DNA of 64,000 nt from a virus (IMGVR_UViG_3300029267_004155), one strand, 5' to 3'. Counted from the first letter of the stretch, positions 1-64,000 are shown. Notes: generated by a model not told the origin, from the letters alone. Made by a program: numbers and translations.

Positions 1-205
1 GGGCCAGGGCGTCGTCCGGGTCGGGGTGCAGCCTGAGGACTCCGACGATCACGGCCCGCAGGTCGACCACGTGATGAACCACCAGGTCGTCCTCGCGGTC
101 GCAGATCAGGCAGGCCGGGTGCCTGTTCCTCTCCACCCATCCCGCGTAGGCGACCGAGGCCCTCGTCCTCCGCTCGATCTCGCTTGTCTGGACTCGCTTC
201 GGCAT
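1..205 (-). CDS. HNH endonuclease-like protein (partial, runs off the window start)
   Basis: Manual minus-strand translation from ATG at 205: MPKRVQTSEIERRTRASVAYAGWVEENRHPACLICDREDDLVVHHVVD. CxxC followed by LxVHH is typical of HNH N-termini. Confidence 0.55.
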   Translation of the reverse strand, partial: MPKRVQTSEIERRTRASVAYAGWVERNRHPACLICDREDDLVVHHVVDLRAVIVGVLRLHPDPDDALA

Positions 206-210
206 GGTTC

Positions 211-219
211 ATTATACGC
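211..219 (-). promoter_or_regulatory. -10-type promoter element GCGTATAAT
   Basis: Perfect TATAAT 5 nt upstream of the minus-strand ATG at 205. Related GCGTAT(A/G)(A/G)T occurs in intergenic gaps at 11568, 33275 and 45880. Confidence 0.5.
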
Positions 220-399
220 GCGGGGGACGTGGAGTCAGGAAAGCGGGACTCGCAGTTCTCCACGGGAGGTGGTCGGCGCGACCCTATGCGCGCGCGTATT
301 GCTATGTGGGGTCCATGCCCTGGGGGTTCCTGGTCGTTTTTTGTGAGAATGCTTTTATATGCGGGCTGGATGTGAGAGGCTGAGGTTTTCGCGTGGCGG

Positions 400-429
400 G
401 TGGAAAGGTTCGCTTTTTCGGCGATATGG
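400..429 (+). promoter_or_regulatory. Conserved 30-bp promoter motif, copy 1 (GTGGAAA-N13-GGCGATAT)
   Basis: Same length and spacing as seven other intergenic copies; lies upstream of RBS and ATG 472. Confidence 0.65.
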
Positions 430-471
430 GGTTGACGAGAAGGTCGTGGAAGGCCGAGAAGGAGCTTTCAG

Positions 472-733
472 ATGGCTGGCAGGGCCATTAGGCTTTATCA
501 TGGCACGTCGGACAGGCAGGCGGCGAGGATCAAGTCCGGCGGGATCGGGAACGCCACGGGAAGTCCTCAGTGGTACATGTTCTCGACCGACAGGGATGCC
601 GAAGGCGGCCTACTACGACCTGGGCGGGATAGGCGACAACGTGATACGGTACGACATGGACAAGTTCCGGAGCAGGGTCACGAAGACCGGGCACTGGGGT
701 CCGTGGGACCTGAAGACCGAGAGCGGGCTATAG
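472..733 (+). pseudogene. ADP-ribosyltransferase-like protein, apparently frameshifted near 601
   Basis: LYHGTS...I..G...WYMFSTDRDA in one frame continues naturally as KAAYYDLGG... in the 359..733 frame if one G near 601 is removed. Confidence 0.45.
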
Positions 734-803
734 GAGGTTCGGGATGGCAAGGAACGTTTTCGACAGGCCGAGCAAGAAGCGGGTGAGGGTGCCTGGGGAG
801 GAC

Positions 804-1202
804 ATGGCGATGATGGAGGAGGCGTCCGTGGCCGGCGACCTGGTCCGGCTGGCCCGGGAGCTGACGGCGGTGACCCCGAGGTTCACGGTCAGGGTGGGGC
901 GCGGATCGGCGTCGGGCAACCGCCTGTTCGAGATGTTCGCCCCTCTCAGGACCGGCGAGTACGACAAGGCCGCGATCGGCAAGATGTTCGACGACGTCGA
1001 CAAGGAGGCGAAGAGGGTGGTGAAGGCGGTGGCCTCGAAGCTGGGCGCGTCGTTCAGCCGGCTGACGCCGGCGGCGATGAGGACGTACGTCGACCCTCAG
1101 GACTTCCTGGTCGGGGGCGTGATCGAGGGCGACGTCGGGGCCGAGGACGTGGCCGACGCGTTCCAGGGCGACTCGGCCGTCCGGCAGGCATGGGTGGAAT
1201 GA
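804..1202 (+). CDS. Hypothetical protein with leader variant (SVAGDLVRLARELTA)
   Basis: RBS GGGGAGG before ATG 804; leader motif at the N-terminus. An upstream ATG at 744 is an alternative start. Confidence 0.65.
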   Translation: MAMMEEASVAGDLVRLARELTAVTPRFTVRVGRGSASGNRLFEMFAPLRTGEYDKAAIGKMFDDVDKEAKRVVKAVASKLGASFSRLTPAAMRTYVDPQDFLVGGVIEGDVGAEDVADAFQGDSAVRQAWVE

Positions 1203-1216
1203 TTTCAGGCCGGAGG

Positions 1217-1246
1217 GTGGAAAGACCTGCTCGTTCGGCAATATGA
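1217..1246 (+). promoter_or_regulatory. Conserved 30-bp promoter motif, copy 2
   Basis: GTGGAAAGACCTGCTCGTTCGGCAATATGA, upstream of RBS AAGGAG and ATG 1267. Confidence 0.7.
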
Positions 1247-1266
1247 AGTGGGAGTCGTAAGGAGTC

Positions 1267-1578
1267 ATGACGATGGACAGGAAGAAGATTGCGACGGAGC
1301 TGGTCGAGGCGGCGAAGGACCTGGCCGGGGCTCCGAGGGGCCGCGAGGCGCGCGGGACGGACGTGTCGTTCTTCGTGAAGGTGGACGACGTGTTCACGTT
1401 CCCGTCGAGGGGCGTGGGGGCGGGCCAGGTCGAGGTCCTTCAGGACATGATCGAGGGCGCGATCTGGGGTCAGAGGGCGAAGCTCCTGGCGGCCGTGAAG
1501 GCCCAGCTGAAGAAGGACGTGGCCAGGGACGAGGACTTCCGCGAGTGGATGGAGATGCACAACGTCGAGGTGAAATGA
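1267..1578 (+). CDS. Leader-bearing hypothetical protein
   Basis: MDRKKIATELVEAAKDLAG N-terminus; RBS AAGGAG. Confidence 0.8.
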   Translation: MTMDRKKIATELVEAAKDLAGAPRGREARGTDVSFFVKVDDVFTFPSRGVGAGQVEVLQDMIEGAIWGQRAKLLAAVKAQLKKDVARDEDFREWMEMHNVEVK

Positions 1579-1940
1579 TGGACGGAACGAAGGTTGCGAA
1601 GGAGCTCGTCGAGGCCGCCAGGGAGCTGACCGGGGCGTCGCTGACCAAGGAGTGGAAGAGGATGCTCCCGGGTCAGGAGTTCAAGATTCGGTGGGACTTC
1701 CGCGGGCTCGGGGCGACGGAGGCCGGGGCCATGCGCGGGCATCTCGACGACATGGAGAGGGAGGTGGCCAGGGACGTGAAGGCCATAGAGAAGGTGGCGG
1801 CGGTCTCCAAGGCGCCGTCGCCGCGCGTGGTGGTCTATCCGGGCGGCGGCTCCATCGAGATCGGCGCGGTGACGTTCGCGACGCCGGACGCCGACGTCGA
1901 CTTCGTCCGGGTCCTGGAGAGGCTCGGGTTCAGGAGGTGA
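1575..1940 (+). CDS. Leader-bearing hypothetical protein
   Basis: ATGA overlap with the previous stop; MMDGTKVAKELVEAARELTG. Confidence 0.8.
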   Translation: MMDGTKVAKELVEAARELTGASLTKEWKRMLPGQEFKIRWDFRGLGATEAGAMRGHLDDMEREVARDVKAIEKVAAVSKAPSPRVVVYPGGGSIEIGAVTFATPDADVDFVRVLERLGFRR

Positions 1941-1942
1941 GC

Positions 1943-2236
1943 ATGGACGGCAGGGAGATTGCGAGCGAGTTGGTGACGGTCGCTCGCGACCTCGTGTCCG
2001 TCGACGGGCGCCTGTCCGACGCCGTGCGGAGAAGGAACCTGCTGGAGGACGGGAGGCTCGTGAACGGCGACGACCTGGACCGGCGGGCCGGCCAGTTCTC
2101 GGCGTCCGAGAGGCGCCGGAAGGAGAAGAGGCTGGAGAGGGTCGAGGCGCTGATGCAGAAGGCGTACGACAAGATAGACGGGTCCCCGGAGCTGATCGAG
2201 GCGTACGAGGAGCGTTCGGGCGTGGCGTGGGACTGA
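1943..2236 (+). CDS. Leader-bearing hypothetical protein
   Basis: RBS AGGAGG; MDGREIASELVTVARDLVS. Confidence 0.75.
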   Translation: MDGREIASELVTVARDLVSVDGRLSDAVRRRNLLEDGRLVNGDDLDRRAGQFSASERRRKEKRLERVEALMQKAYDKIDGSPELIEAYEERSGVAWD

Positions 2237-2281
2237 CGAGGAGGTCCGCGAGTGGATGGACGACAACGGCATCGAGGTCGA

Positions 2282-3580
2282 GTGAAGGCGGAGAGGTCAT
2301 TCTTGGGCGCGTCGAGGACATCGAGGCAGACGGAGGACTACCGGCGCGTGGAGGCGCTGGTGGGCGCGCTTCGCGACGCCTTCCGCCCCCTCGGTGGCTA
2401 CGGGAAGAAGGTGGAGGCCGGGATGGTGTCCAGGCTGGCGGCGGCCGCCGCCAGGCTGGGGGACGCCATCGACTTCAAGTTCGAGGACGAGAGCAAGGAG
2501 CGGCTCTTCGAGAAGGTGGTCAGGCGCAAGCTGGGCAACTTCGAGAAGCTGCTGGCCGGGCTGTCCGGGCTCCGGACGCCGGAGGACTGGGACGCCTTCC
2601 GGAAGAGGAACGGGAGCGGGTCGAAGTCGGTCTGGGAGAAGGTGTACGATTACTCGTCGATGCTTCTCCGGGCGATAAGCTCGCTGGACGTGGAGGTGGA
2701 GGGGCACTTCGACGTCGGCGGGTGGAGCGTGGTGCAGCTGACGTCGCCGAGGGGCGACTGGTCGCGGAGCCTCGGGAACGCGCTGGACTGGGAGCTGCGG
2801 GAGGCGACGAGGAGGGTGGCGGCGGCGGGTCTCGGGGCGGTGGCCGGCGGCCGGGTGCTGGCCTATCCTGCGAAGGTGCTGCCGGGCGTGTACGGCGGCG
2901 GGGCGCTGGCCTACTACCAGAAGTCGAAGGACCTCATGGCGGTGGCGGCGGCCGGGGACCCGAGGAGGGTGGTCCGGACGCTGGTCCACGAGATGGGGCA
3001 CCGGTACTACTACCGGGTGATGGCAGGGGCCGGCAGGTCGGCGTGGGGCGAGTTCTTCGGGGCCAACGTGGGGTTGGCGGACGTGGACTCGATCATCTCC
3101 GACTGGGAGAGGTGGGCCGAGGCGAACAGCGGGGACTACTGGGTCGGGAAGTACGGGAGGTTCCTGGGGACGTACGCGGGGCACCTGGCGAAGACCGACC
3201 CGGGGAGCCTGATGTGGCTGGAGATGGTGGCGAGGGCGATAGGGATCGACGAGCCTCAGAGCTTGTCCGGGTACAAGCGGGGGGCGGTTCCCGGGCTGGA
3301 CCAGCTGAAGGCGAGGAAGGGGGAGGCGAAGGTCTTCCTCCATCCGGTGACGGCATATTCGGGGACGAGCCCGGAGGAGCTGTTCGCGGAGACGTTCGCG
3401 AACGTGGTGACGATGGGGCCGGCGAGCGTGCCGGAGATCGTGAGGGAGGCTTTCAAGAAGGCGGTGCCGAGATTCAGGGGGGCCTCCGGGGGCGGCGCGT
3501 CGAAGGTGGACGGCAGGATGGCCGCGAGCGAGCTGCTGCTCGCCGCCAGGGAGCTGGTCGCGGCCGAGGAGTCGATTTGA
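2282..3580 (+). CDS. Zincin-type metallopeptidase domain protein with C-terminal leader copy
   Basis: TLVHEMGH (HExxH) plus downstream YSGTSPEELFAETF third-ligand motif; ends VDGRMAASELLLAARELVA. Start taken as GTG 2282. Confidence 0.7.
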   Translation: MKAERSFLGASRTSRQTEDYRRVEALVGALRDAFRPLGGYGKKVEAGMVSRLAAAAARLGDAIDFKFEDESKERLFEKVVRRKLGNFEKLLAGLSGLRTPEDWDAFRKRNGSGSKSVWEKVYDYSSMLLRAISSLDVEVEGHFDVGGWSVVQLTSPRGDWSRSLGNALDWELREATRRVAAAGLGAVAGGRVLAYPAKVLPGVYGGGALAYYQKSKDLMAVAAAGDPRRVVRTLVHEMGHRYYYRVMAGAGRSAWGEFFGANVGLADVDSIISDWERWAEANSGDYWVGKYGRFLGTYAGHLAKTDPGSLMWLEMVARAIGIDEPQSLSGYKRGAVPGLDQLKARKGEAKVFLHPVTAYSGTSPEELFAETFANVVTMGPASVPEIVREAFKKAVPRFRGASGGGASKVDGRMAASELLLAARELVAAEESI

Positions 3581-4689
3581 GCCATTATCAGTCAGACAGC
3601 AGGAGGGTCAGGTTCCCGGACCCGGCCGACCAGTGGGCCGACTGGCTGACCCGCGGGCGCTACACGAAGGTCACCTACGAGGCGGTCCCGATCGCGAAGG
3701 TGCGGCACGGCAAGTGGAGCGAGGACAGGTACGAGAGGGCGCTCGCGCACATGATGGCGGGCCGCAGGCTGGACCCGGTGAGCTTGGCGAAGGTCGGCGG
3801 CGCCTACGAGGTGGCGGACGGGAACCATCGCGTGGCGGCGTCGGCGGAGATGGGGTACACCCATGTCCCGGCGCTCGTCCACGAGGAGATGGCGGAGGCG
3901 CCCCCTGGCAGCCCCCCGCCGGGGACCCGGAGGAAGATGGTGGAGGAGGAGTTCGGGACCTTCCTGAACGTGCTGAGGCGCTTCGTGCCGGCGGGGCTGG
4001 AGGTGTCCTGGAAGAGCGTGTCGGAGAACGGCTACGTGGCCGACGTGTCGTTCTGGACCCCGTGGCTGGAGGAGAAGGACTATCAGCTCGAGGTGAGGAT
4101 TCTGGGCGACGGGAGGAGGGAGGCGACGTTCAAGCGTCCCGGCGGGTCGTTCAGGAGGAGGTTCGACGAGGGAGGCCCGGAGGCGTTCGCGAGGGCCTTC
4201 GGGAAGTGGCTCGGGGATTTCGTCGAGGATCATCCGGAGTTTGACGAGCATAGGAGAGAGGCGATGGACGGAAAGAAGATTGCGAGGGAGCTTGTCGAGG
4301 CTGCTCGGGAGCTGGCGGCCGACCAGTTCGACCATCCGAGGATGGAAGAGGCGCTGGACGTGCTGACGGACGCCTCTCCCGGGCTGCACGCGTGGCTGAG
4401 GAGAAACACGCGTCTGGGTCCGTATTGGGAGATGACCTACAAGAGCCGCGCGGGCATGAGCAGCAGTCTGGACGCGGGGCTCGGGGCCGTGCAGGACTTC
4501 TACGCGAAGGAGGAGCGCATGCGCGGCGGCGACTTCTGGAAGGTGAGGGTGTACGCCAACGTTGACGGCGAGGTTATCGTGAAGTCCTCCATGGCGGGCG
4601 ACCGGTACATGTTCAAGGACGTCAAGCTCAAGTGGGCCGACCTGAAGAACCCGGCCAAGGTGTTCAGCCGGTCGAGGCTGCCGCGATAG
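3577..4689 (+). CDS. ParB/Srx-like domain protein fused in frame to a second leader-bearing domain (internal ATG 4264)
   Basis: LDPVSL...YEVADGNHRVAA...G...VPALV is the ParB N-terminal signature. Start uncertain (TTG 3577, or a frameshift from the upstream leader). MDGKKIARELVEAARELAA at 4264 has its own RBS. Confidence 0.65.
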   Translation: MSHYQSDSRRVRFPDPADQWADWLTRGRYTKVTYEAVPIAKVRHGKWSEDRYERALAHMMAGRRLDPVSLAKVGGAYEVADGNHRVAASAEMGYTHVPALVHEEMAEAPPGSPPPGTRRKMVEEEFGTFLNVLRRFVPAGLEVSWKSVSENGYVADVSFWTPWLEEKDYQLEVRILGDGRREATFKRPGGSFRRRFDEGGPEAFARAFGKWLGDFVEDHPEFDEHRREAMDGKKIARELVEAARELAADQFDHPRMEEALDVLTDASPGLHAWLRRNTRLGPYWEMTYKSRAGMSSSLDAGLGAVQDFYAKEERMRGGDFWKVRVYANVDGEVIVKSSMAGDRYMFKDVKLKWADLKNPAKVFSRSRLPR

Positions 4690-4829
4690 TCGGCGTTCGC
4701 GAGGGCCTTCGGGAAGTGGCTCGGGGATTTCGTCGAGGATCATCCGGAGTTTGACAGGAGAGGGAGGGAGTCGATGGACGGAAAGATGGTCGCGAGGGAG
4801 CTTGTCGAGGCTGCCAGGGAGCTGGCGGC
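4182..4829 (+). repeat. ~138-bp direct repeat (4182-4319 and 4692-4829) spanning upstream gene tail, RBS and leader
   Basis: GGCGTTCGCGAGGGCCTTCGGGAAGTGGCTCGGGGATTTCGTCGAGGATCATCCGGAGTTTGAC...ATGGACGGAAAG...GAGCTGGCGGC present twice, offset 510 bp. Confidence 0.9.
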
Positions 4830-5073
4830 AAGCGATCAGTTGCGGGCATTGCGCCTGTTGAACGACATTGGCGATCATCGGCTCGACATTAAGGAGGTGC
4901 GCTCTGGCGTGTTTTCGGCGACGAACCGCAGGGATGGGGTGCCGTTGGAGCTTTCGCGCACGCGAGGACGTCCGAATTGGCACAGTGAGTTCTCGTTTTC
5001 CGAGCTGGAAGATTGGATGGGCGGTCGCATGACCAAAAAGCAGTACGACCGCTATTTGGAAGCGCTGAATTGA
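4774..5073 (+). CDS. Leader-bearing hypothetical protein
   Basis: MDGKMVARELVEAARELAA; sequence after the leader is visibly more AT-rich. Confidence 0.8.
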   Translation: MDGKMVARELVEAARELAASDQLRALRLLNDIGDHRLDIKEVRSGVFSATNRRDGVPLELSRTRGRPNWHSEFSFSELEDWMGGRMTKKQYDRYLEALN

Positions 5074-5241
5074 GGAGGCCATGATGGATAGGAGAGCCAG
5101 GGGCGGGTTCATGGGCATGAAGGGCGCGACCATCTCGTGTTCCGGGACGGGCGCCGGAGGGAGTGGAAGGTTGGCCGCGACGAGCTGAGCTTCAATCGGC
5201 GCTTCTGGCTTCCGAGGAAGATCATGAGCAAGGAGATCGAC

Positions 5242-5532
5242 ATGGATGGGACGAGGATCGCGAGAGAGCTTGTCGGGGCCGCGAGGGAGCTGACGGGCGC
5301 CGTCGGGATGGACCGCGGGATAAACCCCTCGAAGTTCTGGCTCGTGCTTCATCCGACCCCGGACTCGGAGATCGGGGACGTGGTGTGGGAGACGGACCTT
5401 CACGGCTTCGGGCTCTGGGCTCGGGGCGGTGGCCCGCGGTTTTGGCTTGGGGTGGCGGCGGTGAAGGGCGACAGGGGCTCGGCCATGAGGATGGGCCAGG
5501 AGTTGCTCGACGAGCGTGACGGCATAATGTGA
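5242..5532 (+). CDS. Leader-bearing hypothetical protein
   Basis: RBS AAGGAG; MDGTRIARELVGAARELTG. The ORF is open upstream to 5137. Confidence 0.75.
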   Translation: MDGTRIARELVGAARELTGAVGMDRGINPSKFWLVLHPTPDSEIGDVVWETDLHGFGLWARGGGPRFWLGVAAVKGDRGSAMRMGQELLDERDGIM

Positions 5533-5536
5533 GGAG

Positions 5537-6064
5537 ATGGACATGGCCAGGAGGCACATCGTAACCGACATGGGTTCCGCGACGGAGTTGAGGAGCGACT
5601 CCGGGGAGACGCTGTCGATTCCGCGCTACGGGGCCTGGTCCTCGTCGGGCCGGAAGCCGCAGGTGGTCGACACGTCCGACGACCTGGGGGCGCTTCTGAG
5701 GAAGTACGACCTGACCGAGGCTGACGTGGTCAAGATGAGGGGTGCCTCCGACGACGGCGACGTGGCAGGGAGGGTGGCTGCCGGCTTTATGCCGAGAGTG
5801 GCTGGCGAGTCCCTCATCGACCTCGTGATCGACAAGAGGACCTTCTACAAGCTGGAGAGCCAGGTCGACGAGCAGACCTGGGAGCTGGCTCGCGAGGTCT
5901 ACGTCGCCCTGATGAGGGCCCTGGAGCTGGACCGGTCGCAGCACGAGGCGCTGAGCCGTCTCCGGAACAGCGTGACGGGCAGCTACTCCGAGGCGATGCA
6001 CAGGAACAACATGTTCAAGGCGGCGCACGCTCTCGGGATCAAGCTCCCGAGCGCGTCGTTCTGA
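5537..6064 (+). CDS. Two-domain hypothetical protein with internal RVAxxF motif
   Basis: RBS GAGGAG; internal linker KMRGASDDGDVAGRVAAGFMPRVAG. Confidence 0.7.
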   Translation: MDMARRHIVTDMGSATELRSDSGETLSIPRYGAWSSSGRKPQVVDTSDDLGALLRKYDLTEADVVKMRGASDDGDVAGRVAAGFMPRVAGESLIDLVIDKRTFYKLESQVDEQTWELAREVYVALMRALELDRSQHEALSRLRNSVTGSYSEAMHRNNMFKAAHALGIKLPSASF

Positions 6065-6074
6065 GGAGGCCGGC

Positions 6075-6503
6075 ATGGACAGCAAGAAGATTGCGAGAGA
6101 GTTGATCGAGGCTGCGAGGGACCTGGCCGGGGCGGAGAGGCCGAACCCGCTGGACGGCCGCACGAAGCGGTCTGCGGCGAACTTCGTGAACAAGCTGTTG
6201 CGGAAGTATGGGCAGGCCGGCATCTTCCGTAACGAAACGAGCTGGCGTCCGTTGAAGATACTGTGGGACGAGCTGCGGGACGAGGGGATACCGTTCGACC
6301 TGAAGAGCGCCGAGTACGGCATCTCCCCGTCGGGGCGGCAGATGGGCCTGGGGATGCCGGACAATAAGACCTGGAAGTTCGAGATCGAGTTCCTGAACGA
6401 CCGTGGGAGGCCGACCAGGCTGTACGGAATCGTGATAGCGTCCGGGGCCGGCACGGTGGAGGACCCGATGGGGTCGTACGACTTGAACGCCTACGTGAGC
6501 TAA
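6075..6503 (+). CDS. Leader-bearing hypothetical protein
   Basis: RBS GAGGAGG; MDSKKIARELIEAARDLAG. Confidence 0.85.
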   Translation: MDSKKIARELIEAARDLAGAERPNPLDGRTKRSAANFVNKLLRKYGQAGIFRNETSWRPLKILWDELRDEGIPFDLKSAEYGISPSGRQMGLGMPDNKTWKFEIEFLNDRGRPTRLYGIVIASGAGTVEDPMGSYDLNAYVS

Positions 6504-6515
6504 AGGAGAGCCGAG

Positions 6516-6800
6516 ATGGACGAGAAGAGGATGGCCTGGAGGGTGGCGTCGAAGGTCATGGCCGCGCGCCGCCCCGAGATAACCGGGGACCCCCGCAGGG
6601 ACCAGGGGATATGGGAGGGGATCGAGGACGGGGTCTACGAGTTGATCCAGGAGGCTTTAGAGAACGGCTTCGGGAGCATCGACAAGAGCGGGGCCCGGAA
6701 GGTGATCCGGGACGTGGCCCGGGACCACGACGCCGACCAGAAGGCGGTGGAGCACTACTTCTGGGAGGAGTATCACAACACGGAATGGCCCGAGGACTGA
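6516..6800 (+). CDS. Acidic hypothetical protein with RVA-type leader
   Basis: RBS AAGGAG; MDEKRMAWRVASKVMA. Confidence 0.75.
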   Translation: MDEKRMAWRVASKVMAARRPEITGDPRRDQGIWEGIEDGVYELIQEALENGFGSIDKSGARKVIRDVARDHDADQKAVEHYFWEEYHNTEWPED

Positions 6801-6811
6801 GGAGGTTCGAG

Positions 6812-7375
6812 ATGGGTGGCGTGAAGAGATGGCTTGAGGACACGGTGTACGCGGTGGCGGAGGCTCTCGGGGCGGACGGCGACGACGGCGACGTCTTCGA
6901 CGCGATCCATGACTGGCTGGAGGAGGAGGGCCTCGGGCCGTCGACGCCGGTCGACCGGATCGTGGCGCGGGCGAGGCGAGAGCTCCGTGGCAGGTTGAGG
7001 GGCGCGTCCTCGCCGGCGCGGGTTGAGGAAGTCCCAGCAAGGAGGGACGACATGGATGGGACGAGGATCGCGAGCGAGCTGGTGGGGGCGGCCAGGGAGT
7101 TGACGGGCGCCCCCCTTTCCGCCGAGGACGAGATGATCGACCAGGTGGGGAGGAAGATGGGCGTCGCGATGAGCGCCCTCGGAAGCGCCAGGGAGAACAT
7201 TGCCAGGGCGCTCATGTCGGCGACGTCGATCCGGACGATGGAGAAGAGGCTGGGCGTCGCGAACCCGAGGGAGCGCGCCAGGATCGAGGCTCTCGCGAAG
7301 AAGCTGGTGGTGGCGTCGGAGATGGCCGACGAGGCGCGGGAGCTGGCGGCCAGGGTGATGCAGGACTGGACATGA
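6812..7375 (+). CDS. Hypothetical protein with internal leader at 7052
   Basis: RBS GGAGG before 6812; second RBS and in-frame MDGTRIASELVGAARELTG at 7052. Confidence 0.7.
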   Translation: MGGVKRWLEDTVYAVAEALGADGDDGDVFDAIHDWLEEEGLGPSTPVDRIVARARRELRGRLRGASSPARVEEVPARRDDMDGTRIASELVGAARELTGAPLSAEDEMIDQVGRKMGVAMSALGSARENIARALMSATSIRTMEKRLGVANPRERARIEALAKKLVVASEMADEARELAARVMQDWT

Positions 7376-9150
7376 ACATGAGGCTGGCCGACGTGGAGGA
7401 CGTTCTGGAGCGGATCGAGCGCACGGTCTGGGACGACGCGCTTGCCGAGGCCATGCGGGACCGGGTCGAGGACCTGTCCCTGTCCGACAGCGGGAAGGTC
7501 TACGGCCCGGTCGAGTTCGGCGAGCCTCGGCAGATGTCGAGGAAGCGGAGGCTGGACATCGGGTGGACGGACCACGCCGAGTACCGGAGCGAGCTTCGGG
7601 ACGTGGACCCGGGAAAGGTGAACGACTCGGTGACGAAGGTGATGCGGGACCGGCTCCGGAAGCAGAGGACGCGGGGCAAGGAGAAACTGAAGGTTCCCGG
7701 AGGCACGGCGGTGGTGGACTACGACCTGAGGGGCAAGCCGGCCGACGCGGACGTGGTGACGGTCTGGGCTTCCGAGTCGGGCAGGCGGGCCGGATGGCGC
7801 GACGTCGCCCGCGAGGTGCCCGGATGGGCGCTCGACTGGATGAGGCGGGCCAGGCGGAGGTTCTCGGACGAGGTCCTCCGGGTGTCCGTCGCCATTGCCT
7901 TCGGGGGGGTTGAGACCACTGGCGCAACGATAGAGAAGGTCTCCAGGAGGATGGGCGTGGAGCTTGGCGCCGACGAGATCGTCCACGTCCTCCACGCCGT
8001 GGAGGAGGTCGTAGAGATGGCGCACGGGCTAAGCGCCTCGGACGAGCGGCCGGACGGGGTTGCGAGAGAGCCGCTGCGGCTGGCCAGGGAGGCGCTGGGG
8101 TCGGAGCTGGGGAGTAGGGGGGTGATCAACGGCACCGACGAGGGCGAGTGGTGGCTCGGGGAGCCTCGCGGCGACTGGTGGCTCCTGTATGGGATGGAGT
8201 CGTCCAGGCATCCCGAGCGCGGCTCGGTGGCGGGGGCGACCGAGCGGCATCCGGGTTTCCTGAAGGCGCTGGGCGGCATCGTGAGGAGGCATCCCGAGGC
8301 CTCCTCCTGGGAGCTCGCCTTCGACGGCCCCTTCGTCCCGGTGGCGGAGCTGCTTGGCCGGGGCTCGGGCCCGGGCGTGAGATGGGCGTCGGTCGTGTTC
8401 TACCACGGCACGTCGGAGAGGGCGTGGGAGCAGATACGCCGCCAGGGCCTCAGGCCGCGTTCCGGGACCAACGTCGAGCCCGCGTACGGGATCGGGGTCG
8501 GGGCAGAGCCGGGACGCGTCGACGCGGTGTACCTGACGACCCAGACCGGCATGGCGCGCTGGGCGGCCAGGGACGCGGCGAGGATGACGGGAGGCGCCCC
8601 GGTGGTTCTGCGGGTGAGGGGGATCGACGGGGACAAGGCGCGGGCGGACGGGGACAGCGGGGAGGCGACCGCCGAGGCGAGCCTGGGCCGCATGGGGTCG
8701 ATCGCGTACGTCGGGGACGTCCCGGCGTCGAAGGTGGAGCTCCACGAGGTCCTGCGGGACCGCAGATGGAGGAAGGAGGCGGGTCGTCGCGGCCACGTCC
8801 TCCGGATTGCCCCGGGTGGCGGAAATGACAGCAAGGAGGAGAGCGAGATGGATGGGACGAAGATCGCGAGAGAGCTGGTCGGGGCGGCGAGGGAGTTGAC
8901 GGCCAGGGGCGAGATGGTGGAGCGGGACTACCTTCCGAGGGAGGCGCTTCCGTATCTCGACGAGCGGGACGAGGCCTACCAGTTCACCGAGAGAGGCAGG
9001 CTGAGCATGTACGCGGACGGCAGGAAGACGGTGGTGGTCTTCTTCAAGATGGAGTTCATGGCCGTCTTCGAGTATGGCGGCGCCGGCGTGACCAGGATGC
9101 TGAAGGCGGACCCGGTCGTGATGGCGGACTATTTCAGGACGGTTCTCTAA
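7372..9150 (+). CDS. Polyprotein: RelE/DUF4258-like domain, unknown domains, ADP-ribosyltransferase-like domain, leader-bearing domain (8848)
   Basis: IGWTDHAEYRSELRDV; VFYHGTS...IRRQGLRP...AVYLTT...A..AA...PVVLRV; internal MDGTKIARELVGAARELTA with RBS. Confidence 0.65.
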   Translation: MNMRLADVEDVLERIERTVWDDALAEAMRDRVEDLSLSDSGKVYGPVEFGEPRQMSRKRRLDIGWTDHAEYRSELRDVDPGKVNDSVTKVMRDRLRKQRTRGKEKLKVPGGTAVVDYDLRGKPADADVVTVWASESGRRAGWRDVAREVPGWALDWMRRARRRFSDEVLRVSVAIAFGGVETTGATIEKVSRRMGVELGADEIVHVLHAVEEVVEMAHGLSASDERPDGVAREPLRLAREALGSELGSRGVINGTDEGEWWLGEPRGDWWLLYGMESSRHPERGSVAGATERHPGFLKALGGIVRRHPEASSWELAFDGPFVPVAELLGRGSGPGVRWASVVFYHGTSERAWEQIRRQGLRPRSGTNVEPAYGIGVGAEPGRVDAVYLTTQTGMARWAARDAARMTGGAPVVLRVRGIDGDKARADGDSGEATAEASLGRMGSIAYVGDVPASKVELHEVLRDRRWRKEAGRRGHVLRIAPGGGNDSKEESEMDGTKIARELVGAARELTARGEMVERDYLPREALPYLDERDEAYQFTERGRLSMYADGRKTVVVFFKMEFMAVFEYGGAGVTRMLKADPVVMADYFRTVL

Positions 9151-9161
9151 GGAGGTTCGAC

Positions 9162-9467
9162 ATGGACGAGAGAACGATGATCGACAGGGTTGCCGGGGCC
9201 TTCCGGGCCGAGGTCGTGGAGATGGAGGAGGAGGAGCCTCAGGGCTCGACCCCTGTCAAGGAGAGGCGCAAGGAGGCTGGTCGCACGGCCGATCAGGAGT
9301 ACAAGGAGAGGCGCAGAGAGGTGGACCGGCTCATGGCGAGCGTCCACAAGAAGCTGAGGAGCCACGGCATGGACCAGGAGAGGGCCCCGGATGACTGGGG
9401 CTATGCCGGCGACATGGGCCGCGTCCTGGGGCTGCTGGTCGAGATCGACGGGTTCCTGGGCGGTTGA
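9162..9467 (+). CDS. Hypothetical protein with RVA-type leader
   Basis: RBS AAGGAGG; MDERTMIDRVAGAFRA. Confidence 0.75.
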   Translation: MDERTMIDRVAGAFRAEVVEMEEEEPQGSTPVKERRKEAGRTADQEYKERRREVDRLMASVHKKLRSHGMDQERAPDDWGYAGDMGRVLGLLVEIDGFLGG

Positions 9468-9478
9468 GGGAGACTGAC

Positions 9479-9832
9479 ATGGACAGGACATCGACGAGCG
9501 CCCCGAGGGACCCGTGCCCGGATTGCGTGAGGAAGCACCTCGGCCAGGCGTGCGTCCTGTGCCAGGAGGCGCTCCAGGGATATCCGGACCATCGCTGGCT
9601 GGCGATAGGGCACCTGGCCGAGGCGGAGGCCGAGATCGAGGGAATGTCGCCGGCCCTGGCCGAGCGGTTCCGGGAGGAGCGGAAGGCGCTGGAGGCCGAT
9701 CCTGCCCATCAGCCTCCCTTCGTGGAGCTGATAGCCTCGGTGACGGGCCTGGACGGCGTGACGGCCTGCGACTGCGGAGGCTCGATGGAGGATCGCGTGG
9801 CGGCGGCGTTCATGGGGAGGGCCGGGACGTGA
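9479..9832 (+). CDS. Cys/His-containing hypothetical protein with C-terminal RVA motif
   Basis: CPDCVRKH...GHLAEA; ends SMEDRVAAAFMGRAGT. Confidence 0.7.
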   Translation: MDRTSTSAPRDPCPDCVRKHLGQACVLCQEALQGYPDHRWLAIGHLAEAEAEIEGMSPALAERFREERKALEADPAHQPPFVELIASVTGLDGVTACDCGGSMEDRVAAAFMGRAGT

Positions 9833-10416
9833 GTGTCGATCCCAGGATGGCGTCGAGGCTGTCGTCGAGGTTGTCGGGGAGGTATGGCGGCCCTTTGTTC
9901 CGGGCTGTCGATTCGAGGGATGGCTCGGCGGCCCTCGGCGAGGGAACGTATTTCACCGACAGCCGCGAGGCTGCCATGGCCTATGGCGACGACGTTCGGG
10001 AGTTCGTGGCCAGGGGTTTGATGGTCCTTGGCACGAACAGCGGCGAGTACGAGATGGTCAGGAGGCGCGCCGACGGGGTTCGGGCCCGGCATCCGTCCGA
10101 GGCCGTGGCGAAGGTGGCCAGGATGGAGGGCTATGACGGGATATACTCGGGTCCCGTCTTCGGGCTGGTGGTGTTCGGATCGGGCATGTCGAAAGTGCGG
10201 GAGGTTCGGACGGCGGGACTGGCCGAGATGGCGGGAGGCATGGACGGGACGAAGATCGCGATAGAGCTGTTGCGGGTGGCTCGTGGGGTCGTTGGCGCCC
10301 CGGTCGACCTGGACGAGAGCAAGAGGTGTTTCCACGGGACGCCGCTGGAGAAGGCTGGACTTAGACATGACGCGCGGCGACGCGTTCGAGGGCCAGGTCG
10401 GCGTGACGGCCTGTGA
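9829..10416 (+). CDS. ADP-ribosyltransferase-like domain followed by an internal leader (10240) and a truncated FHGT remnant
   Basis: LFRA...LGEGTYFTDSREAAMAYG...GYDGIY...LVVF resembles phage ART domains; then MDGTKIAIELLRVARGVVG. Confidence 0.55.
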   Translation: MSVDPRMASRLSSRLSGRYGGPLFRAVDSRDGSAALGEGTYFTDSREAAMAYGDDVREFVARGLMVLGTNSGEYEMVRRRADGVRARHPSEAVAKVARMEGYDGIYSGPVFGLVVFGSGMSKVREVRTAGLAEMAGGMDGTKIAIELLRVARGVVGAPVDLDESKRCFHGTPLEKAGLRHDARRRVRGPGRRDGL

Positions 10417-10484
10417 TTGTGAAGGCGCCTTGGAGGACCGCGTGGCGTCGTCATTCATGGGCAGGTTCAAATAGGGAGAAGGTC

Positions 10485-10826
10485 ATGGACGGTGAGAAGA
10501 TCGCGAGAGAGCTGATCGAGGCCGCGAGGGAGCTGACGGGGGCGAACGTCGGCCATCATCACAGGCAGGGGTCCGACTGGTACGTCGACTCCAATTTCAT
10601 CAACATCGTCCAGCACGTCTATCCGGGCGGCACCCTGGAGCACATGGGCTTCGGGGAGTTCTACATGGATACGCCGGATGGGAGGCTGGACTTCGACAGG
10701 ATGCACGGCAAGGCGTTCGAGGGCCAGGTCGGAAGGCCGCACCTGCTCCAGGACGACTCTGGCGGCAAGGTGGTAAAGAAGGCCATCAGCCTGATGGAGC
10801 GGGCTGGGAAGTCCGAGGAGGTCTGA
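10485..10826 (+). CDS. Leader-bearing hypothetical protein
   Basis: MDGEKIARELIEAARELTG; RBS GGGAG. Confidence 0.8.
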   Translation: MDGEKIARELIEAARELTGANVGHHHRQGSDWYVDSNFINIVQHVYPGGTLEHMGFGEFYMDTPDGRLDFDRMHGKAFEGQVGRPHLLQDDSGGKVVKKAISLMERAGKSEEV

Positions 10827-10827
10827 C

Positions 10828-11517
10828 GTGGACAGGGACAGGATAGCCAGGAGGGTCGAGGCCGCGGGCGTGGCCTCGGCGGTAGCCAGGGCGAAGGCCG
10901 CGGCGGTCATGGCGATAGCCAGGGCGGTCTCGACCTCCCCGGCCGTCCGGAAGGCCGTGCAGGGGATCGCCACCGACGTTGAGGCGACCGCCGGGCCCGG
11001 CGACGACGGCAGAAGGGCCATCCTCGGGTCGTCTGGGATGGGCGCGGCCCGCGACGCCGTGGCCGACGCCGTGGCCGAAGGCGTCGTCGACGCGGCGCAG
11101 AAGGCGGTCGGCAAGTCTCCGGGGAGACACCGGAGGATGGCGAAGGCCTTCGTCATGAAGGCGCTGCCGATGATCCCGTTCGGCTTCATAGACAACTTCA
11201 TCATGATCCTGGCGGGCAACGCCATCGAGGCGTCCCTGGCCAGCACGCTGGGCCTGAGCGCCATGGCGGCCGCGGGGCTGGGCAACGCGGCCTCCGACGC
11301 CGTCGGGGCCATGAGCCAGGACCGCGTCGACTCCGTTCTCGGGCGGATGGGGCTCGGGGGCCAGCTGGAGGGCGGCAGGGCGGAGGCGCTGGCCGGCTTG
11401 GCCGGCGGGGCCTTCGGGGTCGCCGTGGGCGCCCTGGCCGGAATGTTCCCGCTGCTGCTGTCGGGCTCCGTCGAGGGCTCCATGGCGGAGGACGTGGCCG
11501 ACCGCTTCCTGGGCTGA
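10828..11517 (+). CDS. TMEM65-family-like membrane protein with RVA-type ends
   Basis: PMIPFGFIDNFIMILAGNAIEASLASTLGLSAMAAAGLGNAASDAVG matches the TMEM65 core pattern FGFxDNxIMIxAG...STMAAAALGNxxSD. Confidence 0.7.
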   Translation: MDRDRIARRVEAAGVASAVARAKAAAVMAIARAVSTSPAVRKAVQGIATDVEATAGPGDDGRRAILGSSGMGAARDAVADAVAEGVVDAAQKAVGKSPGRHRRMAKAFVMKALPMIPFGFIDNFIMILAGNAIEASLASTLGLSAMAAAGLGNAASDAVGAMSQDRVDSVLGRMGLGGQLEGGRAEALAGLAGGAFGVAVGALAGMFPLLLSGSVEGSMAEDVADRFLG

Positions 11518-11591
11518 GCCGAAATCGGTGCCGCCTCTCCTTCCCGTTCGCGGGGGGCAGCTTCGTGGCGTATAGTTGAGGGGAGGTGACC

Positions 11592-12569
11592 ATGTACTGT
11601 CTTCGCCCGTTCTACATGATGATAGTGGAGCCGGGCGGCGAGTGCCGCTCGTGCTGCGAGGCCCACGCCTCCAAGTCGTTCGGGAACATCCTCCGCGACG
11701 GCCCCGAGGGGGTCTGGAGGGGGGAGGGCGCCCGGGAGATGCGGGAGTCGATCCTGGACGGGTCCTACCGGTTCTGCCTGGACGGTTGCCCGATCTACCA
11801 GAGGGTGCTGGCTCTTCGCGAGAGCGGCGGCGACCCGCGGACGGGGACCATGGACCTGGGGGCCTGCGTCTCGCGGGAGCCGATGGGCAGGGACCTGGAG
11901 TGGCCGGCCCATCTGCACGTCGGGCACGACACCCGCTGCAACATCCGCTGCCGGAAGTGCCACCACTGGACCATCGAGGTCGACGAGGCCGAGACGGACA
12001 GGGTGGGCGACCTCTGCCTGGGGATGCTGCCGCACGCCAGCGGACTTGCGATGAGCGGGTGCGGGGAGCTGTTCTTCAGCCCGTCCTACGCCAAGGTGCT
12101 CAGGGGCGTCGAGGCGATGCCGAACCTCTTCAAGATGCACGCCATCACCAACGGGACCCTGCTCACGCCGGGGAGGTGGGGGTCGCTGGGGGATGTCGCG
12201 AGCAAGATCGCGAGGGGCTCGCTCAGGGTCTCGGTCGACGCGGCGACGAGGGAGACCTACGACAAGGTCCGGCGCGGTGGCGACTTCGACGTCCTGGCGG
12301 CCAACCTGCGCTTCCTGGGGTCGAGGCCGATCAGCCAGAAGCTGATGTCGATGGTGGTGGAGATGGACAACTTCCGGGAGATGCCGGCGTTCGTGAGGCT
12401 GGCGGCCGAGTGGGGCTTCCGGGCGGTCTTCGAGCAGGTGATCGGGCCCGACGGGTGGAAGCCGTGGATCGACGACGCGCCGGAGAGGGAGGAGTTCGAG
12501 GCGCTGCTGGCCGAGTCGCTGGCCATGGCCAACCTCCTGTGGACCAACTTCCAGGGGGCGGGCAGATGA
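11592..12569 (+). CDS. Radical SAM protein with N-terminal SPASM/twitch-like domain
   Basis: CNIRCRKC (CxxxCxxC), GELF, ITNGTLL, VSVDAAT.ETY..VR.GG.F; N-terminal CxxPF...CC...GN...W...C...C. Confidence 0.8.
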   Translation: MYCLRPFYMMIVEPGGECRSCCEAHASKSFGNILRDGPEGVWRGEGAREMRESILDGSYRFCLDGCPIYQRVLALRESGGDPRTGTMDLGACVSREPMGRDLEWPAHLHVGHDTRCNIRCRKCHHWTIEVDEAETDRVGDLCLGMLPHASGLAMSGCGELFFSPSYAKVLRGVEAMPNLFKMHAITNGTLLTPGRWGSLGDVASKIARGSLRVSVDAATRETYDKVRRGGDFDVLAANLRFLGSRPISQKLMSMVVEMDNFREMPAFVRLAAEWGFRAVFEQVIGPDGWKPWIDDAPEREEFEALLAESLAMANLLWTNFQGAGR

Positions 12570-13639
12570 GGGTCTCCGTCGTCGATTTCGAGTTCCCCGA
12601 GCCGGACAGGAGCTCCGGCGGCCACAGGATGTCCGAGCTGGTCGCGATGATGGTCGGGGCGGGCCACGAGGTCTCGTTCCTGGCCTTCGACTACTGGAGG
12701 AGGTGGGGGGAGCAGGACGGGCGGTACAGGGGCGCGCTTGAGTCCATGGGGGTCCGGTGCGCCTTCGAGCCGGGGGACGGGGTCGGCGCGGTCTCCGCGG
12801 CCTTCTTCCAGGAGGCGATGCCCGACGTGGCCGTGCTGAGCCGGTACTACGTCTTCAACTGCGTGGCTCCATATCTCCAGATCGCCCTTCCCTCGTGCCG
12901 GCTCGTCCTGGACACCGTGGACGTCCACCACGTCCGGGAGAGGCGCATGCTGGAGGTCAAGGGGTTCGGGGACCCCGAGGGGGTGATGCGCGGCGAGGCC
13001 GCGGCCCTGGGGGTGGCTGACAGGACGTGGGCCGTGACGGGGGTCGACGCCGAGGCTTGCCGGAGGTGGGCCCGGGACGTGGTCGTCGTGCCGAACGTCC
13101 ATCAGCCGGTCCCGGGCGGCCTGCCGAGGGGCGAGAGGTCGGGCGTGGTCTTCGTGGGCAACTACGAGCACAGGCCGAACTGGGATGGCGTCTGGTGGTT
13201 CTCCAACCACGTCCTGCCGATGGTCTCCGGGGGCGAGCCGTTCCGCGCGGTCGGGGCGGGCCTCGCCGAGGACGGCTATGGCGACTGGCGGGACGTGGAG
13301 TGCGTGGGGTGGGTGCCGGACCTGGCGGCCTACCTGGGAGGGTGCCTGGTGGCGGTGGCCCCGCTCCGGTTCGGGTCGGGGATGAAGGGGAAGATAGGGG
13401 ACTACCTGGCGGCCGGGGTGCCGACCGTGACCACCTCCGTGGGCGCGGAGGGCATGGGGCTGGCGGATGGCCGGGAGGTGCTCGTGCGCGACGAGCCGCG
13501 CGACTTCGCCGAGGCGGTGTCGACTCTTTGCCGGGATGAGAGCTTGTGGGGATCGATGGGCGCGGCGGGCAGGGAATGGGCGTCGGGGTTCTCGCGGGAG
13601 GCGGTGGCCCCGGGCCTGGAAGGCGCCTTGGCGTTCTGA
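12566..13639 (+). CDS. Glycosyltransferase, GT-B fold (GT4-like)
   Basis: PDRSSGGHR, DTVDVHH.RE, FVGNYEHRPNWDG, APLRFGSGMKGKI, PTVTTSVGAEG. Confidence 0.85.
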   Translation: MRVSVVDFEFPEPDRSSGGHRMSELVAMMVGAGHEVSFLAFDYWRRWGEQDGRYRGALESMGVRCAFEPGDGVGAVSAAFFQEAMPDVAVLSRYYVFNCVAPYLQIALPSCRLVLDTVDVHHVRERRMLEVKGFGDPEGVMRGEAAALGVADRTWAVTGVDAEACRRWARDVVVVPNVHQPVPGGLPRGERSGVVFVGNYEHRPNWDGVWWFSNHVLPMVSGGEPFRAVGAGLAEDGYGDWRDVECVGWVPDLAAYLGGCLVAVAPLRFGSGMKGKIGDYLAAGVPTVTTSVGAEGMGLADGREVLVRDEPRDFAEAVSTLCRDESLWGSMGAAGREWASGFSREAVAPGLEGALAF

Positions 13640-13696
13640 GAATTGTTTGATACCGGGGCCTTTGTTGGACGGCAGAAAAGGATGAAGGAGACAGTC

Positions 13697-14428
13697 ATGC
13701 TCAGGAAGGCCTACTCGTACGGGTGCGTGATGGCGCCGCTTCCGGAGGGCGCCGCGGCGCGCATCCGGGAGATCGCCGCGGCCATACCGGACGAGGACAT
13801 ATATGAAAGCGAGGACGGGGAGCACGGGCGCGAGGATGACGTCCATGTCACCGTCAAGTACGGGCTCCACACGTCCGACCACGAGGAGGTGAGGAAGGCG
13901 CTTCAGGGGTTCGGGCCGGTCCGGGCCACTCTGAGGAGGCTGACGGCCTTCCACGCTCCCGACTTCGTGGTGCTGAAGGTGTCGGTGGAGAGCGAGGACC
14001 TCATCCGCCTGAACAGGCTCGTCTGCGACAGCTTCGAGTTCACCGACAGCCATCCGGAGTACCGGCCGCACGCGACGGTGGCCTACCTCCGGCACCGGCC
14101 GGCGGACCCCTACTGGTACAAGGCGGCCTTCGCGGGGCCGGGCCTGGACATGGACGTCGTCATCGACGAGCTGGAGTTCTCCGACGCGGGCGGGAGGCAC
14201 ACCTTCTTCGACCTGTCCGGCAAGCGGGAGGCGGCCAGTGCGAAGGTGGCGTCGCTGTTCCAGATCGACGAGTCGCGGGAAAGGGGGAGGCTCTACATGG
14301 AGGAGCTGAAAAGGAGCGATCCCGAGGAGGCCGCGCGTTTGGAGCGCGCCATCGCGACGTATAATTCAAGGGAACAGATGGCCAGGAGGGTCGCGACCGC
14401 GACCATGGTGGCGACGAGGGCGAGATGA
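13697..14428 (+). CDS. 2H phosphoesterase (2'-5' RNA ligase/Acb1-like superfamily)
   Basis: Two HxT motifs: VHVTVKYG and YRPHATVAY. Confidence 0.8.
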   Translation: MLRKAYSYGCVMAPLPEGAAARIREIAAAIPDEDIYESEDGEHGREDDVHVTVKYGLHTSDHEEVRKALQGFGPVRATLRRLTAFHAPDFVVLKVSVESEDLIRLNRLVCDSFEFTDSHPEYRPHATVAYLRHRPADPYWYKAAFAGPGLDMDVVIDELEFSDAGGRHTFFDLSGKREAASAKVASLFQIDESRERGRLYMEELKRSDPEEAARLERAIATYNSREQMARRVATATMVATRAR

Positions 14429-15741
14429 GACTGCTGGTGGGATCGATCTATGCCGACCGCGGGGATGGGCAGAGGGAATGGCTCTCAGTCCAGAGGCGGT
14501 TCCTCGGGGCCACGACCGAGAACTTCGACCATGTCGTCGTGGTGAACGACGCCCAGGTCCCGGACCAGACCTGGGAGGGTGTCGAGGTGATCTCGGCCAA
14601 GGACCGCAAGGACCCGTCGCAGGCCCACCTTGGTGGCTTGAACGACCTGGCCGAGTGCTTCAGGGCCCGTCGCGCCGACTACGACTACTTCCTGGTGATC
14701 GACAACGACGCCTTCCCGATCCGGAGGGGGTGGCTCGACGACCTGGCGCCGATGGTGCCGGACGGCCACATCGCCATAGCCCTGAGGAGCGAGAACCTGG
14801 AGCAGAGGCTTCACGCCTCGATCCTGTTGGCGACGCCAGGGGCCCTGGACGACCTGGAGTTCCGGCTTTCGGAGTGCGCCAGCCTGACGGGCGAGACGGA
14901 GATGGACATCATGCCTGTCCGGTGGACGACGGGGCAGCTGGGCCGGGTCTTCCCGCTGATGAGGTCCAACATGCGGAACGTGCACCCGACGCGGTGCGGG
15001 GTCTACTACGACATGTTCTACCATCACGGGAGCGGGACGCCGAACCGCGGGGAGAAGGTCGAGCGGTGGATGAGGGGCGACGCCTACTGGGACCCGGTGG
15101 TCCCGAGCGGGGTTGACGACTGCGGGCGCTTCCGTGCCCGTCTCATGCGCGACCCGGAGGGGTTCGTGGCGTGGCTGGCCGGCTGGACGCCGGACGGCTA
15201 TCCGAGGAGAGGGAGGGACGAGCCGTCCATGGCGTGGGAGCGGGACGGGGTCTCGTTCCGGAAGGTCGGGGAGGGCGACCTGGAGGACCTCATGAGGCTC
15301 AAGATGGAGGTGTGGGAGAGCAACCACTCGACCGCTTTCCTCAACATGTGCGACCAGAGGGGCTGGCTGGAGGGCCTGGGCGTCACCAACCCTGGCAACC
15401 TGGTCTTGATGGCCATGTGCGACGGCCAGGTGTTCGGAGTCCTGAAGGTGCTGGGGATCGACTGGGTGAGCCGGTCGGCCTCGGTCGGCTGGGACGTCTT
15501 CGAGGGGCGCCGCGGCAACGGCCTCGGGAAGAGGCTCGTGGCTGCCGGGGTCCGCTTCTGCGTGGACGTGCTCGGGCTGGGGAGCCTGGATGCCGAGATT
15601 CTGGCCGGGAACCACGCGAGCGCGAAGTGCGCTGTGGCCGCGGGCTTCAGGCCGGTCGGTGTCAGGAAGGCCCGGGTCTGGAGGAACGGGAGGCATGTCG
15701 ACAGCGCGGTCTACGAGTTCGTGAAGACAGGGAGACAGTGA
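14425..15741 (+). CDS. Fusion of a GT-A-like domain and a GNAT (RimL/PseH-like) acetyltransferase
   Basis: YFLVIDNDAFPI (DxD) in the N half; IDWVSRSASVG...RGNGLG...N.AS......GF...G in the C half. Confidence 0.7.
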   Translation: MRLLVGSIYADRGDGQREWLSVQRRFLGATTENFDHVVVVNDAQVPDQTWEGVEVISAKDRKDPSQAHLGGLNDLAECFRARRADYDYFLVIDNDAFPIRRGWLDDLAPMVPDGHIAIALRSENLEQRLHASILLATPGALDDLEFRLSECASLTGETEMDIMPVRWTTGQLGRVFPLMRSNMRNVHPTRCGVYYDMFYHHGSGTPNRGEKVERWMRGDAYWDPVVPSGVDDCGRFRARLMRDPEGFVAWLAGWTPDGYPRRGRDEPSMAWERDGVSFRKVGEGDLEDLMRLKMEVWESNHSTAFLNMCDQRGWLEGLGVTNPGNLVLMAMCDGQVFGVLKVLGIDWVSRSASVGWDVFEGRRGNGLGKRLVAAGVRFCVDVLGLGSLDAEILAGNHASAKCAVAAGFRPVGVRKARVWRNGRHVDSAVYEFVKTGRQ

Positions 15742-16394
15742 TGCCGTACAATCCGAATCGTCCGCCGAGGAAGCTGAGCGACTATCCGAAGAAGTTGCAG
15801 AGGCAATGGGTCCATGTCTTCAATTCATGTATGGGTCGTGGCGGCGACGAGGGGAAGTGCCACGCGATGGCGTATTCGGTGGTGAACAGGGAGATGGGCA
15901 AGTCGGGCTCCGACAGGTCGGGGCGCTACCGGGAGGTGGAGCCGCCGGCCATGGGCGCGTTCGACGACGAGATAGACGGCATCGAGACGGCGGTGGTGGA
16001 GTCTCTGAAGGATCAGGGTGGCGTGGACATGGGAAAGGAAGCGTGTATAATGAGGTGGAACAGGCAGATGGTCGCCCGGGAGCTCCTTGTCGTGGCAAGG
16101 GAGCTTTCCGGCGCGAGCTTTCAGGAAGAGGCGAAGGCGTTGAGGATGAAGGGCTATGTCCAGGACTTCTCGAAGGCGGTCGGAAAGTTCCGGCACGACG
16201 CCAACGAGTTCGTCGACAGGATGACGGCGGCGGTTGAGAATCCGTCGGCTCTCCGGGAGTTCCCGTTCCTGCGGGCGGTGCTGGGAGAGCTGAGGGAGCA
16301 GAAGCGCGGCCTCTTGCCGATGACGTTCCTGGACGACCGCGACCTCATGTCGATGCTGGAGCGCGTGGTGTGCAAAGATTCGGGGAGCTGCTGA
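15741..16394 (+). CDS. ChaB-like N-terminal domain plus leader-bearing C-terminal domain
   Basis: MPY...P..LQRQWVHVFNS...EGKCHAMAYSVV matches the ChaB pattern; QMVARELLVVARELSG near 16065. Confidence 0.6.
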   Translation: MPYNPNRPPRKLSDYPKKLQRQWVHVFNSCMGRGGDEGKCHAMAYSVVNREMGKSGSDRSGRYREVEPPAMGAFDDEIDGIETAVVESLKDQGGVDMGKEACIMRWNRQMVARELLVVARELSGASFQEEAKALRMKGYVQDFSKAVGKFRHDANEFVDRMTAAVENPSALREFPFLRAVLGELREQKRGLLPMTFLDDRDLMSMLERVVCKDSGSC

Positions 16395-16628
16395 GCGTGC
16401 TAGAGAGGCCGACCTATTCTGCGGGATGGAAGGGGGAGTCCGGATGCGCCTGGTACATGGGGCTGGAGACGGTCAGGAAGAGCTGCTGCGGGGGCAGGCG
16501 CGTGACCGAGAAGCACTATGTCCGATGCTCGATGCGCGGTGACAGGGTGCCGGCCCGGGTGACTTGCCGTCAGGACGTGTGCAGGTCCTACCTGCGCCGC
16601 AAGGCGGACATATGAGAAGGAGGCGAAG

Positions 16629-16919
16629 ATGGAAAAGAAGATTGACAAGCTGTTCCTGTCGAAGGGGTGCCCCGAGTGCGCTCCTGTGCGTGCGGCGCTG
16701 GACATGGCCGCTGTCGAGGAGGACGAGTTCCGCGGGAAGGAGGGGCAGCAGCTTCTCGTTTTCGCCGCCATGTCCGACAACGCGGCGCGCGTGCTCCTGA
16801 ACGTGTTCGACCTTCCTGACAAGTTCACCCCGCTGCTCGTCACCCATGACGGGAAGGTCTGGGAGAAGGTCGCCCAGATCGTGGGGCATCTGAGGCGCAA
16901 CGGCATGGCCGTCTCGTAA
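16629..16919 (+). CDS. Glutaredoxin/thioredoxin-like protein
   Basis: LFLSKGCPEC and a later TPLLV cis-Pro-like motif. Confidence 0.6.
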   Translation: MEKKIDKLFLSKGCPECAPVRAALDMAAVEEDEFRGKEGQQLLVFAAMSDNAARVLLNVFDLPDKFTPLLVTHDGKVWEKVAQIVGHLRRNGMAVS

Positions 16920-16932
16920 GGGGGGCGGTGAC

Positions 16933-18117
16933 ATGATAGTTCGTCTCGGCCACGACAGGGGAAATCTCACGGGCCCGATCGTCGATGGCAGCTGCGTCAG
17001 GCAGTCCTTCCAGGCGGAGGGCGACCATCTGGCCTTGGTCGGCGTGTGCTTCGCCACCTACAAGCGAAGTTCCAACTACGGCCTCATGACCCTGGAGGTG
17101 CTCGACTCGAAGGGCGAGCGCCTGGCGGCGTCGACGGCCGACGTCTCCACTTTCAGGGACAACTCCTACCACGAGTTCCGGGTCGACAAGCCCGTCGAGG
17201 CCGGCAAGCCGTACGAGATCAGGCTTCGCACGGAGAACTGCCGGTCGGGGACGTCGGTCACGGCCAAGTGGGGGCGGAGGTTGAAGGACGGCCACTTCTT
17301 CATCGGCTCCAAGCTCGTCCAGGGCGAGCTGGCGGCCTCCTTCCTGTACGCCGACAAGGAGCCGGACGGCTCTATGGCCGAGGTGCGGAAGCCGCCTCCG
17401 CTGGTCGGCCCTCCGGAGGGCTACCTGCCCGGGCTCGTGACGGTGGTCATTCCGCACTACAACTGCGCCCAGCTCCTCGGGGAGGCCCTGAAGTCGCTCG
17501 TGGGGCAGACCTACAAGGGCTTCGAGGCGATCGTCGTCGACGACGGGTCGGTCGAGGGCGAGCGCAACGCGGCGGAGTCCATGACCTCCATCTTCGAGGT
17601 GCTCGTGCCGGGCGTCCGGTTCATGGCGCTGCCGGAGAACCGTGGCGCGCCGGCGGCCAGGAACGCGGGGGCGGCCGAGGGGTCGGGGGAGTACATCTTC
17701 TTCCTGGACTCCGACTGCTCCCTCTACCCGCAGGCCCTGGAGTGGCTCGTGGCGGCCCTGGTGGACGACCGCGAGGCCGCGTACTCCTATGGCGGCTTCC
17801 GGTGGGGCGATGACGAGATCGCGCCGAGGCCGTTCGACCCGGAGATGCTGCGGGCCAGGAACTACGTGTCGACCATGTCGCTGGTCAGGAGGTCCGACTT
17901 CCCCGGTTTCGACGAGAGCCTGAGGAGGCATCAGGACTGGGACCTGTGGCTGACGCTGCTGGGCGCCGGCAGGCGGGGGGTCTGCTGCGGGAAGATGCTG
18001 TTCGAGACGCCGAAGCGGGAAGGAGGCATCAGCGACGACGCGAACATCCCGATGGTCGAGTCAAGGGACATCGTGAGAAGGAAGCACGGCCTGGGGACGG
18101 GAAGGGGGCGGCCGTGA
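16933..18117 (+). CDS. GT2 glycosyltransferase with N-terminal beta-rich domain
   Basis: VTVVIPHYN, IVVDDGS, NRGAPAARNAG, FFLDSD, QDWDLW. Confidence 0.9.
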   Translation: MIVRLGHDRGNLTGPIVDGSCVRQSFQAEGDHLALVGVCFATYKRSSNYGLMTLEVLDSKGERLAASTADVSTFRDNSYHEFRVDKPVEAGKPYEIRLRTENCRSGTSVTAKWGRRLKDGHFFIGSKLVQGELAASFLYADKEPDGSMAEVRKPPPLVGPPEGYLPGLVTVVIPHYNCAQLLGEALKSLVGQTYKGFEAIVVDDGSVEGERNAAESMTSIFEVLVPGVRFMALPENRGAPAARNAGAAEGSGEYIFFLDSDCSLYPQALEWLVAALVDDREAAYSYGGFRWGDDEIAPRPFDPEMLRARNYVSTMSLVRRSDFPGFDESLRRHQDWDLWLTLLGAGRRGVCCGKMLFETPKREGGISDDANIPMVESRDIVRRKHGLGTGRGRP

Positions 18118-18914
18118 CGCCGTGGGCAGACATCATCGTTCCGACGCATGGCCAGACCGAGAAGACCGTCAGGTGCCTGAGGTCGCTCAGGGCGTTCACG
18201 TCGTCGTACAGGGTCCTGTGGGTGGACAACGGGTCCTCGCCGGCGTCGAGGGCCGCGGTCATCGACGAGCTGAGGGCGCACGCCGACCATGCCTCCTTCT
18301 GGGCGGCCGACAGGCTCGGCTTCGTCGGGGCGGCCAACCTCGGGCTGAGGCTCGCCCTCGGGCCGCTGGACTCCGGGTCGCCCTACGTGGCGCTGCTGAA
18401 CAACGACGTGGTCGTGACGAAGGGGTGGCTGGAGAGGCTGAGGGGCGTCCTGGACAGGGAACGGACAGTTCACGCCGTCGGGCCGGTCACGAGCGAATGC
18501 CAGTCGTGGCAGTCGTTCCTGAACGCGGGCAAGGTGGTGCTGGCGTTCCAGGTCCCGCAGGGGTTCCACGGGCTGGGCGTCGACGAGAGGGCGGCCAGGC
18601 TGGCCTACTGCTACGGCGACCTCTGGAGGCCGTGCCGGATGCTGGCCTTCTTCTGCACGCTCTTCCGAAAGGACGTCTTTCGGGACGTCGGGCTCCTGGA
18701 CGACGGCTTCGAGGAAGGCCTGGGGGACGACGATGATTTTTGCATTAGAATGGCGGCCAACGCCATGCGGTGCGCGCTGGTCATGGGCTGCTACGTCCAT
18801 CACGACCATCGGTCGACGTTCGCGTCCCTCTACTCGGACAGCGAGATAGACGACATGAGCAGGAGGCACCTGGAGCGCTTCCGGGAGAAGCACGGCGAGG
18901 AGGCCAGGGTCTGA
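18114..18914 (+). CDS. GT2 glycosyltransferase
   Basis: IIVPT, WVDNGS, GFVGAANLG, LLNND, VGLLDDGF..G.GDDDDF. Confidence 0.9.
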   Translation: MTPWADIIVPTHGQTEKTVRCLRSLRAFTSSYRVLWVDNGSSPASRAAVIDELRAHADHASFWAADRLGFVGAANLGLRLALGPLDSGSPYVALLNNDVVVTKGWLERLRGVLDRERTVHAVGPVTSECQSWQSFLNAGKVVLAFQVPQGFHGLGVDERAARLAYCYGDLWRPCRMLAFFCTLFRKDVFRDVGLLDDGFEEGLGDDDDFCIRMAANAMRCALVMGCYVHHDHRSTFASLYSDSEIDDMSRRHLERFREKHGEEARV

Positions 18915-19120
18915 TGTGCAGATGCCCGTGCGGATGCGAGTTCGAGGTGAGGGCGGAGAGGGCGGTGGTCCTCCGCTGCCCGGAGTGCGGCGTCGTGGTC
19001 GTGGCGCGCGACATGGAGACGGCCGAGAGGATGCTGGCCGACAAGGTAAAGGGGATGGCGAATGGAGACGAGAGTGACGGAGAGGGTGGCGCCGCTGCCC
19101 CCGGAGGCGAAAAGGCGTGA
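18914..19120 (+). CDS. Small zinc-ribbon protein
   Basis: CPCG...CPECG; TGATG coupling to the upstream gene. Confidence 0.55.
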   Translation: MCRCPCGCEFEVRAERAVVLRCPECGVVVVARDMETAERMLADKVKGMANGDESDGEGGAAAPGGEKA

Positions 19121-20393
19121 CTTGCCGTACGCGGCGGTGAGGCTCCTGCTCGGGGCCAACGTCCATTACAGATACGGAGGCGACGACGGGGCGGTCTGCG
19201 TCGAGATGGGCGCCCAGAGGCAGGTCTTGCACCAGGAAGACTATGACGAGGCGTCCGGTCTGGCCCGTCGACTGCAAGTGGAGTGGGTTGGGTCTCTTGG
19301 TCTGCATGGGGACCTCTGTTGTCCCACCAACGCCCTCAAGGCTCATGAGATAGCCTCCAAGTGGATGGCTCGGGACGGCGGGGACAAGCGGCTTCTGATG
19401 CTGAAGGACACGTCCGGGAGCGGCTGGTGGCGGATGGTGGTCCCGGCCAAGCATTTCGAGATGGACGGGTGGGCCTGCGACGTGACGAGCGGGCAGGTGC
19501 CCTTCGAGAACCTGCTGGAGTACGACACGATCTTCGTGCAGAGGGTCCACGACTGGGAGTCCTACTACGTCCTGGAGAAGGCGAGGAGGGCAGGCAAGAG
19601 GCTCGTCTACGACATCGACGACGACCTGTTCAACATCCCGAAGGACAACCCGGCCCACAAGCTCATCACCAGGGACGAGCAGATGGCGGCCATGGCCTGC
19701 ATGAGGCTGGCCGACGTGGTCACGACCACGACCGAGGTTCTGGCGAGCCGGCTGGAGGGCGAGCTCGGGGAGACGGACATCGTCGTGATCCCGAACGCCC
19801 TGGACGTCGCTGACGGGTGGCAGGAGCCGGGGCTCGGGAGCCCGGACGGGGCAAAGCGCATCTTCTGGCAGGGGAGCGCGACCCACGCGGCCGACTGGGA
19901 CCTCTGTCTCGGGCCGATCAGGAGGATCATGACGGAGAGGGAGGACGTGCGCCTGGTGATCCTGGGCTTCCTGCCCCCGCAGGTTGCCGCGGAGGCTGGG
20001 GCTCCCCATTTCAAGGGGAGGATCGAGTATCTCGGCTTCAGCGCCCCGGAGACATACTACCAGCTGATTCACCACGTCCGTGCCGAGGTCGGGATCGCCC
20101 CGCTCCGGAGCACCCCGTTCAGCATGGCCAAGAGCTCGATCAAGTTCCTGGAGTTCACGCTCATGGGCATTCCCACGGTGGCGTCCGACTGCGCGCCCTA
20201 TGACGGCGTGATCGACGACGGGAAGGACGGCTTCCTGGTGGACGGGGAGGACGAATGGCACGAGGCGCTGACGAGATGTCTGGACAGGACCAACAAGCGG
20301 ATCGACATGGTGAGGGCGGCCAGGAGGAAGGTGGCGGCGACCATGGACGTCAGGAAGACGGCCAAGGCGTGGACCGAAGTTCTCTGCTGCTAG
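19062..20393 (+). CDS. Glycosyltransferase (GT4-like, phage type)
   Basis: SGSGWWRM..P, VYDIDDDL, IPNALD, WQGSATH..D, IAPL...FS.AKS.IKFLE, PY..VI.DG.DGFL. Confidence 0.8.
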   Translation: METRVTERVAPLPPEAKRRDLPYAAVRLLLGANVHYRYGGDDGAVCVEMGAQRQVLHQEDYDEASGLARRLQVEWVGSLGLHGDLCCPTNALKAHEIASKWMARDGGDKRLLMLKDTSGSGWWRMVVPAKHFEMDGWACDVTSGQVPFENLLEYDTIFVQRVHDWESYYVLEKARRAGKRLVYDIDDDLFNIPKDNPAHKLITRDEQMAAMACMRLADVVTTTTEVLASRLEGELGETDIVVIPNALDVADGWQEPGLGSPDGAKRIFWQGSATHAADWDLCLGPIRRIMTEREDVRLVILGFLPPQVAAEAGAPHFKGRIEYLGFSAPETYYQLIHHVRAEVGIAPLRSTPFSMAKSSIKFLEFTLMGIPTVASDCAPYDGVIDDGKDGFLVDGEDEWHEALTRCLDRTNKRIDMVRAARRKVAATMDVRKTAKAWTEVLCC

Positions 20394-20501
20394 GCTTCGT
20401 GTGCTACGAGGAGATTGGAGAGGTCCGGGTCGGTAGCGGGATGAAGCTCGAAAGTCCAATCGGCGACGACGGGTCGGTGGTGTCCGTGGACGAGGAGTTC
20501 G

Positions 20502-20945
20502 ATGGCGTGCGATCGTAACATGCTGGTCTGCTTCCGGAGGGGATGCCGGGCGTGCCCCTGGGATGCCAGGGCGATCCCGGAGGACTGCCCGTACGCGATA
20601 TGCCACGCCGTCGAGGTCGAGAGGCTTGGGGACACGATCGAGGGTGGTCGGAGGTCCGGGAAGACGACCAGGCTCCTGGCCATGGCGTCGAGGTTGTCGG
20701 CGGAGGGCTTCCCGGTCTACGTCCTCTGCCGCAACGACGACTCGGCGAGGACGATGCAGGCGGCGTGGAGAGGAGCCGCCAGCTGTAGGTTCATGTCGGC
20801 GATGTGGGCGGGGACGAGGATGAGGGGGCTGAGGCCCGGCTTCGTCATGTTCGACGAGGTGGGAGCGGACGGGGTAGGGGAGGTCATGAGGTTCGCCGAG
20901 CCCGGGGGGCATGTCTTCGCGTGCGCCGTCCGTTCTTCCGAATAA
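20502..20945 (+). CDS. Small P-loop protein resembling a terminase ATPase fragment
   Basis: GGRRSGKTT (Walker A) and RG...FVMFDE (Walker B) within about 100 aa. Confidence 0.5.
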   Translation: MACDRNMLVCFRRGCRACPWDARAIPEDCPYAICHAVEVERLGDTIEGGRRSGKTTRLLAMASRLSAEGFPVYVLCRNDDSARTMQAAWRGAASCRFMSAMWAGTRMRGLRPGFVMFDEVGADGVGEVMRFAEPGGHVFACAVRSSE

Positions 20946-21007
20946 TTTGATAATGGCGCCTTTGGTGAAGGTTTCCGCAAGTAGGATTTTGTCAACAGGA
21001 GGTTGTC

Positions 21008-21979
21008 ATGCGCAGGTTTTTCTCGTCGCTGAGGAGGGTGATCGCCCTTCAGACGAATCGGGTCGCTCTCGGGCAGGTGGCTGTCGATTTCATCAAGAGG
21101 CTCTACATACCGGAGCTGGAGAGGCTGATCGCCGAGGAGGACAACCCGGCCGACCAGGAGGACATGGAGAAGGCCCTCAGGCTTTGGGAGAGGTCTTCGA
21201 GCAGTTCCGGAGAGAAGGAGTGGAACAACCTGGCCGCGATGGTGGTAAGCTCTGTGGTGGAGGGGATGTGGAGCAGGTCGGCCGACGTGGCTGAGGACGT
21301 GGCCCAGCAGATCGCGGTGGACTTCTATTCGGCACCGAGGCTGACTGCCATGTTCGACAAATTTGCCAATATCGGGAAGGGTGACGTCCAGGTGAAGGAG
21401 GGGTTGACTCAGGGGCCGATAGCGCTGAGGAAGATGTGGGGGAGGACCGTCAAGCTCAGGGCCCTGACGATCATGAGGGAGAGGGCCAGGAAGAATGAGA
21501 AGTTCCCGAGAGAGGAGGGGGGAAGGCTTCCGTCCGGAGACGAGGTGGATATCCTCGACACGTTGGAGAGCGACATGGACGACCTGAGCGCCGCCAGGCT
21601 GAAGAAGATCAAGTGGGACCTGGAGCGGTTCGTGAAGGGCAGGCTGATGGGCAACAAGGGTGCCAGGCGAACCTTCGACATCTGGGAGGAGCTGGCCGAG
21701 AAGAAGGGGGCCGACAAGATCAACGTGTCGAGGGACATCGTGCCCCGCGTGATGGAGGAGATGGGGGTCAAGAAGAGCGTCGTGGGCGAGTGGGCCAAGG
21801 AGATCAGGAGCCTCATCCACGAGTTCTTCCAGATGGGCATGGCCAGGCGCATCGGCTCCGAGGAGAGGGAGAGCCTGAGGATCGCGGCCGGGAGCGAGGG
21901 CGTCGTGGCCTTCGAGGCCTTCGGGCGCATGTTCTGCGCCTGGATGCTCGGGCTGGACCCCCGCGAGGGCCTGCGCTGA
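21008..21979 (+). CDS. Putative sigma70-family (ECF-like) sigma factor
   Basis: Region-2-like AEDVAQQIAVDFY...LRKMWGRTVKLRALTIMRERARK and region-4-like HTH EEMGVKKSVVGEWAKEIRSLIHEFF. Confidence 0.5.
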   Translation: MRRFFSSLRRVIALQTNRVALGQVAVDFIKRLYIPELERLIAEEDNPADQEDMEKALRLWERSSSSSGEKEWNNLAAMVVSSVVEGMWSRSADVAEDVAQQIAVDFYSAPRLTAMFDKFANIGKGDVQVKEGLTQGPIALRKMWGRTVKLRALTIMRERARKNEKFPREEGGRLPSGDEVDILDTLESDMDDLSAARLKKIKWDLERFVKGRLMGNKGARRTFDIWEELAEKKGADKINVSRDIVPRVMEEMGVKKSVVGEWAKEIRSLIHEFFQMGMARRIGSEERESLRIAAGSEGVVAFEAFGRMFCAWMLGLDPREGLR

Positions 21980-22446
21980 TGCCGGCCTACGACTACAGGT
22001 GCCGCGGGTGCGGCGACGTCGTCGAGGTGGTTCACGGCATGACCGAGTCGCCCGCGGTCGGGTGCGCCTGCGGCGCCCTCATGGCCAGGATGCCGTCGTG
22101 CCCGAACATAGGGCGTGGACGCACGCTCCTGGGAGGGCGGCTGAAGGACAGGGGCACGGTCCGGGACCACATGAGGGAGGTCCTGAGGGAGGATCACGGG
22201 GTCCATAACGTTCACGCGTCTCCCGGAAGGACGCTGGACGAGGTGTATAATGACGTGAGGGACGCTGGCTCGTTCGTGAAGGAGCGGATGGCCCAGGAGT
22301 CCGAGAGGAACGCGGCGAAGTTGGCGGCCAGGAGGAAGGAGCGCCACAGGACGGCGCCGCAACGCATCCCGGGCAGGGTGAGAGAGGTGGCCGAGAGGGC
22401 CAGGCGCAAGAAGGCCGAAGGACGGGCCGTGCGCGTCTCGGGATGA
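21979..22446 (+). CDS. FmdB-family zinc-ribbon protein
   Basis: MPAYDYRCRGCG...E..H.M......CACG..M.R. Confidence 0.75.
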   Translation: MPAYDYRCRGCGDVVEVVHGMTESPAVGCACGALMARMPSCPNIGRGRTLLGGRLKDRGTVRDHMREVLREDHGVHNVHASPGRTLDEVYNDVRDAGSFVKERMAQESERNAAKLAARRKERHRTAPQRIPGRVREVAERARRKKAEGRAVRVSG

Positions 22447-22466
22447 TAATATGACAGGAGACGAGC

Positions 22467-22919
22467 ATGCTTCCAGTGGCGGCCGTGATGCTGCCTGGCG
22501 GCTCCGAGAGGGCGCGCCGGGTGACGAGGTGGTCCTCCGAGCTGGCTCTCGACCAGAATGGTCATGTCTTGGAGCCTGACGCCGTCGGGCCCGGATGGGC
22601 TCCTCCCGAAGACGCCGAGCTGGTCCACTTCCTGAGACCGGGGATGGTGGCTCTCCCTCACCTGTACCGGGTGGCTTCCTGCGTGATCGAGGACTCCGGG
22701 GCCGACTTCGCCCTGGTCGGGGTCCTGTCGGTCGGCGGGGACGGGGCGGACGTGCTGGAGGGGGACGCGGTCGCGTCGTCGAGGCTGGTGGTCAGGTCGT
22801 GGGTGGCCAGGGAGTTCGGGATGCCGAAGGAGGGGGTTGACGCGTTCGCGGCCGGGGTCGTCTCGGAGTACCGGGGCGCCCAGGTGCCCCATGTCCTATG
22901 CGTGGAGGATTTCGCGTGA
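22467..22919 (+). CDS. Hypothetical protein
   Basis: RBS AGGAG; coupled by TGATG to nrdJ. Confidence 0.6.
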   Translation: MLPVAAVMLPGGSERARRVTRWSSELALDQNGHVLEPDAVGPGWAPPEDAELVHFLRPGMVALPHLYRVASCVIEDSGADFALVGVLSVGGDGADVLEGDAVASSRLVVRSWVAREFGMPKEGVDAFAAGVVSEYRGAQVPHVLCVEDFA

Positions 22920-24832
22920 TGGAGCTTCCCACTACCTATCAGCAGTTTGTCCATCTCTCAAGGTACGCCAGGTGGGTCGAGTCCGAGGGCCGGCGCGAGA
23001 CCTGGGAGGAGACGGTCGACCGGTACATGGACCACATGTGTGACGTCAAGTGCCGGGGTAAGATTGACGATGTCACGAGAGGAGAGCTTAGGAATGGCAT
23101 TCTGAACCTGGAGGTGATGCCGAGCATGCGGTGCATGATGTCGGCGGGGCCTGCTTTGGAGAGGGACGAGGTGGCGGGATACAACTGCAGCGCGGTAAAG
23201 ATTGACCATCCGGTTGTCTTTGACGAGATATTATTCCTCTTGATGTGTGGTGTCGGTGTGGGGTTCTCGGTGGAAAGGCAGTTTATTTGTGGGCTTCCCG
23301 TCGTTGCGGAGAGGTTTTATCCTTCGCCGACTGTGATCAAAGTGGAGGATTCGAAGATCGGTTGGTGTGACGCCTTGAGGGAGCTGATCGGCATGTTGTA
23401 TTCGGGCAGGGTGCCGAAGTGGAACGTTGACGACATTCGACCTGCTGGCTCTAGACTCAAGACGTTTGGCGGGAGAGCGTCGGGTCCGCAGCCGCTTGTC
23501 GACCTGTTCGGGTTCGTGGTTCGCCTTTTTGAGGGGGCGTGTGGTAGGAGGTTGACGTCGATTGAATGTCACGATCTTGTTTGTAAGATCGCGGATGCCG
23601 TGGTGGTTGGCGGGGTTAGGCGTAGCGCGACTTTGAGCCTGAGTAATCCGAGCGATGACAGAATGAGGCATGCCAAGAGTGGGGATTGGTATAAAACCGA
23701 GCCGCAGAGGGCTCTCGCGAATATAAGTTCGGCTTACACGGAGAAGCCGAGCATGGATGTGTTTTTTCGGGAGTGGTTTGCTCTTTTTGAAAGCAAGAGT
23801 GGCGAGCGAGGCATTTTCAATCGGGAGGCGGCTTTGGTCCGTGCCGCTGAGCTGGGGCGCTCGGTAGATGTTGATTACGGGTTGAATCCTTGCGGCGAGA
23901 TTCTTCTGAATCTCGAAGGGGGGTTGTGCAACTTGTCGGAGGTGGTTGTGCGTCCGGACGACGATGAGTCTTCGTTGCGGCGGAAAGCGCGTCTTGCCAC
24001 GATTCTCGGAACGATGCAGGCCACCCTGGTCGATTTTCGTTACTTGCGGGACGTTTGGAGGAGGAACGCAGAGGAAGAGGCGCTTCTCGGGGTTAGTCTG
24101 ACTGGCATATTCGACAATCCGCTGATGTACACCAACAAGCGGGAACTTGGTAAGATGTTGGAGCGGCTTCGGGAGGGTGTGGTGAGCGTCAATGCGGAGT
24201 GGGCGGAAAAGTTGGGCGTGAACAGGGCAGCAGCGGTCACGTGCGTCAAGCCCAGCGGTACTGTTGGACAGCTCTGCTCGTGTAGTTCGGGTATTCATCC
24301 GAGATATGCCAAGTATTATGTTCGGCGCGTTCGGGCTGCCAAGAATGATCCGTTGGCAAGAATGATGGTGGAGCTTGGAGTGCCTTGCGAGGACGATGTG
24401 ACCAAGCCGGACAACAATTGGGTGTTTTCGTTTGCCCACCATTTTTCAGGTAAGACGGTGGTTTCTAAGGACTTGACGGCTATCAGGCATTTGGAGATAT
24501 GGCGCGTATACAGGAAGCATTGGTGCCATCACAATCCGAGCTGCACCGTCGAGTTGGAGGAGAGTGACTGGATGGAGGTGGGGGCGTGGGTTTACAAGCA
24601 TTTTGACGAGGTGGGAGGTATAACCTTCTTCCCAAGGTCGACGCATTCTTATGTTCAGGCTCCATACGGGGAGTGTTCTGAGGACGAGTATGAAAGGCTG
24701 GCAAAGCAGATGCCGAGGGCCGTCGACTGGTCGAGGCTGAGGGAGTTCGAGACGGAGGATCACACGGCTGGCCCGAAGTCCTATGCCTGCACGGGCGAGA
24801 AGGGTGCCTGCGAGGTCGTGGACCTGGTGTAG
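22919..24832 (+). CDS. nrdJ: Adenosylcobalamin-dependent (class II) ribonucleotide reductase, monomeric type
   Basis: SRYARW...RRETWEETVDR, MPSMR, GYNC, GVGFSVE, GGVRRSA, NPCGEI, CNLSEV, TCVKPSGT, C-terminal ACTGEKGACE. Confidence 0.92.
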   Translation: MELPTTYQQFVHLSRYARWVESEGRRETWEETVDRYMDHMCDVKCRGKIDDVTRGELRNGILNLEVMPSMRCMMSAGPALERDEVAGYNCSAVKIDHPVVFDEILFLLMCGVGVGFSVERQFICGLPVVAERFYPSPTVIKVEDSKIGWCDALRELIGMLYSGRVPKWNVDDIRPAGSRLKTFGGRASGPQPLVDLFGFVVRLFEGACGRRLTSIECHDLVCKIADAVVVGGVRRSATLSLSNPSDDRMRHAKSGDWYKTEPQRALANISSAYTEKPSMDVFFREWFALFESKSGERGIFNREAALVRAAELGRSVDVDYGLNPCGEILLNLEGGLCNLSEVVVRPDDDESSLRRKARLATILGTMQATLVDFRYLRDVWRRNAEEEALLGVSLTGIFDNPLMYTNKRELGKMLERLREGVVSVNAEWAEKLGVNRAAAVTCVKPSGTVGQLCSCSSGIHPRYAKYYVRRVRAAKNDPLARMMVELGVPCEDDVTKPDNNWVFSFAHHFSGKTVVSKDLTAIRHLEIWRVYRKHWCHHNPSCTVELEESDWMEVGAWVYKHFDEVGGITFFPRSTHSYVQAPYGECSEDEYERLAKQMPRAVDWSRLREFETEDHTAGPKSYACTGEKGACEVVDLV

Positions 24833-24843
24833 AGGAGAAGAGA

Positions 24844-25704
24844 ATGGCATCGAGGCTAAACGAGCAGTTCGACGGGGTCTTCTACGTCAACCTGGATCGC
24901 AGGCCTGACAGGCGGGAGTCCTTCGAGGCCCAGCTCGCGAAGGTCGGCGTGGAGGCCGAGCGCTTCTCCGCGGTCGACGACGCGGAGAACCCGGAGAGGG
25001 GCTGCTTCATGTCTCACCGCTCCGTCTACCGGATGGCGCTGGAGCGGGGCATGGGTAGTGTCGTGGTGCTGGAGGACGACGCGGTCTTCACGGACCGCTT
25101 CGACGAGAAGCTGGAATGGCTGGACGACGTCCCCGGCGACTGGGGCTGCATCCACCTCGGGGGCTCCAGGTGGCCTCCGCCCGGGTGCGTCCTGGACGAC
25201 ATCAGGCCGCGGCACGTGGCCGGCCACTGCTGGGAGCTGAGGGACGAGTTCTGCGCCCATTTCTGCGCGTTCCGCCATGACGTCCTGGAGGAGTTCGCCG
25301 GCAAGGAGTGGCTGGGGGCTCCGTTCGACGACGTGATCCGGGGGCGCTTCTCGGGCGGCTGCTTCGACTGCGGGTGGTACGGGCTGATGACGGCGGACGA
25401 GGCGAGCAGGATCGGGGACTGGGGGCTGGCGATCCAGGAGAACAGGCATTTGGACAGCGACCTGGAGGAGAGCAGGAGCCGGCGCAGGAGGGCCGGCTCC
25501 AGGGCGCACGTGGCCGGGGACGAGTGCTACCATGCCGGCGACCACGGCGGCGCGTTCGAGGAATGGGAGAGGGGCGCGACGCTGGGGCATCGGCAGTGCA
25601 TAATGAATCTGGTTTGGGCGTACACGGAGGGCATCGGCACGGAGGCCGACCCGGAAAAGGTGGCGCTCTGGACGGAGAGGGCCCATGAGGCGGCCCCGTC
25701 GTAA
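24844..25704 (+). CDS. GT25-family glycosyltransferase with C-terminal Sel1-like repeat
   Basis: YVNLDRRPDRR, ERFSAVD, GCFMSH, VLEDDA; C-terminus AFEEWERGATLGH.QC..NL..AY.EG.G...D..K...W..RA. Confidence 0.8.
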   Translation: MASRLNEQFDGVFYVNLDRRPDRRESFEAQLAKVGVEAERFSAVDDAENPERGCFMSHRSVYRMALERGMGSVVVLEDDAVFTDRFDEKLEWLDDVPGDWGCIHLGGSRWPPPGCVLDDIRPRHVAGHCWELRDEFCAHFCAFRHDVLEEFAGKEWLGAPFDDVIRGRFSGGCFDCGWYGLMTADEASRIGDWGLAIQENRHLDSDLEESRSRRRRAGSRAHVAGDECYHAGDHGGAFEEWERGATLGHRQCIMNLVWAYTEGIGTEADPEKVALWTERAHEAAPS

Positions 25705-25719
25705 AAAGGAGAGCTGGCT

Positions 25720-26157
25720 ATGAGAAGGTGGACAGGTCTGATTCTGATGGCGGTGGCGGCGACCCTCACGGGTTGCGCGAGCATGGGTGGCGGGAAGGTC
25801 TGGACGTGGAACCAGCGGCAGGCCCTGTCGAGGTCCGGCGGCGACATCGCCATGACGGCGCTGCTGGACCAGGGCGTCGACAAGGCGGAGGCGGTCGAGG
25901 TGTGCAGGTCGATAGCGGAGTACCTGGAGAGCGGGGCCGTGTCGAAGGAGGTCTTCCAGAAGTACGTCTACAAGCTCGTCCCGGTGGCGTACGCGGACTG
26001 GGTCGACGCCCTGTTCCTGGTGATCGGGAACGTGGAGCTGGAGGAGCAGATACCGGCGGAGGTCAGGACGGCGCTCGTCAGCTTCCTGAGGGACGGGGCC
26101 CTGTACGGGGCCGGTCTCTACAAGGACGAGCACAAGCCGGCCGAGGAGGGGCGATGA
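25720..26157 (+). CDS. Putative lipoprotein
   Basis: Signal peptide MRRWTGLILMAVAATLTG-C with lipobox LTGC. Confidence 0.7.
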   Translation: MRRWTGLILMAVAATLTGCASMGGGKVWTWNQRQALSRSGGDIAMTALLDQGVDKAEAVEVCRSIAEYLESGAVSKEVFQKYVYKLVPVAYADWVDALFLVIGNVELEEQIPAEVRTALVSFLRDGALYGAGLYKDEHKPAEEGR

Positions 26158-26846
26158 GCAAGTTCGTGGCGGTGGCGTGGGTGCGGACGGGCTCCACCGC
26201 GCTCCGGGCGATGCTTCATGCGCATCCCGACATCAGGATGCTGGGTGACATCTTCACCGAGGGGACGGACATGTACGTCGACGAGCCGCCGAGCACCGAG
26301 CTGCTCGACCGCCTGTTCCGCGAGAACGACGGCTTCATGTTCCTGACGCACTGGAAGGTCGAGCAGCTTTTCGCGTGTCGCAACTGGGATGTCCGGTACG
26401 TGGTCCTGTGGCGCAGGAACATCCTTCAGGCCCTCATCTCCGAGCTGACGTGCCGGCGCTGCGGGGTGTGGTGGGAAGGGCATGTGAGGAGCCACATGCG
26501 CAGGGTGGCCACGCTCGGGTCGTTCCCCGTCGACGAGGTCCGGGCCAAGGCCGAGGAGAGGAGGATGCAGTGCGAGAAGGTCAAGGACCTGCTCGGGAGC
26601 CGCAAGGCTCTGTGGGTCTTCCACGAGGACCTGTTCTCCGGCCCTTTCGAGAAGAGGGTCGAGGTCATGAGGCGCGTCTTCGATTTCATCGGGTTTCCGA
26701 TGGGGGACCATCCGGGGATCGTGGACCACCTGAGGCCCGAGCGGAAGCACAACTCGACCGCGACATACCGGAAGATCGAGAACGTGGACGAGATAGAGGC
26801 TGCCCTGGCGGCCGAGTACGGGAGCCTGTTCGATGGCGAGGGCTGA
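26154..26846 (+). CDS. Sulfotransferase (Stf0-like)
   Basis: 5'-PSB-like RTGST..R.ML..HPDI and 3'-PB-like LWRRNIL.ALIS. Confidence 0.75.
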   Translation: MSKFVAVAWVRTGSTALRAMLHAHPDIRMLGDIFTEGTDMYVDEPPSTELLDRLFRENDGFMFLTHWKVEQLFACRNWDVRYVVLWRRNILQALISELTCRRCGVWWEGHVRSHMRRVATLGSFPVDEVRAKAEERRMQCEKVKDLLGSRKALWVFHEDLFSGPFEKRVEVMRRVFDFIGFPMGDHPGIVDHLRPERKHNSTATYRKIENVDEIEAALAAEYGSLFDGEG

Positions 26847-26847
26847 C

Positions 26848-27549
26848 ATGGCCGGCAAGTTCGTGGTCGTGACCTGGCCGAGGAGCGGGTCGACGTCGCT
26901 GAAGCACGCGATGTGGGCGCATCCGGACGCGAGCTTCAAGGGCGACGTCTTCAACCCGGACGACAGCAGCTATTGCGGGTCGCCTCCTGGCCGGGAGGCG
27001 ATCGGCAGGCTGTTCGGCCAGGTTGACGGCTTCATGTTCACGCCGCACTGGAAGGACGGCTTCGTCGACGAGGTCATGGGCTACCGCGACTGCCCGGTCA
27101 GGTTCGTGGTCCTGTGGCGGCGCAACGTCCTGAGGGCCGTCGTGAGCGAGGCGATATGCACGGTGAACGACGTGTGGATGGAGGCCGACGTGAGGAGGTT
27201 CCTCCGGGGCCGGGACTCGCTGGGCGCGCTGCCGATGCCGGAGATCGAGAAGATGGCCGCCCGCAGGGTCGGGCAGGTGGAGCGGGTCAGGCGCCTGGCC
27301 GAGGGTCTGGACGTCATGTGGGTGGAGCACGCCGAGCTCTACGGGGGGGCGATGGAGTCGCGGGTGGCGGCCCTGGGCGACGTGTTCGAGTTCGTGGGCA
27401 TGTCCCGGGAGGACGGCCCGGAGGTGACGGGCCATGTGGCCCCGGGCCGCAGGCATCTGTCGGCCGAGGCTTATCGGATGATCGAGAACGTCGACGAGAT
27501 CGAGGCGACGTTCTCGGAGAGGCACGGGAGCCTGTTCGATGGCCCTTAG
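26848..27549 (+). CDS. Sulfotransferase (Stf0-like), paralog
   Basis: PRSGST..., LWRRNVLRAVVS; shares the YR.IENVDEIEA...GSLFDG tail with the upstream gene. Confidence 0.75.
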   Translation: MAGKFVVVTWPRSGSTSLKHAMWAHPDASFKGDVFNPDDSSYCGSPPGREAIGRLFGQVDGFMFTPHWKDGFVDEVMGYRDCPVRFVVLWRRNVLRAVVSEAICTVNDVWMEADVRRFLRGRDSLGALPMPEIEKMAARRVGQVERVRRLAEGLDVMWVEHAELYGGAMESRVAALGDVFEFVGMSREDGPEVTGHVAPGRRHLSAEAYRMIENVDEIEATFSERHGSLFDGP

Positions 27550-28405
27550 CGACTATTTCGACGCGGTCTTCTACATCAACCTGGATCGCCGGGGCGACCG
27601 GCGCGAGGCCATCGAGGCGCAGCTTGGCGCCCACGGCATCGAGGCCGAGCGCTTCTCCGCGGTCGACGACGCGGAGAACCCGGAGAGGGGCTGCTTCATG
27701 TCCCATCGCGAGGTGGCCAGGATGGCGCGGGACAGGGGGCTCTCGACCTACTTCGTATTCGAGGACGACGCGCTGCTGCCGGAGGATTTCGACGAGAGGC
27801 TGGACGCCGGGATGCCGGAGCTGCCGGGGGACTGGGACGGCGTCTACCTCGGGGCGTGGTACTGGACCCCGGCGACGGAGAAGGAGGAGGAGCGCAGGCC
27901 GGTGCCCGTGTCGGGCGGCTGGCACCGGGTCTTCTGCGCCTACCTGCTGGTCTCGTACGGGCTGAGGGTCGATGGCGCCCCGGCGGCGAGCCTGGCGGCC
28001 GCGGAGTTCGACCCGGCGGTCCCGGCGGACGACTTCATGGTGGGCCTCCAGCTCGGAGGCGAGTGCAGGTTCTACGCCCTGATGGAGGCGTCGCAGGTCG
28101 GCGCGGACGTGATAGGGTTCGTCGGGCACGACACGTCGTCCCCGAGCGACCTGGCGGCGGGGCGAGACAGGCGCGTGACGCCGGCGAGGATGCAGCTGGA
28201 GGGGGACGACTGGTTCCACGGGAGGGGTTGCGAGCCGAACCACAGGAAGGCTGTCGAATGCTGGTCCAAGGGGGCCGAGGCCGGCGGGGCGCAGTGCATG
28301 CGAAACCTGGCCTGGGCCTACTCCCGCGGGTTCGGCGTGTCGGTGGACGAGGCCAGGGCGGCGGCGTGGCTGTCCAGGGCCGAGGAGATGGAGAAGGCGT
28401 CATGA
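27539..28405 (+). CDS. GT25-family glycosyltransferase with C-terminal Sel1-like repeat, paralog
   Basis: YINLDRRGDRR, ERFSAVDDAENPERGCFMSH, FEDDA; Sel1-like KAVECWSKGAEAG...NLAWAY..G.GV..D...A..W..RA. Confidence 0.8.
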   Translation: MALSDYFDAVFYINLDRRGDRREAIEAQLGAHGIEAERFSAVDDAENPERGCFMSHREVARMARDRGLSTYFVFEDDALLPEDFDERLDAGMPELPGDWDGVYLGAWYWTPATEKEEERRPVPVSGGWHRVFCAYLLVSYGLRVDGAPAASLAAAEFDPAVPADDFMVGLQLGGECRFYALMEASQVGADVIGFVGHDTSSPSDLAAGRDRRVTPARMQLEGDDWFHGRGCEPNHRKAVECWSKGAEAGGAQCMRNLAWAYSRGFGVSVDEARAAAWLSRAEEMEKAS

Positions 28406-28971
28406 GTCGGAGAAGCTCGATGCTGGAGTTGGCCAGGGGCACGGTTGCGACCGTGGGCGACGGGGACCATGAGCAGGGCTCCTTTCCGGAGAAGATGGAC
28501 TTCGTGATTGATGCCGTCGACGAGATCGAGTTCGTCTACGACCCGGAGGAGGACGAGGGGTGGGGGAAGGCCGACCAGGAGTACGACGGCGAGCTCCGGC
28601 ACGTCAACAAGCCCCCGACGGTGCTTCGGCGCATGGCGGCGTCCGAGCCGGCCGAGGGGGAGGTCGCGGCCATCCAGGCGGCCATGAGGGCGTGGGCCGT
28701 GATGCAGCCGGGCATGCGTGGCGCCGGCGGAGGCGTCGAGGCCGGGTCGGTTGACCGCGGGGAGCCGCGGGAGGCGATCATGGCTTCGAGCATGATGGAG
28801 CTGGCGAGCTCCGCCGAGCGCGTGGCGTGGCCGTCGGTTGGCGGCACGCTGTCGACGGACTGCCCGGCGTCCGGCGGGGGAGGTCGCTTCCTGGGCCTCG
28901 ACGTGATAGACTACGAGACGCTGGAGGAGGTGGCGAGGGAGCATCCGCTGGAGGACGACGACTGGTATTGA
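28402..28971 (+). CDS. Acidic hypothetical protein
   Basis: ATGA coupling; internal repeat SSMLELA / SSMMELA. Confidence 0.55.
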   Translation: MSRRSSMLELARGTVATVGDGDHEQGSFPEKMDFVIDAVDEIEFVYDPEEDEGWGKADQEYDGELRHVNKPPTVLRRMAASEPAEGEVAAIQAAMRAWAVMQPGMRGAGGGVEAGSVDRGEPREAIMASSMMELASSAERVAWPSVGGTLSTDCPASGGGGRFLGLDVIDYETLEEVAREHPLEDDDWY

Positions 28972-28998
28972 GCTGCGAGGGCACAAAGGAGGACGGTC

Positions 28999-29430
28999 AT
29001 GGGAATCGAGCAAGTGAAGGCGCTGCTGGAGCAGATCGGGGCGAATGAGGCTTCGCCGGAGAACGTGGCGAAGGTGAACGAGAACATCGCGGAGGTGGCG
29101 AAGGTGGTCTCGACCGTCGAGGTTGCGATCTCGGACGGCCTCCAGTGGTCCGACGTCTCGGTCATCGGCAAGATCGTGCCGGACGTGATGAGGATGGCGG
29201 CCGGCTTCAAGGACTACGGGGGGCTCGCCAGGCGCGACTTCGTGATCGAGGTGGTGTGGCTGGTCTACCGGCTCGTGGACACCTTCCCCGACGGCAAGCG
29301 GAACAACATCAACATCCCGTTCCTGGCGGGCTCGTTCGAGCGCAGGATGGAGCGGGCCGTCGTGGCCTTCGCCGCCGGCATGGCGGTCGACGGGCTCTAC
29401 GGGCGCATGAAGGACGACGGAGAGGTGTGA
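28999..29430 (+). CDS. Hypothetical protein
   Basis: RBS AAGGAGG; typical codon usage. Confidence 0.7.
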   Translation: MGIEQVKALLEQIGANEASPENVAKVNENIAEVAKVVSTVEVAISDGLQWSDVSVIGKIVPDVMRMAAGFKDYGGLARRDFVIEVVWLVYRLVDTFPDGKRNNINIPFLAGSFERRMERAVVAFAAGMAVDGLYGRMKDDGEV

Positions 29431-29431
29431 C

Positions 29432-30034
29432 ATGGAGCTCGGCGACTGCGAGGTGAGGAGGATGGCCCTCGACCGGCTTCAGCCGGCCCAGTACAACCCG
29501 AGGAGGATCTCGGACGTGGCGATGGGCGGGCTCGGGAAGTCCATCGACCGCTTCGGGATGCTGGTGCCCATCGTCTGGAACGAGAGGACCGGCAACGTGG
29601 TCGGCGGCCACCAGCGCCTCCGGCACCTGGCGGAGGCCGGCGAGTCGGAGGTCGACGTGGTGGTCGTCGACCTGGACGACCAGGACGAGGTGGCCCTCAA
29701 CATCACCTTGAACAGCCCGCGCCTGCGAGGCACCTTCACCAAGGAGGTGGTCGGGATGCTGGAGGAGGCCTCCGAGTCGATGGGCGACGCCTTCGCCGAG
29801 ATCGGGCTGGAGGACCTTCACAACTTCGTCAAGAGGCTGAGGTTCGACGAGGGTGCTCCTCCTCCCCCTCCGCCGCCTCCGCCCGACGACGGGCCGCAGG
29901 CGGAGGTGGTGGTGACGTGCCCGAGATGCCGGAGCAGGTGGGAGATGACAAGCGGAAGGATAGTGCGGAATGCCCTCGAAGAGCAGGAAGTCGAAGACGG
30001 AGAGCCGGAGCCGGTGGGAGATCAGGAGGGCTAG
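29432..30034 (+). CDS. ParB-like N-terminal domain protein
   Basis: L.PAQYNPRRI...SIDRFG...PIVWNERTG.VVGGHQRL; C-terminal CPRC. Confidence 0.8.
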   Translation: MELGDCEVRRMALDRLQPAQYNPRRISDVAMGGLGKSIDRFGMLVPIVWNERTGNVVGGHQRLRHLAEAGESEVDVVVVDLDDQDEVALNITLNSPRLRGTFTKEVVGMLEEASESMGDAFAEIGLEDLHNFVKRLRFDEGAPPPPPPPPPDDGPQAEVVVTCPRCRSRWEMTSGRIVRNALEEQEVEDGEPEPVGDQEG

Positions 30035-30584
30035 GCTGGCGGACCTGGAGCCGTCGGCCTACAACCCCAGGAAGATCGACGGAGGCGCCATGAGGGCGCT
30101 CTCGGCGTCCCTCCGGAGGTTCGGCTACGTCGAGCCCATCGTCTGGAACGAGAGGACCGGCAGGATCGTCGGCGGCCACCAGAGGCACTCCCTGCTGATG
30201 GACCAGGGCGTCGAGGAGGCGCCGGTCGTGGTGGTCGACTTCTCCGACGAGGAGGAGGTCGCGGCCAACCTGACTCTCAACAACCCCGAGATCGAGGGCG
30301 AGTGGGACGATCCGATCCTGGACCTCATCTCCAGGCTGGAGGACTCCCGGCCGGAGCTGTTCGGCGAGCTGGACTTCGGCGGCCTTCGGGACGCCGTGGA
30401 GGCCATGGCGCCGAAGACCGGCGAGGAGAGCTACGAGGGCAAGAACCGGGAGGTCGACGTGGACGACCTGACGTCCGACTGCGACGTGAAGTGCCCGTGC
30501 TGCTCGTTCGAGTGGGAGATCGACGCGAAGGACGTCGAGGCCGTGGTCGAGCCGCAGGCCGAGGAGGAAGAGGATGACGAGTAG
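29970..30584 (+). CDS. ParB-like N-terminal domain protein, paralog
   Basis: LEPSAYNPRKI...SLRRFGYVEPIVWNERTGRIVGGHQR; C-terminal KCPCCSFEW. Confidence 0.8.
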   Translation: MPSKSRKSKTESRSRWEIRRARLADLEPSAYNPRKIDGGAMRALSASLRRFGYVEPIVWNERTGRIVGGHQRHSLLMDQGVEEAPVVVVDFSDEEEVAANLTLNNPEIEGEWDDPILDLISRLEDSRPELFGELDFGGLRDAVEAMAPKTGEESYEGKNREVDVDDLTSDCDVKCPCCSFEWEIDAKDVEAVVEPQAEEEEDDE

Positions 30585-32811
30585 CCACAGGTTCCCGTTC
30601 TGCTGGGTGAGGTCCGACCTGGACCGGGTCGACAGGCATGGCCACAAGGTCTTCTCCACGTTCTCGTGCGGAGGGGGCAGCTCCTTCGGATACAAGATGG
30701 CCGGCTTCGACGTGGTCGGGTGCGTCGAGATCGACAAGGAGATGATGGAGCTGTACCAGGCCAACCATCATCCGACCCACTCCTTCTTGGAGCCGATACA
30801 GGAGTTCAAGGAGCGCGAGGACTACCCCGACGAGCTCTACGACCTGGACATCCTGGACGGGAGCCCTCCTTGCTTCGCGGCCGGGACCCCGGTTCTGACC
30901 ATGAGGGGGGTTCTGCCGATCGAGCAGGTGAGGGTCGGCGACCTCGTCCTGACGCACATGCGCAGGTGGCGGCGCGTGACGGACACGATGAGCAGGACGA
31001 GTCCGACGGTGCTCCTGGATAACAGGATCGAGGTGACGCCGGACCACCCTTTTCTCGCCAGGAAGCCAGAGAGGAGTCCGGAGGCGAAGAACCTTGGAGA
31101 AGAGGGGTGGGTTCAGGCGAAGGATGTGGGAGGGATGTTTCTGGCGACCCCGACGGAGATGGGGTTGGCGGACTGGGTCGCATCCCCGGAGGGTTTCGAG
31201 TATTCGGCTCCGTTTTGGTACATGGTTGGAAGGTGGCTTGGCGATGGGTGGGTGAGGTACGAGGAGGCTGGGGATGAGCCATATCGGAAGCAGCCGAGGT
31301 ATGTTTCCGAGCAGCGCCATTGTGCCAACTGCGAGACGGAGATGGCGAGGCCGCATGCCAGGTACGAAGGGTGGTGGACGTCGTATTGCTCGGAGAGGTG
31401 CAGGCGCCAGTTCAAGGACGGGCGCCATAAGCGTGGAAGGGCGGTGGCGATCATTTGCTGCTGCGATGACGAGTCGGAGGACCTCCAGGGGAGGTTGGAG
31501 GAGGTTGGCTGTCATATTGGCAGTGGCGACCAGGAGACGGTGACCAGGAAGTTCGTGAACAGCAAGGCTCTGGTTCTCTGGCTGATGGGGCACTTCGGAA
31601 AGGGTGCGTCTGGGAAGACCATGCCAGGCTTCGTGTTCTCGATGAATAGGGAGTGGAGGAGTGCGTTGCTGTCGGGGTATCTCGACGCGGACGGGACGCG
31701 GTATGATGAGGGTTACTGGGTGGCGACCACGGTCGGGAGGTGCCTGCTGGCCGGGATGAACCTTCTCGCGAGCTCTCTGGGGTTCACGACCTCGATCGTC
31801 AGGCGCAAACCGAACAGCGACGTGATCGAGGGCCGAAAGGTCAATGTGTCCGTGTCGTGGCATCTGTCGATCAGGGAGGACGACGGTCGATACACCATGG
31901 TGGACGAAGGCATGCGGTGGCGGAAGATGAGAAGGGCCGTCGTGCCGGCCAGCGAGCTGACGACGGTGCACGATCTGACGGTGGAGGAGGATCATAGCTT
32001 CGTGGCTGACGGCTACGTGGTGCACAACTGCTCCACTTTTTCGATGGCCGGGAGCCGCGAGGAGGTCTGGGGCGAGGAGAAGAGGTTCAGGGAGGGGCAG
32101 GCCAAGCAGGTCCTGTCCGACCTCTTCTTCGACTTCCTCGACGTGGTCGACAGGCTCAAGCCGAAGGTGGTCGTGGCCGAGAACGTCAAGGGCATGATCC
32201 TGGGGAGGGCGAAGGGCTACTGCAAGCTGATCCGGGACCGGTTCGAGGAGCTCGGCTACGACATGCAGCTGTTCCTGCTGAACGCGGCGACCATGGGCGT
32301 CCCGCAGCTCCGGGAGAGGGTCTTCTTCGTGGCGAGGAGGAGGGACCTCGGGCTTCCAGCCCTCCGGCTCAAGTTCGACGAGGAGCCCATCACGTTCGGG
32401 GAGGTCTGCCAGGCGCTCCCCTTCCAGGACGTCTCGGAGACGGAGATGAGCGGGACGCACCGGGCCTTCTGGTCGAGGACGCGTCCGGGGGACTCGTACA
32501 GCGTGGCGGCCGGGGGCTCCTACTTCAACTTCGCCAGGGTGAGCGGGGAGCGGCCGTGCCCGACCGTCCTGGGGTCGTCGGTGGACAAGCTGTCGCACCA
32601 CGAGGAGTTCAGGCGGCTGAGCTGGGTGGAGGTGAGCCTGGTGGGGTCCTACCCGCACGACTACGACTACCTCGGGCGCTCCAGCCGGCTGAAGGTGTAC
32701 TGCGTAGGCATGAGCGTGCCTCCGGTGATGACGGCCCAGATCGCGGCGAGGGTCGCCGAGCAGTGGTTCGACGTGCCGGCGGGGACGATAGACGCGGCGT
32801 GGGGGGCGTGA
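30574..32811 (+). CDS. dcm: DNA (cytosine-5)-methyltransferase containing an intein
   Basis: Motif I FSCGGG, motif IV DGSPP|C, motif VI ENVKG, motif VIII Q.RERVFF, motif X GMSVPP. Confidence 0.9.
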   Translation: MTSSHRFPFCWVRSDLDRVDRHGHKVFSTFSCGGGSSFGYKMAGFDVVGCVEIDKEMMELYQANHHPTHSFLEPIQEFKEREDYPDELYDLDILDGSPPCFAAGTPVLTMRGVLPIEQVRVGDLVLTHMRRWRRVTDTMSRTSPTVLLDNRIEVTPDHPFLARKPERSPEAKNLGEEGWVQAKDVGGMFLATPTEMGLADWVASPEGFEYSAPFWYMVGRWLGDGWVRYEEAGDEPYRKQPRYVSEQRHCANCETEMARPHARYEGWWTSYCSERCRRQFKDGRHKRGRAVAIICCCDDESEDLQGRLEEVGCHIGSGDQETVTRKFVNSKALVLWLMGHFGKGASGKTMPGFVFSMNREWRSALLSGYLDADGTRYDEGYWVATTVGRCLLAGMNLLASSLGFTTSIVRRKPNSDVIEGRKVNVSVSWHLSIREDDGRYTMVDEGMRWRKMRRAVVPASELTTVHDLTVEEDHSFVADGYVVHNCSTFSMAGSREEVWGEEKRFREGQAKQVLSDLFFDFLDVVDRLKPKVVVAENVKGMILGRAKGYCKLIRDRFEELGYDMQLFLLNAATMGVPQLRERVFFVARRRDLGLPALRLKFDEEPITFGEVCQALPFQDVSETEMSGTHRAFWSRTRPGDSYSVAAGGSYFNFARVSGERPCPTVLGSSVDKLSHHEEFRRLSWVEVSLVGSYPHDYDYLGRSSRLKVYCVGMSVPPVMTAQIAARVAEQWFDVPAGTIDAAWGA
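30871..32028 (+). mobile_element. Intein with LAGLIDADG homing endonuclease in dcm (386 aa)
   Basis: Begins CFAAGT, block B TPDHPF, GRWLGDG and LSGYLDADG, ends HSFVADGYVVHN followed by Cys. Confidence 0.93.
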
Positions 32812-32877
32812 TGGCCCATCGCTTCCCGTACAAGTGGGTGCCGGACGCCAGGGACGAGTTCGAGATTGGAGAGTGAC

Positions 32878-33255
32878 ATGGCTACTTTCGGAGAGGTGCT
32901 GGCGCAGTTCAAGGAGTCGGAGGAGGCGGAGAACGTCGCTCCGCTGGTGGAGGACGACACGCTCCGGAACGGCGTGATCGCGTGGAAGTCGGTCGTCACC
33001 AGCATCAGGTGCGGGGCCGGCGAGCAGTGCGGGGAGTCCGACCCGGCGCGGCAGTGGGACTGGCTCTGGTCCAGGGTGGAGTTCGACGTCGCCCATTTCG
33101 GCGTCGTGGCGGGATGCCGCGCCCAGGACGCCTCCGGCCTCTTCTCCAGGCTCAAGGGCCTTCGGCTGATCTATCCGGACGGAACCATCCAGGGTTTCGC
33201 CTCCCAGTACCTCCAGGCCATGATAATGGCCAAGCTCAAGAGAGCCTCCAAGTAG
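32878..33255 (+). CDS. Hypothetical protein
   Basis: RBS GGAG; compact ORF with high-GC codon pattern. Confidence 0.65.
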   Translation: MATFGEVLAQFKESEEAENVAPLVEDDTLRNGVIAWKSVVTSIRCGAGEQCGESDPARQWDWLWSRVEFDVAHFGVVAGCRAQDASGLFSRLKGLRLIYPDGTIQGFASQYLQAMIMAKLKRASK

Positions 33256-33319
33256 TCGATTTCCCACTTTCCCGGCGTATAATGGGGTAGCAGCCGCCTT
33301 TCGCGGCAGGAGGTGACTC

Positions 33320-33979
33320 GTGGCCAAGAAGCATGTTCCGGCCGACCACAAGCGCATTCCGGACGGTGGCAACACGCCGGGGTCGAAGTGGATCGGGAAG
33401 TACGTCGTCTACGACCAGGCTGACGGGGGGTCGTGCTTCGGCAGGATCGTCGACGAGGCCATGGTCAACACCATGCAGGGCGAGAAGGAGGTCTTCATCC
33501 TGGACGACAGGGTGGTCAGGTACCTCCGGAGCACGGACCTGAAGCGCTTCCGGGTGTTCTACCCGAACGTCATCGACGCGCCGCACCTTCGGTCGGCCGG
33601 GACCGTTGACGCCGACGGGAAGTTCCGGGAGGGCAAGGAGGGGATGTTCATGGAGGCCAGGAAGGTCCGCGGGGTGACGACGCTCCGCAAGGACATGATC
33701 GACCTGGACCGGGACGTCGTGGACGTCGAGGAGATGACGAGGCGCGTCGAGGAGAGGCTCGGGAAGGTCGACAGCGACACCCTCTTCATGGCGCTCCTGG
33801 AGGGCCGGAAGGAGATCGGGGACGACGAGGTCGTGGAGGGGGAGGACGCCCTGGACCTCGGGATGCGGACGCTCCTGGGGCAGGGGAAGATGATCGGCGT
33901 CGTCAAGGCCGAGCTGGCGAGGAAGCTAAAAAAGTTGGATAACCAGACAGATGATGGAGGGGACGACGATGGTGACTGA
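33320..33979 (+). CDS. Hypothetical protein
   Basis: Preceded by GCGTATAAT (33275) and RBS AGGAGG. Confidence 0.7.
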   Translation: MAKKHVPADHKRIPDGGNTPGSKWIGKYVVYDQADGGSCFGRIVDEAMVNTMQGEKEVFILDDRVVRYLRSTDLKRFRVFYPNVIDAPHLRSAGTVDADGKFREGKEGMFMEARKVRGVTTLRKDMIDLDRDVVDVEEMTRRVEERLGKVDSDTLFMALLEGRKEIGDDEVVEGEDALDLGMRTLLGQGKMIGVVKAELARKLKKLDNQTDDGGDDDGD

Positions 33980-34211
33980 GATTCCGTCGAAGGAGTTCGA
34001 GAAGGCGGTGGGGGGCTACATCTTCGTCCGCCGGAGCGGCGCGAGGAACGTCGCGAAGGTGAACTGGGTGGACCACGAGAAGAAGCGGTTCGGGTACACG
34101 ATCATGAGCGGCAAGGACAAGGGGTCCGACGCGAGCGCGACGTTCTTCACGGGCACCTTCGTGAAGGTGTTCGACGAGGAGTCGCTCGTGGTGGCCCTGC
34201 TGGAGGCCTGA
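33969..34211 (+). CDS. Hypothetical protein
   Basis: RBS GGAGG; coupled to neighbours. Confidence 0.55.
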   Translation: MVTEIPSKEFEKAVGGYIFVRRSGARNVAKVNWVDHEKKRFGYTIMSGKDKGSDASATFFTGTFVKVFDEESLVVALLEA

Positions 34212-34465
34212 TGGTTCTGTTCTCTCTATGTCGGAGATGCGGGCACGGCCGGTTGTCGCGGTCCCGCAGGAACGAGCGGGGCGAGCTGGAGGTGAGCCCG
34301 TCGGTCGCGTGCGACCTGGCCGACTCGGGGCTGCTCCTCATGCGCGACGATCCGCCCGGCGACTGCCCTTTCAGGTTGGAGCACGTGTTGGCCATGCAGG
34401 ACGCGGACCCCGAGTTCGCAGACTGGATGAGCGGAAGGAGAGTGGAGGATGAGGCCGTCTTTTGA
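34211..34465 (+). CDS. Small Cys-rich protein
   Basis: CRRC...C...PPGDCPF..EH; the P.DCP...H pattern also occurs in 20502..20945. Confidence 0.5.
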   Translation: MVLFSLCRRCGHGRLSRSRRNERGELEVSPSVACDLADSGLLLMRDDPPGDCPFRLEHVLAMQDADPEFADWMSGRRVEDEAVF

Positions 34466-35612
34466 GCTGAGGAGCCGCGAGACGTACCTGGACAACGCCG
34501 CGACGACGATGGTCGATCCGGGCGTGGTCGAGGCCATGATGTCGTATCTGGAGGAGCGCTTCGGGAACCCGGAGACGTCCTACCACCTGGGGGTAGAGGC
34601 CATGCGCGCCGTCGACGAGTCCAGGGAGAAGGTGATGGGCCTGCTGGGCGACCCTCCAGGGGAGGTCTGCTTCACGTCCGGAGGCACCGAGTCCAACAAC
34701 TGGGCCCTGAAGGGCTTCAGGGCCTCGGAGGGCGCGAGGATCGCTGTCTCGGCCGTCGAGCACGGTTCGGTGCTGGATCCGGCCAGGTGGCTGGCGGCGA
34801 CCAGGGGCGTCGAGCTCGTGGAGCTGCCGGTCGACCAGGACGGCGTCGTCTCCCTGGACGCCCTGGACGAGGAGCTGGAGAGGGGGCTCGTCCTCGTCTC
34901 CGTCCAGCACGCCAACAACGAGACGGGGGTGCTCCAGCCGGTGGCCGAGATTGGCGAGAGGCTGAGGGACCGCCTGTGCTTCCTGCACGTGGACGCCTCC
35001 CAGACGTTCGGGAAGATGGAGTTCGACCCGCGCGAGATGGGGGTCGACCTGATGACTCTCTCGGCCCACAAGATGCACGGCCCGATGGGCGTCGGCGCCC
35101 TCTACGTGGGGCCGGAGGTCGGCATCGACCCGCTCCTGCACGGGGGCGGCCAGCAGGGCGGCATGCGTGCCGGGACGATCCCGGTGCAGCAGGTGGTCGG
35201 CTTCGGGGTGGCCTGCGACATGGCCTGGAGCTCCCTCCGGGCGAGCCGGGCCAAGTGGGAAGGCATGAGGCGGGAGGTCGAGGGGCTGGCGGCGCTGGGC
35301 GGCGTGACGGTCAACGGGGGCGGCGCCGAGAGGCTGCCTAACATCGTGAGCCTGACCTTCGACGGGGCCGAGGCGGCTCTGGTGGCGGCGATCCTGGACG
35401 ACAGGTACGGGATTTGCGTGGGTACCGGGGCGGCCTGCTCCAGGGGGGCCAGCTCCCATGTCCTGGAGGCGATGGGGCGAACGAGGGCACAGCGCGCGTC
35501 GACGATCAGGGTGAGCTTCGGGCGCCACAACGACGCGGATGACGCGGGGGTCTTCTCGGCGGCCGCTCAGGCGGCGGTGGAGGAGGCGAGAAGAAGGGAC
35601 CTGATGACATGA
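34449..35612 (+). CDS. iscS: Cysteine desulfurase (IscS/NifS type, PLP-dependent)
   Basis: YLDNAATT, FGNP, FTSGGTESNN, EH.SV, NNETG, HVDASQ, SAHKMHGP (PLP lysine), RAGT, GAAC (catalytic Cys). Confidence 0.92.
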   Translation: MRPSFELRSRETYLDNAATTMVDPGVVEAMMSYLEERFGNPETSYHLGVEAMRAVDESREKVMGLLGDPPGEVCFTSGGTESNNWALKGFRASEGARIAVSAVEHGSVLDPARWLAATRGVELVELPVDQDGVVSLDALDEELERGLVLVSVQHANNETGVLQPVAEIGERLRDRLCFLHVDASQTFGKMEFDPREMGVDLMTLSAHKMHGPMGVGALYVGPEVGIDPLLHGGGQQGGMRAGTIPVQQVVGFGVACDMAWSSLRASRAKWEGMRREVEGLAALGGVTVNGGGAERLPNIVSLTFDGAEAALVAAILDDRYGICVGTGAACSRGASSHVLEAMGRTRAQRASTIRVSFGRHNDADDAGVFSAAAQAAVEEARRRDLMT

Positions 35613-36175
35613 GGTTTGCATTTTTATTTTTATTTCTGGCCCTTGGTGTAGGGTCGTCGGTCCGGGCGGACATCGGTCCAAACGGATTCATGGAGCAGGT
35701 GAGGGCCTACTGGGCCAAAAATGCCAGGTGTACCAGGTGGTTGGACGCCAAGTGGGCCGAGGTCGAGGATGTCGGGTGGGCCGACTGGGGAGAATGGGCC
35801 GGGTTGGTTGAGTCGGCTAACGTCAAGCAGGCCGAAGTGTCCGAGATGGATTGGCCGTACTTCCATGTCCGTTTCTGGCTTGACGAGGGCACGATACTTG
35901 TTGTGGTTTCGAATGAGGAATTAGAGTTCTGGTTAGGGCTTGTGAAGAAACGCCAGGAGGCTGAGCGCCAGAAGATGATCGAGGCTGAGAAGGCCGAGTG
36001 TCTGAGGGAAATCGAGGCCGAGGAGGCCGAGGAGACCGACGAGGAATGGCGGAGAGGACATCCGAGAACCGTGCGGATGAAGCGTTGGTTTGACATCCAT
36101 GCAAGGGAGCGAGGACATGGCGGATCAAGGACAGAGCTCTGGGCCGACCTACAGGCCGAACCCGTCGAACGATGA
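35609..36175 (+). CDS. Signal-peptide-bearing Trp/Glu-rich protein, paralog A
   Basis: MRFAFLFLFLALGVGSSVRA-D signal peptide, nearly identical to the N-terminus at 38230. Confidence 0.6.
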   Translation: MRFAFLFLFLALGVGSSVRADIGPNGFMEQVRAYWAKNARCTRWLDAKWAEVEDVGWADWGEWAGLVESANVKQAEVSEMDWPYFHVRFWLDEGTILVVVSNEELEFWLGLVKKRQEAERQKMIEAEKAECLREIEAEEAEETDEEWRRGHPRTVRMKRWFDIHARERGHGGSRTELWADLQAEPVER

Positions 36176-38102
36176 GCAGGAGAAGCTGGAGGATGAGGCG
36201 TATGCTGGCGGTTCCCGCGTCTTCTCCGGCGGCTCCGTCTCCGGGGGCGGGGTGATCCCCAGGGCGTACGGGAGGTCCCAGGAGGGTGGCAATCCCGGCG
36301 TGGTCTCCTGGTACAGCGACCGTGCGTGGGACGACTCCAGGCCCGGCGTGGCCTCGGAGCCGAAGGCTTCAGGATGGGGCCAGTGGGTTTGTCGGTACAA
36401 GAGCGTCGATGACCTAGATCCACCTGGCCCGCTCGACTGGCGGAGTTTTGGGGGCATGGGTCCGCTGGAGGCTTACTTTCGGGGTGGTACGAATCTGCCC
36501 TACACTCCTGGTTGGCATTTTGGGACTCAACTTAGCCCTCCGAGCAAGGACGTGTTTTTCCTTGCCTATCCGTGGCAGGACCGCTCGTGGGGCACGCCGT
36601 GGGTACATCAAGACAGATACGCCCAGTCGGGTAAGTTCGTTCCCAAGACCTGGCGGGTTGAAGGTGTAAGTCCAAGGTACGCGAAGTACGACCCGGTCAT
36701 CTCGCGCGAGACCAACCTGACCGCTCTGGATGGCGGTCCGCTCTTGGACCTCCAGTGCGCCATTGATAACCTGCCAAAGACGGTGACCATCAGATGGTCG
36801 ATAATCGATGGGAAGGATACTTACACCTACTACAAGACGCCGTTCGCGCAGACGACGCCGCATCCGATTGCCAACGCGGCGGACGCGGGGACCGGTCCCT
36901 GGTTCAAGGGTCACAACGAGAACATACCTGGCATCGACGAATGGAAGAGCGATATCATATTTGCGTTCGCCAAGTGGAAGGAGATGCTGGAGACGAGGTA
37001 CACGGGCCTGACCATCAACTTCGTGCAACTACCCGACGAGACCTGGGGTGGTGCTGCTGGTCCGCTTAACGGTGGCATCCCTTTCAGCGTCGCGGACCAT
37101 CCCGAGGCGGCTGATATACGTTTCTCCATGGCTCCGCAGTTTGACTATGATGCTGCCAGCACCCGCCGTCGCCCCCTGTGTCTCGGGTACCCGTCTCTAG
37201 GGAAGTTCGTCTCCATCGGCTCCAACATCACGATCAGCCCCGACTATCGGTGGCGTCCGGACGACAGGTCCGACCCGTTCAGCCTCAGCATTGCGTACTG
37301 CGTGTTCCACGAGATAGGGCACTACCTCGGGATGGCCCACAACAAGGACTGGACGTCCCTGATGCAGGTTTCGCAGCAGTCGCTCTGCCTTGAGAACAAG
37401 CCGAATGCCGGCGGCAACAGCGACAAGGCCTTCTACACGAGCTGGTCTGAGGACCTGAACCCGAGGGTCGGCGGCACGGCGGAGGCTCGCGACATGAACT
37501 GCCTTGACGAGATCAACGGGATTTCCCACAAGTGCGCGGGGAACTGCGAGAGACTTGGCGTGCGAGTTCCGTGTCCCCGGATGGAGGTAACGATCACAGC
37601 TGCCGACGTCTCGCTTCCGAAGACATGGTGCGGGATCACCTGGCAGCCTAGTTCCGTTGAGGATTTGGGTTGGAATGAGAGGTATTCGGGCGAGTCCGCG
37701 ACCGTCTGTCCCAACCGATATGATCTGGCCAAGCGGACAACGTTGCTGCCAGACCCCCCGCCGTATGACAGACGGATCAACCGCTGGCAATACTGGCATG
37801 TGACTGGCCTGGAGTTGGATCGCTACATATACGTACAACCCGATCCATCGGAGTGGTGGCTGTGGCAGCGGGCGGCCACAAACCATCTGCAAGTTGACGG
37901 CCGACAGGACGAGGTGTTCTATTGGTACCACTTCGGTCAGCCTTTCACCTACATCTTGCACTCGCAGCTGGGAGAGATTCTGGGTGTGCCGATACCGACT
38001 TTGAACAGCTACAGGCTGACGAACCCCTTTTTCGGCTTGGTGACGGATGGGAGCGGCGTGACTTTCACGTGGAAGAAGCAGTTGCCCGACCAGTGGCTCT
38101 GA
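36117..38102 (+). CDS. Metzincin (matrixin/M10-like) metalloprotease domain protein, paralog A
   Basis: AFAKW...INF..., ADIRFS, HEIGHYLGMAH and Met-turn SLMQ. Confidence 0.8.
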   Translation: MADQGQSSGPTYRPNPSNDEQEKLEDEAYAGGSRVFSGGSVSGGGVIPRAYGRSQEGGNPGVVSWYSDRAWDDSRPGVASEPKASGWGQWVCRYKSVDDLDPPGPLDWRSFGGMGPLEAYFRGGTNLPYTPGWHFGTQLSPPSKDVFFLAYPWQDRSWGTPWVHQDRYAQSGKFVPKTWRVEGVSPRYAKYDPVISRETNLTALDGGPLLDLQCAIDNLPKTVTIRWSIIDGKDTYTYYKTPFAQTTPHPIANAADAGTGPWFKGHNENIPGIDEWKSDIIFAFAKWKEMLETRYTGLTINFVQLPDETWGGAAGPLNGGIPFSVADHPEAADIRFSMAPQFDYDAASTRRRPLCLGYPSLGKFVSIGSNITISPDYRWRPDDRSDPFSLSIAYCVFHEIGHYLGMAHNKDWTSLMQVSQQSLCLENKPNAGGNSDKAFYTSWSEDLNPRVGGTAEARDMNCLDEINGISHKCAGNCERLGVRVPCPRMEVTITAADVSLPKTWCGITWQPSSVEDLGWNERYSGESATVCPNRYDLAKRTTLLPDPPPYDRRINRWQYWHVTGLELDRYIYVQPDPSEWWLWQRAATNHLQVDGRQDEVFYWYHFGQPFTYILHSQLGEILGVPIPTLNSYRLTNPFFGLVTDGSGVTFTWKKQLPDQWL

Positions 38103-38229
38103 CAAAGGAGGGCGCGAGGGCTGTCGGCCCGGGCGCATCTCGCATGAGGAATCGCGGACATGGCGGGTCGGGGATGGAGCTGCGGGCCGAACCCGCCGAA
38201 CGACGAACGGAAGGAAGGGGTGTGATGTC

Positions 38230-38940
38230 ATGAGATGTGCGTTTTTCTTTTTATTTCTGGCCCTTGGCGTGGGGTCGTCGGTCCGGGCGGACACCCACCC
38301 CGACGAGAGAAGGCCCGAGGGACTCGTTCAAGAGACGGATTTCGGGTGGGTCAGGCTCGCCGAGAGGCGGGCGGCTCGCGATCCTGAGTGGGTCGAGTTG
38401 GCCGAGATGCTGAGGGTCGTGTGGACCGAGTTGATTGAGCGCCAGAAGAGGATCGGGGCTGGCGCTCCCGCGTGGGCCACGTGGGTCGGGTGGGTCGAGT
38501 GGGTGAGGACCGACGATGCCGCGTGGGCCGAGTTGATGAAGGCCGAGTCGACGAGGGCCGAGGATGACGAGTGGGTCGAGCGGATGAGGGCCGAGTGGCC
38601 GAGGAACGACTTTGTGTGGCTCGCGTTGGAAAGTGCCGCGTATGGCGAGGACCGGTTGATGAAGGCCGAGGTCGAGTGGGTCGAGTGGCTGGAGGCAAAG
38701 AGGGTCGAGCGTCCTTCGCCATGCGATTTCACGCGGAAAGTGTGGGTCGAGTGGCTGGAGGCAAAGAGGGTCGAGCGCCGGTGGGCCGACGATCCCGAGT
38801 GGGTCGGGTTGGTTGAGCTGGTCGAGGCCAAGTCGGCCGAGGGGAGGGAGGCCATGTGGGCTCGGCTTCGGAATGTCGAGATCAAGGAAGAAGACGCTGT
38901 GGGGAATGGAGCAGGAAGCATTCGAAGATCATCGAGATGA
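38230..38940 (+). CDS. Signal-peptide-bearing Trp/Glu-rich protein, paralog B
   Basis: MRCAFFFLFLALGVGSSVRA-D; internal repeats WVEWLEAKRVER x2 and DPEWV x2. Confidence 0.6.
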   Translation: MRCAFFFLFLALGVGSSVRADTHPDERRPEGLVQETDFGWVRLAERRAARDPEWVELAEMLRVVWTELIERQKRIGAGAPAWATWVGWVEWVRTDDAAWAELMKAESTRAEDDEWVERMRAEWPRNDFVWLALESAAYGEDRLMKAEVEWVEWLEAKRVERPSPCDFTRKVWVEWLEAKRVERRWADDPEWVGLVELVEAKSAEGREAMWARLRNVEIKEEDAVGNGAGSIRRSSR

Positions 38941-38973
38941 AGCGTTGGTTTGGTAGTGTAAGGGAGTATGGAC

Positions 38974-40971
38974 ATGGCGGATCAAGGACAGAGCCCTGGA
39001 CCGAGGTACAGGCCGAACCCGTCGAACGACGAGCAGGAGAGGCTGGAGGAGGCCGAGTGGGCTGGTGGCTCCCGTGTCTTCTCCGGCGGCTCCGTCTCCG
39101 GGGGTGGTGTGATCCCCAAGGCGTACGGGAGGGCTCAGGCTCCCAGTCAGAATCCCGGTGTCGTTTCCTGGTACAGCGACCGTGCGTGGGACGACTCCAG
39201 GCCGGGCGTGGCCTCGGAGCCGGAGGCGTTGGAGGTGATGGCGTATGCGCTGTCGTACGAGAGCATTCCGCCTTTCGAGGAGGAATTGCCGGATATCGGG
39301 GGTATGCTGCACTATGGGAAGAACGTGATTCGGCCGCATGAATATCCTGGTTGGTATACGGCGGCGCAAGCTGGCTTTCCGGCGGAGGGCGACCATTTTT
39401 TCTACCTTCTCTATCCGAAGCAGAAAGCCAGCTGGGGCGAGCCTTGGCAGCATGACGACAGGTATGAATATTCGGGCAAGTTCGTTCCGAAGGACTGGGA
39501 GGTTGAAAGCGAGCAGAGGTTCGCGAAGGCCAATCCTATTGTTTCGTGCAAGTCCAATCAGGCCGTTTCGAACGGGGGTCCTCTCTTGGACCTTCAGTGT
39601 GCTATCGACAATTTGCCGACACCTACGACGTTGACCTTCAGATGGTCGATAATTCCGGGAGACCCGGATTACGGCTACTACAAGGTGCCGTTCCCGCAGA
39701 CGGCTCCGCATCCGATCAGGGACGCCGCGGAGGCCGCGTCGGTGGGGGGCGGTTTCTGGTTCAAGGGTCACAACGAGAACATACCAGGCATCGACGAATG
39801 GAGGGCCGACATCGCGTTGGCGTTCGCCAAGTGGAAGGAGATACTGGAGGAGAAGTATCCGGGTCTGATCGTCAACTTCGTGAACATAGCTGATGAGGTT
39901 TGGGGTCTTACCGGGCCGCTTCCCGGCCTTCCCCTGTTCAGGGTCTCGGACCATCCGGAGGCGGCCGACATACGCTTCTCCATGGCAACGATGGGTCTTG
40001 ACGAAGCTGGCCGCACGAACAGGCGCCCCCTGTGTCTTGAGCATCCGTCTCTCGGGGAGGTTGTCTCCATAGGCTCCAACATCAGGATCAACTCCAAGTA
40101 CCGCTGGCGCCCGGACGCCAGGTCCGATCCGTTCAGCCTCAGCATGGCGTACTGCGTGTTCCACGAGATAGGGCACTACCTCGGGATGGCCCACAACGAG
40201 GATTGGACGTCCCTGATGCAGGTCTCGCAGCAGACGACATGCCTCTCCAACAAGCCGAATGGCGGGCCGGGGGGCGCGAGGGCCTTCTACACGAGCTGGT
40301 CTGACGACCTTGATCCCCGGGTTGGTGGCACGGCGAAGGGTCGCGACCAGACCTGCCTCGGCAATCTCAACTCGGCCCCCCACAACTGCGTGATGAATTG
40401 CACGAGACTCGGCGAGCAGGTTCAGTGTCCGCAGATGGAGATAACGATCACGGCCGAGAATCCCGAGGGGGACCTTCCTAAGACGTGGTGCGGGATCACC
40501 TGGCAGCCTCCCTCCGTGGACCCGCTGAGCCCGAACGACAAGCGCTCGGGCGAGTCCGTGACCATCTGTCCCGATCTGTATCGGCTGTCCAAGACAACAG
40601 AGACGACCCCCCTGGTGCCTCTGAAGCGGTTTATCCACTGCCATAAATGGGAAGCGACTGACTTGAACATGACACGTTTGCGCCTGGAGGAGTACAGGCT
40701 GCTTCCGCCGTACGATTTCTACAATGCCAGAGCTTGGAACTGGTTGACAGTTGATGGCCGAAGGGATCGAAGGGAGTATTGGCGACCGTGGTTTTACGCT
40801 CCCATCATCCAGACCCCTTTCGCGCAGCTGGAGAAGATTACGACCGTGCCTTTCGCGACCTTGAACGACTACAGGTTGACGGATGAGTTTTTCGGTTCGT
40901 GGGAGGACGATAGTGGCGTGGGCAAGGTCGTTTTCAAGTGGGTGAAGAGGTGGCCGCCGCAGTGGGACTGA
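38974..40971 (+). CDS. Metzincin (matrixin/M10-like) metalloprotease domain protein, paralog B
   Basis: HEIGHYLGMAH...SLMQ; extensive identity with 36117..38102. Confidence 0.8.
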   Translation: MADQGQSPGPRYRPNPSNDEQERLEEAEWAGGSRVFSGGSVSGGGVIPKAYGRAQAPSQNPGVVSWYSDRAWDDSRPGVASEPEALEVMAYALSYESIPPFEEELPDIGGMLHYGKNVIRPHEYPGWYTAAQAGFPAEGDHFFYLLYPKQKASWGEPWQHDDRYEYSGKFVPKDWEVESEQRFAKANPIVSCKSNQAVSNGGPLLDLQCAIDNLPTPTTLTFRWSIIPGDPDYGYYKVPFPQTAPHPIRDAAEAASVGGGFWFKGHNENIPGIDEWRADIALAFAKWKEILEEKYPGLIVNFVNIADEVWGLTGPLPGLPLFRVSDHPEAADIRFSMATMGLDEAGRTNRRPLCLEHPSLGEVVSIGSNIRINSKYRWRPDARSDPFSLSMAYCVFHEIGHYLGMAHNEDWTSLMQVSQQTTCLSNKPNGGPGGARAFYTSWSDDLDPRVGGTAKGRDQTCLGNLNSAPHNCVMNCTRLGEQVQCPQMEITITAENPEGDLPKTWCGITWQPPSVDPLSPNDKRSGESVTICPDLYRLSKTTETTPLVPLKRFIHCHKWEATDLNMTRLRLEEYRLLPPYDFYNARAWNWLTVDGRRDRREYWRPWFYAPIIQTPFAQLEKITTVPFATLNDYRLTDEFFGSWEDDSGVGKVVFKWVKRWPPQWD

Positions 40972-40982
40972 CAAAGGAGAGC

Positions 40983-41297
40983 ATGATGGAGTTGACACAG
41001 GAACAGGTTGACGAGGTGATGGAGGCGGTCAGGGCGTCGGACGAGATGCCGCAGATCGCCGTTCGCGAGTGGATTTCCAGCAACATCCCGGAGGGTCGGG
41101 GCGCCGTCCCGATGGTGATGCGGCGGCTCAGGGAGGATCATCTCGGTGAGATCATGGCGAAGACGTCGCCGATCTTCCTGGGTCGTTTCGCCACCGCCGT
41201 CGAGGGCTCCGACATCGGCGCGGAGCAATGCGACGCCGTCGTCGCGGCCCTCCAGGACGCCCTGGCCAGGGTCCAGGCGAAGAAGGCGAGCCTCTAG
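40983..41297 (+). CDS. Hypothetical protein
   Basis: RBS AAGGAG. Confidence 0.65.
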   Translation: MMELTQEQVDEVMEAVRASDEMPQIAVREWISSNIPEGRGAVPMVMRRLREDHLGEIMAKTSPIFLGRFATAVEGSDIGAEQCDAVVAALQDALARVQAKKASL

Positions 41298-41556
41298 GGG
41301 CGCGGGTCGTGACGGCAGTCGTGGCCGATTTCAAGCATGGGCTGGCCTTGTGGCCCGGGACGAGGGAGGAGGCGCAGGAGCGCCACGCCTCCGTGAGGGC
41401 CCGCTGCAGGGCCCTGAAGGCCCTGGGGGACGCCGACAGGTACCTGAGGGTCCTGGAGGTGGGGGAGGGCGTCGACGAGCTGGAGATGGCCCAGATGAGG
41501 GGGACGGGAAGGATTCCGAGGAGGGTGGTGGCGAGATTTCGAAGGGGCGACTTCGG

Positions 41557-41997
41557 ATGAGGTGGAAGGCGCAGCACGCGATCCTGTGCTCGGCGGTCCT
41601 CGGGGCCTTCGGGGGCGGCATGGCGAGTTTCGTGCCGTGGCCGCTCGTGGCGTCGCTCTCGGCCGTCCTCTCCTGCTTCTGCTGCTTCTTCGGGATGCTG
41701 GTCGGGTACGTGGTGGGGAGGAGGCAGGACGCGATTCGCCTCCTGGAGATGGAGAGGGGGAGGGAGGCCATGGAGGCCGTCATGCGCGAGGGGATGGGCG
41801 GCGTGGGTCCGCTGGTCTCGATGTCGGCGCAGGCGGTGGCCGACCGGGTGGCGGTGAGGATGGCGAGCGAGCTGTTCAGGAACGTGGGCAACGACGAGCA
41901 CCGGGAGGCGGCGATCCTGAGCGGCGCCAGGATAGTCGAGGAGGAGATCGCGGCGCTGGAGGCGTCCCTGGAGTCCTCGCGGGAGGGTCTCCAGTGA
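41557..41997 (+). CDS. Membrane protein with two N-terminal hydrophobic helices
   Basis: Hydrophobic stretches AILCSAVLGAFGGG and LVASLSAVLSCFCCFFGMLVGYVV. Confidence 0.55.
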   Translation: MRWKAQHAILCSAVLGAFGGGMASFVPWPLVASLSAVLSCFCCFFGMLVGYVVGRRQDAIRLLEMERGREAMEAVMREGMGGVGPLVSMSAQAVADRVAVRMASELFRNVGNDEHREAAILSGARIVEEEIAALEASLESSREGLQ

Positions 41998-43154
41998 TGA
42001 GGGCGACTCCAGGCTCACGGTTCAGCGTCCCCCTCGGCAGGGGGTGGGACCGGTGGCTGTCGGGAGACGAGGCCGGAGCCGTCTCCGCGTGGGCCGACGG
42101 CGCCCGGGGCGGCGACGCGTTCTGCATGGACAAGATGGCGTGGGCGCACGAGTCGGGGGTTCTGGACGGAGGGAGGGGCGTGGCGGCCTTCTGGCGCCGC
42201 AGGACGTTCGGCAGGGGCGTCTACGGCTGGCGCGAGGCGGTGGGCGGGGTGAGGCGCCCTCTGCGGGCCAGGTGGATGCACTCCCAGGACGGCGTCGGCA
42301 TGTGGCGCTGGTTCGCCGATGAGTGGTACGACGTCGACGAGGAGTCCGACCCGGAGGTTGTGGTCTTCGACGTGGGCGAGGAGAACAAGGTCAAGGCGCT
42401 CCGGGACGGCCGTTACGAGTTCGAGATGCCGAAGGTGGGGGCCGGCCCCCACGACAGGGTTTTCGGGACGATGGAGGCCTGCGACGCCGACATGGGCGGC
42501 TGCGAGTGGGCCTTCTCCCACGGCTTCGACGACGAGGTCCGGGACCCCAGGCACATGCGGATGCCCTGTGCGTCGTCGGCGGTCCACCAGAGGCCGCGGG
42601 ACTTCTTCGGGCGCCCGGACTTCAGCCCGCTCGCCGAGCTTCGTCGGAAGACGAGCTTCTGCTCCTTCGTGTACGGGCACGACACCGACCGGAGACGGGA
42701 GGTGTTCGAGCTGCTGTCGGCCTACCGGGGGGTGGACGCCTTCGGGCCGACCGGCCTGAACAACATGGGCGGCAGGCTCGTGCCGAAAGGCACCTCGGAC
42801 ATGCTGGCCATGAAGCCGAGGGCGTTCCTTCGCCGATACAAGTTCACGGTGGCGTTCGAGAACGACTCCAAGCCGGGCTACGTCACCGAGAAGCTGGCCG
42901 AGCCGCTGGCTGCCAGGAGCGTGCCGATCTACTGGGGCGATCCTCGCGCGGCCGAGGAGTTCAACCCGCTGGCCTTCGTCAACTGCCACGACTTCGACGA
43001 CGTGGGGGCCGCGGTCGACAGGGTGGTCGAGCTGGACCGGGACGACGACGCCTACATGGCGATGCTGGCGCAGCCGCCGTTCCGTCCCGGGGAGATGCCG
43101 GCGTGGGCCGACCCGTATGCCCTCAGGAGAAGGCTCGTGGAGGTGTTCGGATGA
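41997..43154 (+). CDS. GT10 alpha-1,3-fucosyltransferase-like protein with N-terminal Sel1-like segment
   Basis: FCSFVY, YKFTVAFEND...GYVTEKL...VPIYWG...FNP.AFVN..DF (alpha-1,3-FucT motif). Confidence 0.88.
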   Translation: MRATPGSRFSVPLGRGWDRWLSGDEAGAVSAWADGARGGDAFCMDKMAWAHESGVLDGGRGVAAFWRRRTFGRGVYGWREAVGGVRRPLRARWMHSQDGVGMWRWFADEWYDVDEESDPEVVVFDVGEENKVKALRDGRYEFEMPKVGAGPHDRVFGTMEACDADMGGCEWAFSHGFDDEVRDPRHMRMPCASSAVHQRPRDFFGRPDFSPLAELRRKTSFCSFVYGHDTDRRREVFELLSAYRGVDAFGPTGLNNMGGRLVPKGTSDMLAMKPRAFLRRYKFTVAFENDSKPGYVTEKLAEPLAARSVPIYWGDPRAAEEFNPLAFVNCHDFDDVGAAVDRVVELDRDDDAYMAMLAQPPFRPGEMPAWADPYALRRRLVEVFG

Positions 43155-43561
43155 TCAGGAGGAGCTACAGGGGGCTGGGCCGCGGGTCGGCCGAGTGGAA
43201 GCGCCGGAAGGCGGCGCGGATGGCCAGGAACCAGACCGGGCCGGAGAGGGCCATGTGGAAGCGCCTGTGCTCGAGGAAGCTGGGCGTCTGGTTCTACAAG
43301 CAGAGGGTGATGAAAGGCTACATTCTGGACTTCTGGTGCCCGGCGGCCGGGCTCGCCGTCGAGGTGGACGGGCCGCACCACGCCGGGAGGAGGGCGGGAG
43401 ACAGGAAGCGGGACGAGAGGCTGGGGAGGGTCGGGGTGGAGACGCTCAGGATTCCGGCGGCGGTGGTGGTCAAGGCGCCGGCTGCCGCGGCGGCCATGGT
43501 CAGGAGGAGGCTGCGGGAGAGGATGGGGAGAGGAGTGGGTGGTCATGGCAGCCGAGGTTGA
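43151..43561 (+). CDS. DUF559/Vsr-like endonuclease
   Basis: MARNQT.PE..MW..L...F.KQ....GYILDFWC....LAVEVDG.HH......D..RD..L...G...LR. Confidence 0.8.
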   Translation: MIRRSYRGLGRGSAEWKRRKAARMARNQTGPERAMWKRLCSRKLGVWFYKQRVMKGYILDFWCPAAGLAVEVDGPHHAGRRAGDRKRDERLGRVGVETLRIPAAVVVKAPAAAAAMVRRRLRERMGRGVGGHGSRG

Positions 43562-43752
43562 ATGGGTGGAGCCGAGACGGGCGAGGCGCCACGACGACGA
43601 CGCGAGGGGATGCGAGTGCGGCGGCCGGCCGGAGCTGGTGGAGTCGGCGAACTCCGACTACAAGATATGCAGGGTGCAGTGCGAGAGGTGCCGCAGGCAC
43701 TTCAAGGCGGCGTTCTCGAAGGAATGGGCCTGGGTGTTCTGGGAGAGGCGAG

Positions 43753-45831
43753 ATGGAGAAGGCGATTGACGGCAAGAAGGTCCTGGTCACGGGCGGCTGG
43801 GGCTTCATCGGGAGCGAGTTCGTACGGATGCTGTCGGGGGATGGCACGGCGGAGATCGTGAACGTGGACTGGGACACCTACGCCGGCGACCGCCGGCGCC
43901 TGGACGGCCACGACTACCGTCACGTCACGGCCGACATCGCGGACGAGCGCCTGATGAGGTCGGTCTTCGAGGTCCACCGGCCGGACTACGTGGTCCACTT
44001 CGCGGCCGAGAGCCATGTCGACAGGTCCATCGAGGACTCGTCGGCCTTTGTCCGGACCAACGTGCTCGGGACGCAGGTGCTCCTGGAGTGCGCCAGGTCG
44101 TTCGGGGTCGAGCGGTTCCTTCAGGTCTCGTGCTATGACGACAAGACCAGGGCTTTGACGACCTCTGGATTGAAAGAGTATGACGAAATAGAAGAGGGTG
44201 ACGAGGTTATTTCGATCAATCCTTCGACTGGGGAGATTGAGACGAAGCCAGTAGACAAGGTGATCGTACAGGACTATGAGGGGGAGATGCTTTGTTTTTC
44301 AGGTCAGAGGGTTGATCTCTGTGTGACTCCCAATCATCGGATGTTCATCTTGAACCGTTCTAGGAATCTTGTTGTCGAGGAGGCCAGGAAGACGGCGATG
44401 AGAAGCCGTTTCTACTTTCCTACAGGGGAGTGGGTGGGGCGTGATCTGCCACATACGAGAGTGGAGGGTCTGGGTTTGGTGGACAGTCGTGACCTGATGT
44501 ATTTGATGGGCATTTTTCTTGGAGACGGATTTACCGCCTATCAGGAGAGGAATGTTCCGAACAAGAGTGGTTTGGCGAAGGAGGATTGGTTGAAGGAGGC
44601 AAGAGGTCGTGGTGGGAAGTTTGAGGATGTTGGGATGGTTGGGGAACATACCGAGTCTACGTGCAGAAGCTATCGAATCTTTATAGACATACCAGAGAGT
44701 GATGCGTGCCGCAAAAGGGTGGAGGAGACGCTGACCCGTCTGGGGATTGCTTGGCATGGGTATCGTGGTGCGTCGGGAGAGCATTTGTATTTCACCTCGA
44801 AGGAGTGGTGCCGGTTTTTTGATCGGAATTGCATGAGGGGGGCAAAGAACAAGAGAGTGCCCATGTGGGCGAAGGAATATGGGCCGGCCTATCTAAGATG
44901 TCTTCTGGAGGGCCTGGTCGATTCGGATGGCAGTAGGAAAGGAGACGGCTCTCTTCGGATTTTCTATTCAAGTTCGGTGTTTTTGGTTGATGCCGTGTGC
45001 GAGATTGCCCTCAAGATCGGATTGAAGCCGCAAAGGCGGTTCCGTCATATGAAGTCGGTGATTGATGGCAGGGTGGTTGAGGGTGATGGCTACTATGTGT
45101 TTTTGGCCAAGACCACGAAGTCGTTGACTGGGAGCCATGTGTCGACGATTGACTATTGTGGGAAGATATGGTGTTTGAAGGTACGCGACAATGCCAACTT
45201 TGTTGTCGAGAGGAACGGCAGATTCGACTATTGCGGGAACACTGACGAGGTCTACGGGGACATCGGGAAGGGGGCGAGGCCGTCCAGGGAGGACGACCGG
45301 CTCCTGCCGAGCTCGCCCTACTCCGCCTCCAAGGCGGCGGCGGACCTGCTGGCCCTGAGCTTCGTCCGGACGCACGGGCTGGACGTGGTCGTGACCAGGT
45401 GCTCCAACAACTACGGGCCCTGGCAGGACCCGGAGAAGCTGATCCCGCTGATGACGACGAGGGCCATCCGGGGCGAGAGGCTGCCGGTCTACGGCGACGG
45501 GACCAACGTCCGGGACTGGATACACGTCAACGACCATTGCCGGGGCATCATGGCGGCGCTCCTGAATGGTCGCGCGGGAAGGGTCTACAACTTCGGCGGG
45601 GACAGCGAGCTGGACAACCTGACGGTGGTGAGGACGATCCTGGCGAATTTGAACCTGGACGCCGGGCTGATGGAGTTCGTGGAGGATCGCAAGGGTCACG
45701 ACTTCAGGTACGCCATCGACTTCGGGAGGGCCACGGACGAGCTCGGATGGACGCCGGCGGTCCTGTTCGGGGTCGGGCTGTACGAGACCGTGAGGTGGTA
45801 CCAGAACAACGAGTGGTGGTGGAAGAGGTGA
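43753..45831 (+). CDS. rmlB: dTDP-glucose 4,6-dehydratase containing an intein
   Basis: VTGGWGFIGS, HFAAESHVDRSI, TNVLGT, QVS|TDEVYG, PSSPYSASKA, RCSNNYGP, GHDFRYAID. Confidence 0.92.
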   Translation: MEKAIDGKKVLVTGGWGFIGSEFVRMLSGDGTAEIVNVDWDTYAGDRRRLDGHDYRHVTADIADERLMRSVFEVHRPDYVVHFAAESHVDRSIEDSSAFVRTNVLGTQVLLECARSFGVERFLQVSCYDDKTRALTTSGLKEYDEIEEGDEVISINPSTGEIETKPVDKVIVQDYEGEMLCFSGQRVDLCVTPNHRMFILNRSRNLVVEEARKTAMRSRFYFPTGEWVGRDLPHTRVEGLGLVDSRDLMYLMGIFLGDGFTAYQERNVPNKSGLAKEDWLKEARGRGGKFEDVGMVGEHTESTCRSYRIFIDIPESDACRKRVEETLTRLGIAWHGYRGASGEHLYFTSKEWCRFFDRNCMRGAKNKRVPMWAKEYGPAYLRCLLEGLVDSDGSRKGDGSLRIFYSSSVFLVDAVCEIALKIGLKPQRRFRHMKSVIDGRVVEGDGYYVFLAKTTKSLTGSHVSTIDYCGKIWCLKVRDNANFVVERNGRFDYCGNTDEVYGDIGKGARPSREDDRLLPSSPYSASKAAADLLALSFVRTHGLDVVVTRCSNNYGPWQDPEKLIPLMTTRAIRGERLPVYGDGTNVRDWIHVNDHCRGIMAALLNGRAGRVYNFGGDSELDNLTVVRTILANLNLDAGLMEFVEDRKGHDFRYAIDFGRATDELGWTPAVLFGVGLYETVRWYQNNEWWWKR
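44131..45240 (+). mobile_element. Intein with LAGLIDADG homing endonuclease in rmlB (370 aa)
   Basis: Begins CYDDKTRALT, block B VTPNHRM, MGIFLGDG and LEGLVDSDG, ends NFVVERNGRFDYCGN followed by Thr; lower GC than the exteins. Confidence 0.92.
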
Positions 45832-45968
45832 CGAGGGGCGTGAAAATTCGACGAGGGGTTCGGAGAACGGCCTCTTCTCGCGTATGATTGATGGAGCGAG
45901 GAGGTCGCCGAGGGGTTTCGGGAATGGCCTTTCCTCGCGTGTGACTGCAAAGCGAGGAGGGCGACGAG

Positions 45969-46352
45969 ATGGCGTTCGAGAAGTTCGCGGGGGGCAGGCG
46001 ACGCGTAGACGAGCCAATGGCGGTGATCTATGCCAATGGCAAGATCGGCTTCAACACGGCGGCGTGCGTCCGCTTCCGCATCAGGGAGTTCTCGCACGCC
46101 GTCTTCTACTTCGACAGGGAGCGCTCCAGGGTCGGCGTCGACTTCGTGAACCACCCGGACGAGGGCGCCGTCAGGATCGCCAGCCCGAAGGACAACCGGG
46201 CGGCCTGCGTGAGCGCCAGGAACTTCCTGGCCTTCTGCGGCGTTCCGCTGAAACTCGCCCATTGCCCGCTCCGGAAGCGTGCCCGTGACCGTTTCCCGAC
46301 TTTCAAGGTCAAGAGGAGCCGGGGGCGCCCGTCGAGCCGTCAGGCGGAGTGA
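45969..46352 (+). CDS. Hypothetical protein
   Basis: RBS GAGGAGG; GCGTATGAT upstream at 45880. Confidence 0.65.
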   Translation: MAFEKFAGGRRRVDEPMAVIYANGKIGFNTAACVRFRIREFSHAVFYFDRERSRVGVDFVNHPDEGAVRIASPKDNRAACVSARNFLAFCGVPLKLAHCPLRKRARDRFPTFKVKRSRGRPSSRQAE

Positions 46353-46396
46353 CGGGTCCCTTCCTGGTGTTTTTTCAGCTTTTTTCTCCGGTCCGC

Positions 46397-46426
46397 GTGG
46401 AAAACCGCCCTCTTTTGGCAATATGG
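46397..46426 (+). promoter_or_regulatory. Conserved 30-bp promoter motif, copy 3
   Basis: GTGGAAAACCGCCCTCTTTTGGCAATATGG preceded by T-tracts. Confidence 0.8.
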
Positions 46427-46459
46427 AGGTGGAGACGCGGTCGACAAAGGAGAATCGAG

Positions 46460-47254
46460 ATGAACTACGAGATCAGGAACGTCAAGAGCCTCAGGGGCCT
46501 TGAGGGTAGAGGCTTCAACGCCACCCTCTATCGCGACGGCAAGCGCGTGGCCACGGTCGACGACTCGGCCAACGGCGGCTGCTACGACTACCACTGGCTC
46601 GACTACGCCGAGACTCGCGTCGAGGTGGACATAGTCAACCACGAGGATAAGCCGTGGACGCTCCGGTGCACGCCGGAGGAGGCCCTCTTCGTGAATCACG
46701 TCCGGTCGGTGACCGACGAAAAGTTCGAGCCTGAGGACAAGTTCGTCTGCGCCTTGGTGGACGCCTGCGAGACGGCGAAGTGGCTCAAGCGGAGCTGCCG
46801 GACGAAGACCGTGTTCAACCTGAAGGACGACGAGAAGGGCCAGTACCACACGATCAACGAGGCGTTCTCGCCCGACATGAAGGACTGGCTCGTCAAGAAG
46901 CACGGCGACAAGCTGGCGGGGATCGTCAACGAGACCCTCGCCGCTCCGAAGGCCGCTCCGAAGGCCGCTCCGAAGAGGACCAGGAAGGCTGCCCCGAAGG
47001 CTGCTCCGAAGGCTGCCTCGAAGGCTGCTGGCGCGGGCATGTCCATCCTCGACGCGGCGTGCGTGGTGCTGGCGGAAGCTTCCTCGGGCGGGCTGCACTA
47101 CAGTGAGATCGCCGACCGGGCCATCGCCAGTGGCGTCTACAAGACCACCGCGAGCAATCCCGCCAACTCCCTCAGGGACGCCATCGCCAAGGCCATGCGC
47201 AAGGGCGACGGGCGTTTCGAGCGGGCTGGCGGCGGCTGCTTCCGGATGGCGTGA
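46460..47254 (+). CDS. Protein with KAAP-repeat linker and C-terminal HARE-HTH winged helix
   Basis: AAPKAAPKAAPK...KAAPKAAPKAASK, then MSILDAACVVL....GLHYSEI...AI..G.......P..SL...I......GDGRFER.G.G.F. Confidence 0.7.
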   Translation: MNYEIRNVKSLRGLEGRGFNATLYRDGKRVATVDDSANGGCYDYHWLDYAETRVEVDIVNHEDKPWTLRCTPEEALFVNHVRSVTDEKFEPEDKFVCALVDACETAKWLKRSCRTKTVFNLKDDEKGQYHTINEAFSPDMKDWLVKKHGDKLAGIVNETLAAPKAAPKAAPKRTRKAAPKAAPKAASKAAGAGMSILDAACVVLAEASSGGLHYSEIADRAIASGVYKTTASNPANSLRDAIAKAMRKGDGRFERAGGGCFRMA

Positions 47255-47744
47255 GGAGGAACGAATGAGGACGAGAGCGAACATGGTGCAGGTGTCGGAC
47301 GCGATCAGGTGGGACCTGACGCTGCTCTACCACAGCCCTGGGCGGAAGGACGTGATGGGGACGCTGGCCACCAACATGAAGGTGTTCGCCGGCGCCCTGG
47401 ACGAGGAGCGCGCGGGGCGCCGGGACTTCGTCGGGGGTCGCCCCACCGAGCACATCGACACCATCCTGAAGGGGGACGACATATGAGGATGCTTCACGTG
47501 ATCGTTCCGGAAACCGACGTGTGGGCCGACGTGGGAAACATCCGTCCCGAGCCTGGCAGTCGGAGGATCGTGACGCCAATCGTGACTGAAGAGCCAGATG
47601 TCGGCGTGAGTCTCTATGAGGCGGGCGAGCATGCGGTTGTTGACGACAAGAGGAAGGCGGAGCTTGACGAGAGTGGCGTGCGGTACAGCGTGAGAAGCTC
47701 GGTCTCGGTGGATAGTCTCGTGGCTTTCATCAGGGAGATGAAGC

Positions 47745-48176
47745 ATGGAAAGGCATGAGTTCGAGAGAGCCGTAAAGGGTGTCGCGGAGGAGATGCTGAG
47801 CCGGGACGGCGAGTTGATGCCGGCCATCTACGCGGTTCCCCACGGGGCTCCTCCGGGAGAGGTGGCGGTGATTCAGGTCCCCACGGCCGACGAGGCTCAG
47901 AAGGAGATGCTGGCGGAGGCGATCTGCGAGCTCCGGGCGGCGATGGTGCTGTTCGCCTTCGTCTCGGAGGCGTGGGCGTCGGAGCAGGACGAGATGGCCC
48001 CGGAGGACGATCCCGAGCGCGAGGAGGTCGTGCTGGCCAACTTCTACCATGGGCTCGAGGCCAGCTCCGAGATGGCGTCGATACTGCGCCACGGCTCGGG
48101 CGCGACCCTGGGGCCGTGGACGGAGATCGAGGGGCTGGCCGGGCGCTTCCACAGGGGCGTCCCTAGTTTCAACTAG
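47745..48176 (+). CDS. Hypothetical protein
   Basis: FVSEAW...PEDDPEREE phage-type conserved motif. Confidence 0.65.
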   Translation: MERHEFERAVKGVAEEMLSRDGELMPAIYAVPHGAPPGEVAVIQVPTADEAQKEMLAEAICELRAAMVLFAFVSEAWASEQDEMAPEDDPEREEVVLANFYHGLEASSEMASILRHGSGATLGPWTEIEGLAGRFHRGVPSFN

Positions 48177-48186
48177 GAGACCTGAC

Positions 48187-48588
48187 ATGACTGAGTTCTA
48201 CAAGTTCAAGCAGGGTGACAAGATCAGGTTGCTGGGCAAGCCGTCGCCGTTCGTCCGGCACGTGAGTCCCGGGGAGGCGCAGGCGTTGGCCTGCACGCGG
48301 CCGTGTCCGATCTGCGAGGCGATGCCCGAGATCAAGATGTACTACCTGGTCCGGTTCAGGAAGGACGTGTGGCGGCGCCCGGTGGTGGCCTCGGGCGAAG
48401 CCGTGGCCGACGGCGTGACGAACGACGTGCTCGTCCACCTGAAGGGCGACAGGAGGATCGTGACGGACCTCTACAGGGCCGACCTGGACGAGATGGGGGC
48501 CGAGTACGAGGTCCTCGGCAGCGCGACGAAAGAGGAGCACAGGGCCATCGTGATTGCGGAGGCCAAGAGGCGAGGACTGGAGGTCTGA
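48187..48588 (+). CDS. Hypothetical protein
   Basis: RBS AGGAG; CPIC motif. Confidence 0.6.
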   Translation: MTEFYKFKQGDKIRLLGKPSPFVRHVSPGEAQALACTRPCPICEAMPEIKMYYLVRFRKDVWRRPVVASGEAVADGVTNDVLVHLKGDRRIVTDLYRADLDEMGAEYEVLGSATKEEHRAIVIAEAKRRGLEV

Positions 48589-49756
48589 CATGGACAAGCG
48601 CGAGTGCAAGTGCGGCGAGGTCATGAGTCGGGTGGCCCATGAGAAGGATTACGGCGACACGGTTGCCAGGGTCTTCTGGTGCCCGGACTGCGGGCGGCTT
48701 CTGAGGGTCGATTTCGGGCCGGTGAGCCGCCAGGGTTCCGACTCCGAGGCCAAGGAGACCTGGCAGAGGCCGCTGGTGACGGAGGACGTCTGATGGACAA
48801 GATCCACAAGGGCCAGAAGGAGCGCAGGGGCGATCCGTGCGAGAGGTGCGGGAGCATTCAGAACCCGACCAAGAAGGAGAGCTTCGTCCCGTGCCACGTC
48901 TGCAAGCGCGCCGTGCCTCTTGACGACGCGGCGCTCGTCGAGGGCCGCGTGGTCTGCCCGCGGCATTCCGGTGGCGATGCCGGCGTCCGGCCCGGGACGA
49001 CCCTGGAGCCCGGCGTCTACAAGTACGTGCGGATGAGGAGCGGGCGCGTCGTCTTCGGGGACATCGAGAGAACGAGCCACAGGCAGATGGTCCGCGACGC
49101 CGGCGGGAGTCCCTTGTCCGCCGGTGCCATCGTGGTCCTCGACGACCATGTGAAGATCATCGGCCTCGGGTCTACGGGTCTGGGGCTGCGGTCGGCACCT
49201 GACGACCTGGACGTTCTGGCGGTCACGCTGGGGATGCCCAAGATGGAGGCGACATGAAGCTGAGCATAGTGGTAATCTGCCTGGACGGGGAGCCGAAGGA
49301 GCGGAAGTACGTCCAGGTGACGCGTCGTCGGTTCGAGACCGAGGCCGACGCCTTGGGGTACGCCGACGGGATCGCCTTGGATCGGCATCCGATGGTGGTG
49401 ACGGTTCCGGCCGTGGAGTGCGACGATGATCGCTATCCGATCTGGGACGGGGATGGTCGAGTTCTTGATGTGGGGTCGTGCTTTGGGCATTTCTATGCCT
49501 TGTCCACTGCGTGCTCTAATTGTCGGATGAGCGAGGAGTGCATTCGGAGGACGAGGAAGGGTGCCTAGGTGGTTCCGGCCGGCGAGACGTGGATGGTGGA
49601 GAACGTGGTCACGCGCGAGCGTCGTGATATGACGGGTCCGAGCAGCATCGGGACCGGCTGGGTGAGGCGTCGGGTCGTCCGAGGCGACGCGGGCTCGCAT
49701 GGGATCAAGCCTCTCGGGGCCGTTATTGAGAGAACGGCGTCGAAAGGAGGTCCGTG

Positions 49757-50290
49757 ATGAAGAGGGTTGTGTTGGTCGAGGTCGAGGATGTGAATTCAGG
49801 TATGGCGTTTCGTGTCGAGGTTGACGGCGAACACGTCGCTGACGTGGGGAGGTCTCTTTCCTCCGTCGGGGAGTACGGCTTCTGGCCGCTCGACGCCTAC
49901 AAGGACCGTTTCCCGTATTGGGAGAGGCCGAGGGGCGGTTCCGTCTGGAGCTTCATCCTCCTGGTCACCGAGGAGTTCGGCGGCTACTACGTCGAGAAGG
50001 GCGGCAAGGTCTCCCTGGACTGCACGGGTGAGGGCGTCGGCTTCATAGTGGTGAACGACGATGGCACGTGGGCCAAGCAGCAGCTCGGCGCGAGCTATCC
50101 GCAGGAGAGTCCCTACCACGCGACGGTGTGGGAGACCGAGGAGGTCGCTCGGGAGCACGTCGACCGGTTCGGCGGTACGGTCAGGGCCTTGATGGACGAG
50201 CCCAAGCTGGCTGCCCACCAGGAGACCCTGAGGAAGCATTGGAAGGATCGCCGGGAGGCGCGCGCGTCCAGGCGGAAAGAGAAGGAGTGA
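49757..50290 (+). CDS. Hypothetical protein
   Basis: RBS AAGGAGG. Confidence 0.6.
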   Translation: MKRVVLVEVEDVNSGMAFRVEVDGEHVADVGRSLSSVGEYGFWPLDAYKDRFPYWERPRGGSVWSFILLVTEEFGGYYVEKGGKVSLDCTGEGVGFIVVNDDGTWAKQQLGASYPQESPYHATVWETEEVAREHVDRFGGTVRALMDEPKLAAHQETLRKHWKDRREARASRRKEKE

Positions 50291-50294
50291 CGTC

Positions 50295-50816
50295 ATGGCA
50301 ACGCTGGTCATCATGCGGGGAATTCCGGGCTCGGGCAAGACGAGCTGGGCGAAGGCGGTCTATCCGGACGCCGTCCACTGCTGCAACGACGACTTCCACA
50401 TGGCCCTCTTGGACAGCGGCATTCGCGAGTACCGATTCGACATCAAGAGGCAGTCCGAGGCTGTGTCGGCGTGCATGGCCAAGGTCTTGTCGGCGATGCT
50501 GCTGGACGCCACCGGCCCCGGGGCCTCCGTGGAGGTCTTCGGGGACGTGCGCAGGACCATCGTGGTCGCGAACACGCACGTCAAGCGGTGGATGTACGAG
50601 AACTACGTCAAGATCGGGATGCTGATGGGATACGTGGTCAGGATCGTCGAGATGTGGTGCAAGGACCTGGACGACGTCCGGCTCTGCCTGGAGCGAGGGA
50701 CGCACGGAGTCCCGCTCGACGTCGTGGCGAGGATGGCCGTGGAGATGGAGGACGACCCGAGGGCCGAGAGGGTCTTCGTGGACGAGCCTTTGCCGAACAG
50801 GGGGGGGATGACATGA
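50295..50816 (+). CDS. P-loop kinase (AAA_33/polynucleotide-kinase-like)
   Basis: LVIMRGIPGSGKTSWAK, DDF, IVVANT, R.THGVP..VV.RM. Confidence 0.8.
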   Translation: MATLVIMRGIPGSGKTSWAKAVYPDAVHCCNDDFHMALLDSGIREYRFDIKRQSEAVSACMAKVLSAMLLDATGPGASVEVFGDVRRTIVVANTHVKRWMYENYVKIGMLMGYVVRIVEMWCKDLDDVRLCLERGTHGVPLDVVARMAVEMEDDPRAERVFVDEPLPNRGGMT

Positions 50817-51715
50817 AGATCGCCTACGTGGACAGGAGGTTTATGGGGCCGGCGCTGGACGTCGTCGATCAGGCCAACGACATCATCGACGAGTATGTCG
50901 GGCAGGGATACGACCTGACGTTGCGCCAGTTGTTCTATCAGTTCGTGGCCCGGGCGCTGCTGCCGAACACCGAGAGGTCGTACAAGCGCCTCCAGTCGAT
51001 CGTGAGCGACGCCAGGATGGCGGGGCTGATCGACTGGGGGGTCATCAAGGACAGGACCAGGACGCTCCGGAGCCTGCCGCACTGGGACGGGCCGAGGGAG
51101 ATCATGTCGTCGGTGGTCTCGCAGTTCCGGATCGACAAGTGGGCCCGCCAGGAGGTGGCCCTGGAGGTGTGGATCGAGAAGCAGGCCCTTGTCGGCGTGA
51201 TTGACGGGGTGTGCGACCAGCACCAGGTCCCCTACTTCGCCTGCCGCGGCTACGTCTCCCAGAGCTTCATGCACGAGGCGGCGGAGCGCATGGCGCGTCG
51301 CGTCCAGGCAGGAAGGGCGCCGATCGTCCTGCACCTGGGGGACCACGACCCCTCGGGGATCGACATGACGAGGGACATCGAGGAGAGGCTGAGCCTGTTC
51401 GTGGACGGCCCCGTCGAGGTCCGGCGCCTGGCGCTGAACATGGACCAGGTGAGGCTCCACGGGCCGCCCCCGAACCCGGCCAAGCTGTCGGACGTGCGGG
51501 CCGGGGTCGACAGGCAGGGGAACGTGACGCCGGGGTCCTACGTGGACCTTCACGGCTACGAGTCGTGGGAGCTGGACTCGCTCCCGCCGCAGGTGATCTC
51601 GGACCTGGTGGGGCAGGAGATCGAGGGCCTCCGGGACGACGGCCTGTGGGACGACGCCCTGGAGGAGGAGGAGAGTGGCCGCGCCAAGCTGGCGACGGCC
51701 ATGGCGAACATGTGA
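50813..51715 (+). CDS. Toprim-domain protein (Topo VI-A/Spo11-like)
   Basis: LTLRQLFYQFV, EVWIEK.AL, RGY.S, LHLGDHDPSG.DM, SWELD.L. Confidence 0.75.
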   Translation: MKIAYVDRRFMGPALDVVDQANDIIDEYVGQGYDLTLRQLFYQFVARALLPNTERSYKRLQSIVSDARMAGLIDWGVIKDRTRTLRSLPHWDGPREIMSSVVSQFRIDKWARQEVALEVWIEKQALVGVIDGVCDQHQVPYFACRGYVSQSFMHEAAERMARRVQAGRAPIVLHLGDHDPSGIDMTRDIEERLSLFVDGPVEVRRLALNMDQVRLHGPPPNPAKLSDVRAGVDRQGNVTPGSYVDLHGYESWELDSLPPQVISDLVGQEIEGLRDDGLWDDALEEEESGRAKLATAMANM

Positions 51716-51726
51716 GGAGAAGGATC

Positions 51727-52476
51727 ATGAGCAGGGACGGTTTCGCGAACGTGATAGCCGACATGCGGCAGCAGGAATACCCCGACTGGAGGACGTACGA
51801 GGCGCTCTACCAGCGCTACCAGGAGAGGCCGGTCGGGGACCTGGTCGACGTGGCCGGGGACGTCCGGGGGAAGCGCGTCCTGGACCTCTGCGGGGGCTCC
51901 GGGCGGCTGGCCGAGGAGTGCGTCGGGCGCGGGGCGGCCGACGTCCTCCTGGTGGACGAGAGCCGCCGGATGACCGGGCGCCTCAGGCGCAAGCGGGGCA
52001 TCCGGCTCTTCCCCGGGAGGGTCCAGGAGATGCTCGCCGTCGCGGCGCCCCTCTACCGGGACGCGCCGAGGCTGGGGCCCGACTTCGTCTTCTGCCGGCA
52101 GGCGGTGAACTACTGGATTGACACCGCCGCGGCCAAGGCGCTCGCGGGCCTGATGCCGGCGGCGTCCGTCTTCGTCTTCAACACCTTCAACACGAAGCCC
52201 AAGGAGGAGCCGCACGCGACGTCATACTTCGTTGGCCAGGACCTCTGCACCGAGATCGGCTACCGGGTCGGCGACGTGGTCCACCACGTCCAGTGCCGGG
52301 AGGGCTACCGCCCGCACGTGACGAGCTTCCTCTGGATCAGCCCGAAGGAGTTCCGGGAGATGCTGAGCCCGTGCTTCGAGGCGGAGGAGGTCAGGCATGG
52401 CCGCACGAGCATCTGGCGGTGCGTGAGAAGGGCGACCGACGAGGTGGTCCGGAGCAAGGGGGTCGTGGGGCCATGA
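51727..52476 (+). CDS. Class I SAM-dependent methyltransferase
   Basis: VLDLCGGSGRL...VLLVDES..M; DFVFC.QAVNY. Confidence 0.75.
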   Translation: MSRDGFANVIADMRQQEYPDWRTYEALYQRYQERPVGDLVDVAGDVRGKRVLDLCGGSGRLAEECVGRGAADVLLVDESRRMTGRLRRKRGIRLFPGRVQEMLAVAAPLYRDAPRLGPDFVFCRQAVNYWIDTAAAKALAGLMPAASVFVFNTFNTKPKEEPHATSYFVGQDLCTEIGYRVGDVVHHVQCREGYRPHVTSFLWISPKEFREMLSPCFEAEEVRHGRTSIWRCVRRATDEVVRSKGVVGP

Positions 52477-52701
52477 GGAGCGTCCTTCTGCTGGTGGGCG
52501 TGTATGCGATGGTCCCCGGGTTGGTGACCTTGATCTGCCATGTGGTGGACGTCCGCAGGCTCTTGTGCCCGAGGTGCCCAGGCTGCGGGGAGCGGATGAG
52601 AACGGTTCGGCGTGGGGGCAGGACCCGCTTCTGGTGCGGCAACGACAAGTGCCCGGAATACGAGTTCAGGCAGAAAACTTCAGCTTTTTTCTCCGGTCCG
52701 C

Positions 52702-52731
52702 GTGGAAAACCGCCCGTTTTTGGCAATATGG
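52702..52731 (+). promoter_or_regulatory. Conserved 30-bp promoter motif, copy 4
   Basis: GTGGAAAACCGCCCGTTTTTGGCAATATGG; about 55 bp near-identical to 46375-46430. Confidence 0.8.
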
Positions 52732-53814
52732 AGGTAAGCAAAGGAGATCACGATGAGGACCAAGAAACAGAGTCAGGCGATTGACAAGCGGCGCGCCCGG
52801 CGCGCCGAGAAGGGCTCCGAGGCCAAGCGCGAGAGGATGCTCGGCCGGGTCACCCGTCGGAAGCAGGGCCGTGGCATCACGGTCAAGAAGTAGGAAGCGA
52901 CATGAAGAACGATTCGGGATTGACTGAGCAGGAGATCGAGGAGATCATGGCTCGGGGCGCGCGGATTGTGCGGCGAGCGAGGCTAGGGAGTAGGAGGCGA
53001 CATGAGGAACTACCCCGGACTGACCGAGCGGGAGACGGACGAGATCGTGGCCAGGGGCCCGCGGTGCGGCAAGTGCGAGGCGTGCAGGCTGATCGAGGAC
53101 TCGAAGGCCCTCTACGCGCCGAGCCCGCCGTTCAGCCACGCCAACGACGCGACCGTGAGCGGCTGGAACCGGCTGCTGTTCGACAACCCGTGCGAGGTGG
53201 GCCAGTGAACATCGTGGAGCGTCAGATCGGGGCCGTCGGGCTGGACAGGGACGGTTCGTACTGGAAGGCCCTGTTCGGAGAGGGCTACGCCGTTCACGCG
53301 GCGGAACGGAGCAAGGGCGGCGAGGAGGTGGTCCTATGGAGCGACGAGCACGGCTACTCGGTGACGCACCGGGGCCGTGGCGGCCATGGGACGAGCGGGA
53401 CCTTCCCGTCGATCGTGCAGGCGGCGGAGTACATGGCCGAGATGCTGGAAATGCTGTGAGGCGACGACATGACGGAGCTGGTGACATGAGGTACAGGTTG
53501 TCATACGAGGTCGAGGCCGACAGCGAGGCTCTCGCCTACGATGTCGCGGCGGACAACGTGGGCTGCTTCGACATCGAGGTCGTCAAGGAGGACTCTGGCG
53601 GCGAGCGGCTGATCTCGGAGATCGCGGCGAAGGCGCTGTTCGGCCCCTCCTGGGGGCTGTTGGAGCGCGACGCCATGTGCAACCGGGACCTGGCGACCTT
53701 CTGCCTTCTCGGCGTGGCGCCGGGGGCCGAGGGGCCGAAGCTGCTGGATAAGGCCAAGGAGAACGAGGCGGTTCTGATGATGGTGATCGACGAAAAGAAC
53801 GGAGAGAAGTGACC

Positions 53815-54501
53815 ATGGCTGACATGAAGGCGAGGAGAGTCAAGGTCGGTGAGCCCCTGGAGGTTTCTCCGATGGAGTTCGAGGACATACCGGGAAGCGA
53901 GATCGTGAAGCGCGGCCTGGAGGTCGCCTTGGCCGGTGGCCATCCGATCTTGCTCCTTGCGAGCGCGGGGTCGTACGGGGACGCCCTGGCGGAGGCCGGG
54001 GGCGTGATGGCGAAGGAGGCCGGGCTCTTCTTCGACTGTCTCGTCTATCCCGTGTGTCCCTGTGGGGCCCACGGCACGCCGGACGTGGAGTGCAAGTGCG
54101 GCGTCGAGGAGTTGGAGGAGCACTACGACGTCCTGGCGGCCGAGCTGGACGGCTTCGATCTGGTGGTCGAGTGTGTCCGGCCGAGACATAAGGAGGTCGT
54201 GTCGGGAAGGAAGGGCGAGAGCGCGGAGGTCGTGATGCGGCGCGTTCGGAAGTCCGGGGACAGGGAGCGTCCCAAGGAGCTTGACGATGGCGCGAAGGCC
54301 ATGATGAGGCTCGCGATGGGCGATCTGGGGAACCTCGACTATGACAGGACGGTTCGGGTGGCGGCCACGATAGCCGCCCTGGACGGGTGCGACGAGATTG
54401 GCGCATCCCATGCGTGCGAGGCCATTCAGTACAGGTTCTTGAACGACATGTGGGTTCGCCGGAAGGAGAAGAGGGTGACGGTTGACGGGAGGAAGGCATG
54501 A
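53815..54501 (+). CDS. Miniature ComM/YifB (Mg-chelatase-related) homolog lacking the AAA+ core
   Basis: FEDIPG...KRGLEVA.AGGH.ILL, PVCPCG...C.C, GES....RRV, YDR.VRVA.TIA.LDG...I...H..EAIQYR; the Walker A position reads ASAGSYGD. Confidence 0.7.
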   Translation: MADMKARRVKVGEPLEVSPMEFEDIPGSEIVKRGLEVALAGGHPILLLASAGSYGDALAEAGGVMAKEAGLFFDCLVYPVCPCGAHGTPDVECKCGVEELEEHYDVLAAELDGFDLVVECVRPRHKEVVSGRKGESAEVVMRRVRKSGDRERPKELDDGAKAMMRLAMGDLGNLDYDRTVRVAATIAALDGCDEIGASHACEAIQYRFLNDMWVRRKEKRVTVDGRKA

Positions 54502-55241
54502 CGGGGACGCACATGGCGATGTTGATGGAGGACCTGGTCGAGACGGTCCAGAGGACCTTCGAGGACGGCGTCCGGGAGGTGATCCGGGCCGAGGCGGACC
54601 GGGTCCCCTCCTGGGAGCGTCATAAGGTCGACGTGCCGGAGGGGGCCTCCGGCGACTGGGCCGTGGAGCGCTTCTCCGTCACGCCGGAGGAGGAGTCGTT
54701 CGAGAAGATGAGGTGCGCCTTCAATCCGCAGCGGGTGGCGAGGTTCGCGCCGGTGGGGGACTACACCCGCCTGGTCCGCGGGAACGGCGTCGTGATGTCG
54801 GACACCCCGGACGAGATCATGGACCACATGGAGCCGATGAGGAGGGCGAGGGGGCGCTGCCTGGTGAACGGGCTCGGGCTCGGCATGGTGGCCGAGGGGA
54901 TGCTCCGGAGGCCGGACGTGGAGCGGGTGACGGTGGTGGAGCTCTCCGAGGACGTGATCGCCCTGGTGGGGCCTCACTACCGGGCCCGCCATGGCGACCG
55001 CCTGGAGATCGTCCACGGCGACGCCTTCGAGTGGGTCCCGCCGAGGGGCGTCCGGTACGACGTCGTCTGGCACGACATTTTTGATGATATTAGTGCCGAC
55101 AATTTGCCCCTCATGACTCGTCTAAAGCGTCGTTATTGTCGGCGTTGTGATTGGCAAGGATGCTGGGCTGAGGATCAATGTAGGAATCAAAAGAAGCGGA
55201 TGAAGAGTGGCAGGGTTTCCAGCCGGAAGGGGCTGTACTAA
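54498..55241 (+). CDS. Spermidine-synthase-like SAM-dependent methyltransferase
   Basis: MSDTPDE, CLVNGLGLGM, VTVVELSEDVI.LV, GDAFEW, YDVVWHDI. Confidence 0.75.
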   Translation: MTGTHMAMLMEDLVETVQRTFEDGVREVIRAEADRVPSWERHKVDVPEGASGDWAVERFSVTPEEESFEKMRCAFNPQRVARFAPVGDYTRLVRGNGVVMSDTPDEIMDHMEPMRRARGRCLVNGLGLGMVAEGMLRRPDVERVTVVELSEDVIALVGPHYRARHGDRLEIVHGDAFEWVPPRGVRYDVVWHDIFDDISADNLPLMTRLKRRYCRRCDWQGCWAEDQCRNQKKRMKSGRVSSRKGLY

Positions 55242-55478
55242 GGAGTGCGACATGATTGACTACGTGGCGATCAAGGAGACGATCTCGGCCATGAGGGGCG
55301 CGGCCCGGGCGAAGATGGAGGAGCAGGCGCTGGCGGGCGTCTGTGACAGGTGCGGCGGTGACATGGAGCCGGAAATCCTCACCCATCCCGTCACGGGCGA
55401 GACGAAGGTGATGATTCTCTGCCCGAAGTGCCGGAAGGAGTACCATCAGGAGCTCGTGGAAAGGGGACTGCTAAGACG

Positions 55479-56135
55479 ATGAACAAGATCAGAGAAAAGC
55501 TGAACGAGGACGGGACCGTCGCCATCGACGAGTTCGGGCAGTTAATAATTACGACGATGGACAGCCAGGGCTACGAGATGACGTGTTGGCCGATCGACGT
55601 TCGGGGCCGGACCTGCGGCATCTGCGGGGAGGGCTGGGAGCTGACGCCGGAGTCGGTGAAGGACCAGTACCACCATGGGCAGGCAGGCTGCCTCGTGCAC
55701 GTCACGTGCCTCGAGCGCTATCTTCAGTTCCGGCAGAGGATCATGTTGATGGACGCCATTGCCGAGTCTGGGTTCATGATCGAGGAGGTCAGGCAGATCG
55801 AGAACCAGTACTGGGGCGCCTGGAACACCTGCTGGTACAAGGTGAAGCTGGTGTCGTCTCTCGATCTGGTCCTGACGTTCGGGAGCCGGAAGCGCGTCTT
55901 CCACGTCGGGCTGGAGGTGGGAAAGCCGGAGTCGGACACGGACCTCCGTGGCCTGGAGGCCGAGTTCGAGGGCGAGAGGGTGACCAAGGGCTTCGACCGT
56001 CACGGATGCTACCTCCACGCCCACAGCGACGAGAAGGTTGCGGAGTACATCGCCAAGATGTCCGGGGCTTTCGAGCTGCCGGAGAAGAAGGGCGGCTTCG
56101 TCTCCGCCGGCACGACCAAGTTCAGGATGGGATGA
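55479..56135 (+). CDS. Hypothetical protein
   Basis: ATGA coupling; CGIC...H..C and IENQYW motifs. Confidence 0.6.
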   Translation: MNKIREKLNEDGTVAIDEFGQLIITTMDSQGYEMTCWPIDVRGRTCGICGEGWELTPESVKDQYHHGQAGCLVHVTCLERYLQFRQRIMLMDAIAESGFMIEEVRQIENQYWGAWNTCWYKVKLVSSLDLVLTFGSRKRVFHVGLEVGKPESDTDLRGLEAEFEGERVTKGFDRHGCYLHAHSDEKVAEYIAKMSGAFELPEKKGGFVSAGTTKFRMG

Positions 56136-56623
56136 GGATATGAGCAGGACGTACAACAGAGGCCCGTGCTACGTCTGCGGCAAGGACGTCTCCTGTGCCG
56201 GCTTCGCCCGGACGGCCCACAACCGGATGCACGTCCGGGAGGGCCTGATGACCGGAGACCGTGAAGCACTACTGGTTCAAAGGACACCACGAGGAGTTTA
56301 GCACGTTCGACTTGACCGCTAAGGGGTTCGAGGTCCGCAAGGAGAACATGAAGAGGCGTCGGGAGGAGTTCGAGGCCCGGAAGGCGATGGAGGAGTGAAT
56401 CCATGAGCATCATGAGCGACGCGTTCACGCACGGCACTCTCAAAGAGGTTGGCGACCTGATCGGGCGGCTTCAGGCGGAAGGGCGTGCGGCGGACTATGT
56501 CGTCGCCTATGTCCGTGGCTATTGCGAGCATTGGCAGAAGCATGACACGATGGACCCGAATGCCCCGCGGTTTGCGGGGCCGACAGATGAGGAGGAGACC
56601 TTGATAGAGAAGAGGAGGCGGAC

Positions 56624-57673
56624 ATGAGGATCGTAGACAGGATCGTGAGGCCGAGGCAGGAGGGAGGCGTCGACTATGGCGCCGAGAGGGTCGTGGTCGC
56701 CCAGGCCGGGGGTCGCGAGGTCATCTGGCAGAAGGGGTCCATGTGCTGGTCGGGCCTCGGGGAGCAGTCCTACCACGAGGCCTCCCTGGAGATGGTGGTC
56801 CGGGAGGGGCCGTTGCCGTCCGGCTGGCAGTCCTGGAAGAAGAACGAGACCCTTCGGAGCGGGGGCAGGTTGTCCCGGGCGCTCCTGGGAGGGATGGACA
56901 CCCGCATCAGGGGCTTCCTCCGGCTGAGGAACGGGACCAAGAGCGTCTTTCTTCTCCACAAGCGGGGAAAGACGGTGGTCTACGAGAAGGGCGACTTCAG
57001 GGTCGAGGTGGCGCCGAGCGAGCAGCCCGCGCCGAGTGAGCAGCCCGCGCCGACGGAGCCCGATCCTCCCAGGCCCGTGAGGCCGGACCCGGCGACGGAC
57101 GCGAGGAGCCGGCTGCGCCGGTGGGTGGCCGAGTGCGGGAGCCGCGGCATGACCCGCGACCAGATGGTTGACATTCTCCAGGAGGAGGCGAGGGGCATGA
57201 GGCCCGAGAGGCCGAAGCCCCGGAAGGAGGACCTCGCCCCGGTGCCGGAGGAGTGCGTGGGCGACGCGGTGGTGGACCATCCGGAGGAGAGGATTTACCG
57301 GGAGGTCTCGGCTCCCCTCCTCGGGGAGGGCCGGACCAAGATCGTCCGGGCGCATCCCCTCACGGCGATCGAGGCGACGGACATGGTGAGGCCGTCCGCG
57401 GGCTTCTGCGCGAAGTGTTCGGACGCGCTGACGAAGGAGACGGCGTCGGGGGTCAGGGAGCTTGTCGGCTGCCGGCTGACCGAGGACCCGGCGAACGGCG
57501 AGAGCTGCCCGCTCGGCAACGCGTGGAGGGTCGTGGGAGACCATCCGACGCTCGCGGGGCCCGACAAGGTCTTTCGGGGCGCGAGAGCCCACCTGGAGGC
57601 CATCCGCTACGCCGGGAGGCTCGTGGTCGTGGGATTCAAGGGCGTGAAGGTCGAGGGAGTGGAGGAAAGTTGA
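56624..57673 (+). CDS. Hypothetical protein with Pro-rich linker
   Basis: RBS GAGGAGG; APSEQP repeated. Confidence 0.6.
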   Translation: MRIVDRIVRPRQEGGVDYGAERVVVAQAGGREVIWQKGSMCWSGLGEQSYHEASLEMVVREGPLPSGWQSWKKNETLRSGGRLSRALLGGMDTRIRGFLRLRNGTKSVFLLHKRGKTVVYEKGDFRVEVAPSEQPAPSEQPAPTEPDPPRPVRPDPATDARSRLRRWVAECGSRGMTRDQMVDILQEEARGMRPERPKPRKEDLAPVPEECVGDAVVDHPEERIYREVSAPLLGEGRTKIVRAHPLTAIEATDMVRPSAGFCAKCSDALTKETASGVRELVGCRLTEDPANGESCPLGNAWRVVGDHPTLAGPDKVFRGARAHLEAIRYAGRLVVVGFKGVKVEGVEES

Positions 57674-57681
57674 CGTGACGC

Positions 57682-57711
57682 GTGGAAAACTGTCCTCTTT
57701 TGGCAATATGG
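57682..57711 (+). promoter_or_regulatory. Conserved 30-bp promoter motif, copy 5
   Basis: GTGGAAAACTGTCCTCTTTTGGCAATATGG upstream of the radC-like gene. Confidence 0.8.
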
Positions 57712-57748
57712 GGGTGTGAGACGAGTCTGAACCAAAGGAGGACGAGAG

Positions 57749-58195
57749 ATGGAGTACCGCGAGATCATGGAGGCCTTCAGCCAGTACGTGAAGGAAGAGA
57801 AGCCCCGGGTTGAGTCCCCGACCGACATGGCGAGGATGATGCGCCCGATATTCCACGGCCTCCGGCAGGAGGAGTTTCATGTCATCCTCCTGAACGCGAA
57901 TAACAGGATAGTCAAGGATGTCATGGTGACGCGGGGGCTGGCCGACAGGAGCATGGTGCACGCCCGGGAGGTCTTCCGGGAGGCGATCGTGGCGAACGCG
58001 AGCAGGATCGTCCTCGCGCACAACCACCCGTCCGGGGACCTGACCCCGTCGCCGAACGACATTCACACCACGGGAGGGCTCGTGGAGGCTGGCAAGATCA
58101 TCGGCATCGAGGTGATAGATCACGTGATCATGGGAAGCAGGACCGGGCAGAGGGAGAAGGACTACCTGAGCTTCAGAGAGGAGAATCTGATATGA
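57749..58195 (+). CDS. radC: RadC-like JAB domain protein
   Basis: QEEFHVILLN, VHAREVF, LAHNHPSGD..PS..D...T, IEVIDHVI. Confidence 0.9.
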   Translation: MEYREIMEAFSQYVKEEKPRVESPTDMARMMRPIFHGLRQEEFHVILLNANNRIVKDVMVTRGLADRSMVHAREVFREAIVANASRIVLAHNHPSGDLTPSPNDIHTTGGLVEAGKIIGIEVIDHVIMGSRTGQREKDYLSFREENLI

Positions 58196-58557
58196 AGAAG
58201 CAGGACAAGGAGACGTTCCTGAGGGAGGCCGTGGCGATCCTGGAGCACGAGGGCGCGAGGAGGGTCGAGGGCCACTTGGACGCCGAGAGGTGGGAGGCCT
58301 TCGAGCTGGAGACGGCGGTCGGCAGGCTGACGGCCGACGTCGAGAGGGAGCCGAAGGGGGGCTGCACCGTCTTCTGCCGCTTCGAGGATGTCGGGCGGGC
58401 GGCGACCCTGGGGCTCAACCGGTTCAACCCGCACTCGGGCAAGTATAATTTCCACGCCGGTGCGAAGTGCGACGTGGTCGAGGCGTTCAGGAACCATGTC
58501 GGCCGGGCGTGCGAGGGGATGACCTTGCCCGTCAGGCAATCCGGGAGTGTGATGTGA
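58192..58557 (+). CDS. Hypothetical protein
   Basis: T..G.L...VFCRFED...NPHSGKYNFH phage-type motif. Confidence 0.65.
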   Translation: MKKQDKETFLREAVAILEHEGARRVEGHLDAERWEAFELETAVGRLTADVEREPKGGCTVFCRFEDVGRAATLGLNRFNPHSGKYNFHAGAKCDVVEAFRNHVGRACEGMTLPVRQSGSVM

Positions 58558-58580
58558 CAGAAGAAATGGAGGATGGGCAG

Positions 58581-59084
58581 ATGGGACAGAAGCAGGTTAT
58601 GTATTTCGCGGGCATTCCGGTTCCTCCGGATGTCGAGCTGCTGCTCGACAAGGTGGATGTGTCGGAGGGGAACCGAATCCCCTACTGGGAGATAGAGAGG
58701 TTGCTGGGCATCAGGCGAGACGGTAGCCGGTGGCGTACCGTCGTCTCCGGGTGGCGGAAGCGCCTGGAGGCGGAGCGGGTGGTGCAGTTGATATGCGATA
58801 GGGGGAAGGCTTTCGTGGTGGCGAACCCGCCAGAGCGCGTCGTCGTCAGCACCTGCCATGTGAAGAGGATGGTCAACTCGGCCGCTCGCGCCGCCAAGAT
58901 CGCGATGAGGACGCCGGAGGCGGACCTGGGAGCCGAGGACAAGCTGAGGCGCGCCTACGTCATCGGGCTGACGGACAAGCTGGCCTCGCTGGTGGCGCAG
59001 GAGAGGAGCGGACTTCACATGGCGCTTTCGGCCTTGAGGAAGGCCAAGGCGCTTCCTTCCGGGACGAATAACGGGAAAAAGTGA
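58581..59084 (+). CDS. Basic hypothetical protein, paralog A
   Basis: MGQKQVMYFAGIPVPPDVELLL...; near-identical N half to 60401. Confidence 0.7.
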   Translation: MGQKQVMYFAGIPVPPDVELLLDKVDVSEGNRIPYWEIERLLGIRRDGSRWRTVVSGWRKRLEAERVVQLICDRGKAFVVANPPERVVVSTCHVKRMVNSAARAAKIAMRTPEADLGAEDKLRRAYVIGLTDKLASLVAQERSGLHMALSALRKAKALPSGTNNGKK

Positions 59085-59092
59085 CGCGACGA

Positions 59093-59122
59093 GTGGAAAA
59101 CGTTGCTCGTTTGGCAATATAG
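59093..59122 (+). promoter_or_regulatory. Conserved 30-bp promoter motif, copy 6
   Basis: GTGGAAAACGTTGCTCGTTTGGCAATATAG. Confidence 0.75.
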
Positions 59123-59186
59123 GGTTGATGAGACAAGGCACTTCAAGGCACTTCAAGGCAGACGAGGCAGACAGAGGAGATGGAAG

Positions 59187-60209
59187 ATGGCTCAGGAAAA
59201 GAATGAAGTAGTTGTGTGCTCAGGGGGGCATGAAGTCCAAGCCTCGTGCGGCGGGAGGTGGCTGGGGCTCGATGTGACGTCGGTGGGTCGTTGCCGTGTC
59301 GGGTTCAGGATCGTCGAGCAGGTGTTGCGCGGAAGCGAGTTCGCCCCGATGTGTCCCGAGACTCCCTGGTCCTTCGAGGCGGGGGACCTGGCGTTGATCT
59401 CGGGCGAGGGGCCGGGGTGGGAGCCTGGGAAGCCCAACTGCAACCTGTTCGTGCGAGGCACGGACCGGAAGAAGGATGGCGTCACCTCTCGGTGCGGTCC
59501 GGTCCAGTGGGAGAGCATCTGCAAGGCCGTCGACCTCTACAACGAGGAGATGGAAAGGCACGTGGCCGTGAATGTCTCCGGCGACGTGGTTGCCGAGATG
59601 GTCCGGAAGGCCGTGGACGACGAGGGGGTGGTTCTGCCTTCGGAATACCATGGAGGGAAATGGCTGAGGGTGGGGTTGATGGGTCGCGGGAGTGGTTTTG
59701 TCCGGTTCAGGATCGTCGAGCAGGCGCTGCGCGGAAGCGAGTTCGCCCCGATGTGTCCCGAGACTCCGGGGTCCTTCAGCGTTCCCGAGGCGGGGATGAC
59801 CTTGGTTTCGAACGTCAGGCCGGAGTGGACGGGGTCTCCTGTCCAGAGTACCTTGTCCGTGCGGGGCTCGAACGAGAGGTCTGACGATGTCACTGTCAGA
59901 TGCGGGTCGGCCCAGTGGGAGCGCATCTGCAAGGCCGTCGACCTCTACAACGAGGAGATGGAGCGGTGCGCCGGGGCTCAGCTGGCGTCCGCGGGCGCCG
60001 AGGCTGGCGACCCGTTCGGCGATCCGGAGGGGCTTGCTCCTCCGGCGGCCAGTGAGGGCGTGAAGGCGCCAGAGGTGGTTCCCGAGACGTCCGCCGAGGA
60101 TGTCCGGCTGGCGCCGGGGTCCGAGGAGGGGGTGGCCGCGATCCTGCGGCTGGGCGGCAAGGTTGTCTACGTGGCGGCCGGGGCGCATGTCACGATCAAC
60201 ATCGGGTGA
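59187..60209 (+). CDS. Protein with two copies of an unknown ~100-aa domain, paralog A
   Basis: GG.WL...FRIVEQ.LRGSEFAPMCPETP...VRG...RCG..QWE.ICKAVDLYNEEM occurs twice. Confidence 0.75.
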   Translation: MAQEKNEVVVCSGGHEVQASCGGRWLGLDVTSVGRCRVGFRIVEQVLRGSEFAPMCPETPWSFEAGDLALISGEGPGWEPGKPNCNLFVRGTDRKKDGVTSRCGPVQWESICKAVDLYNEEMERHVAVNVSGDVVAEMVRKAVDDEGVVLPSEYHGGKWLRVGLMGRGSGFVRFRIVEQALRGSEFAPMCPETPGSFSVPEAGMTLVSNVRPEWTGSPVQSTLSVRGSNERSDDVTVRCGSAQWERICKAVDLYNEEMERCAGAQLASAGAEAGDPFGDPEGLAPPAASEGVKAPEVVPETSAEDVRLAPGSEEGVAAILRLGGKVVYVAAGAHVTINIG

Positions 60210-60400
60210 GCGACTCTGTGGAGGTGACTTGTGAAGGCGAAGACCTGGAGCAAGAAGTTGAGCGGCGAGAGGATCAGGGGCGCGCTGTGCGATGTGGTCG
60301 AGGCGTTCAGGAGCCATGTCGGCCGGGCGTGCGAAGGGATGACCTTGCCCGTCAGGCAATCCGGGAGTGTGACGTGACAGAGGAAATGGAGGATGGGCAG

Positions 60401-60901
60401 ATGGGACAGAAGCAGGCCATGTATTTCGCGGGCATTCCGGTTCCTCCGGACGTCGAGCTGTTGCTCGACAAGGTGGATGTGTCGGAGGGGAACCGAATCC
60501 CGTATCTGGAGATAGAGAGGATGCTGGGGGTTCGACGTGATAGCCATCGGTGGGGAACCGTCGTCTCCGGGTGGCGGAAGCGCCTGGAGGCGGAGCGGGT
60601 GGTGCAGTTGATATGCGATAGGGGGAAGGCTTTCGTGGTGGCGAACGACAGCGAGCGTGTCGTCGTCAGCAACAGCCACATGAGCAGGAGTGTCAACTCG
60701 GCACGTCGCGCCCTTGAGATAGCGCTGAGGACGCCGGTGTCCAAGCTGGACGCGAGTGACAGGATCAAGCGCAAGCACCTTGTCAGGTTGGCGACGAAGA
60801 TAGCGCTCCTGGAGGCGAGGGAGGGTGCCAGGCTCCGCAGGAAGCTGGCTTCGGCGAATGGTCGGAAGGGGCTTCCGCCGGCTGGTGGCGGGAAGAAATG
60901 A
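60401..60901 (+). CDS. Basic hypothetical protein, paralog B
   Basis: MGQKQAMYFAGIPVPPDVELLL... Confidence 0.7.
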   Translation: MGQKQAMYFAGIPVPPDVELLLDKVDVSEGNRIPYLEIERMLGVRRDSHRWGTVVSGWRKRLEAERVVQLICDRGKAFVVANDSERVVVSNSHMSRSVNSARRALEIALRTPVSKLDASDRIKRKHLVRLATKIALLEAREGARLRRKLASANGRKGLPPAGGGKK

Positions 60902-60922
60902 GAAAAATAATTCGCGGGACGT

Positions 60923-60952
60923 GTGGAAAACTTCGCTCTTTTGGCAATATGG
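60923..60952 (+). promoter_or_regulatory. Conserved 30-bp promoter motif, copy 7
   Basis: GTGGAAAACTTCGCTCTTTTGGCAATATGG. Confidence 0.8.
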
Positions 60953-60959
60953 GGTAGAA

Positions 60960-61013
60960 CAAGGCAGACAAGGCAGACAAGGCAGACAAGGCAGACAGGG
61001 CAGACAAAGGAGA
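60960..61013 (+). repeat. 9-bp tandem repeat CAAGGCAGA (4 perfect plus 2 degenerate) in a 5' leader
   Basis: Read directly; related CAAGGCA units occur at 59134-59171. Confidence 0.9.
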
Positions 61014-61019
61014 AGGACG

Positions 61020-62069
61020 ATGCACGTAAGGGACTTGGCACCCGGTGAGACGTTGGTGGACGCGTTTGGAGAGCCGATCCAGATGTCGTGCGGCGGGGAG
61101 TGGCTCCGCGTTGACGCGCTGTCGGTGTATAAAAGCGCCGTTCGGTTCAGGATCGTGGAGCAGAAGCTGCGCGGGGAGAATTTCGCGTGGACTCGGCCTG
61201 AGACTCCGAGGTGCTTCAGCGTTCCCGAGGCGCGGATGGTGCTCATCTCGGATGACAGGATCGGTTTCTCCACGTCCGATTTGGAGTGCAACTTGTTCGT
61301 GCGGGGCTCGGAGCGGGGTGCGGATGGCACGAGCTGCAAGTGCGGGGTGCTCCAGTGGGGGCGCATCTGCACGGCCGTTGAGAGCTACAATGAGGAGATG
61401 GGGCGGAACGTCGGGGGCGTGGGGGCTTCCCTGGAGGAGTCGGCGCCTTTGGTTCCCGTTCCCGCCTCCAGTGAGCCTGGGGCTGAAAGGTGGTCGTGCG
61501 GCGGGGAGTGGCTCGGGCTGAAGGCGATGGCGATAGAGAAGGGCCGAGTTCGGTTCAGGATCGTGGAGCAGAAGCTGCGCGGGGAGAATTTCGCGTGGAC
61601 TCGGCCCGAGACTCCGAGGTGCTTCAGCGTTCCCGAGGCGGGGGTGGCCTTGGTTTCGAGTACCAAGCCGAAGTGGAAGGGGTCTCCTGTCCAGAGTACC
61701 CTGTTCGTGCGGGGCTCGGACGAGAAGGGTGACGACATCATTGCCAACTGCGGGGTGCTCCAGTGGGGGCGCATCTGCAAGGCCGTCGACCTCTACAACG
61801 AGGAGATGGGGGAGAATGTCGGGGCTTCGCTGGCGTCCGTGGGCGTCGAGGCCGACGCGTCGTGGTCCGAGAAGAACGCGGAGGTGGCCGTTCCGAAGGC
61901 TCCGGCGGCAAGTGAGGGCGTGAAGGCGCCAGAGGTGGTTCCCGAGGCGTCCGCTGAGGATGTCCGGTTGGCGCCGGGGTCCGAGGAGGGGGTGGCTGCG
62001 ATCCTGCGGCTGGGCGGCAAGGTTGTCTATGTGGCGGCCGGGGCGCATGTCACGATCAACATCGGGTGA
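61020..62069 (+). CDS. Protein with two copies of an unknown ~100-aa domain, paralog B
   Basis: CGGEWL...RFRIVEQKLRGENFAWTRPETPRCFSVPEA...LFVRGS...CGVLQWGRIC.AV..YNEEM occurs twice. Confidence 0.75.
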   Translation: MHVRDLAPGETLVDAFGEPIQMSCGGEWLRVDALSVYKSAVRFRIVEQKLRGENFAWTRPETPRCFSVPEARMVLISDDRIGFSTSDLECNLFVRGSERGADGTSCKCGVLQWGRICTAVESYNEEMGRNVGGVGASLEESAPLVPVPASSEPGAERWSCGGEWLGLKAMAIEKGRVRFRIVEQKLRGENFAWTRPETPRCFSVPEAGVALVSSTKPKWKGSPVQSTLFVRGSDEKGDDIIANCGVLQWGRICKAVDLYNEEMGENVGASLASVGVEADASWSEKNAEVAVPKAPAASEGVKAPEVVPEASAEDVRLAPGSEEGVAAILRLGGKVVYVAAGAHVTINIG

Positions 62070-62254
62070 GCGACTCTGTGGAGGTGACGACGTGAAGACC
62101 TGGAGCACGAAGTTGAGCGGTGAGAAAATCCGTGGAGTACTTTGTACGATGTGCATGTTCGGAACGACCAGGTTCTGCAAGAACTGCCGGTGCTGCCGGC
62201 ACATCTGCAACTGCGGGAAGTTCGAGCCCGCGAACAAGCTGAAGGGGAGATGAG

Positions 62255-62557
62255 ATGGGATACTACATCCAGGGACCGATGAGAGGCAAGGCTCAGTACA
62301 TCCGGACGCACGAGGAGGGTGTCACGGTGCTTCCGACGGCCGAGGCGGCGAGACGGGCCTACGCCGAGGGCATGGGCGTCGTGGCGGTGGTTGAGAACGG
62401 CCCGTTCGACGCGGCCGCCTTCGCGTTCGACGAGCGGGAGCTGGAGGTGTTCCTGGCGCCTGGAGATCGGCGTCCGCTGACGCTGCTTGCGATGGACCGG
62501 AAGAGGGCCGAGGAGCTGTCGGGCTACGCCGAGGCGATGGCGAAGAGGGAGAGGTGA
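62255..62557 (+). CDS. Hypothetical protein
   Basis: MGYYIQ...KA.YI...VVENGPFDAAAFAFD..E...F..P.D.RP phage-type motif. Confidence 0.7.
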   Translation: MGYYIQGPMRGKAQYIRTHEEGVTVLPTAEAARRAYAEGMGVVAVVENGPFDAAAFAFDERELEVFLAPGDRRPLTLLAMDRKRAEELSGYAEAMAKRER

Positions 62558-62926
62558 GCCGTGGGAGGACAAGCGCGTCTATGACGTGGAGGCCAGGCGA
62601 TGAAGGTTGTTGACGAGGGGCCGAAGGAGAAGGCCTTGGAGGCTTTCTCCGACCGTATTCGGGAGTTCGAGAACGTGTTCGCAAGGAGAGATGATGACTG
62701 ACGCAAAGCAATTCCTACTTGAGCTTGCCGATCTGATGGACAAGTTCGGCGTCGAGGAGGTCGAGGCGACCGACGAGGTTCGGGGCTACGACCGCGTGAA
62801 GACAGGCATCGAGTTTACCATCCCGACGAGGTGGGACGATGGCGAGATGACGAGGGACGATCAGAGCGTGAACGTTGGCAACTGGACTGACGCGAACAGT
62901 CTGAGAGTGCAGGCGGAGGCGATGAG

Positions 62927-63406
62927 GTGAAAGAGGTCGTCAAGGAAGCTCCGCACCTGAAGTGGCACGAGGGCGGTTCGGCCTACGTGTTCGACGAGGA
63001 GTGCGACACCTGTGGCGAGACCATGGAGGAGATGTCCTGCCGTTGCACGGGGACGGCCGACGAGTACGTCTACTGGTGTCCGGAGTGTGGGACGGTCCTG
63101 GATCGCTGGTACGAGAGGCACCCGATCAGGCCCGACATGTGGAAGCGCCCCCTGAGGACCGAGTGGAAGGGCCTCGTGGCTGCCGCGTGCCAGCGGGATG
63201 GCAAGGTTTACCGGGGAACTCGGCATGGCTGGATCATCGCCAGGATGATCGAGGCCGGGTGCGAGCCGCCGGTCAGGCGGCACGAGCAGGGCTTCGTGAC
63301 CGAGAAGGGAGTCTTCCTGTCGAGGGAGGCGGCGGCCATCTACGCCCATGAGCACGGGCAGACTTCCGAGATTGTCCGCAACTTGACGAGCGAGGACCTT
63401 TGGTGA
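62927..63406 (+). CDS. Zinc-finger hypothetical protein
   Basis: CDTCG...WCPECG; G.RH...EQGFVT..G.FLSR.AA...A...GQ......L.SEDLW. Confidence 0.65.
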   Translation: MKEVVKEAPHLKWHEGGSAYVFDEECDTCGETMEEMSCRCTGTADEYVYWCPECGTVLDRWYERHPIRPDMWKRPLRTEWKGLVAAACQRDGKVYRGTRHGWIIARMIEAGCEPPVRRHEQGFVTEKGVFLSREAAAIYAHEHGQTSEIVRNLTSEDLW

Positions 63407-63828
63407 TGAAGATCGAGTCCAGGAGGAAGCTGCTGCTGGTCAAGGAGGGCATGGAGGCCGTCATCGACTCGGAGGTCGAGATGGACCGCGGCGGCCACGG
63501 CACCGGGAAGGCCAGGCTGGCCTCGGACATCCGGCAGGAGGCCATGGCCGAGCTCCGGGAGAGGTTCCCGCTGTCGAGGGTGGGCGGGAAGAGAGGCAGG
63601 CCCAGGAAGGCGCTCCCGGATGAGACCAAGGAGACCATCCTGTTCCGGTACTACCTGACCGAGATGAGCATGGCGGCCATCGCCGAGAGGCTCAAGCTCT
63701 CGAACGCCGTCGTCACCCGGACGATCGACGAGGGCGGGAAGGCCTGGTATGACGACAACAAGGACGCTGTCGACGACTACCGGGGAAGGCGATTCGGGGG
63801 CCTCAGGCACGTTCCTCGGGGAAAATAG
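63406..63828 (+). CDS. HTH DNA-binding protein
   Basis: GRPRK motif followed by a region-4-like HTH LTEMSMAAIAERLKLSNAVVTRTI. Confidence 0.6.
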   Translation: MKIESRRKLLLVKEGMEAVIDSEVEMDRGGHGTGKARLASDIRQEAMAELRERFPLSRVGGKRGRPRKALPDETKETILFRYYLTEMSMAAIAERLKLSNAVVTRTIDEGGKAWYDDNKDAVDDYRGRRFGGLRHVPRGK

Positions 63829-63840
63829 TTGGCGCTCCGA

Positions 63841-63870
63841 GTGGAAAACTGACTCTTTTTGGCAATATGG
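63841..63870 (+). promoter_or_regulatory. Conserved 30-bp promoter motif, copy 8
   Basis: GTGGAAAACTGACTCTTTTTGGCAATATGG upstream of RBS AGGAGG and ATG 63897. Confidence 0.8.
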
Positions 63871-64000
63871 GGGTAGAGACTGTCAGGAGGAGCTAGATGA
63901 ACATCGAGTCGAGAAAAGAGCTGGAGATGGTGGGCGCTGCGATGAGGCGCCTCGCCATGCGGCTGCCTGAAGGGGCGGACGAGCGCGGAATTGCCCTGGG

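Follow-up and report, generated by a model that had tools for sequence, protein, structure and literature searches.

The window, i.e. the whole stretch of 64,000 nucleotides of viral DNA that was analyzed, carries near its start a tandem array of genes whose products share a peptide of 19 residues (the tag) in front of, within or behind otherwise different sequences (the cargos). A six-frame translation of the window was scanned with a profile built from the tag copies, which gave 12 strong matches of 30-47 bits between 1273 and 10547 (starting at 1273, 1578, 1943, 3506, 4264, 4774, 5242, 6075, 7052, 8848, 10240 and 10485), all of which lie in + strand frames marked as coding by the GC3 plot. 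The profile also found a moderate copy at ~16065 (19.7 bits) and a weak one at ~810 (6.9 bits), the latter being accepted despite its low score because its protein (744-1202) is orthologous to canonical-tag proteins in the contigs L011, L021 and L001. All of these were among the 15 copies claimed in the preliminary description, whereas a further one at 8053, considered degenerate there, scored -3 bits and was not supported; nothing comparable to the tag was detected by the profile from 17 to 64 kb. At the DNA level, a degenerate pattern encoding A-x-E-L-h-x-[AV]-A-R-[ED]-L had 11 matches, compared with 0 in 100 dinucleotide-preserving shuffles. As previously described, the tag is found at N-termini (seven copies, each preceded by a Shine-Dalgarno sequence, at 1273, 1578, 1943, 4774, 5242, 6075 and 10485), internally and in frame with upstream coding sequence (five copies, at 4264, 7052, 8848, 10240 and ~16065), and at one C-terminus (3506, where the first residue is V and a Shine-Dalgarno sequence is lacking). 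The genes and repeats are:

744..1202, + strand: gene with a decayed tag, AGDLVRLARELTAV, at ~831-872 (6.9 bits); in the L011, L021 and L001 orthologs a canonical tag is followed by the same '..GRFK/..RF' cargo start.
1267..1578, + strand: small gene, N-terminal tag 1273-1332 (44 bits), Shine-Dalgarno AAGGAG upstream.
1575..1940, + strand: small gene, N-terminal tag 1578-1637 (45.5 bits).
1943..2236, + strand: small gene, N-terminal tag 1943-2002 (39.7 bits), Shine-Dalgarno AGGAGG upstream.
2252..3580, + strand: 442-aa HEMGH zincin-like protein, C-terminal tag 3506-3565 (30 bits); Peptidase_Mx/Mx1 matches weak.
3577..4689, + strand: 370-aa fusion of a ParB-like N-terminal part (PHROG ParB-like nuclease match at residues 58-101, E=1.9e-5), an internal tag 4264-4323 that has a Shine-Dalgarno and ATG of its own (43 bits), and a 120-aa cargo; single coding frame 3601-5071 in the GC3 plot.
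4182..4319, + strand: direct repeat D7, copy 1, with upstream coding tail, Shine-Dalgarno and tag; 138 nt, 91% identical to 4692-4829.
4692..4829, + strand: direct repeat D7, copy 2, with the tail (non-coding here, past the stop), Shine-Dalgarno and tag, followed by a different cargo; similarity stops at ARELAA, the tag end.
4774..5073, + strand: small gene, N-terminal tag 4774-4833 (41.9 bits).
5242..5532, + strand: small gene, N-terminal tag 5242-5301 (45.8 bits).
6075..6503, + strand: small gene, N-terminal tag 6075-6134 (43.5 bits); cargo kept in five other phage contigs, where the orthologs have a degenerate tag or none.
6812..7375, + strand: 187-aa gene, internal tag 7052-7111 with its own Shine-Dalgarno and ATG (47 bits); coding frame from 6841; public-collection gene call P0001.
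7372..9150, + strand: 592-aa protein with a Tpt1/ADP-ribosyltransferase-like stretch (FYHGTS; weak PF01885 match, E=0.0044), an internal tag 8848-8907 with Shine-Dalgarno and ATG (42 bits), and an 80-aa cargo.
9829..10416, + strand: 195-aa gene, internal tag 10240-10299 (40 bits); the cargo frame switches near 10330 and runs on to 10474 (GC3 plot).
10485..10826, + strand: small gene (t14), N-terminal tag 10485-10544 (47 bits); the orthologs P0009, P0010 and P0012 retain the tag, with a linker of varying length.
15741..16394, + strand: 217-aa ChaB-like ORF, tag-like segment MVARELLVVARELSGA at ~16065-16115 (19.7 bits).

A Sigma70-like promoter match is present at 16024-16051, just 5' of the last tag-like segment, and a SPASM-domain gene is located at 11586-12569, after the array.

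The strong copies in the window have the consensus M-D-G-x-K-I-A-R-E-L-V-E-A-A-R-E-L-T-G, and across phages the 19 residues read M-[DN]-x-x-[KR]-[IV]-A-x-E-L-[VL]-x-[VIL/A]-A-[RK]-[ED]-L-[TV]-[AG]. The tag corresponds to one amphipathic helix of two 'h-A-x-E-L' heptads (hydrophobic moment 1.3-1.8), with a linker of varying length between it and the cargo, and the information per position falls from >3 bits to <1 bit past residue 19. Of 167 copies, 166 have Glu at residue 9 and none has Asp there, while residue 16 is Asp or Leu in about one quarter of the copies, implying that only the first half-site is strictly kept. An invariant face formed by I6, A7, E9, L10, V11, V13, A14, E16 and L17 occupies ~60% of the helix circumference. 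AlphaFold models of two products revealed a separate low-confidence N-terminal helix, then a linker or coil, and cargo domains with different folds: the 6075..6503 product has a helix at 3-18, coil at 19-30 and an alpha+beta domain, for which a weak NTF2/KSI-like match was obtained, and the 10485..10826 product has a helix at 3-17 (pLDDT 60-69) and a domain above 90. Charged residues (R8, E9, E12, R15, E16) occur every 3-4 positions inside the helix, which rules out a Sec, Tat or lipoprotein signal, as the preliminary description had stated.

Two to four synonymous codons are used at each of the invariant residues L10, A14, R15, L17 and D2, which shows that selection acts on the peptide and not on the DNA. 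Tag DNA is only 60-85% identical within the genome of the window, with differences concentrated at third codon positions, and the peptide is retained in genomes of 47-66% GC.

A search with the profile, which had been proposed along with the original description, was extended exhaustively to 1.84 billion representative proteins (cut-off E<=1e-3) and yielded 319 protein clusters with the tag, mostly 60-250 aa in length and with the tag at residue 1. Among the best 150 of the 319, 123 copies were at residue 1-5 (median 40 bits), 26 more were internal with an M start (29 bits), and 18 were internal without M (19 bits). Any contig with one copy has several, with a maximum of ~25 in 18 kb (15 in L001, 22-26 in L010/G001, 15 in L012, 13 in L023, 9 in L011 and 14 in G008). 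A complete 329-kb genome has just two tagged ORFs, both small (83 and 217 aa), and in G004 an 83-aa ORF is tagged at both ends. The commonest form of the tag was absent from 185,579 prokaryote genomes, and the tag matches no described entry in Pfam, PHROGs, NCBIfam or the literature searched. It is an undescribed portable module of huge uncultured phages, which occurs in dense arrays of 10-25 unrelated small proteins per genome, at their N-termini and less often between fused cassettes or at a C-terminus.

The diversity of the cargos is considerable. BLASTP grouped 206 cargo segments into 153 clusters, 127 of which were singletons of 38-393 aa. In the window, the earlier claim that the sequences after the tags lack mutual similarity holds for nearly all cargos, the exception being 17 residues common to the genes with tags at 10240 and 10485. 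The same cargo also occurs both tagged and untagged: g5537 (5537-6064) lacks the tag, yet its C-terminal half equals a 105-aa gene of L011 that has it, and the tag of t09 orthologs is canonical, decayed or missing. The 138-nt repeat D7 is a fresh duplication scar, in which the tag was grafted onto a new gene and which ends exactly at the tag end; a 64-nt unitig inside its first copy (4182-4245) had double depth in two runs. Because the cargos are unrelated, the tag may be present, absent or decayed on the same cargo, and D7 is a graft, the earlier view of a transferable tag, as opposed to a paralog family, is well supported, in line with the selection on the peptide and the two different folds. 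New genes gain the tag by duplication or recombination that ends at it. Predicted payload domains include ParB-like, Tpt1/ADP-ribosyltransferase-like and zincin-like ones, all of them weak assignments (E 1e-5 to 4e-3; a PDB sequence search had no hits).

The tag also has genome-specific flavours, such as D2-G3, E/G12-A13 and G19 in the window and N2-R3-Q4, A12-V13 and A19 elsewhere, and the t14 tag is 69% identical to neighbour tags versus 55-60% to the tags of its own orthologs. Together with the large invariant face, this suggests that all tags of one phage dock on a single partner specified by that phage.

The most likely, and still tentative, function of the tag would be the loading of its proteins into the virus head. 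This reading is preferred because of an analogy to the capsid targeting sequence of T4 and because the two [IV]-A-x-E-L half-sites resemble prohead-protease sites of giant phages. The partner would be the prohead core or scaffold, and the tagged proteins would be enclosed in the head and, once ejected along with the DNA, would serve as effectors of host takeover or anti-defence, in the way of the T4 internal proteins and Alt. A Glu-specific prohead protease might cut the [IV]-A-x-E|L units; such a cut would also separate fused cassettes, so that fusions could be tolerated.

The internal proteins of T4 are diverse and have in common a 10-residue capsid targeting sequence ending in Glu, in which replacement of this Glu by Asp blocks processing, and Alt, the ADP-ribosyltransferase of T4, is a packaged protein that undergoes processing at both termini (PMC3012670, PMC9026906). 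The tag resembles the targeting sequence of IPI/II/III in being a short N-terminal peptide that is the sole common part of unrelated, fast-evolving small proteins, in ending in h-A-(x)-Glu, and in its hypervariable loci. Both systems appear to have anti-defence and ADP-ribosyltransferase-type payloads, and in both a propeptide may lie at either terminus, as it does for Alt (PMC3012670, PMC9026906). In contrast, the tag has no alignable similarity to the T4 string MKTYQEFIAE (PMC8442874) beyond '..IA.E', has 19 residues in two heptads instead of 10, and occurs on 10-25 genes per genome versus 3-5; its internal copies have their own ribosome-binding sites, and its packaging and cleavage are predictions. 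In the giant phage SPN3US, the prohead protease gp245 cuts after A-X-E with V favoured at P4 and removes N-terminal propeptides of 20 and 24 residues (PMC10052503). Similar to phiKZ and SPN3US, the tag would be a short N-terminal propeptide of a giant phage, and its [IV]-A-x-E and [VIL]-A-[RK]-E are compatible with A-X-E having V or A at P4 (PMC10052503), although the propeptides of those phages are not reported to have one sequence across many cargos, and P1' is Ser-biased in SPN3US but Leu in the tag. The A-X-E match could also arise incidentally in any amphipathic helix rich in Ala, Glu and Leu.

The genomic context counts against capsid loading, as the arrays are surrounded by DNA-metabolism and accessory genes (ribonucleotide reductase, glycosyltransferases, topoisomerase IB, RecQ, Ro60-like) and not by head genes. 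The limited occurrence of the tag in the complete 329-kb genome, on two small ORFs, also counts against it. Among six IMG/VR records with the tag, including a complete genome of 329 kb, there was no match to prohead proteases of the gp21 type (PF03420) or HK97 type (PF04586), both searched in G001 and G004-G008, or to the PF25209 capsid protein; divergent giant-phage proteases may escape the protease models.

A less probable, but still substantial, possibility is docking outside the prohead: the helix would bind a common partner there, for which the candidates are a phage-built intracellular compartment or condensate, a hub protein assembling mixed complexes, and a phage chaperonin with fast-evolving small proteins as its folding clients. 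Whatever supports portability and a shared partner speaks equally for this reading, the arrays sit in non-structural genome regions, T4 propeptides were reported to recruit GroEL (PMC10052503), and the doubly tagged ORF of G004 could be an adaptor. Moreover, encapsulation peptides of bacterial microcompartments are described as short amphipathic helices of ~18 residues with a poorly conserved linker, which are found at either terminus of diverse cargo and bind the shell (PMC4594438, PMC12339742); the tag likewise is modelled as a helix (3-17/18) followed by coil, with a variable linker in the t14 family. However, microcompartments are bacterial organelles and not viral, their peptides are far less conserved in sequence, and a scan of window ORFs revealed no BMC-H/P shell gene. 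Neither for a compartment nor for a hub did a candidate gene emerge, and the strict Glu9 and the decay of internal versus N-terminal copies fit a processed N-terminal propeptide, as in capsid loading, somewhat better.

A role of the tag in turnover or timing, as an N-terminal signal read by a host or phage protease adaptor of ClpXP or Lon type so that a whole class of early proteins is cleared together, is improbable. High-scoring canonical copies are nearly all at residue 1 while internal ones decay, and the arrays lie among early or accessory-type genes, both consistent with such a signal; however, a signal specific to the N-terminus does not account for the internal copies or for the C-terminal one at 3506, which is well preserved, and the genome-specific flavours argue for a phage-encoded partner and not a conserved host one. 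The N-terminal degrons that are known are shorter and less helical than the tag.

That the genes are paralogs of a single hyper-divergent family, in which the N-terminal helix has no tag function and is only the slowest-evolving part, is quite improbable. Cargo sizes do cluster near 90 residues, the genes are tandem, and some neighbours share short tails (D11, D18, D19), but the singleton cargos, the different topologies of the two modelled ones, the abrupt drop of conservation at residue 19, the occurrence of the same cargo with or without the tag, and its presence behind unrelated enzyme domains and at the end of one protein argue against common descent.

Hardly credible, finally, is a tag serving mainly as a DNA-level recombination linker for cassette shuffling, where D7 does stop at the tag but the junctions are too dissimilar in DNA to serve mainly as recombination sites, or as a RiPP-type leader for the neighbouring radical-SAM/SPASM enzyme, given that the cargos, at up to 393 aa, are folded domains (two with pLDDT >90) and not short core peptides, that the tag is also internal and C-terminal, and that the SPASM neighbour occurs only in the window, the array gene lists of L001, L011, L012, L019, L020 and L025 having no radical-SAM neighbour. 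Polymorphic toxin and orphan cassettes, in the outline given in PMC3482391, are similar in their tandem genes with a conserved front, hypervariable rear and recombination scars at the junction; unlike them, the array has no large trafficking domain (no N-terminal one was matched in Pfam, PHROGs or NCBIfam), no evident toxin-immunity pairing, and tag DNA as divergent as given above. The gene at 9829..10416 carries patchwork repeats (D11, D18), and its sequence was identical in independent runs.

The tag (a 19-residue amphipathic helix carried by otherwise unrelated proteins) was searched for by applying a profile made from its copies to the six-frame translation of the window, which produced 12 matches of 30-47 bits (at 1273, 1578, 1943, 3506, 4264, 4774, 5242, 6075, 7052, 8848, 10240, and 10485). 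Lower scores were obtained for the copies at about 16065 (19.7 bits) and about 810-840 (6.9 bits), and no further profile matches were found in the six-frame translation of the remaining 47 kb. The list of copies in the preliminary description was thus largely retained, including the one at about 16065, whereas the copy proposed at 8053 (-3 bits) was dropped. The copy at about 810 is real by descent, as its protein is orthologous to canonically tagged proteins in three other contigs. A degenerate DNA pattern of the core tag had 11 matches in the window versus none in 100 shuffles, and the consensus of the window copies is M-D-G-[TK]-K-I-A-R-E-L-V-[EG]-A-A-R-E-L-[TA]-G-A. Placement within genes was determined from a GC3 frame plot together with inspection of starts, stops, and ribosome sites.

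Positions of the tag in the genes of the window
1273, 1578, 1943, 4774, 5242, 6075, and 10485, + strand: N-terminal tags behind a Shine-Dalgarno sequence (n=7)
4264, 7052, 8848, 10240, and about 16065, + strand: internal tags in frame with genuine upstream coding sequence (n=5), as follows
4264: preceded by a ParB-like part (PHROG, E=1.9e-5)
7052: preceded by an N-terminal part of 80 residues
8848: preceded by a weakly Tpt1/ADP-ribosyltransferase-like stretch
10240: preceded by a second ADP-ribosyltransferase-like stretch
About 16065: preceded by a weakly ChaB-like part
3506: C-terminal tag (n=1) at the end of a HEMGH zincin-like protein, beginning with Val and without a ribosome site

Most internal copies have retained their own Shine-Dalgarno sequence and ATG. 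Median scores were 40 bits for external N-terminal copies, 29 for internal copies with the initial Met, and 19 for internal copies without it; these scores suggest that the N-terminus is where the tag functions and that copies decay once genes have fused, with the well-kept C-terminal copy at 3506 as an exception to the N-terminal preference.

A profile search of 5.8 billion proteins revealed other tagged cargos (a cargo being the tagged protein minus its tag) and tag-keeping orthologs of the 10485 gene. Two such matches are neighbouring genes on a 190-kb contig (52.5% G+C), with 15 tag copies in the surrounding 20 kb. When 1.84 billion representative proteins were searched exhaustively with HMMER and a 30-column profile, 319 matched at E<=0.001; among the 150 matches listed, most had 60-250 residues and matched from residue 1. 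The logo of 167 copies from these 150 listed matches has L10 in all 167, E9 in 166 (never Asp), A7 and A14 in 164 each, L17 in 160, and M1 in 146, with a strong preference for [IV]6, V11, [RK]15, [ED]16, and [AG]19, and its information drops sharply past position 19. As a DNA pattern, the commonest tag form was found in three IMG/VR contigs, 16 JGI metagenome contigs, and none of 185,579 prokaryotic species genomes; a looser pattern was present in additional IMG/VR records, one of them a complete 329-kb genome that has terminal repeats. Contigs with one tag copy all have several (22-26 in 18 kb for G001/L010, 15 in 6 kb for L012, 14 for G008, 13 for L023, and 9 for L011), and only few, scattered copies were detected in some other huge-phage genomes. 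An 83-residue ORF of the complete genome (G004:C1:197256-197504, also L063) carries the tag at both ends with ~40 residues between them, and could be an adaptor or a tag-only remnant. No IMG/VR matches were obtained with a window-specific DNA pattern and the protein of the 10485 gene as queries. Similarly, 50,697 GenBank phage records contained no tblastn match to this protein, the external protein P0133, or a consensus-like tag, with sensitivity being low for a 19-residue query. Scans of 48 external and 10 window proteins revealed no Pfam, PHROGs, or NCBIfam model of the tag, and typical tag strings did not occur in the searched literature.

Cargo segments stripped of the tag (206 distinct ones of 38-393 residues, median 91) fell into 153 BLASTP clusters, 127 of which were singletons. 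Within the window, cargos resemble each other only in a 17-residue patch common to the 10240 and 10485 genes. AlphaFold models of two cargos with orthologs (10485 and 6075 genes) differ in topology, one being mainly beta with two helices and the other having three helices and then a four-stranded sheet; both models have a helix at residues 3-17/18 (pLDDT 56-69), followed by coil, and domains above 90. Neither model had a Foldseek match at E<=0.001 or a significant PDB match; weak Foldseek leads were KA1-like and NTF2/KSI-like, and ESM Atlas gave a WDGH-domain lead at 0.76. PDB sequence searches with two fusion proteins, the 370-residue ParB-like one (3577-4689) and the 592-residue Tpt1/ADP-ribosyltransferase-like one (7372-9150), found no meaningful match, and the former has one homolog only. 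In the 10485 family, tag and domain are separated by a spacer whose length differs by up to about 10 residues. Cargo pI is bimodal (median 8.4), which does not clearly point to basic DNA-binding internal proteins. The cargo most often found immediately behind the tag is the motif [DE]-F-P-T-Q-[DE]-A-x-D-K-Y-L-K-x-H-P-D-A-D-[KR]-S-x-H-x-V followed by a Lys-rich part (P0016, P0018, P0021, P0031, and P0064; L069); no family model covers this motif, and single proteins often contain it repeatedly, as [tag-motif]n.

Portability was directly observed in three cases. The C-terminal 88 residues encoded by the untagged gene 5537-6064 are 53% identical to a 105-residue, canonically tagged gene of another contig (L011), and among orthologs of the 6075 gene the tag is canonical, shortened, decayed, or absent. 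In addition, a 138-nt repeat (4182-4319 and 4692-4829), which consists of an upstream coding tail, a ribosome site, and the tag, stops exactly at the last tag residue; in the second copy the tail lies behind a stop codon and a different cargo follows downstream. In two independent runs, the unitigs are interrupted at this repeat, whose 64-nt core has twice the depth. Unrelated cargos, two of them modelled with different folds, tagged and untagged orthologs, and a scar that ends at the tag all support the original proposal of a transferable tag.

On a helical wheel, the invariant positions (6, 7, 9, 10, 11, 13, 14, 16, and 17) span about 220 degrees, and the variable ones (4, 5, 8, 12, and 18) occupy the remaining face. 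This pattern suggests that the tag helix is buried in a groove or bundle, because the invariant face exceeds what an amphipathic helix requires. Tag flavour is also particular to each genome, with D2-G3, E/G12-A13, and G19 in the window versus N2-R3-Q4, A12-V13, and A19 in the other arrays. Mean tag identity is 0.63 inside the window versus 0.48-0.52 to other genomes, and the 10485 gene has a tag that resembles those of neighbouring genes (0.69) more than those of its orthologs (0.55-0.60). Recent gene conversion is unlikely as the source of this flavour since codons differ among the copies. The simplest reading would be that all tags of one genome are co-adapted to a single genome-specific partner, and even if the destination is not the capsid, a strictly conserved portable helix on hundreds of unrelated proteins implies a common receptor.

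By analogy with known phages, the tag might be a signal for loading into the phage head with cleavage by a prohead protease, a reading with a considerable but less than even chance. Among known systems, the T4 capsid targeting sequence comes closest; its ten N-terminal residues are enough for targeting, and its processing needs a final Glu and is blocked by Asp (PMC3012670, PMC9026906). The T4 ADP-ribosyltransferase Alt is both packaged and ejected, and trimming occurs at its two ends (PMC9026906). The prohead protease of the giant phage SPN3US cuts after A-X-E, with Val preferred at P4, and the N-terminal propeptides that it removes include short ones of 20 and 24 residues (PMC10052503); the two units of the tag, [IV]6-A7-x-E9/L10 and [VIL]13-A14-[RK]15-[ED]16/L17 (slash, putative cut), fit this motif. 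The tag would then be address and cleavage site at once, and the protease would separate fused cassettes and render fusion harmless, which would account for the five in-frame fusions here and [tag-cargo]n polyproteins elsewhere. Against capsid loading, the arrays are surrounded by genes of nucleotide metabolism and glycosylation and by topoisomerase, RecQ, and Ro60-like genes, and not by head genes, and profiles of gp21-type (PF03420) and HK97-type (PF04586) prohead proteases and of the phage-G-type capsid protein (PF25209) had no match in six tag-bearing IMG/VR records. Besides, the complete 329-kb genome has the tag only on the 83-residue ORF and a 217-residue ORF, and on no recognisable head protein, and the second half-site, [VIL]13-A14-[RK]15-[ED]16, is not strictly kept. 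More broadly, and tentatively, the ARELV-type helix, perhaps together with the R-V N-termini of three window genes, may be a peptide 'postcode' that directs dozens of fast-evolving proteins in each genome to a single destination built by the phage, either the inside of the head or a different compartment.

A docking helix for another destination or hub, resembling microcompartment encapsulation peptides, is conceivable but rather unlikely; those peptides are, like the tag, short helices on a disordered linker (PMC12339742, PMC4594438). That the tag is a turnover or timing signal appears improbable, and a hyper-divergent paralog family, set beside the different cargo folds and the gain or loss of the tag among orthologs, still more so. 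Least probable is a DNA-level shuffling module or RiPP-type leader. DNA identity among the window copies is only 60-85%, invariant residues use several codons (L10, CTG/CTC/CTT/TTG; A14, GCG/GCC/GCT; R15, AGG/CGC/CGG/CGT; L17, CTG/CTC/TTG), and pairwise differences are in excess at third codon positions (518 versus 288 and 308 at the other two), and therefore selection works on the tag peptide and not on the DNA.

A short targeting peptide common to diverse cargo is a known principle in T4, microcompartments, and encapsulins. The tag sequence family is not similar to the peptides of these systems and is not in the family libraries and literature searched, and its scale is unusual (10-25 tagged genes per genome and >300 clusters). 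If the postcode reading is true, sequence alone would define the set of effectors, injected or compartmentalised, that an entire group of uncultured phages possesses. Should the tag be a loading signal, its 19-residue profile would be a search key for ejected or sorted proteins of huge uncultured phages; the >300 protein clusters retrieved by the profile are nearly all unannotated. Tagged proteins would then be prime candidates for anti-defence and host-takeover roles, to which IPI* and Alt of T4 belong. A loading signal would also offer a ready means of packing foreign proteins into large capsids. It would further be a natural example of phages joining new genes to a delivery route already in place, a step shown by one duplication scar in the window.

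Several individual genes have additional features. The region's best sigma70-like promoter match (16024-16051; TGGACA, 16 nt spacer, TATAAT; 11/12) lies inside the ChaB-like ORF, directly upstream of the tag-like start, which hints that the downstream part may be separately expressed. The cargo of the 10240 gene (10240-10474) changes frame near 10330, and the tail of this gene is a patchwork of the next gene (10683-10732) and the tail of 9464-9832; it is therefore a chimeric remnant. At 472-733, the reading frame of an ADP-ribosyltransferase/Tpt1-like start (LYHGTS) shifts near 600; the region is identical in contigs of independent runs, and thus represents a real frameshift or broken gene and not an assembly error. 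Three genes (6516-6800, 9162-9467, and 10828-11517) have N-termini of the form M/V-D-x-[KR]-x-[MI]-[AI]-x-R-V (MDEKRMAWRVA, MDERTMIDRVA, and VDRDRIARRVE), which may be a derived second tag flavour (E9->R, L10->V) because the 6516 protein aligns over its full length, N-terminus included, with the canonically tagged L001:7382-7672. A common tail (..GVTACDC.G..EDRVA..FMGR) ends two neighbouring genes (9745-9820 and 10390-10465; DNA 82% identical), and a related 'GRVAAGFM' inside 5537-6064 makes it a second shared short motif. The last gene of the array (10828-11517) encodes a TMEM65-family membrane protein (PF10507, E=1.6e-23), a family best known from mitochondria.

The window has a G+C content of 62-70% and a strong G-over-C skew, and all of its convincing genes are on the + strand. 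It codes for ribonucleotide reductase, many glycosyltransferases, cysteine desulfurase, and two matrixin-like peptidases. Its proteins were found on public contigs of up to 298,395 nt, and DNA near-identical to it is contained in sediment and seawater metagenomes of several studies. A C5 cytosine DNA methylase at 30574-32811 is split by an intein with Hint, intein splicing, and LAGLIDADG domains.
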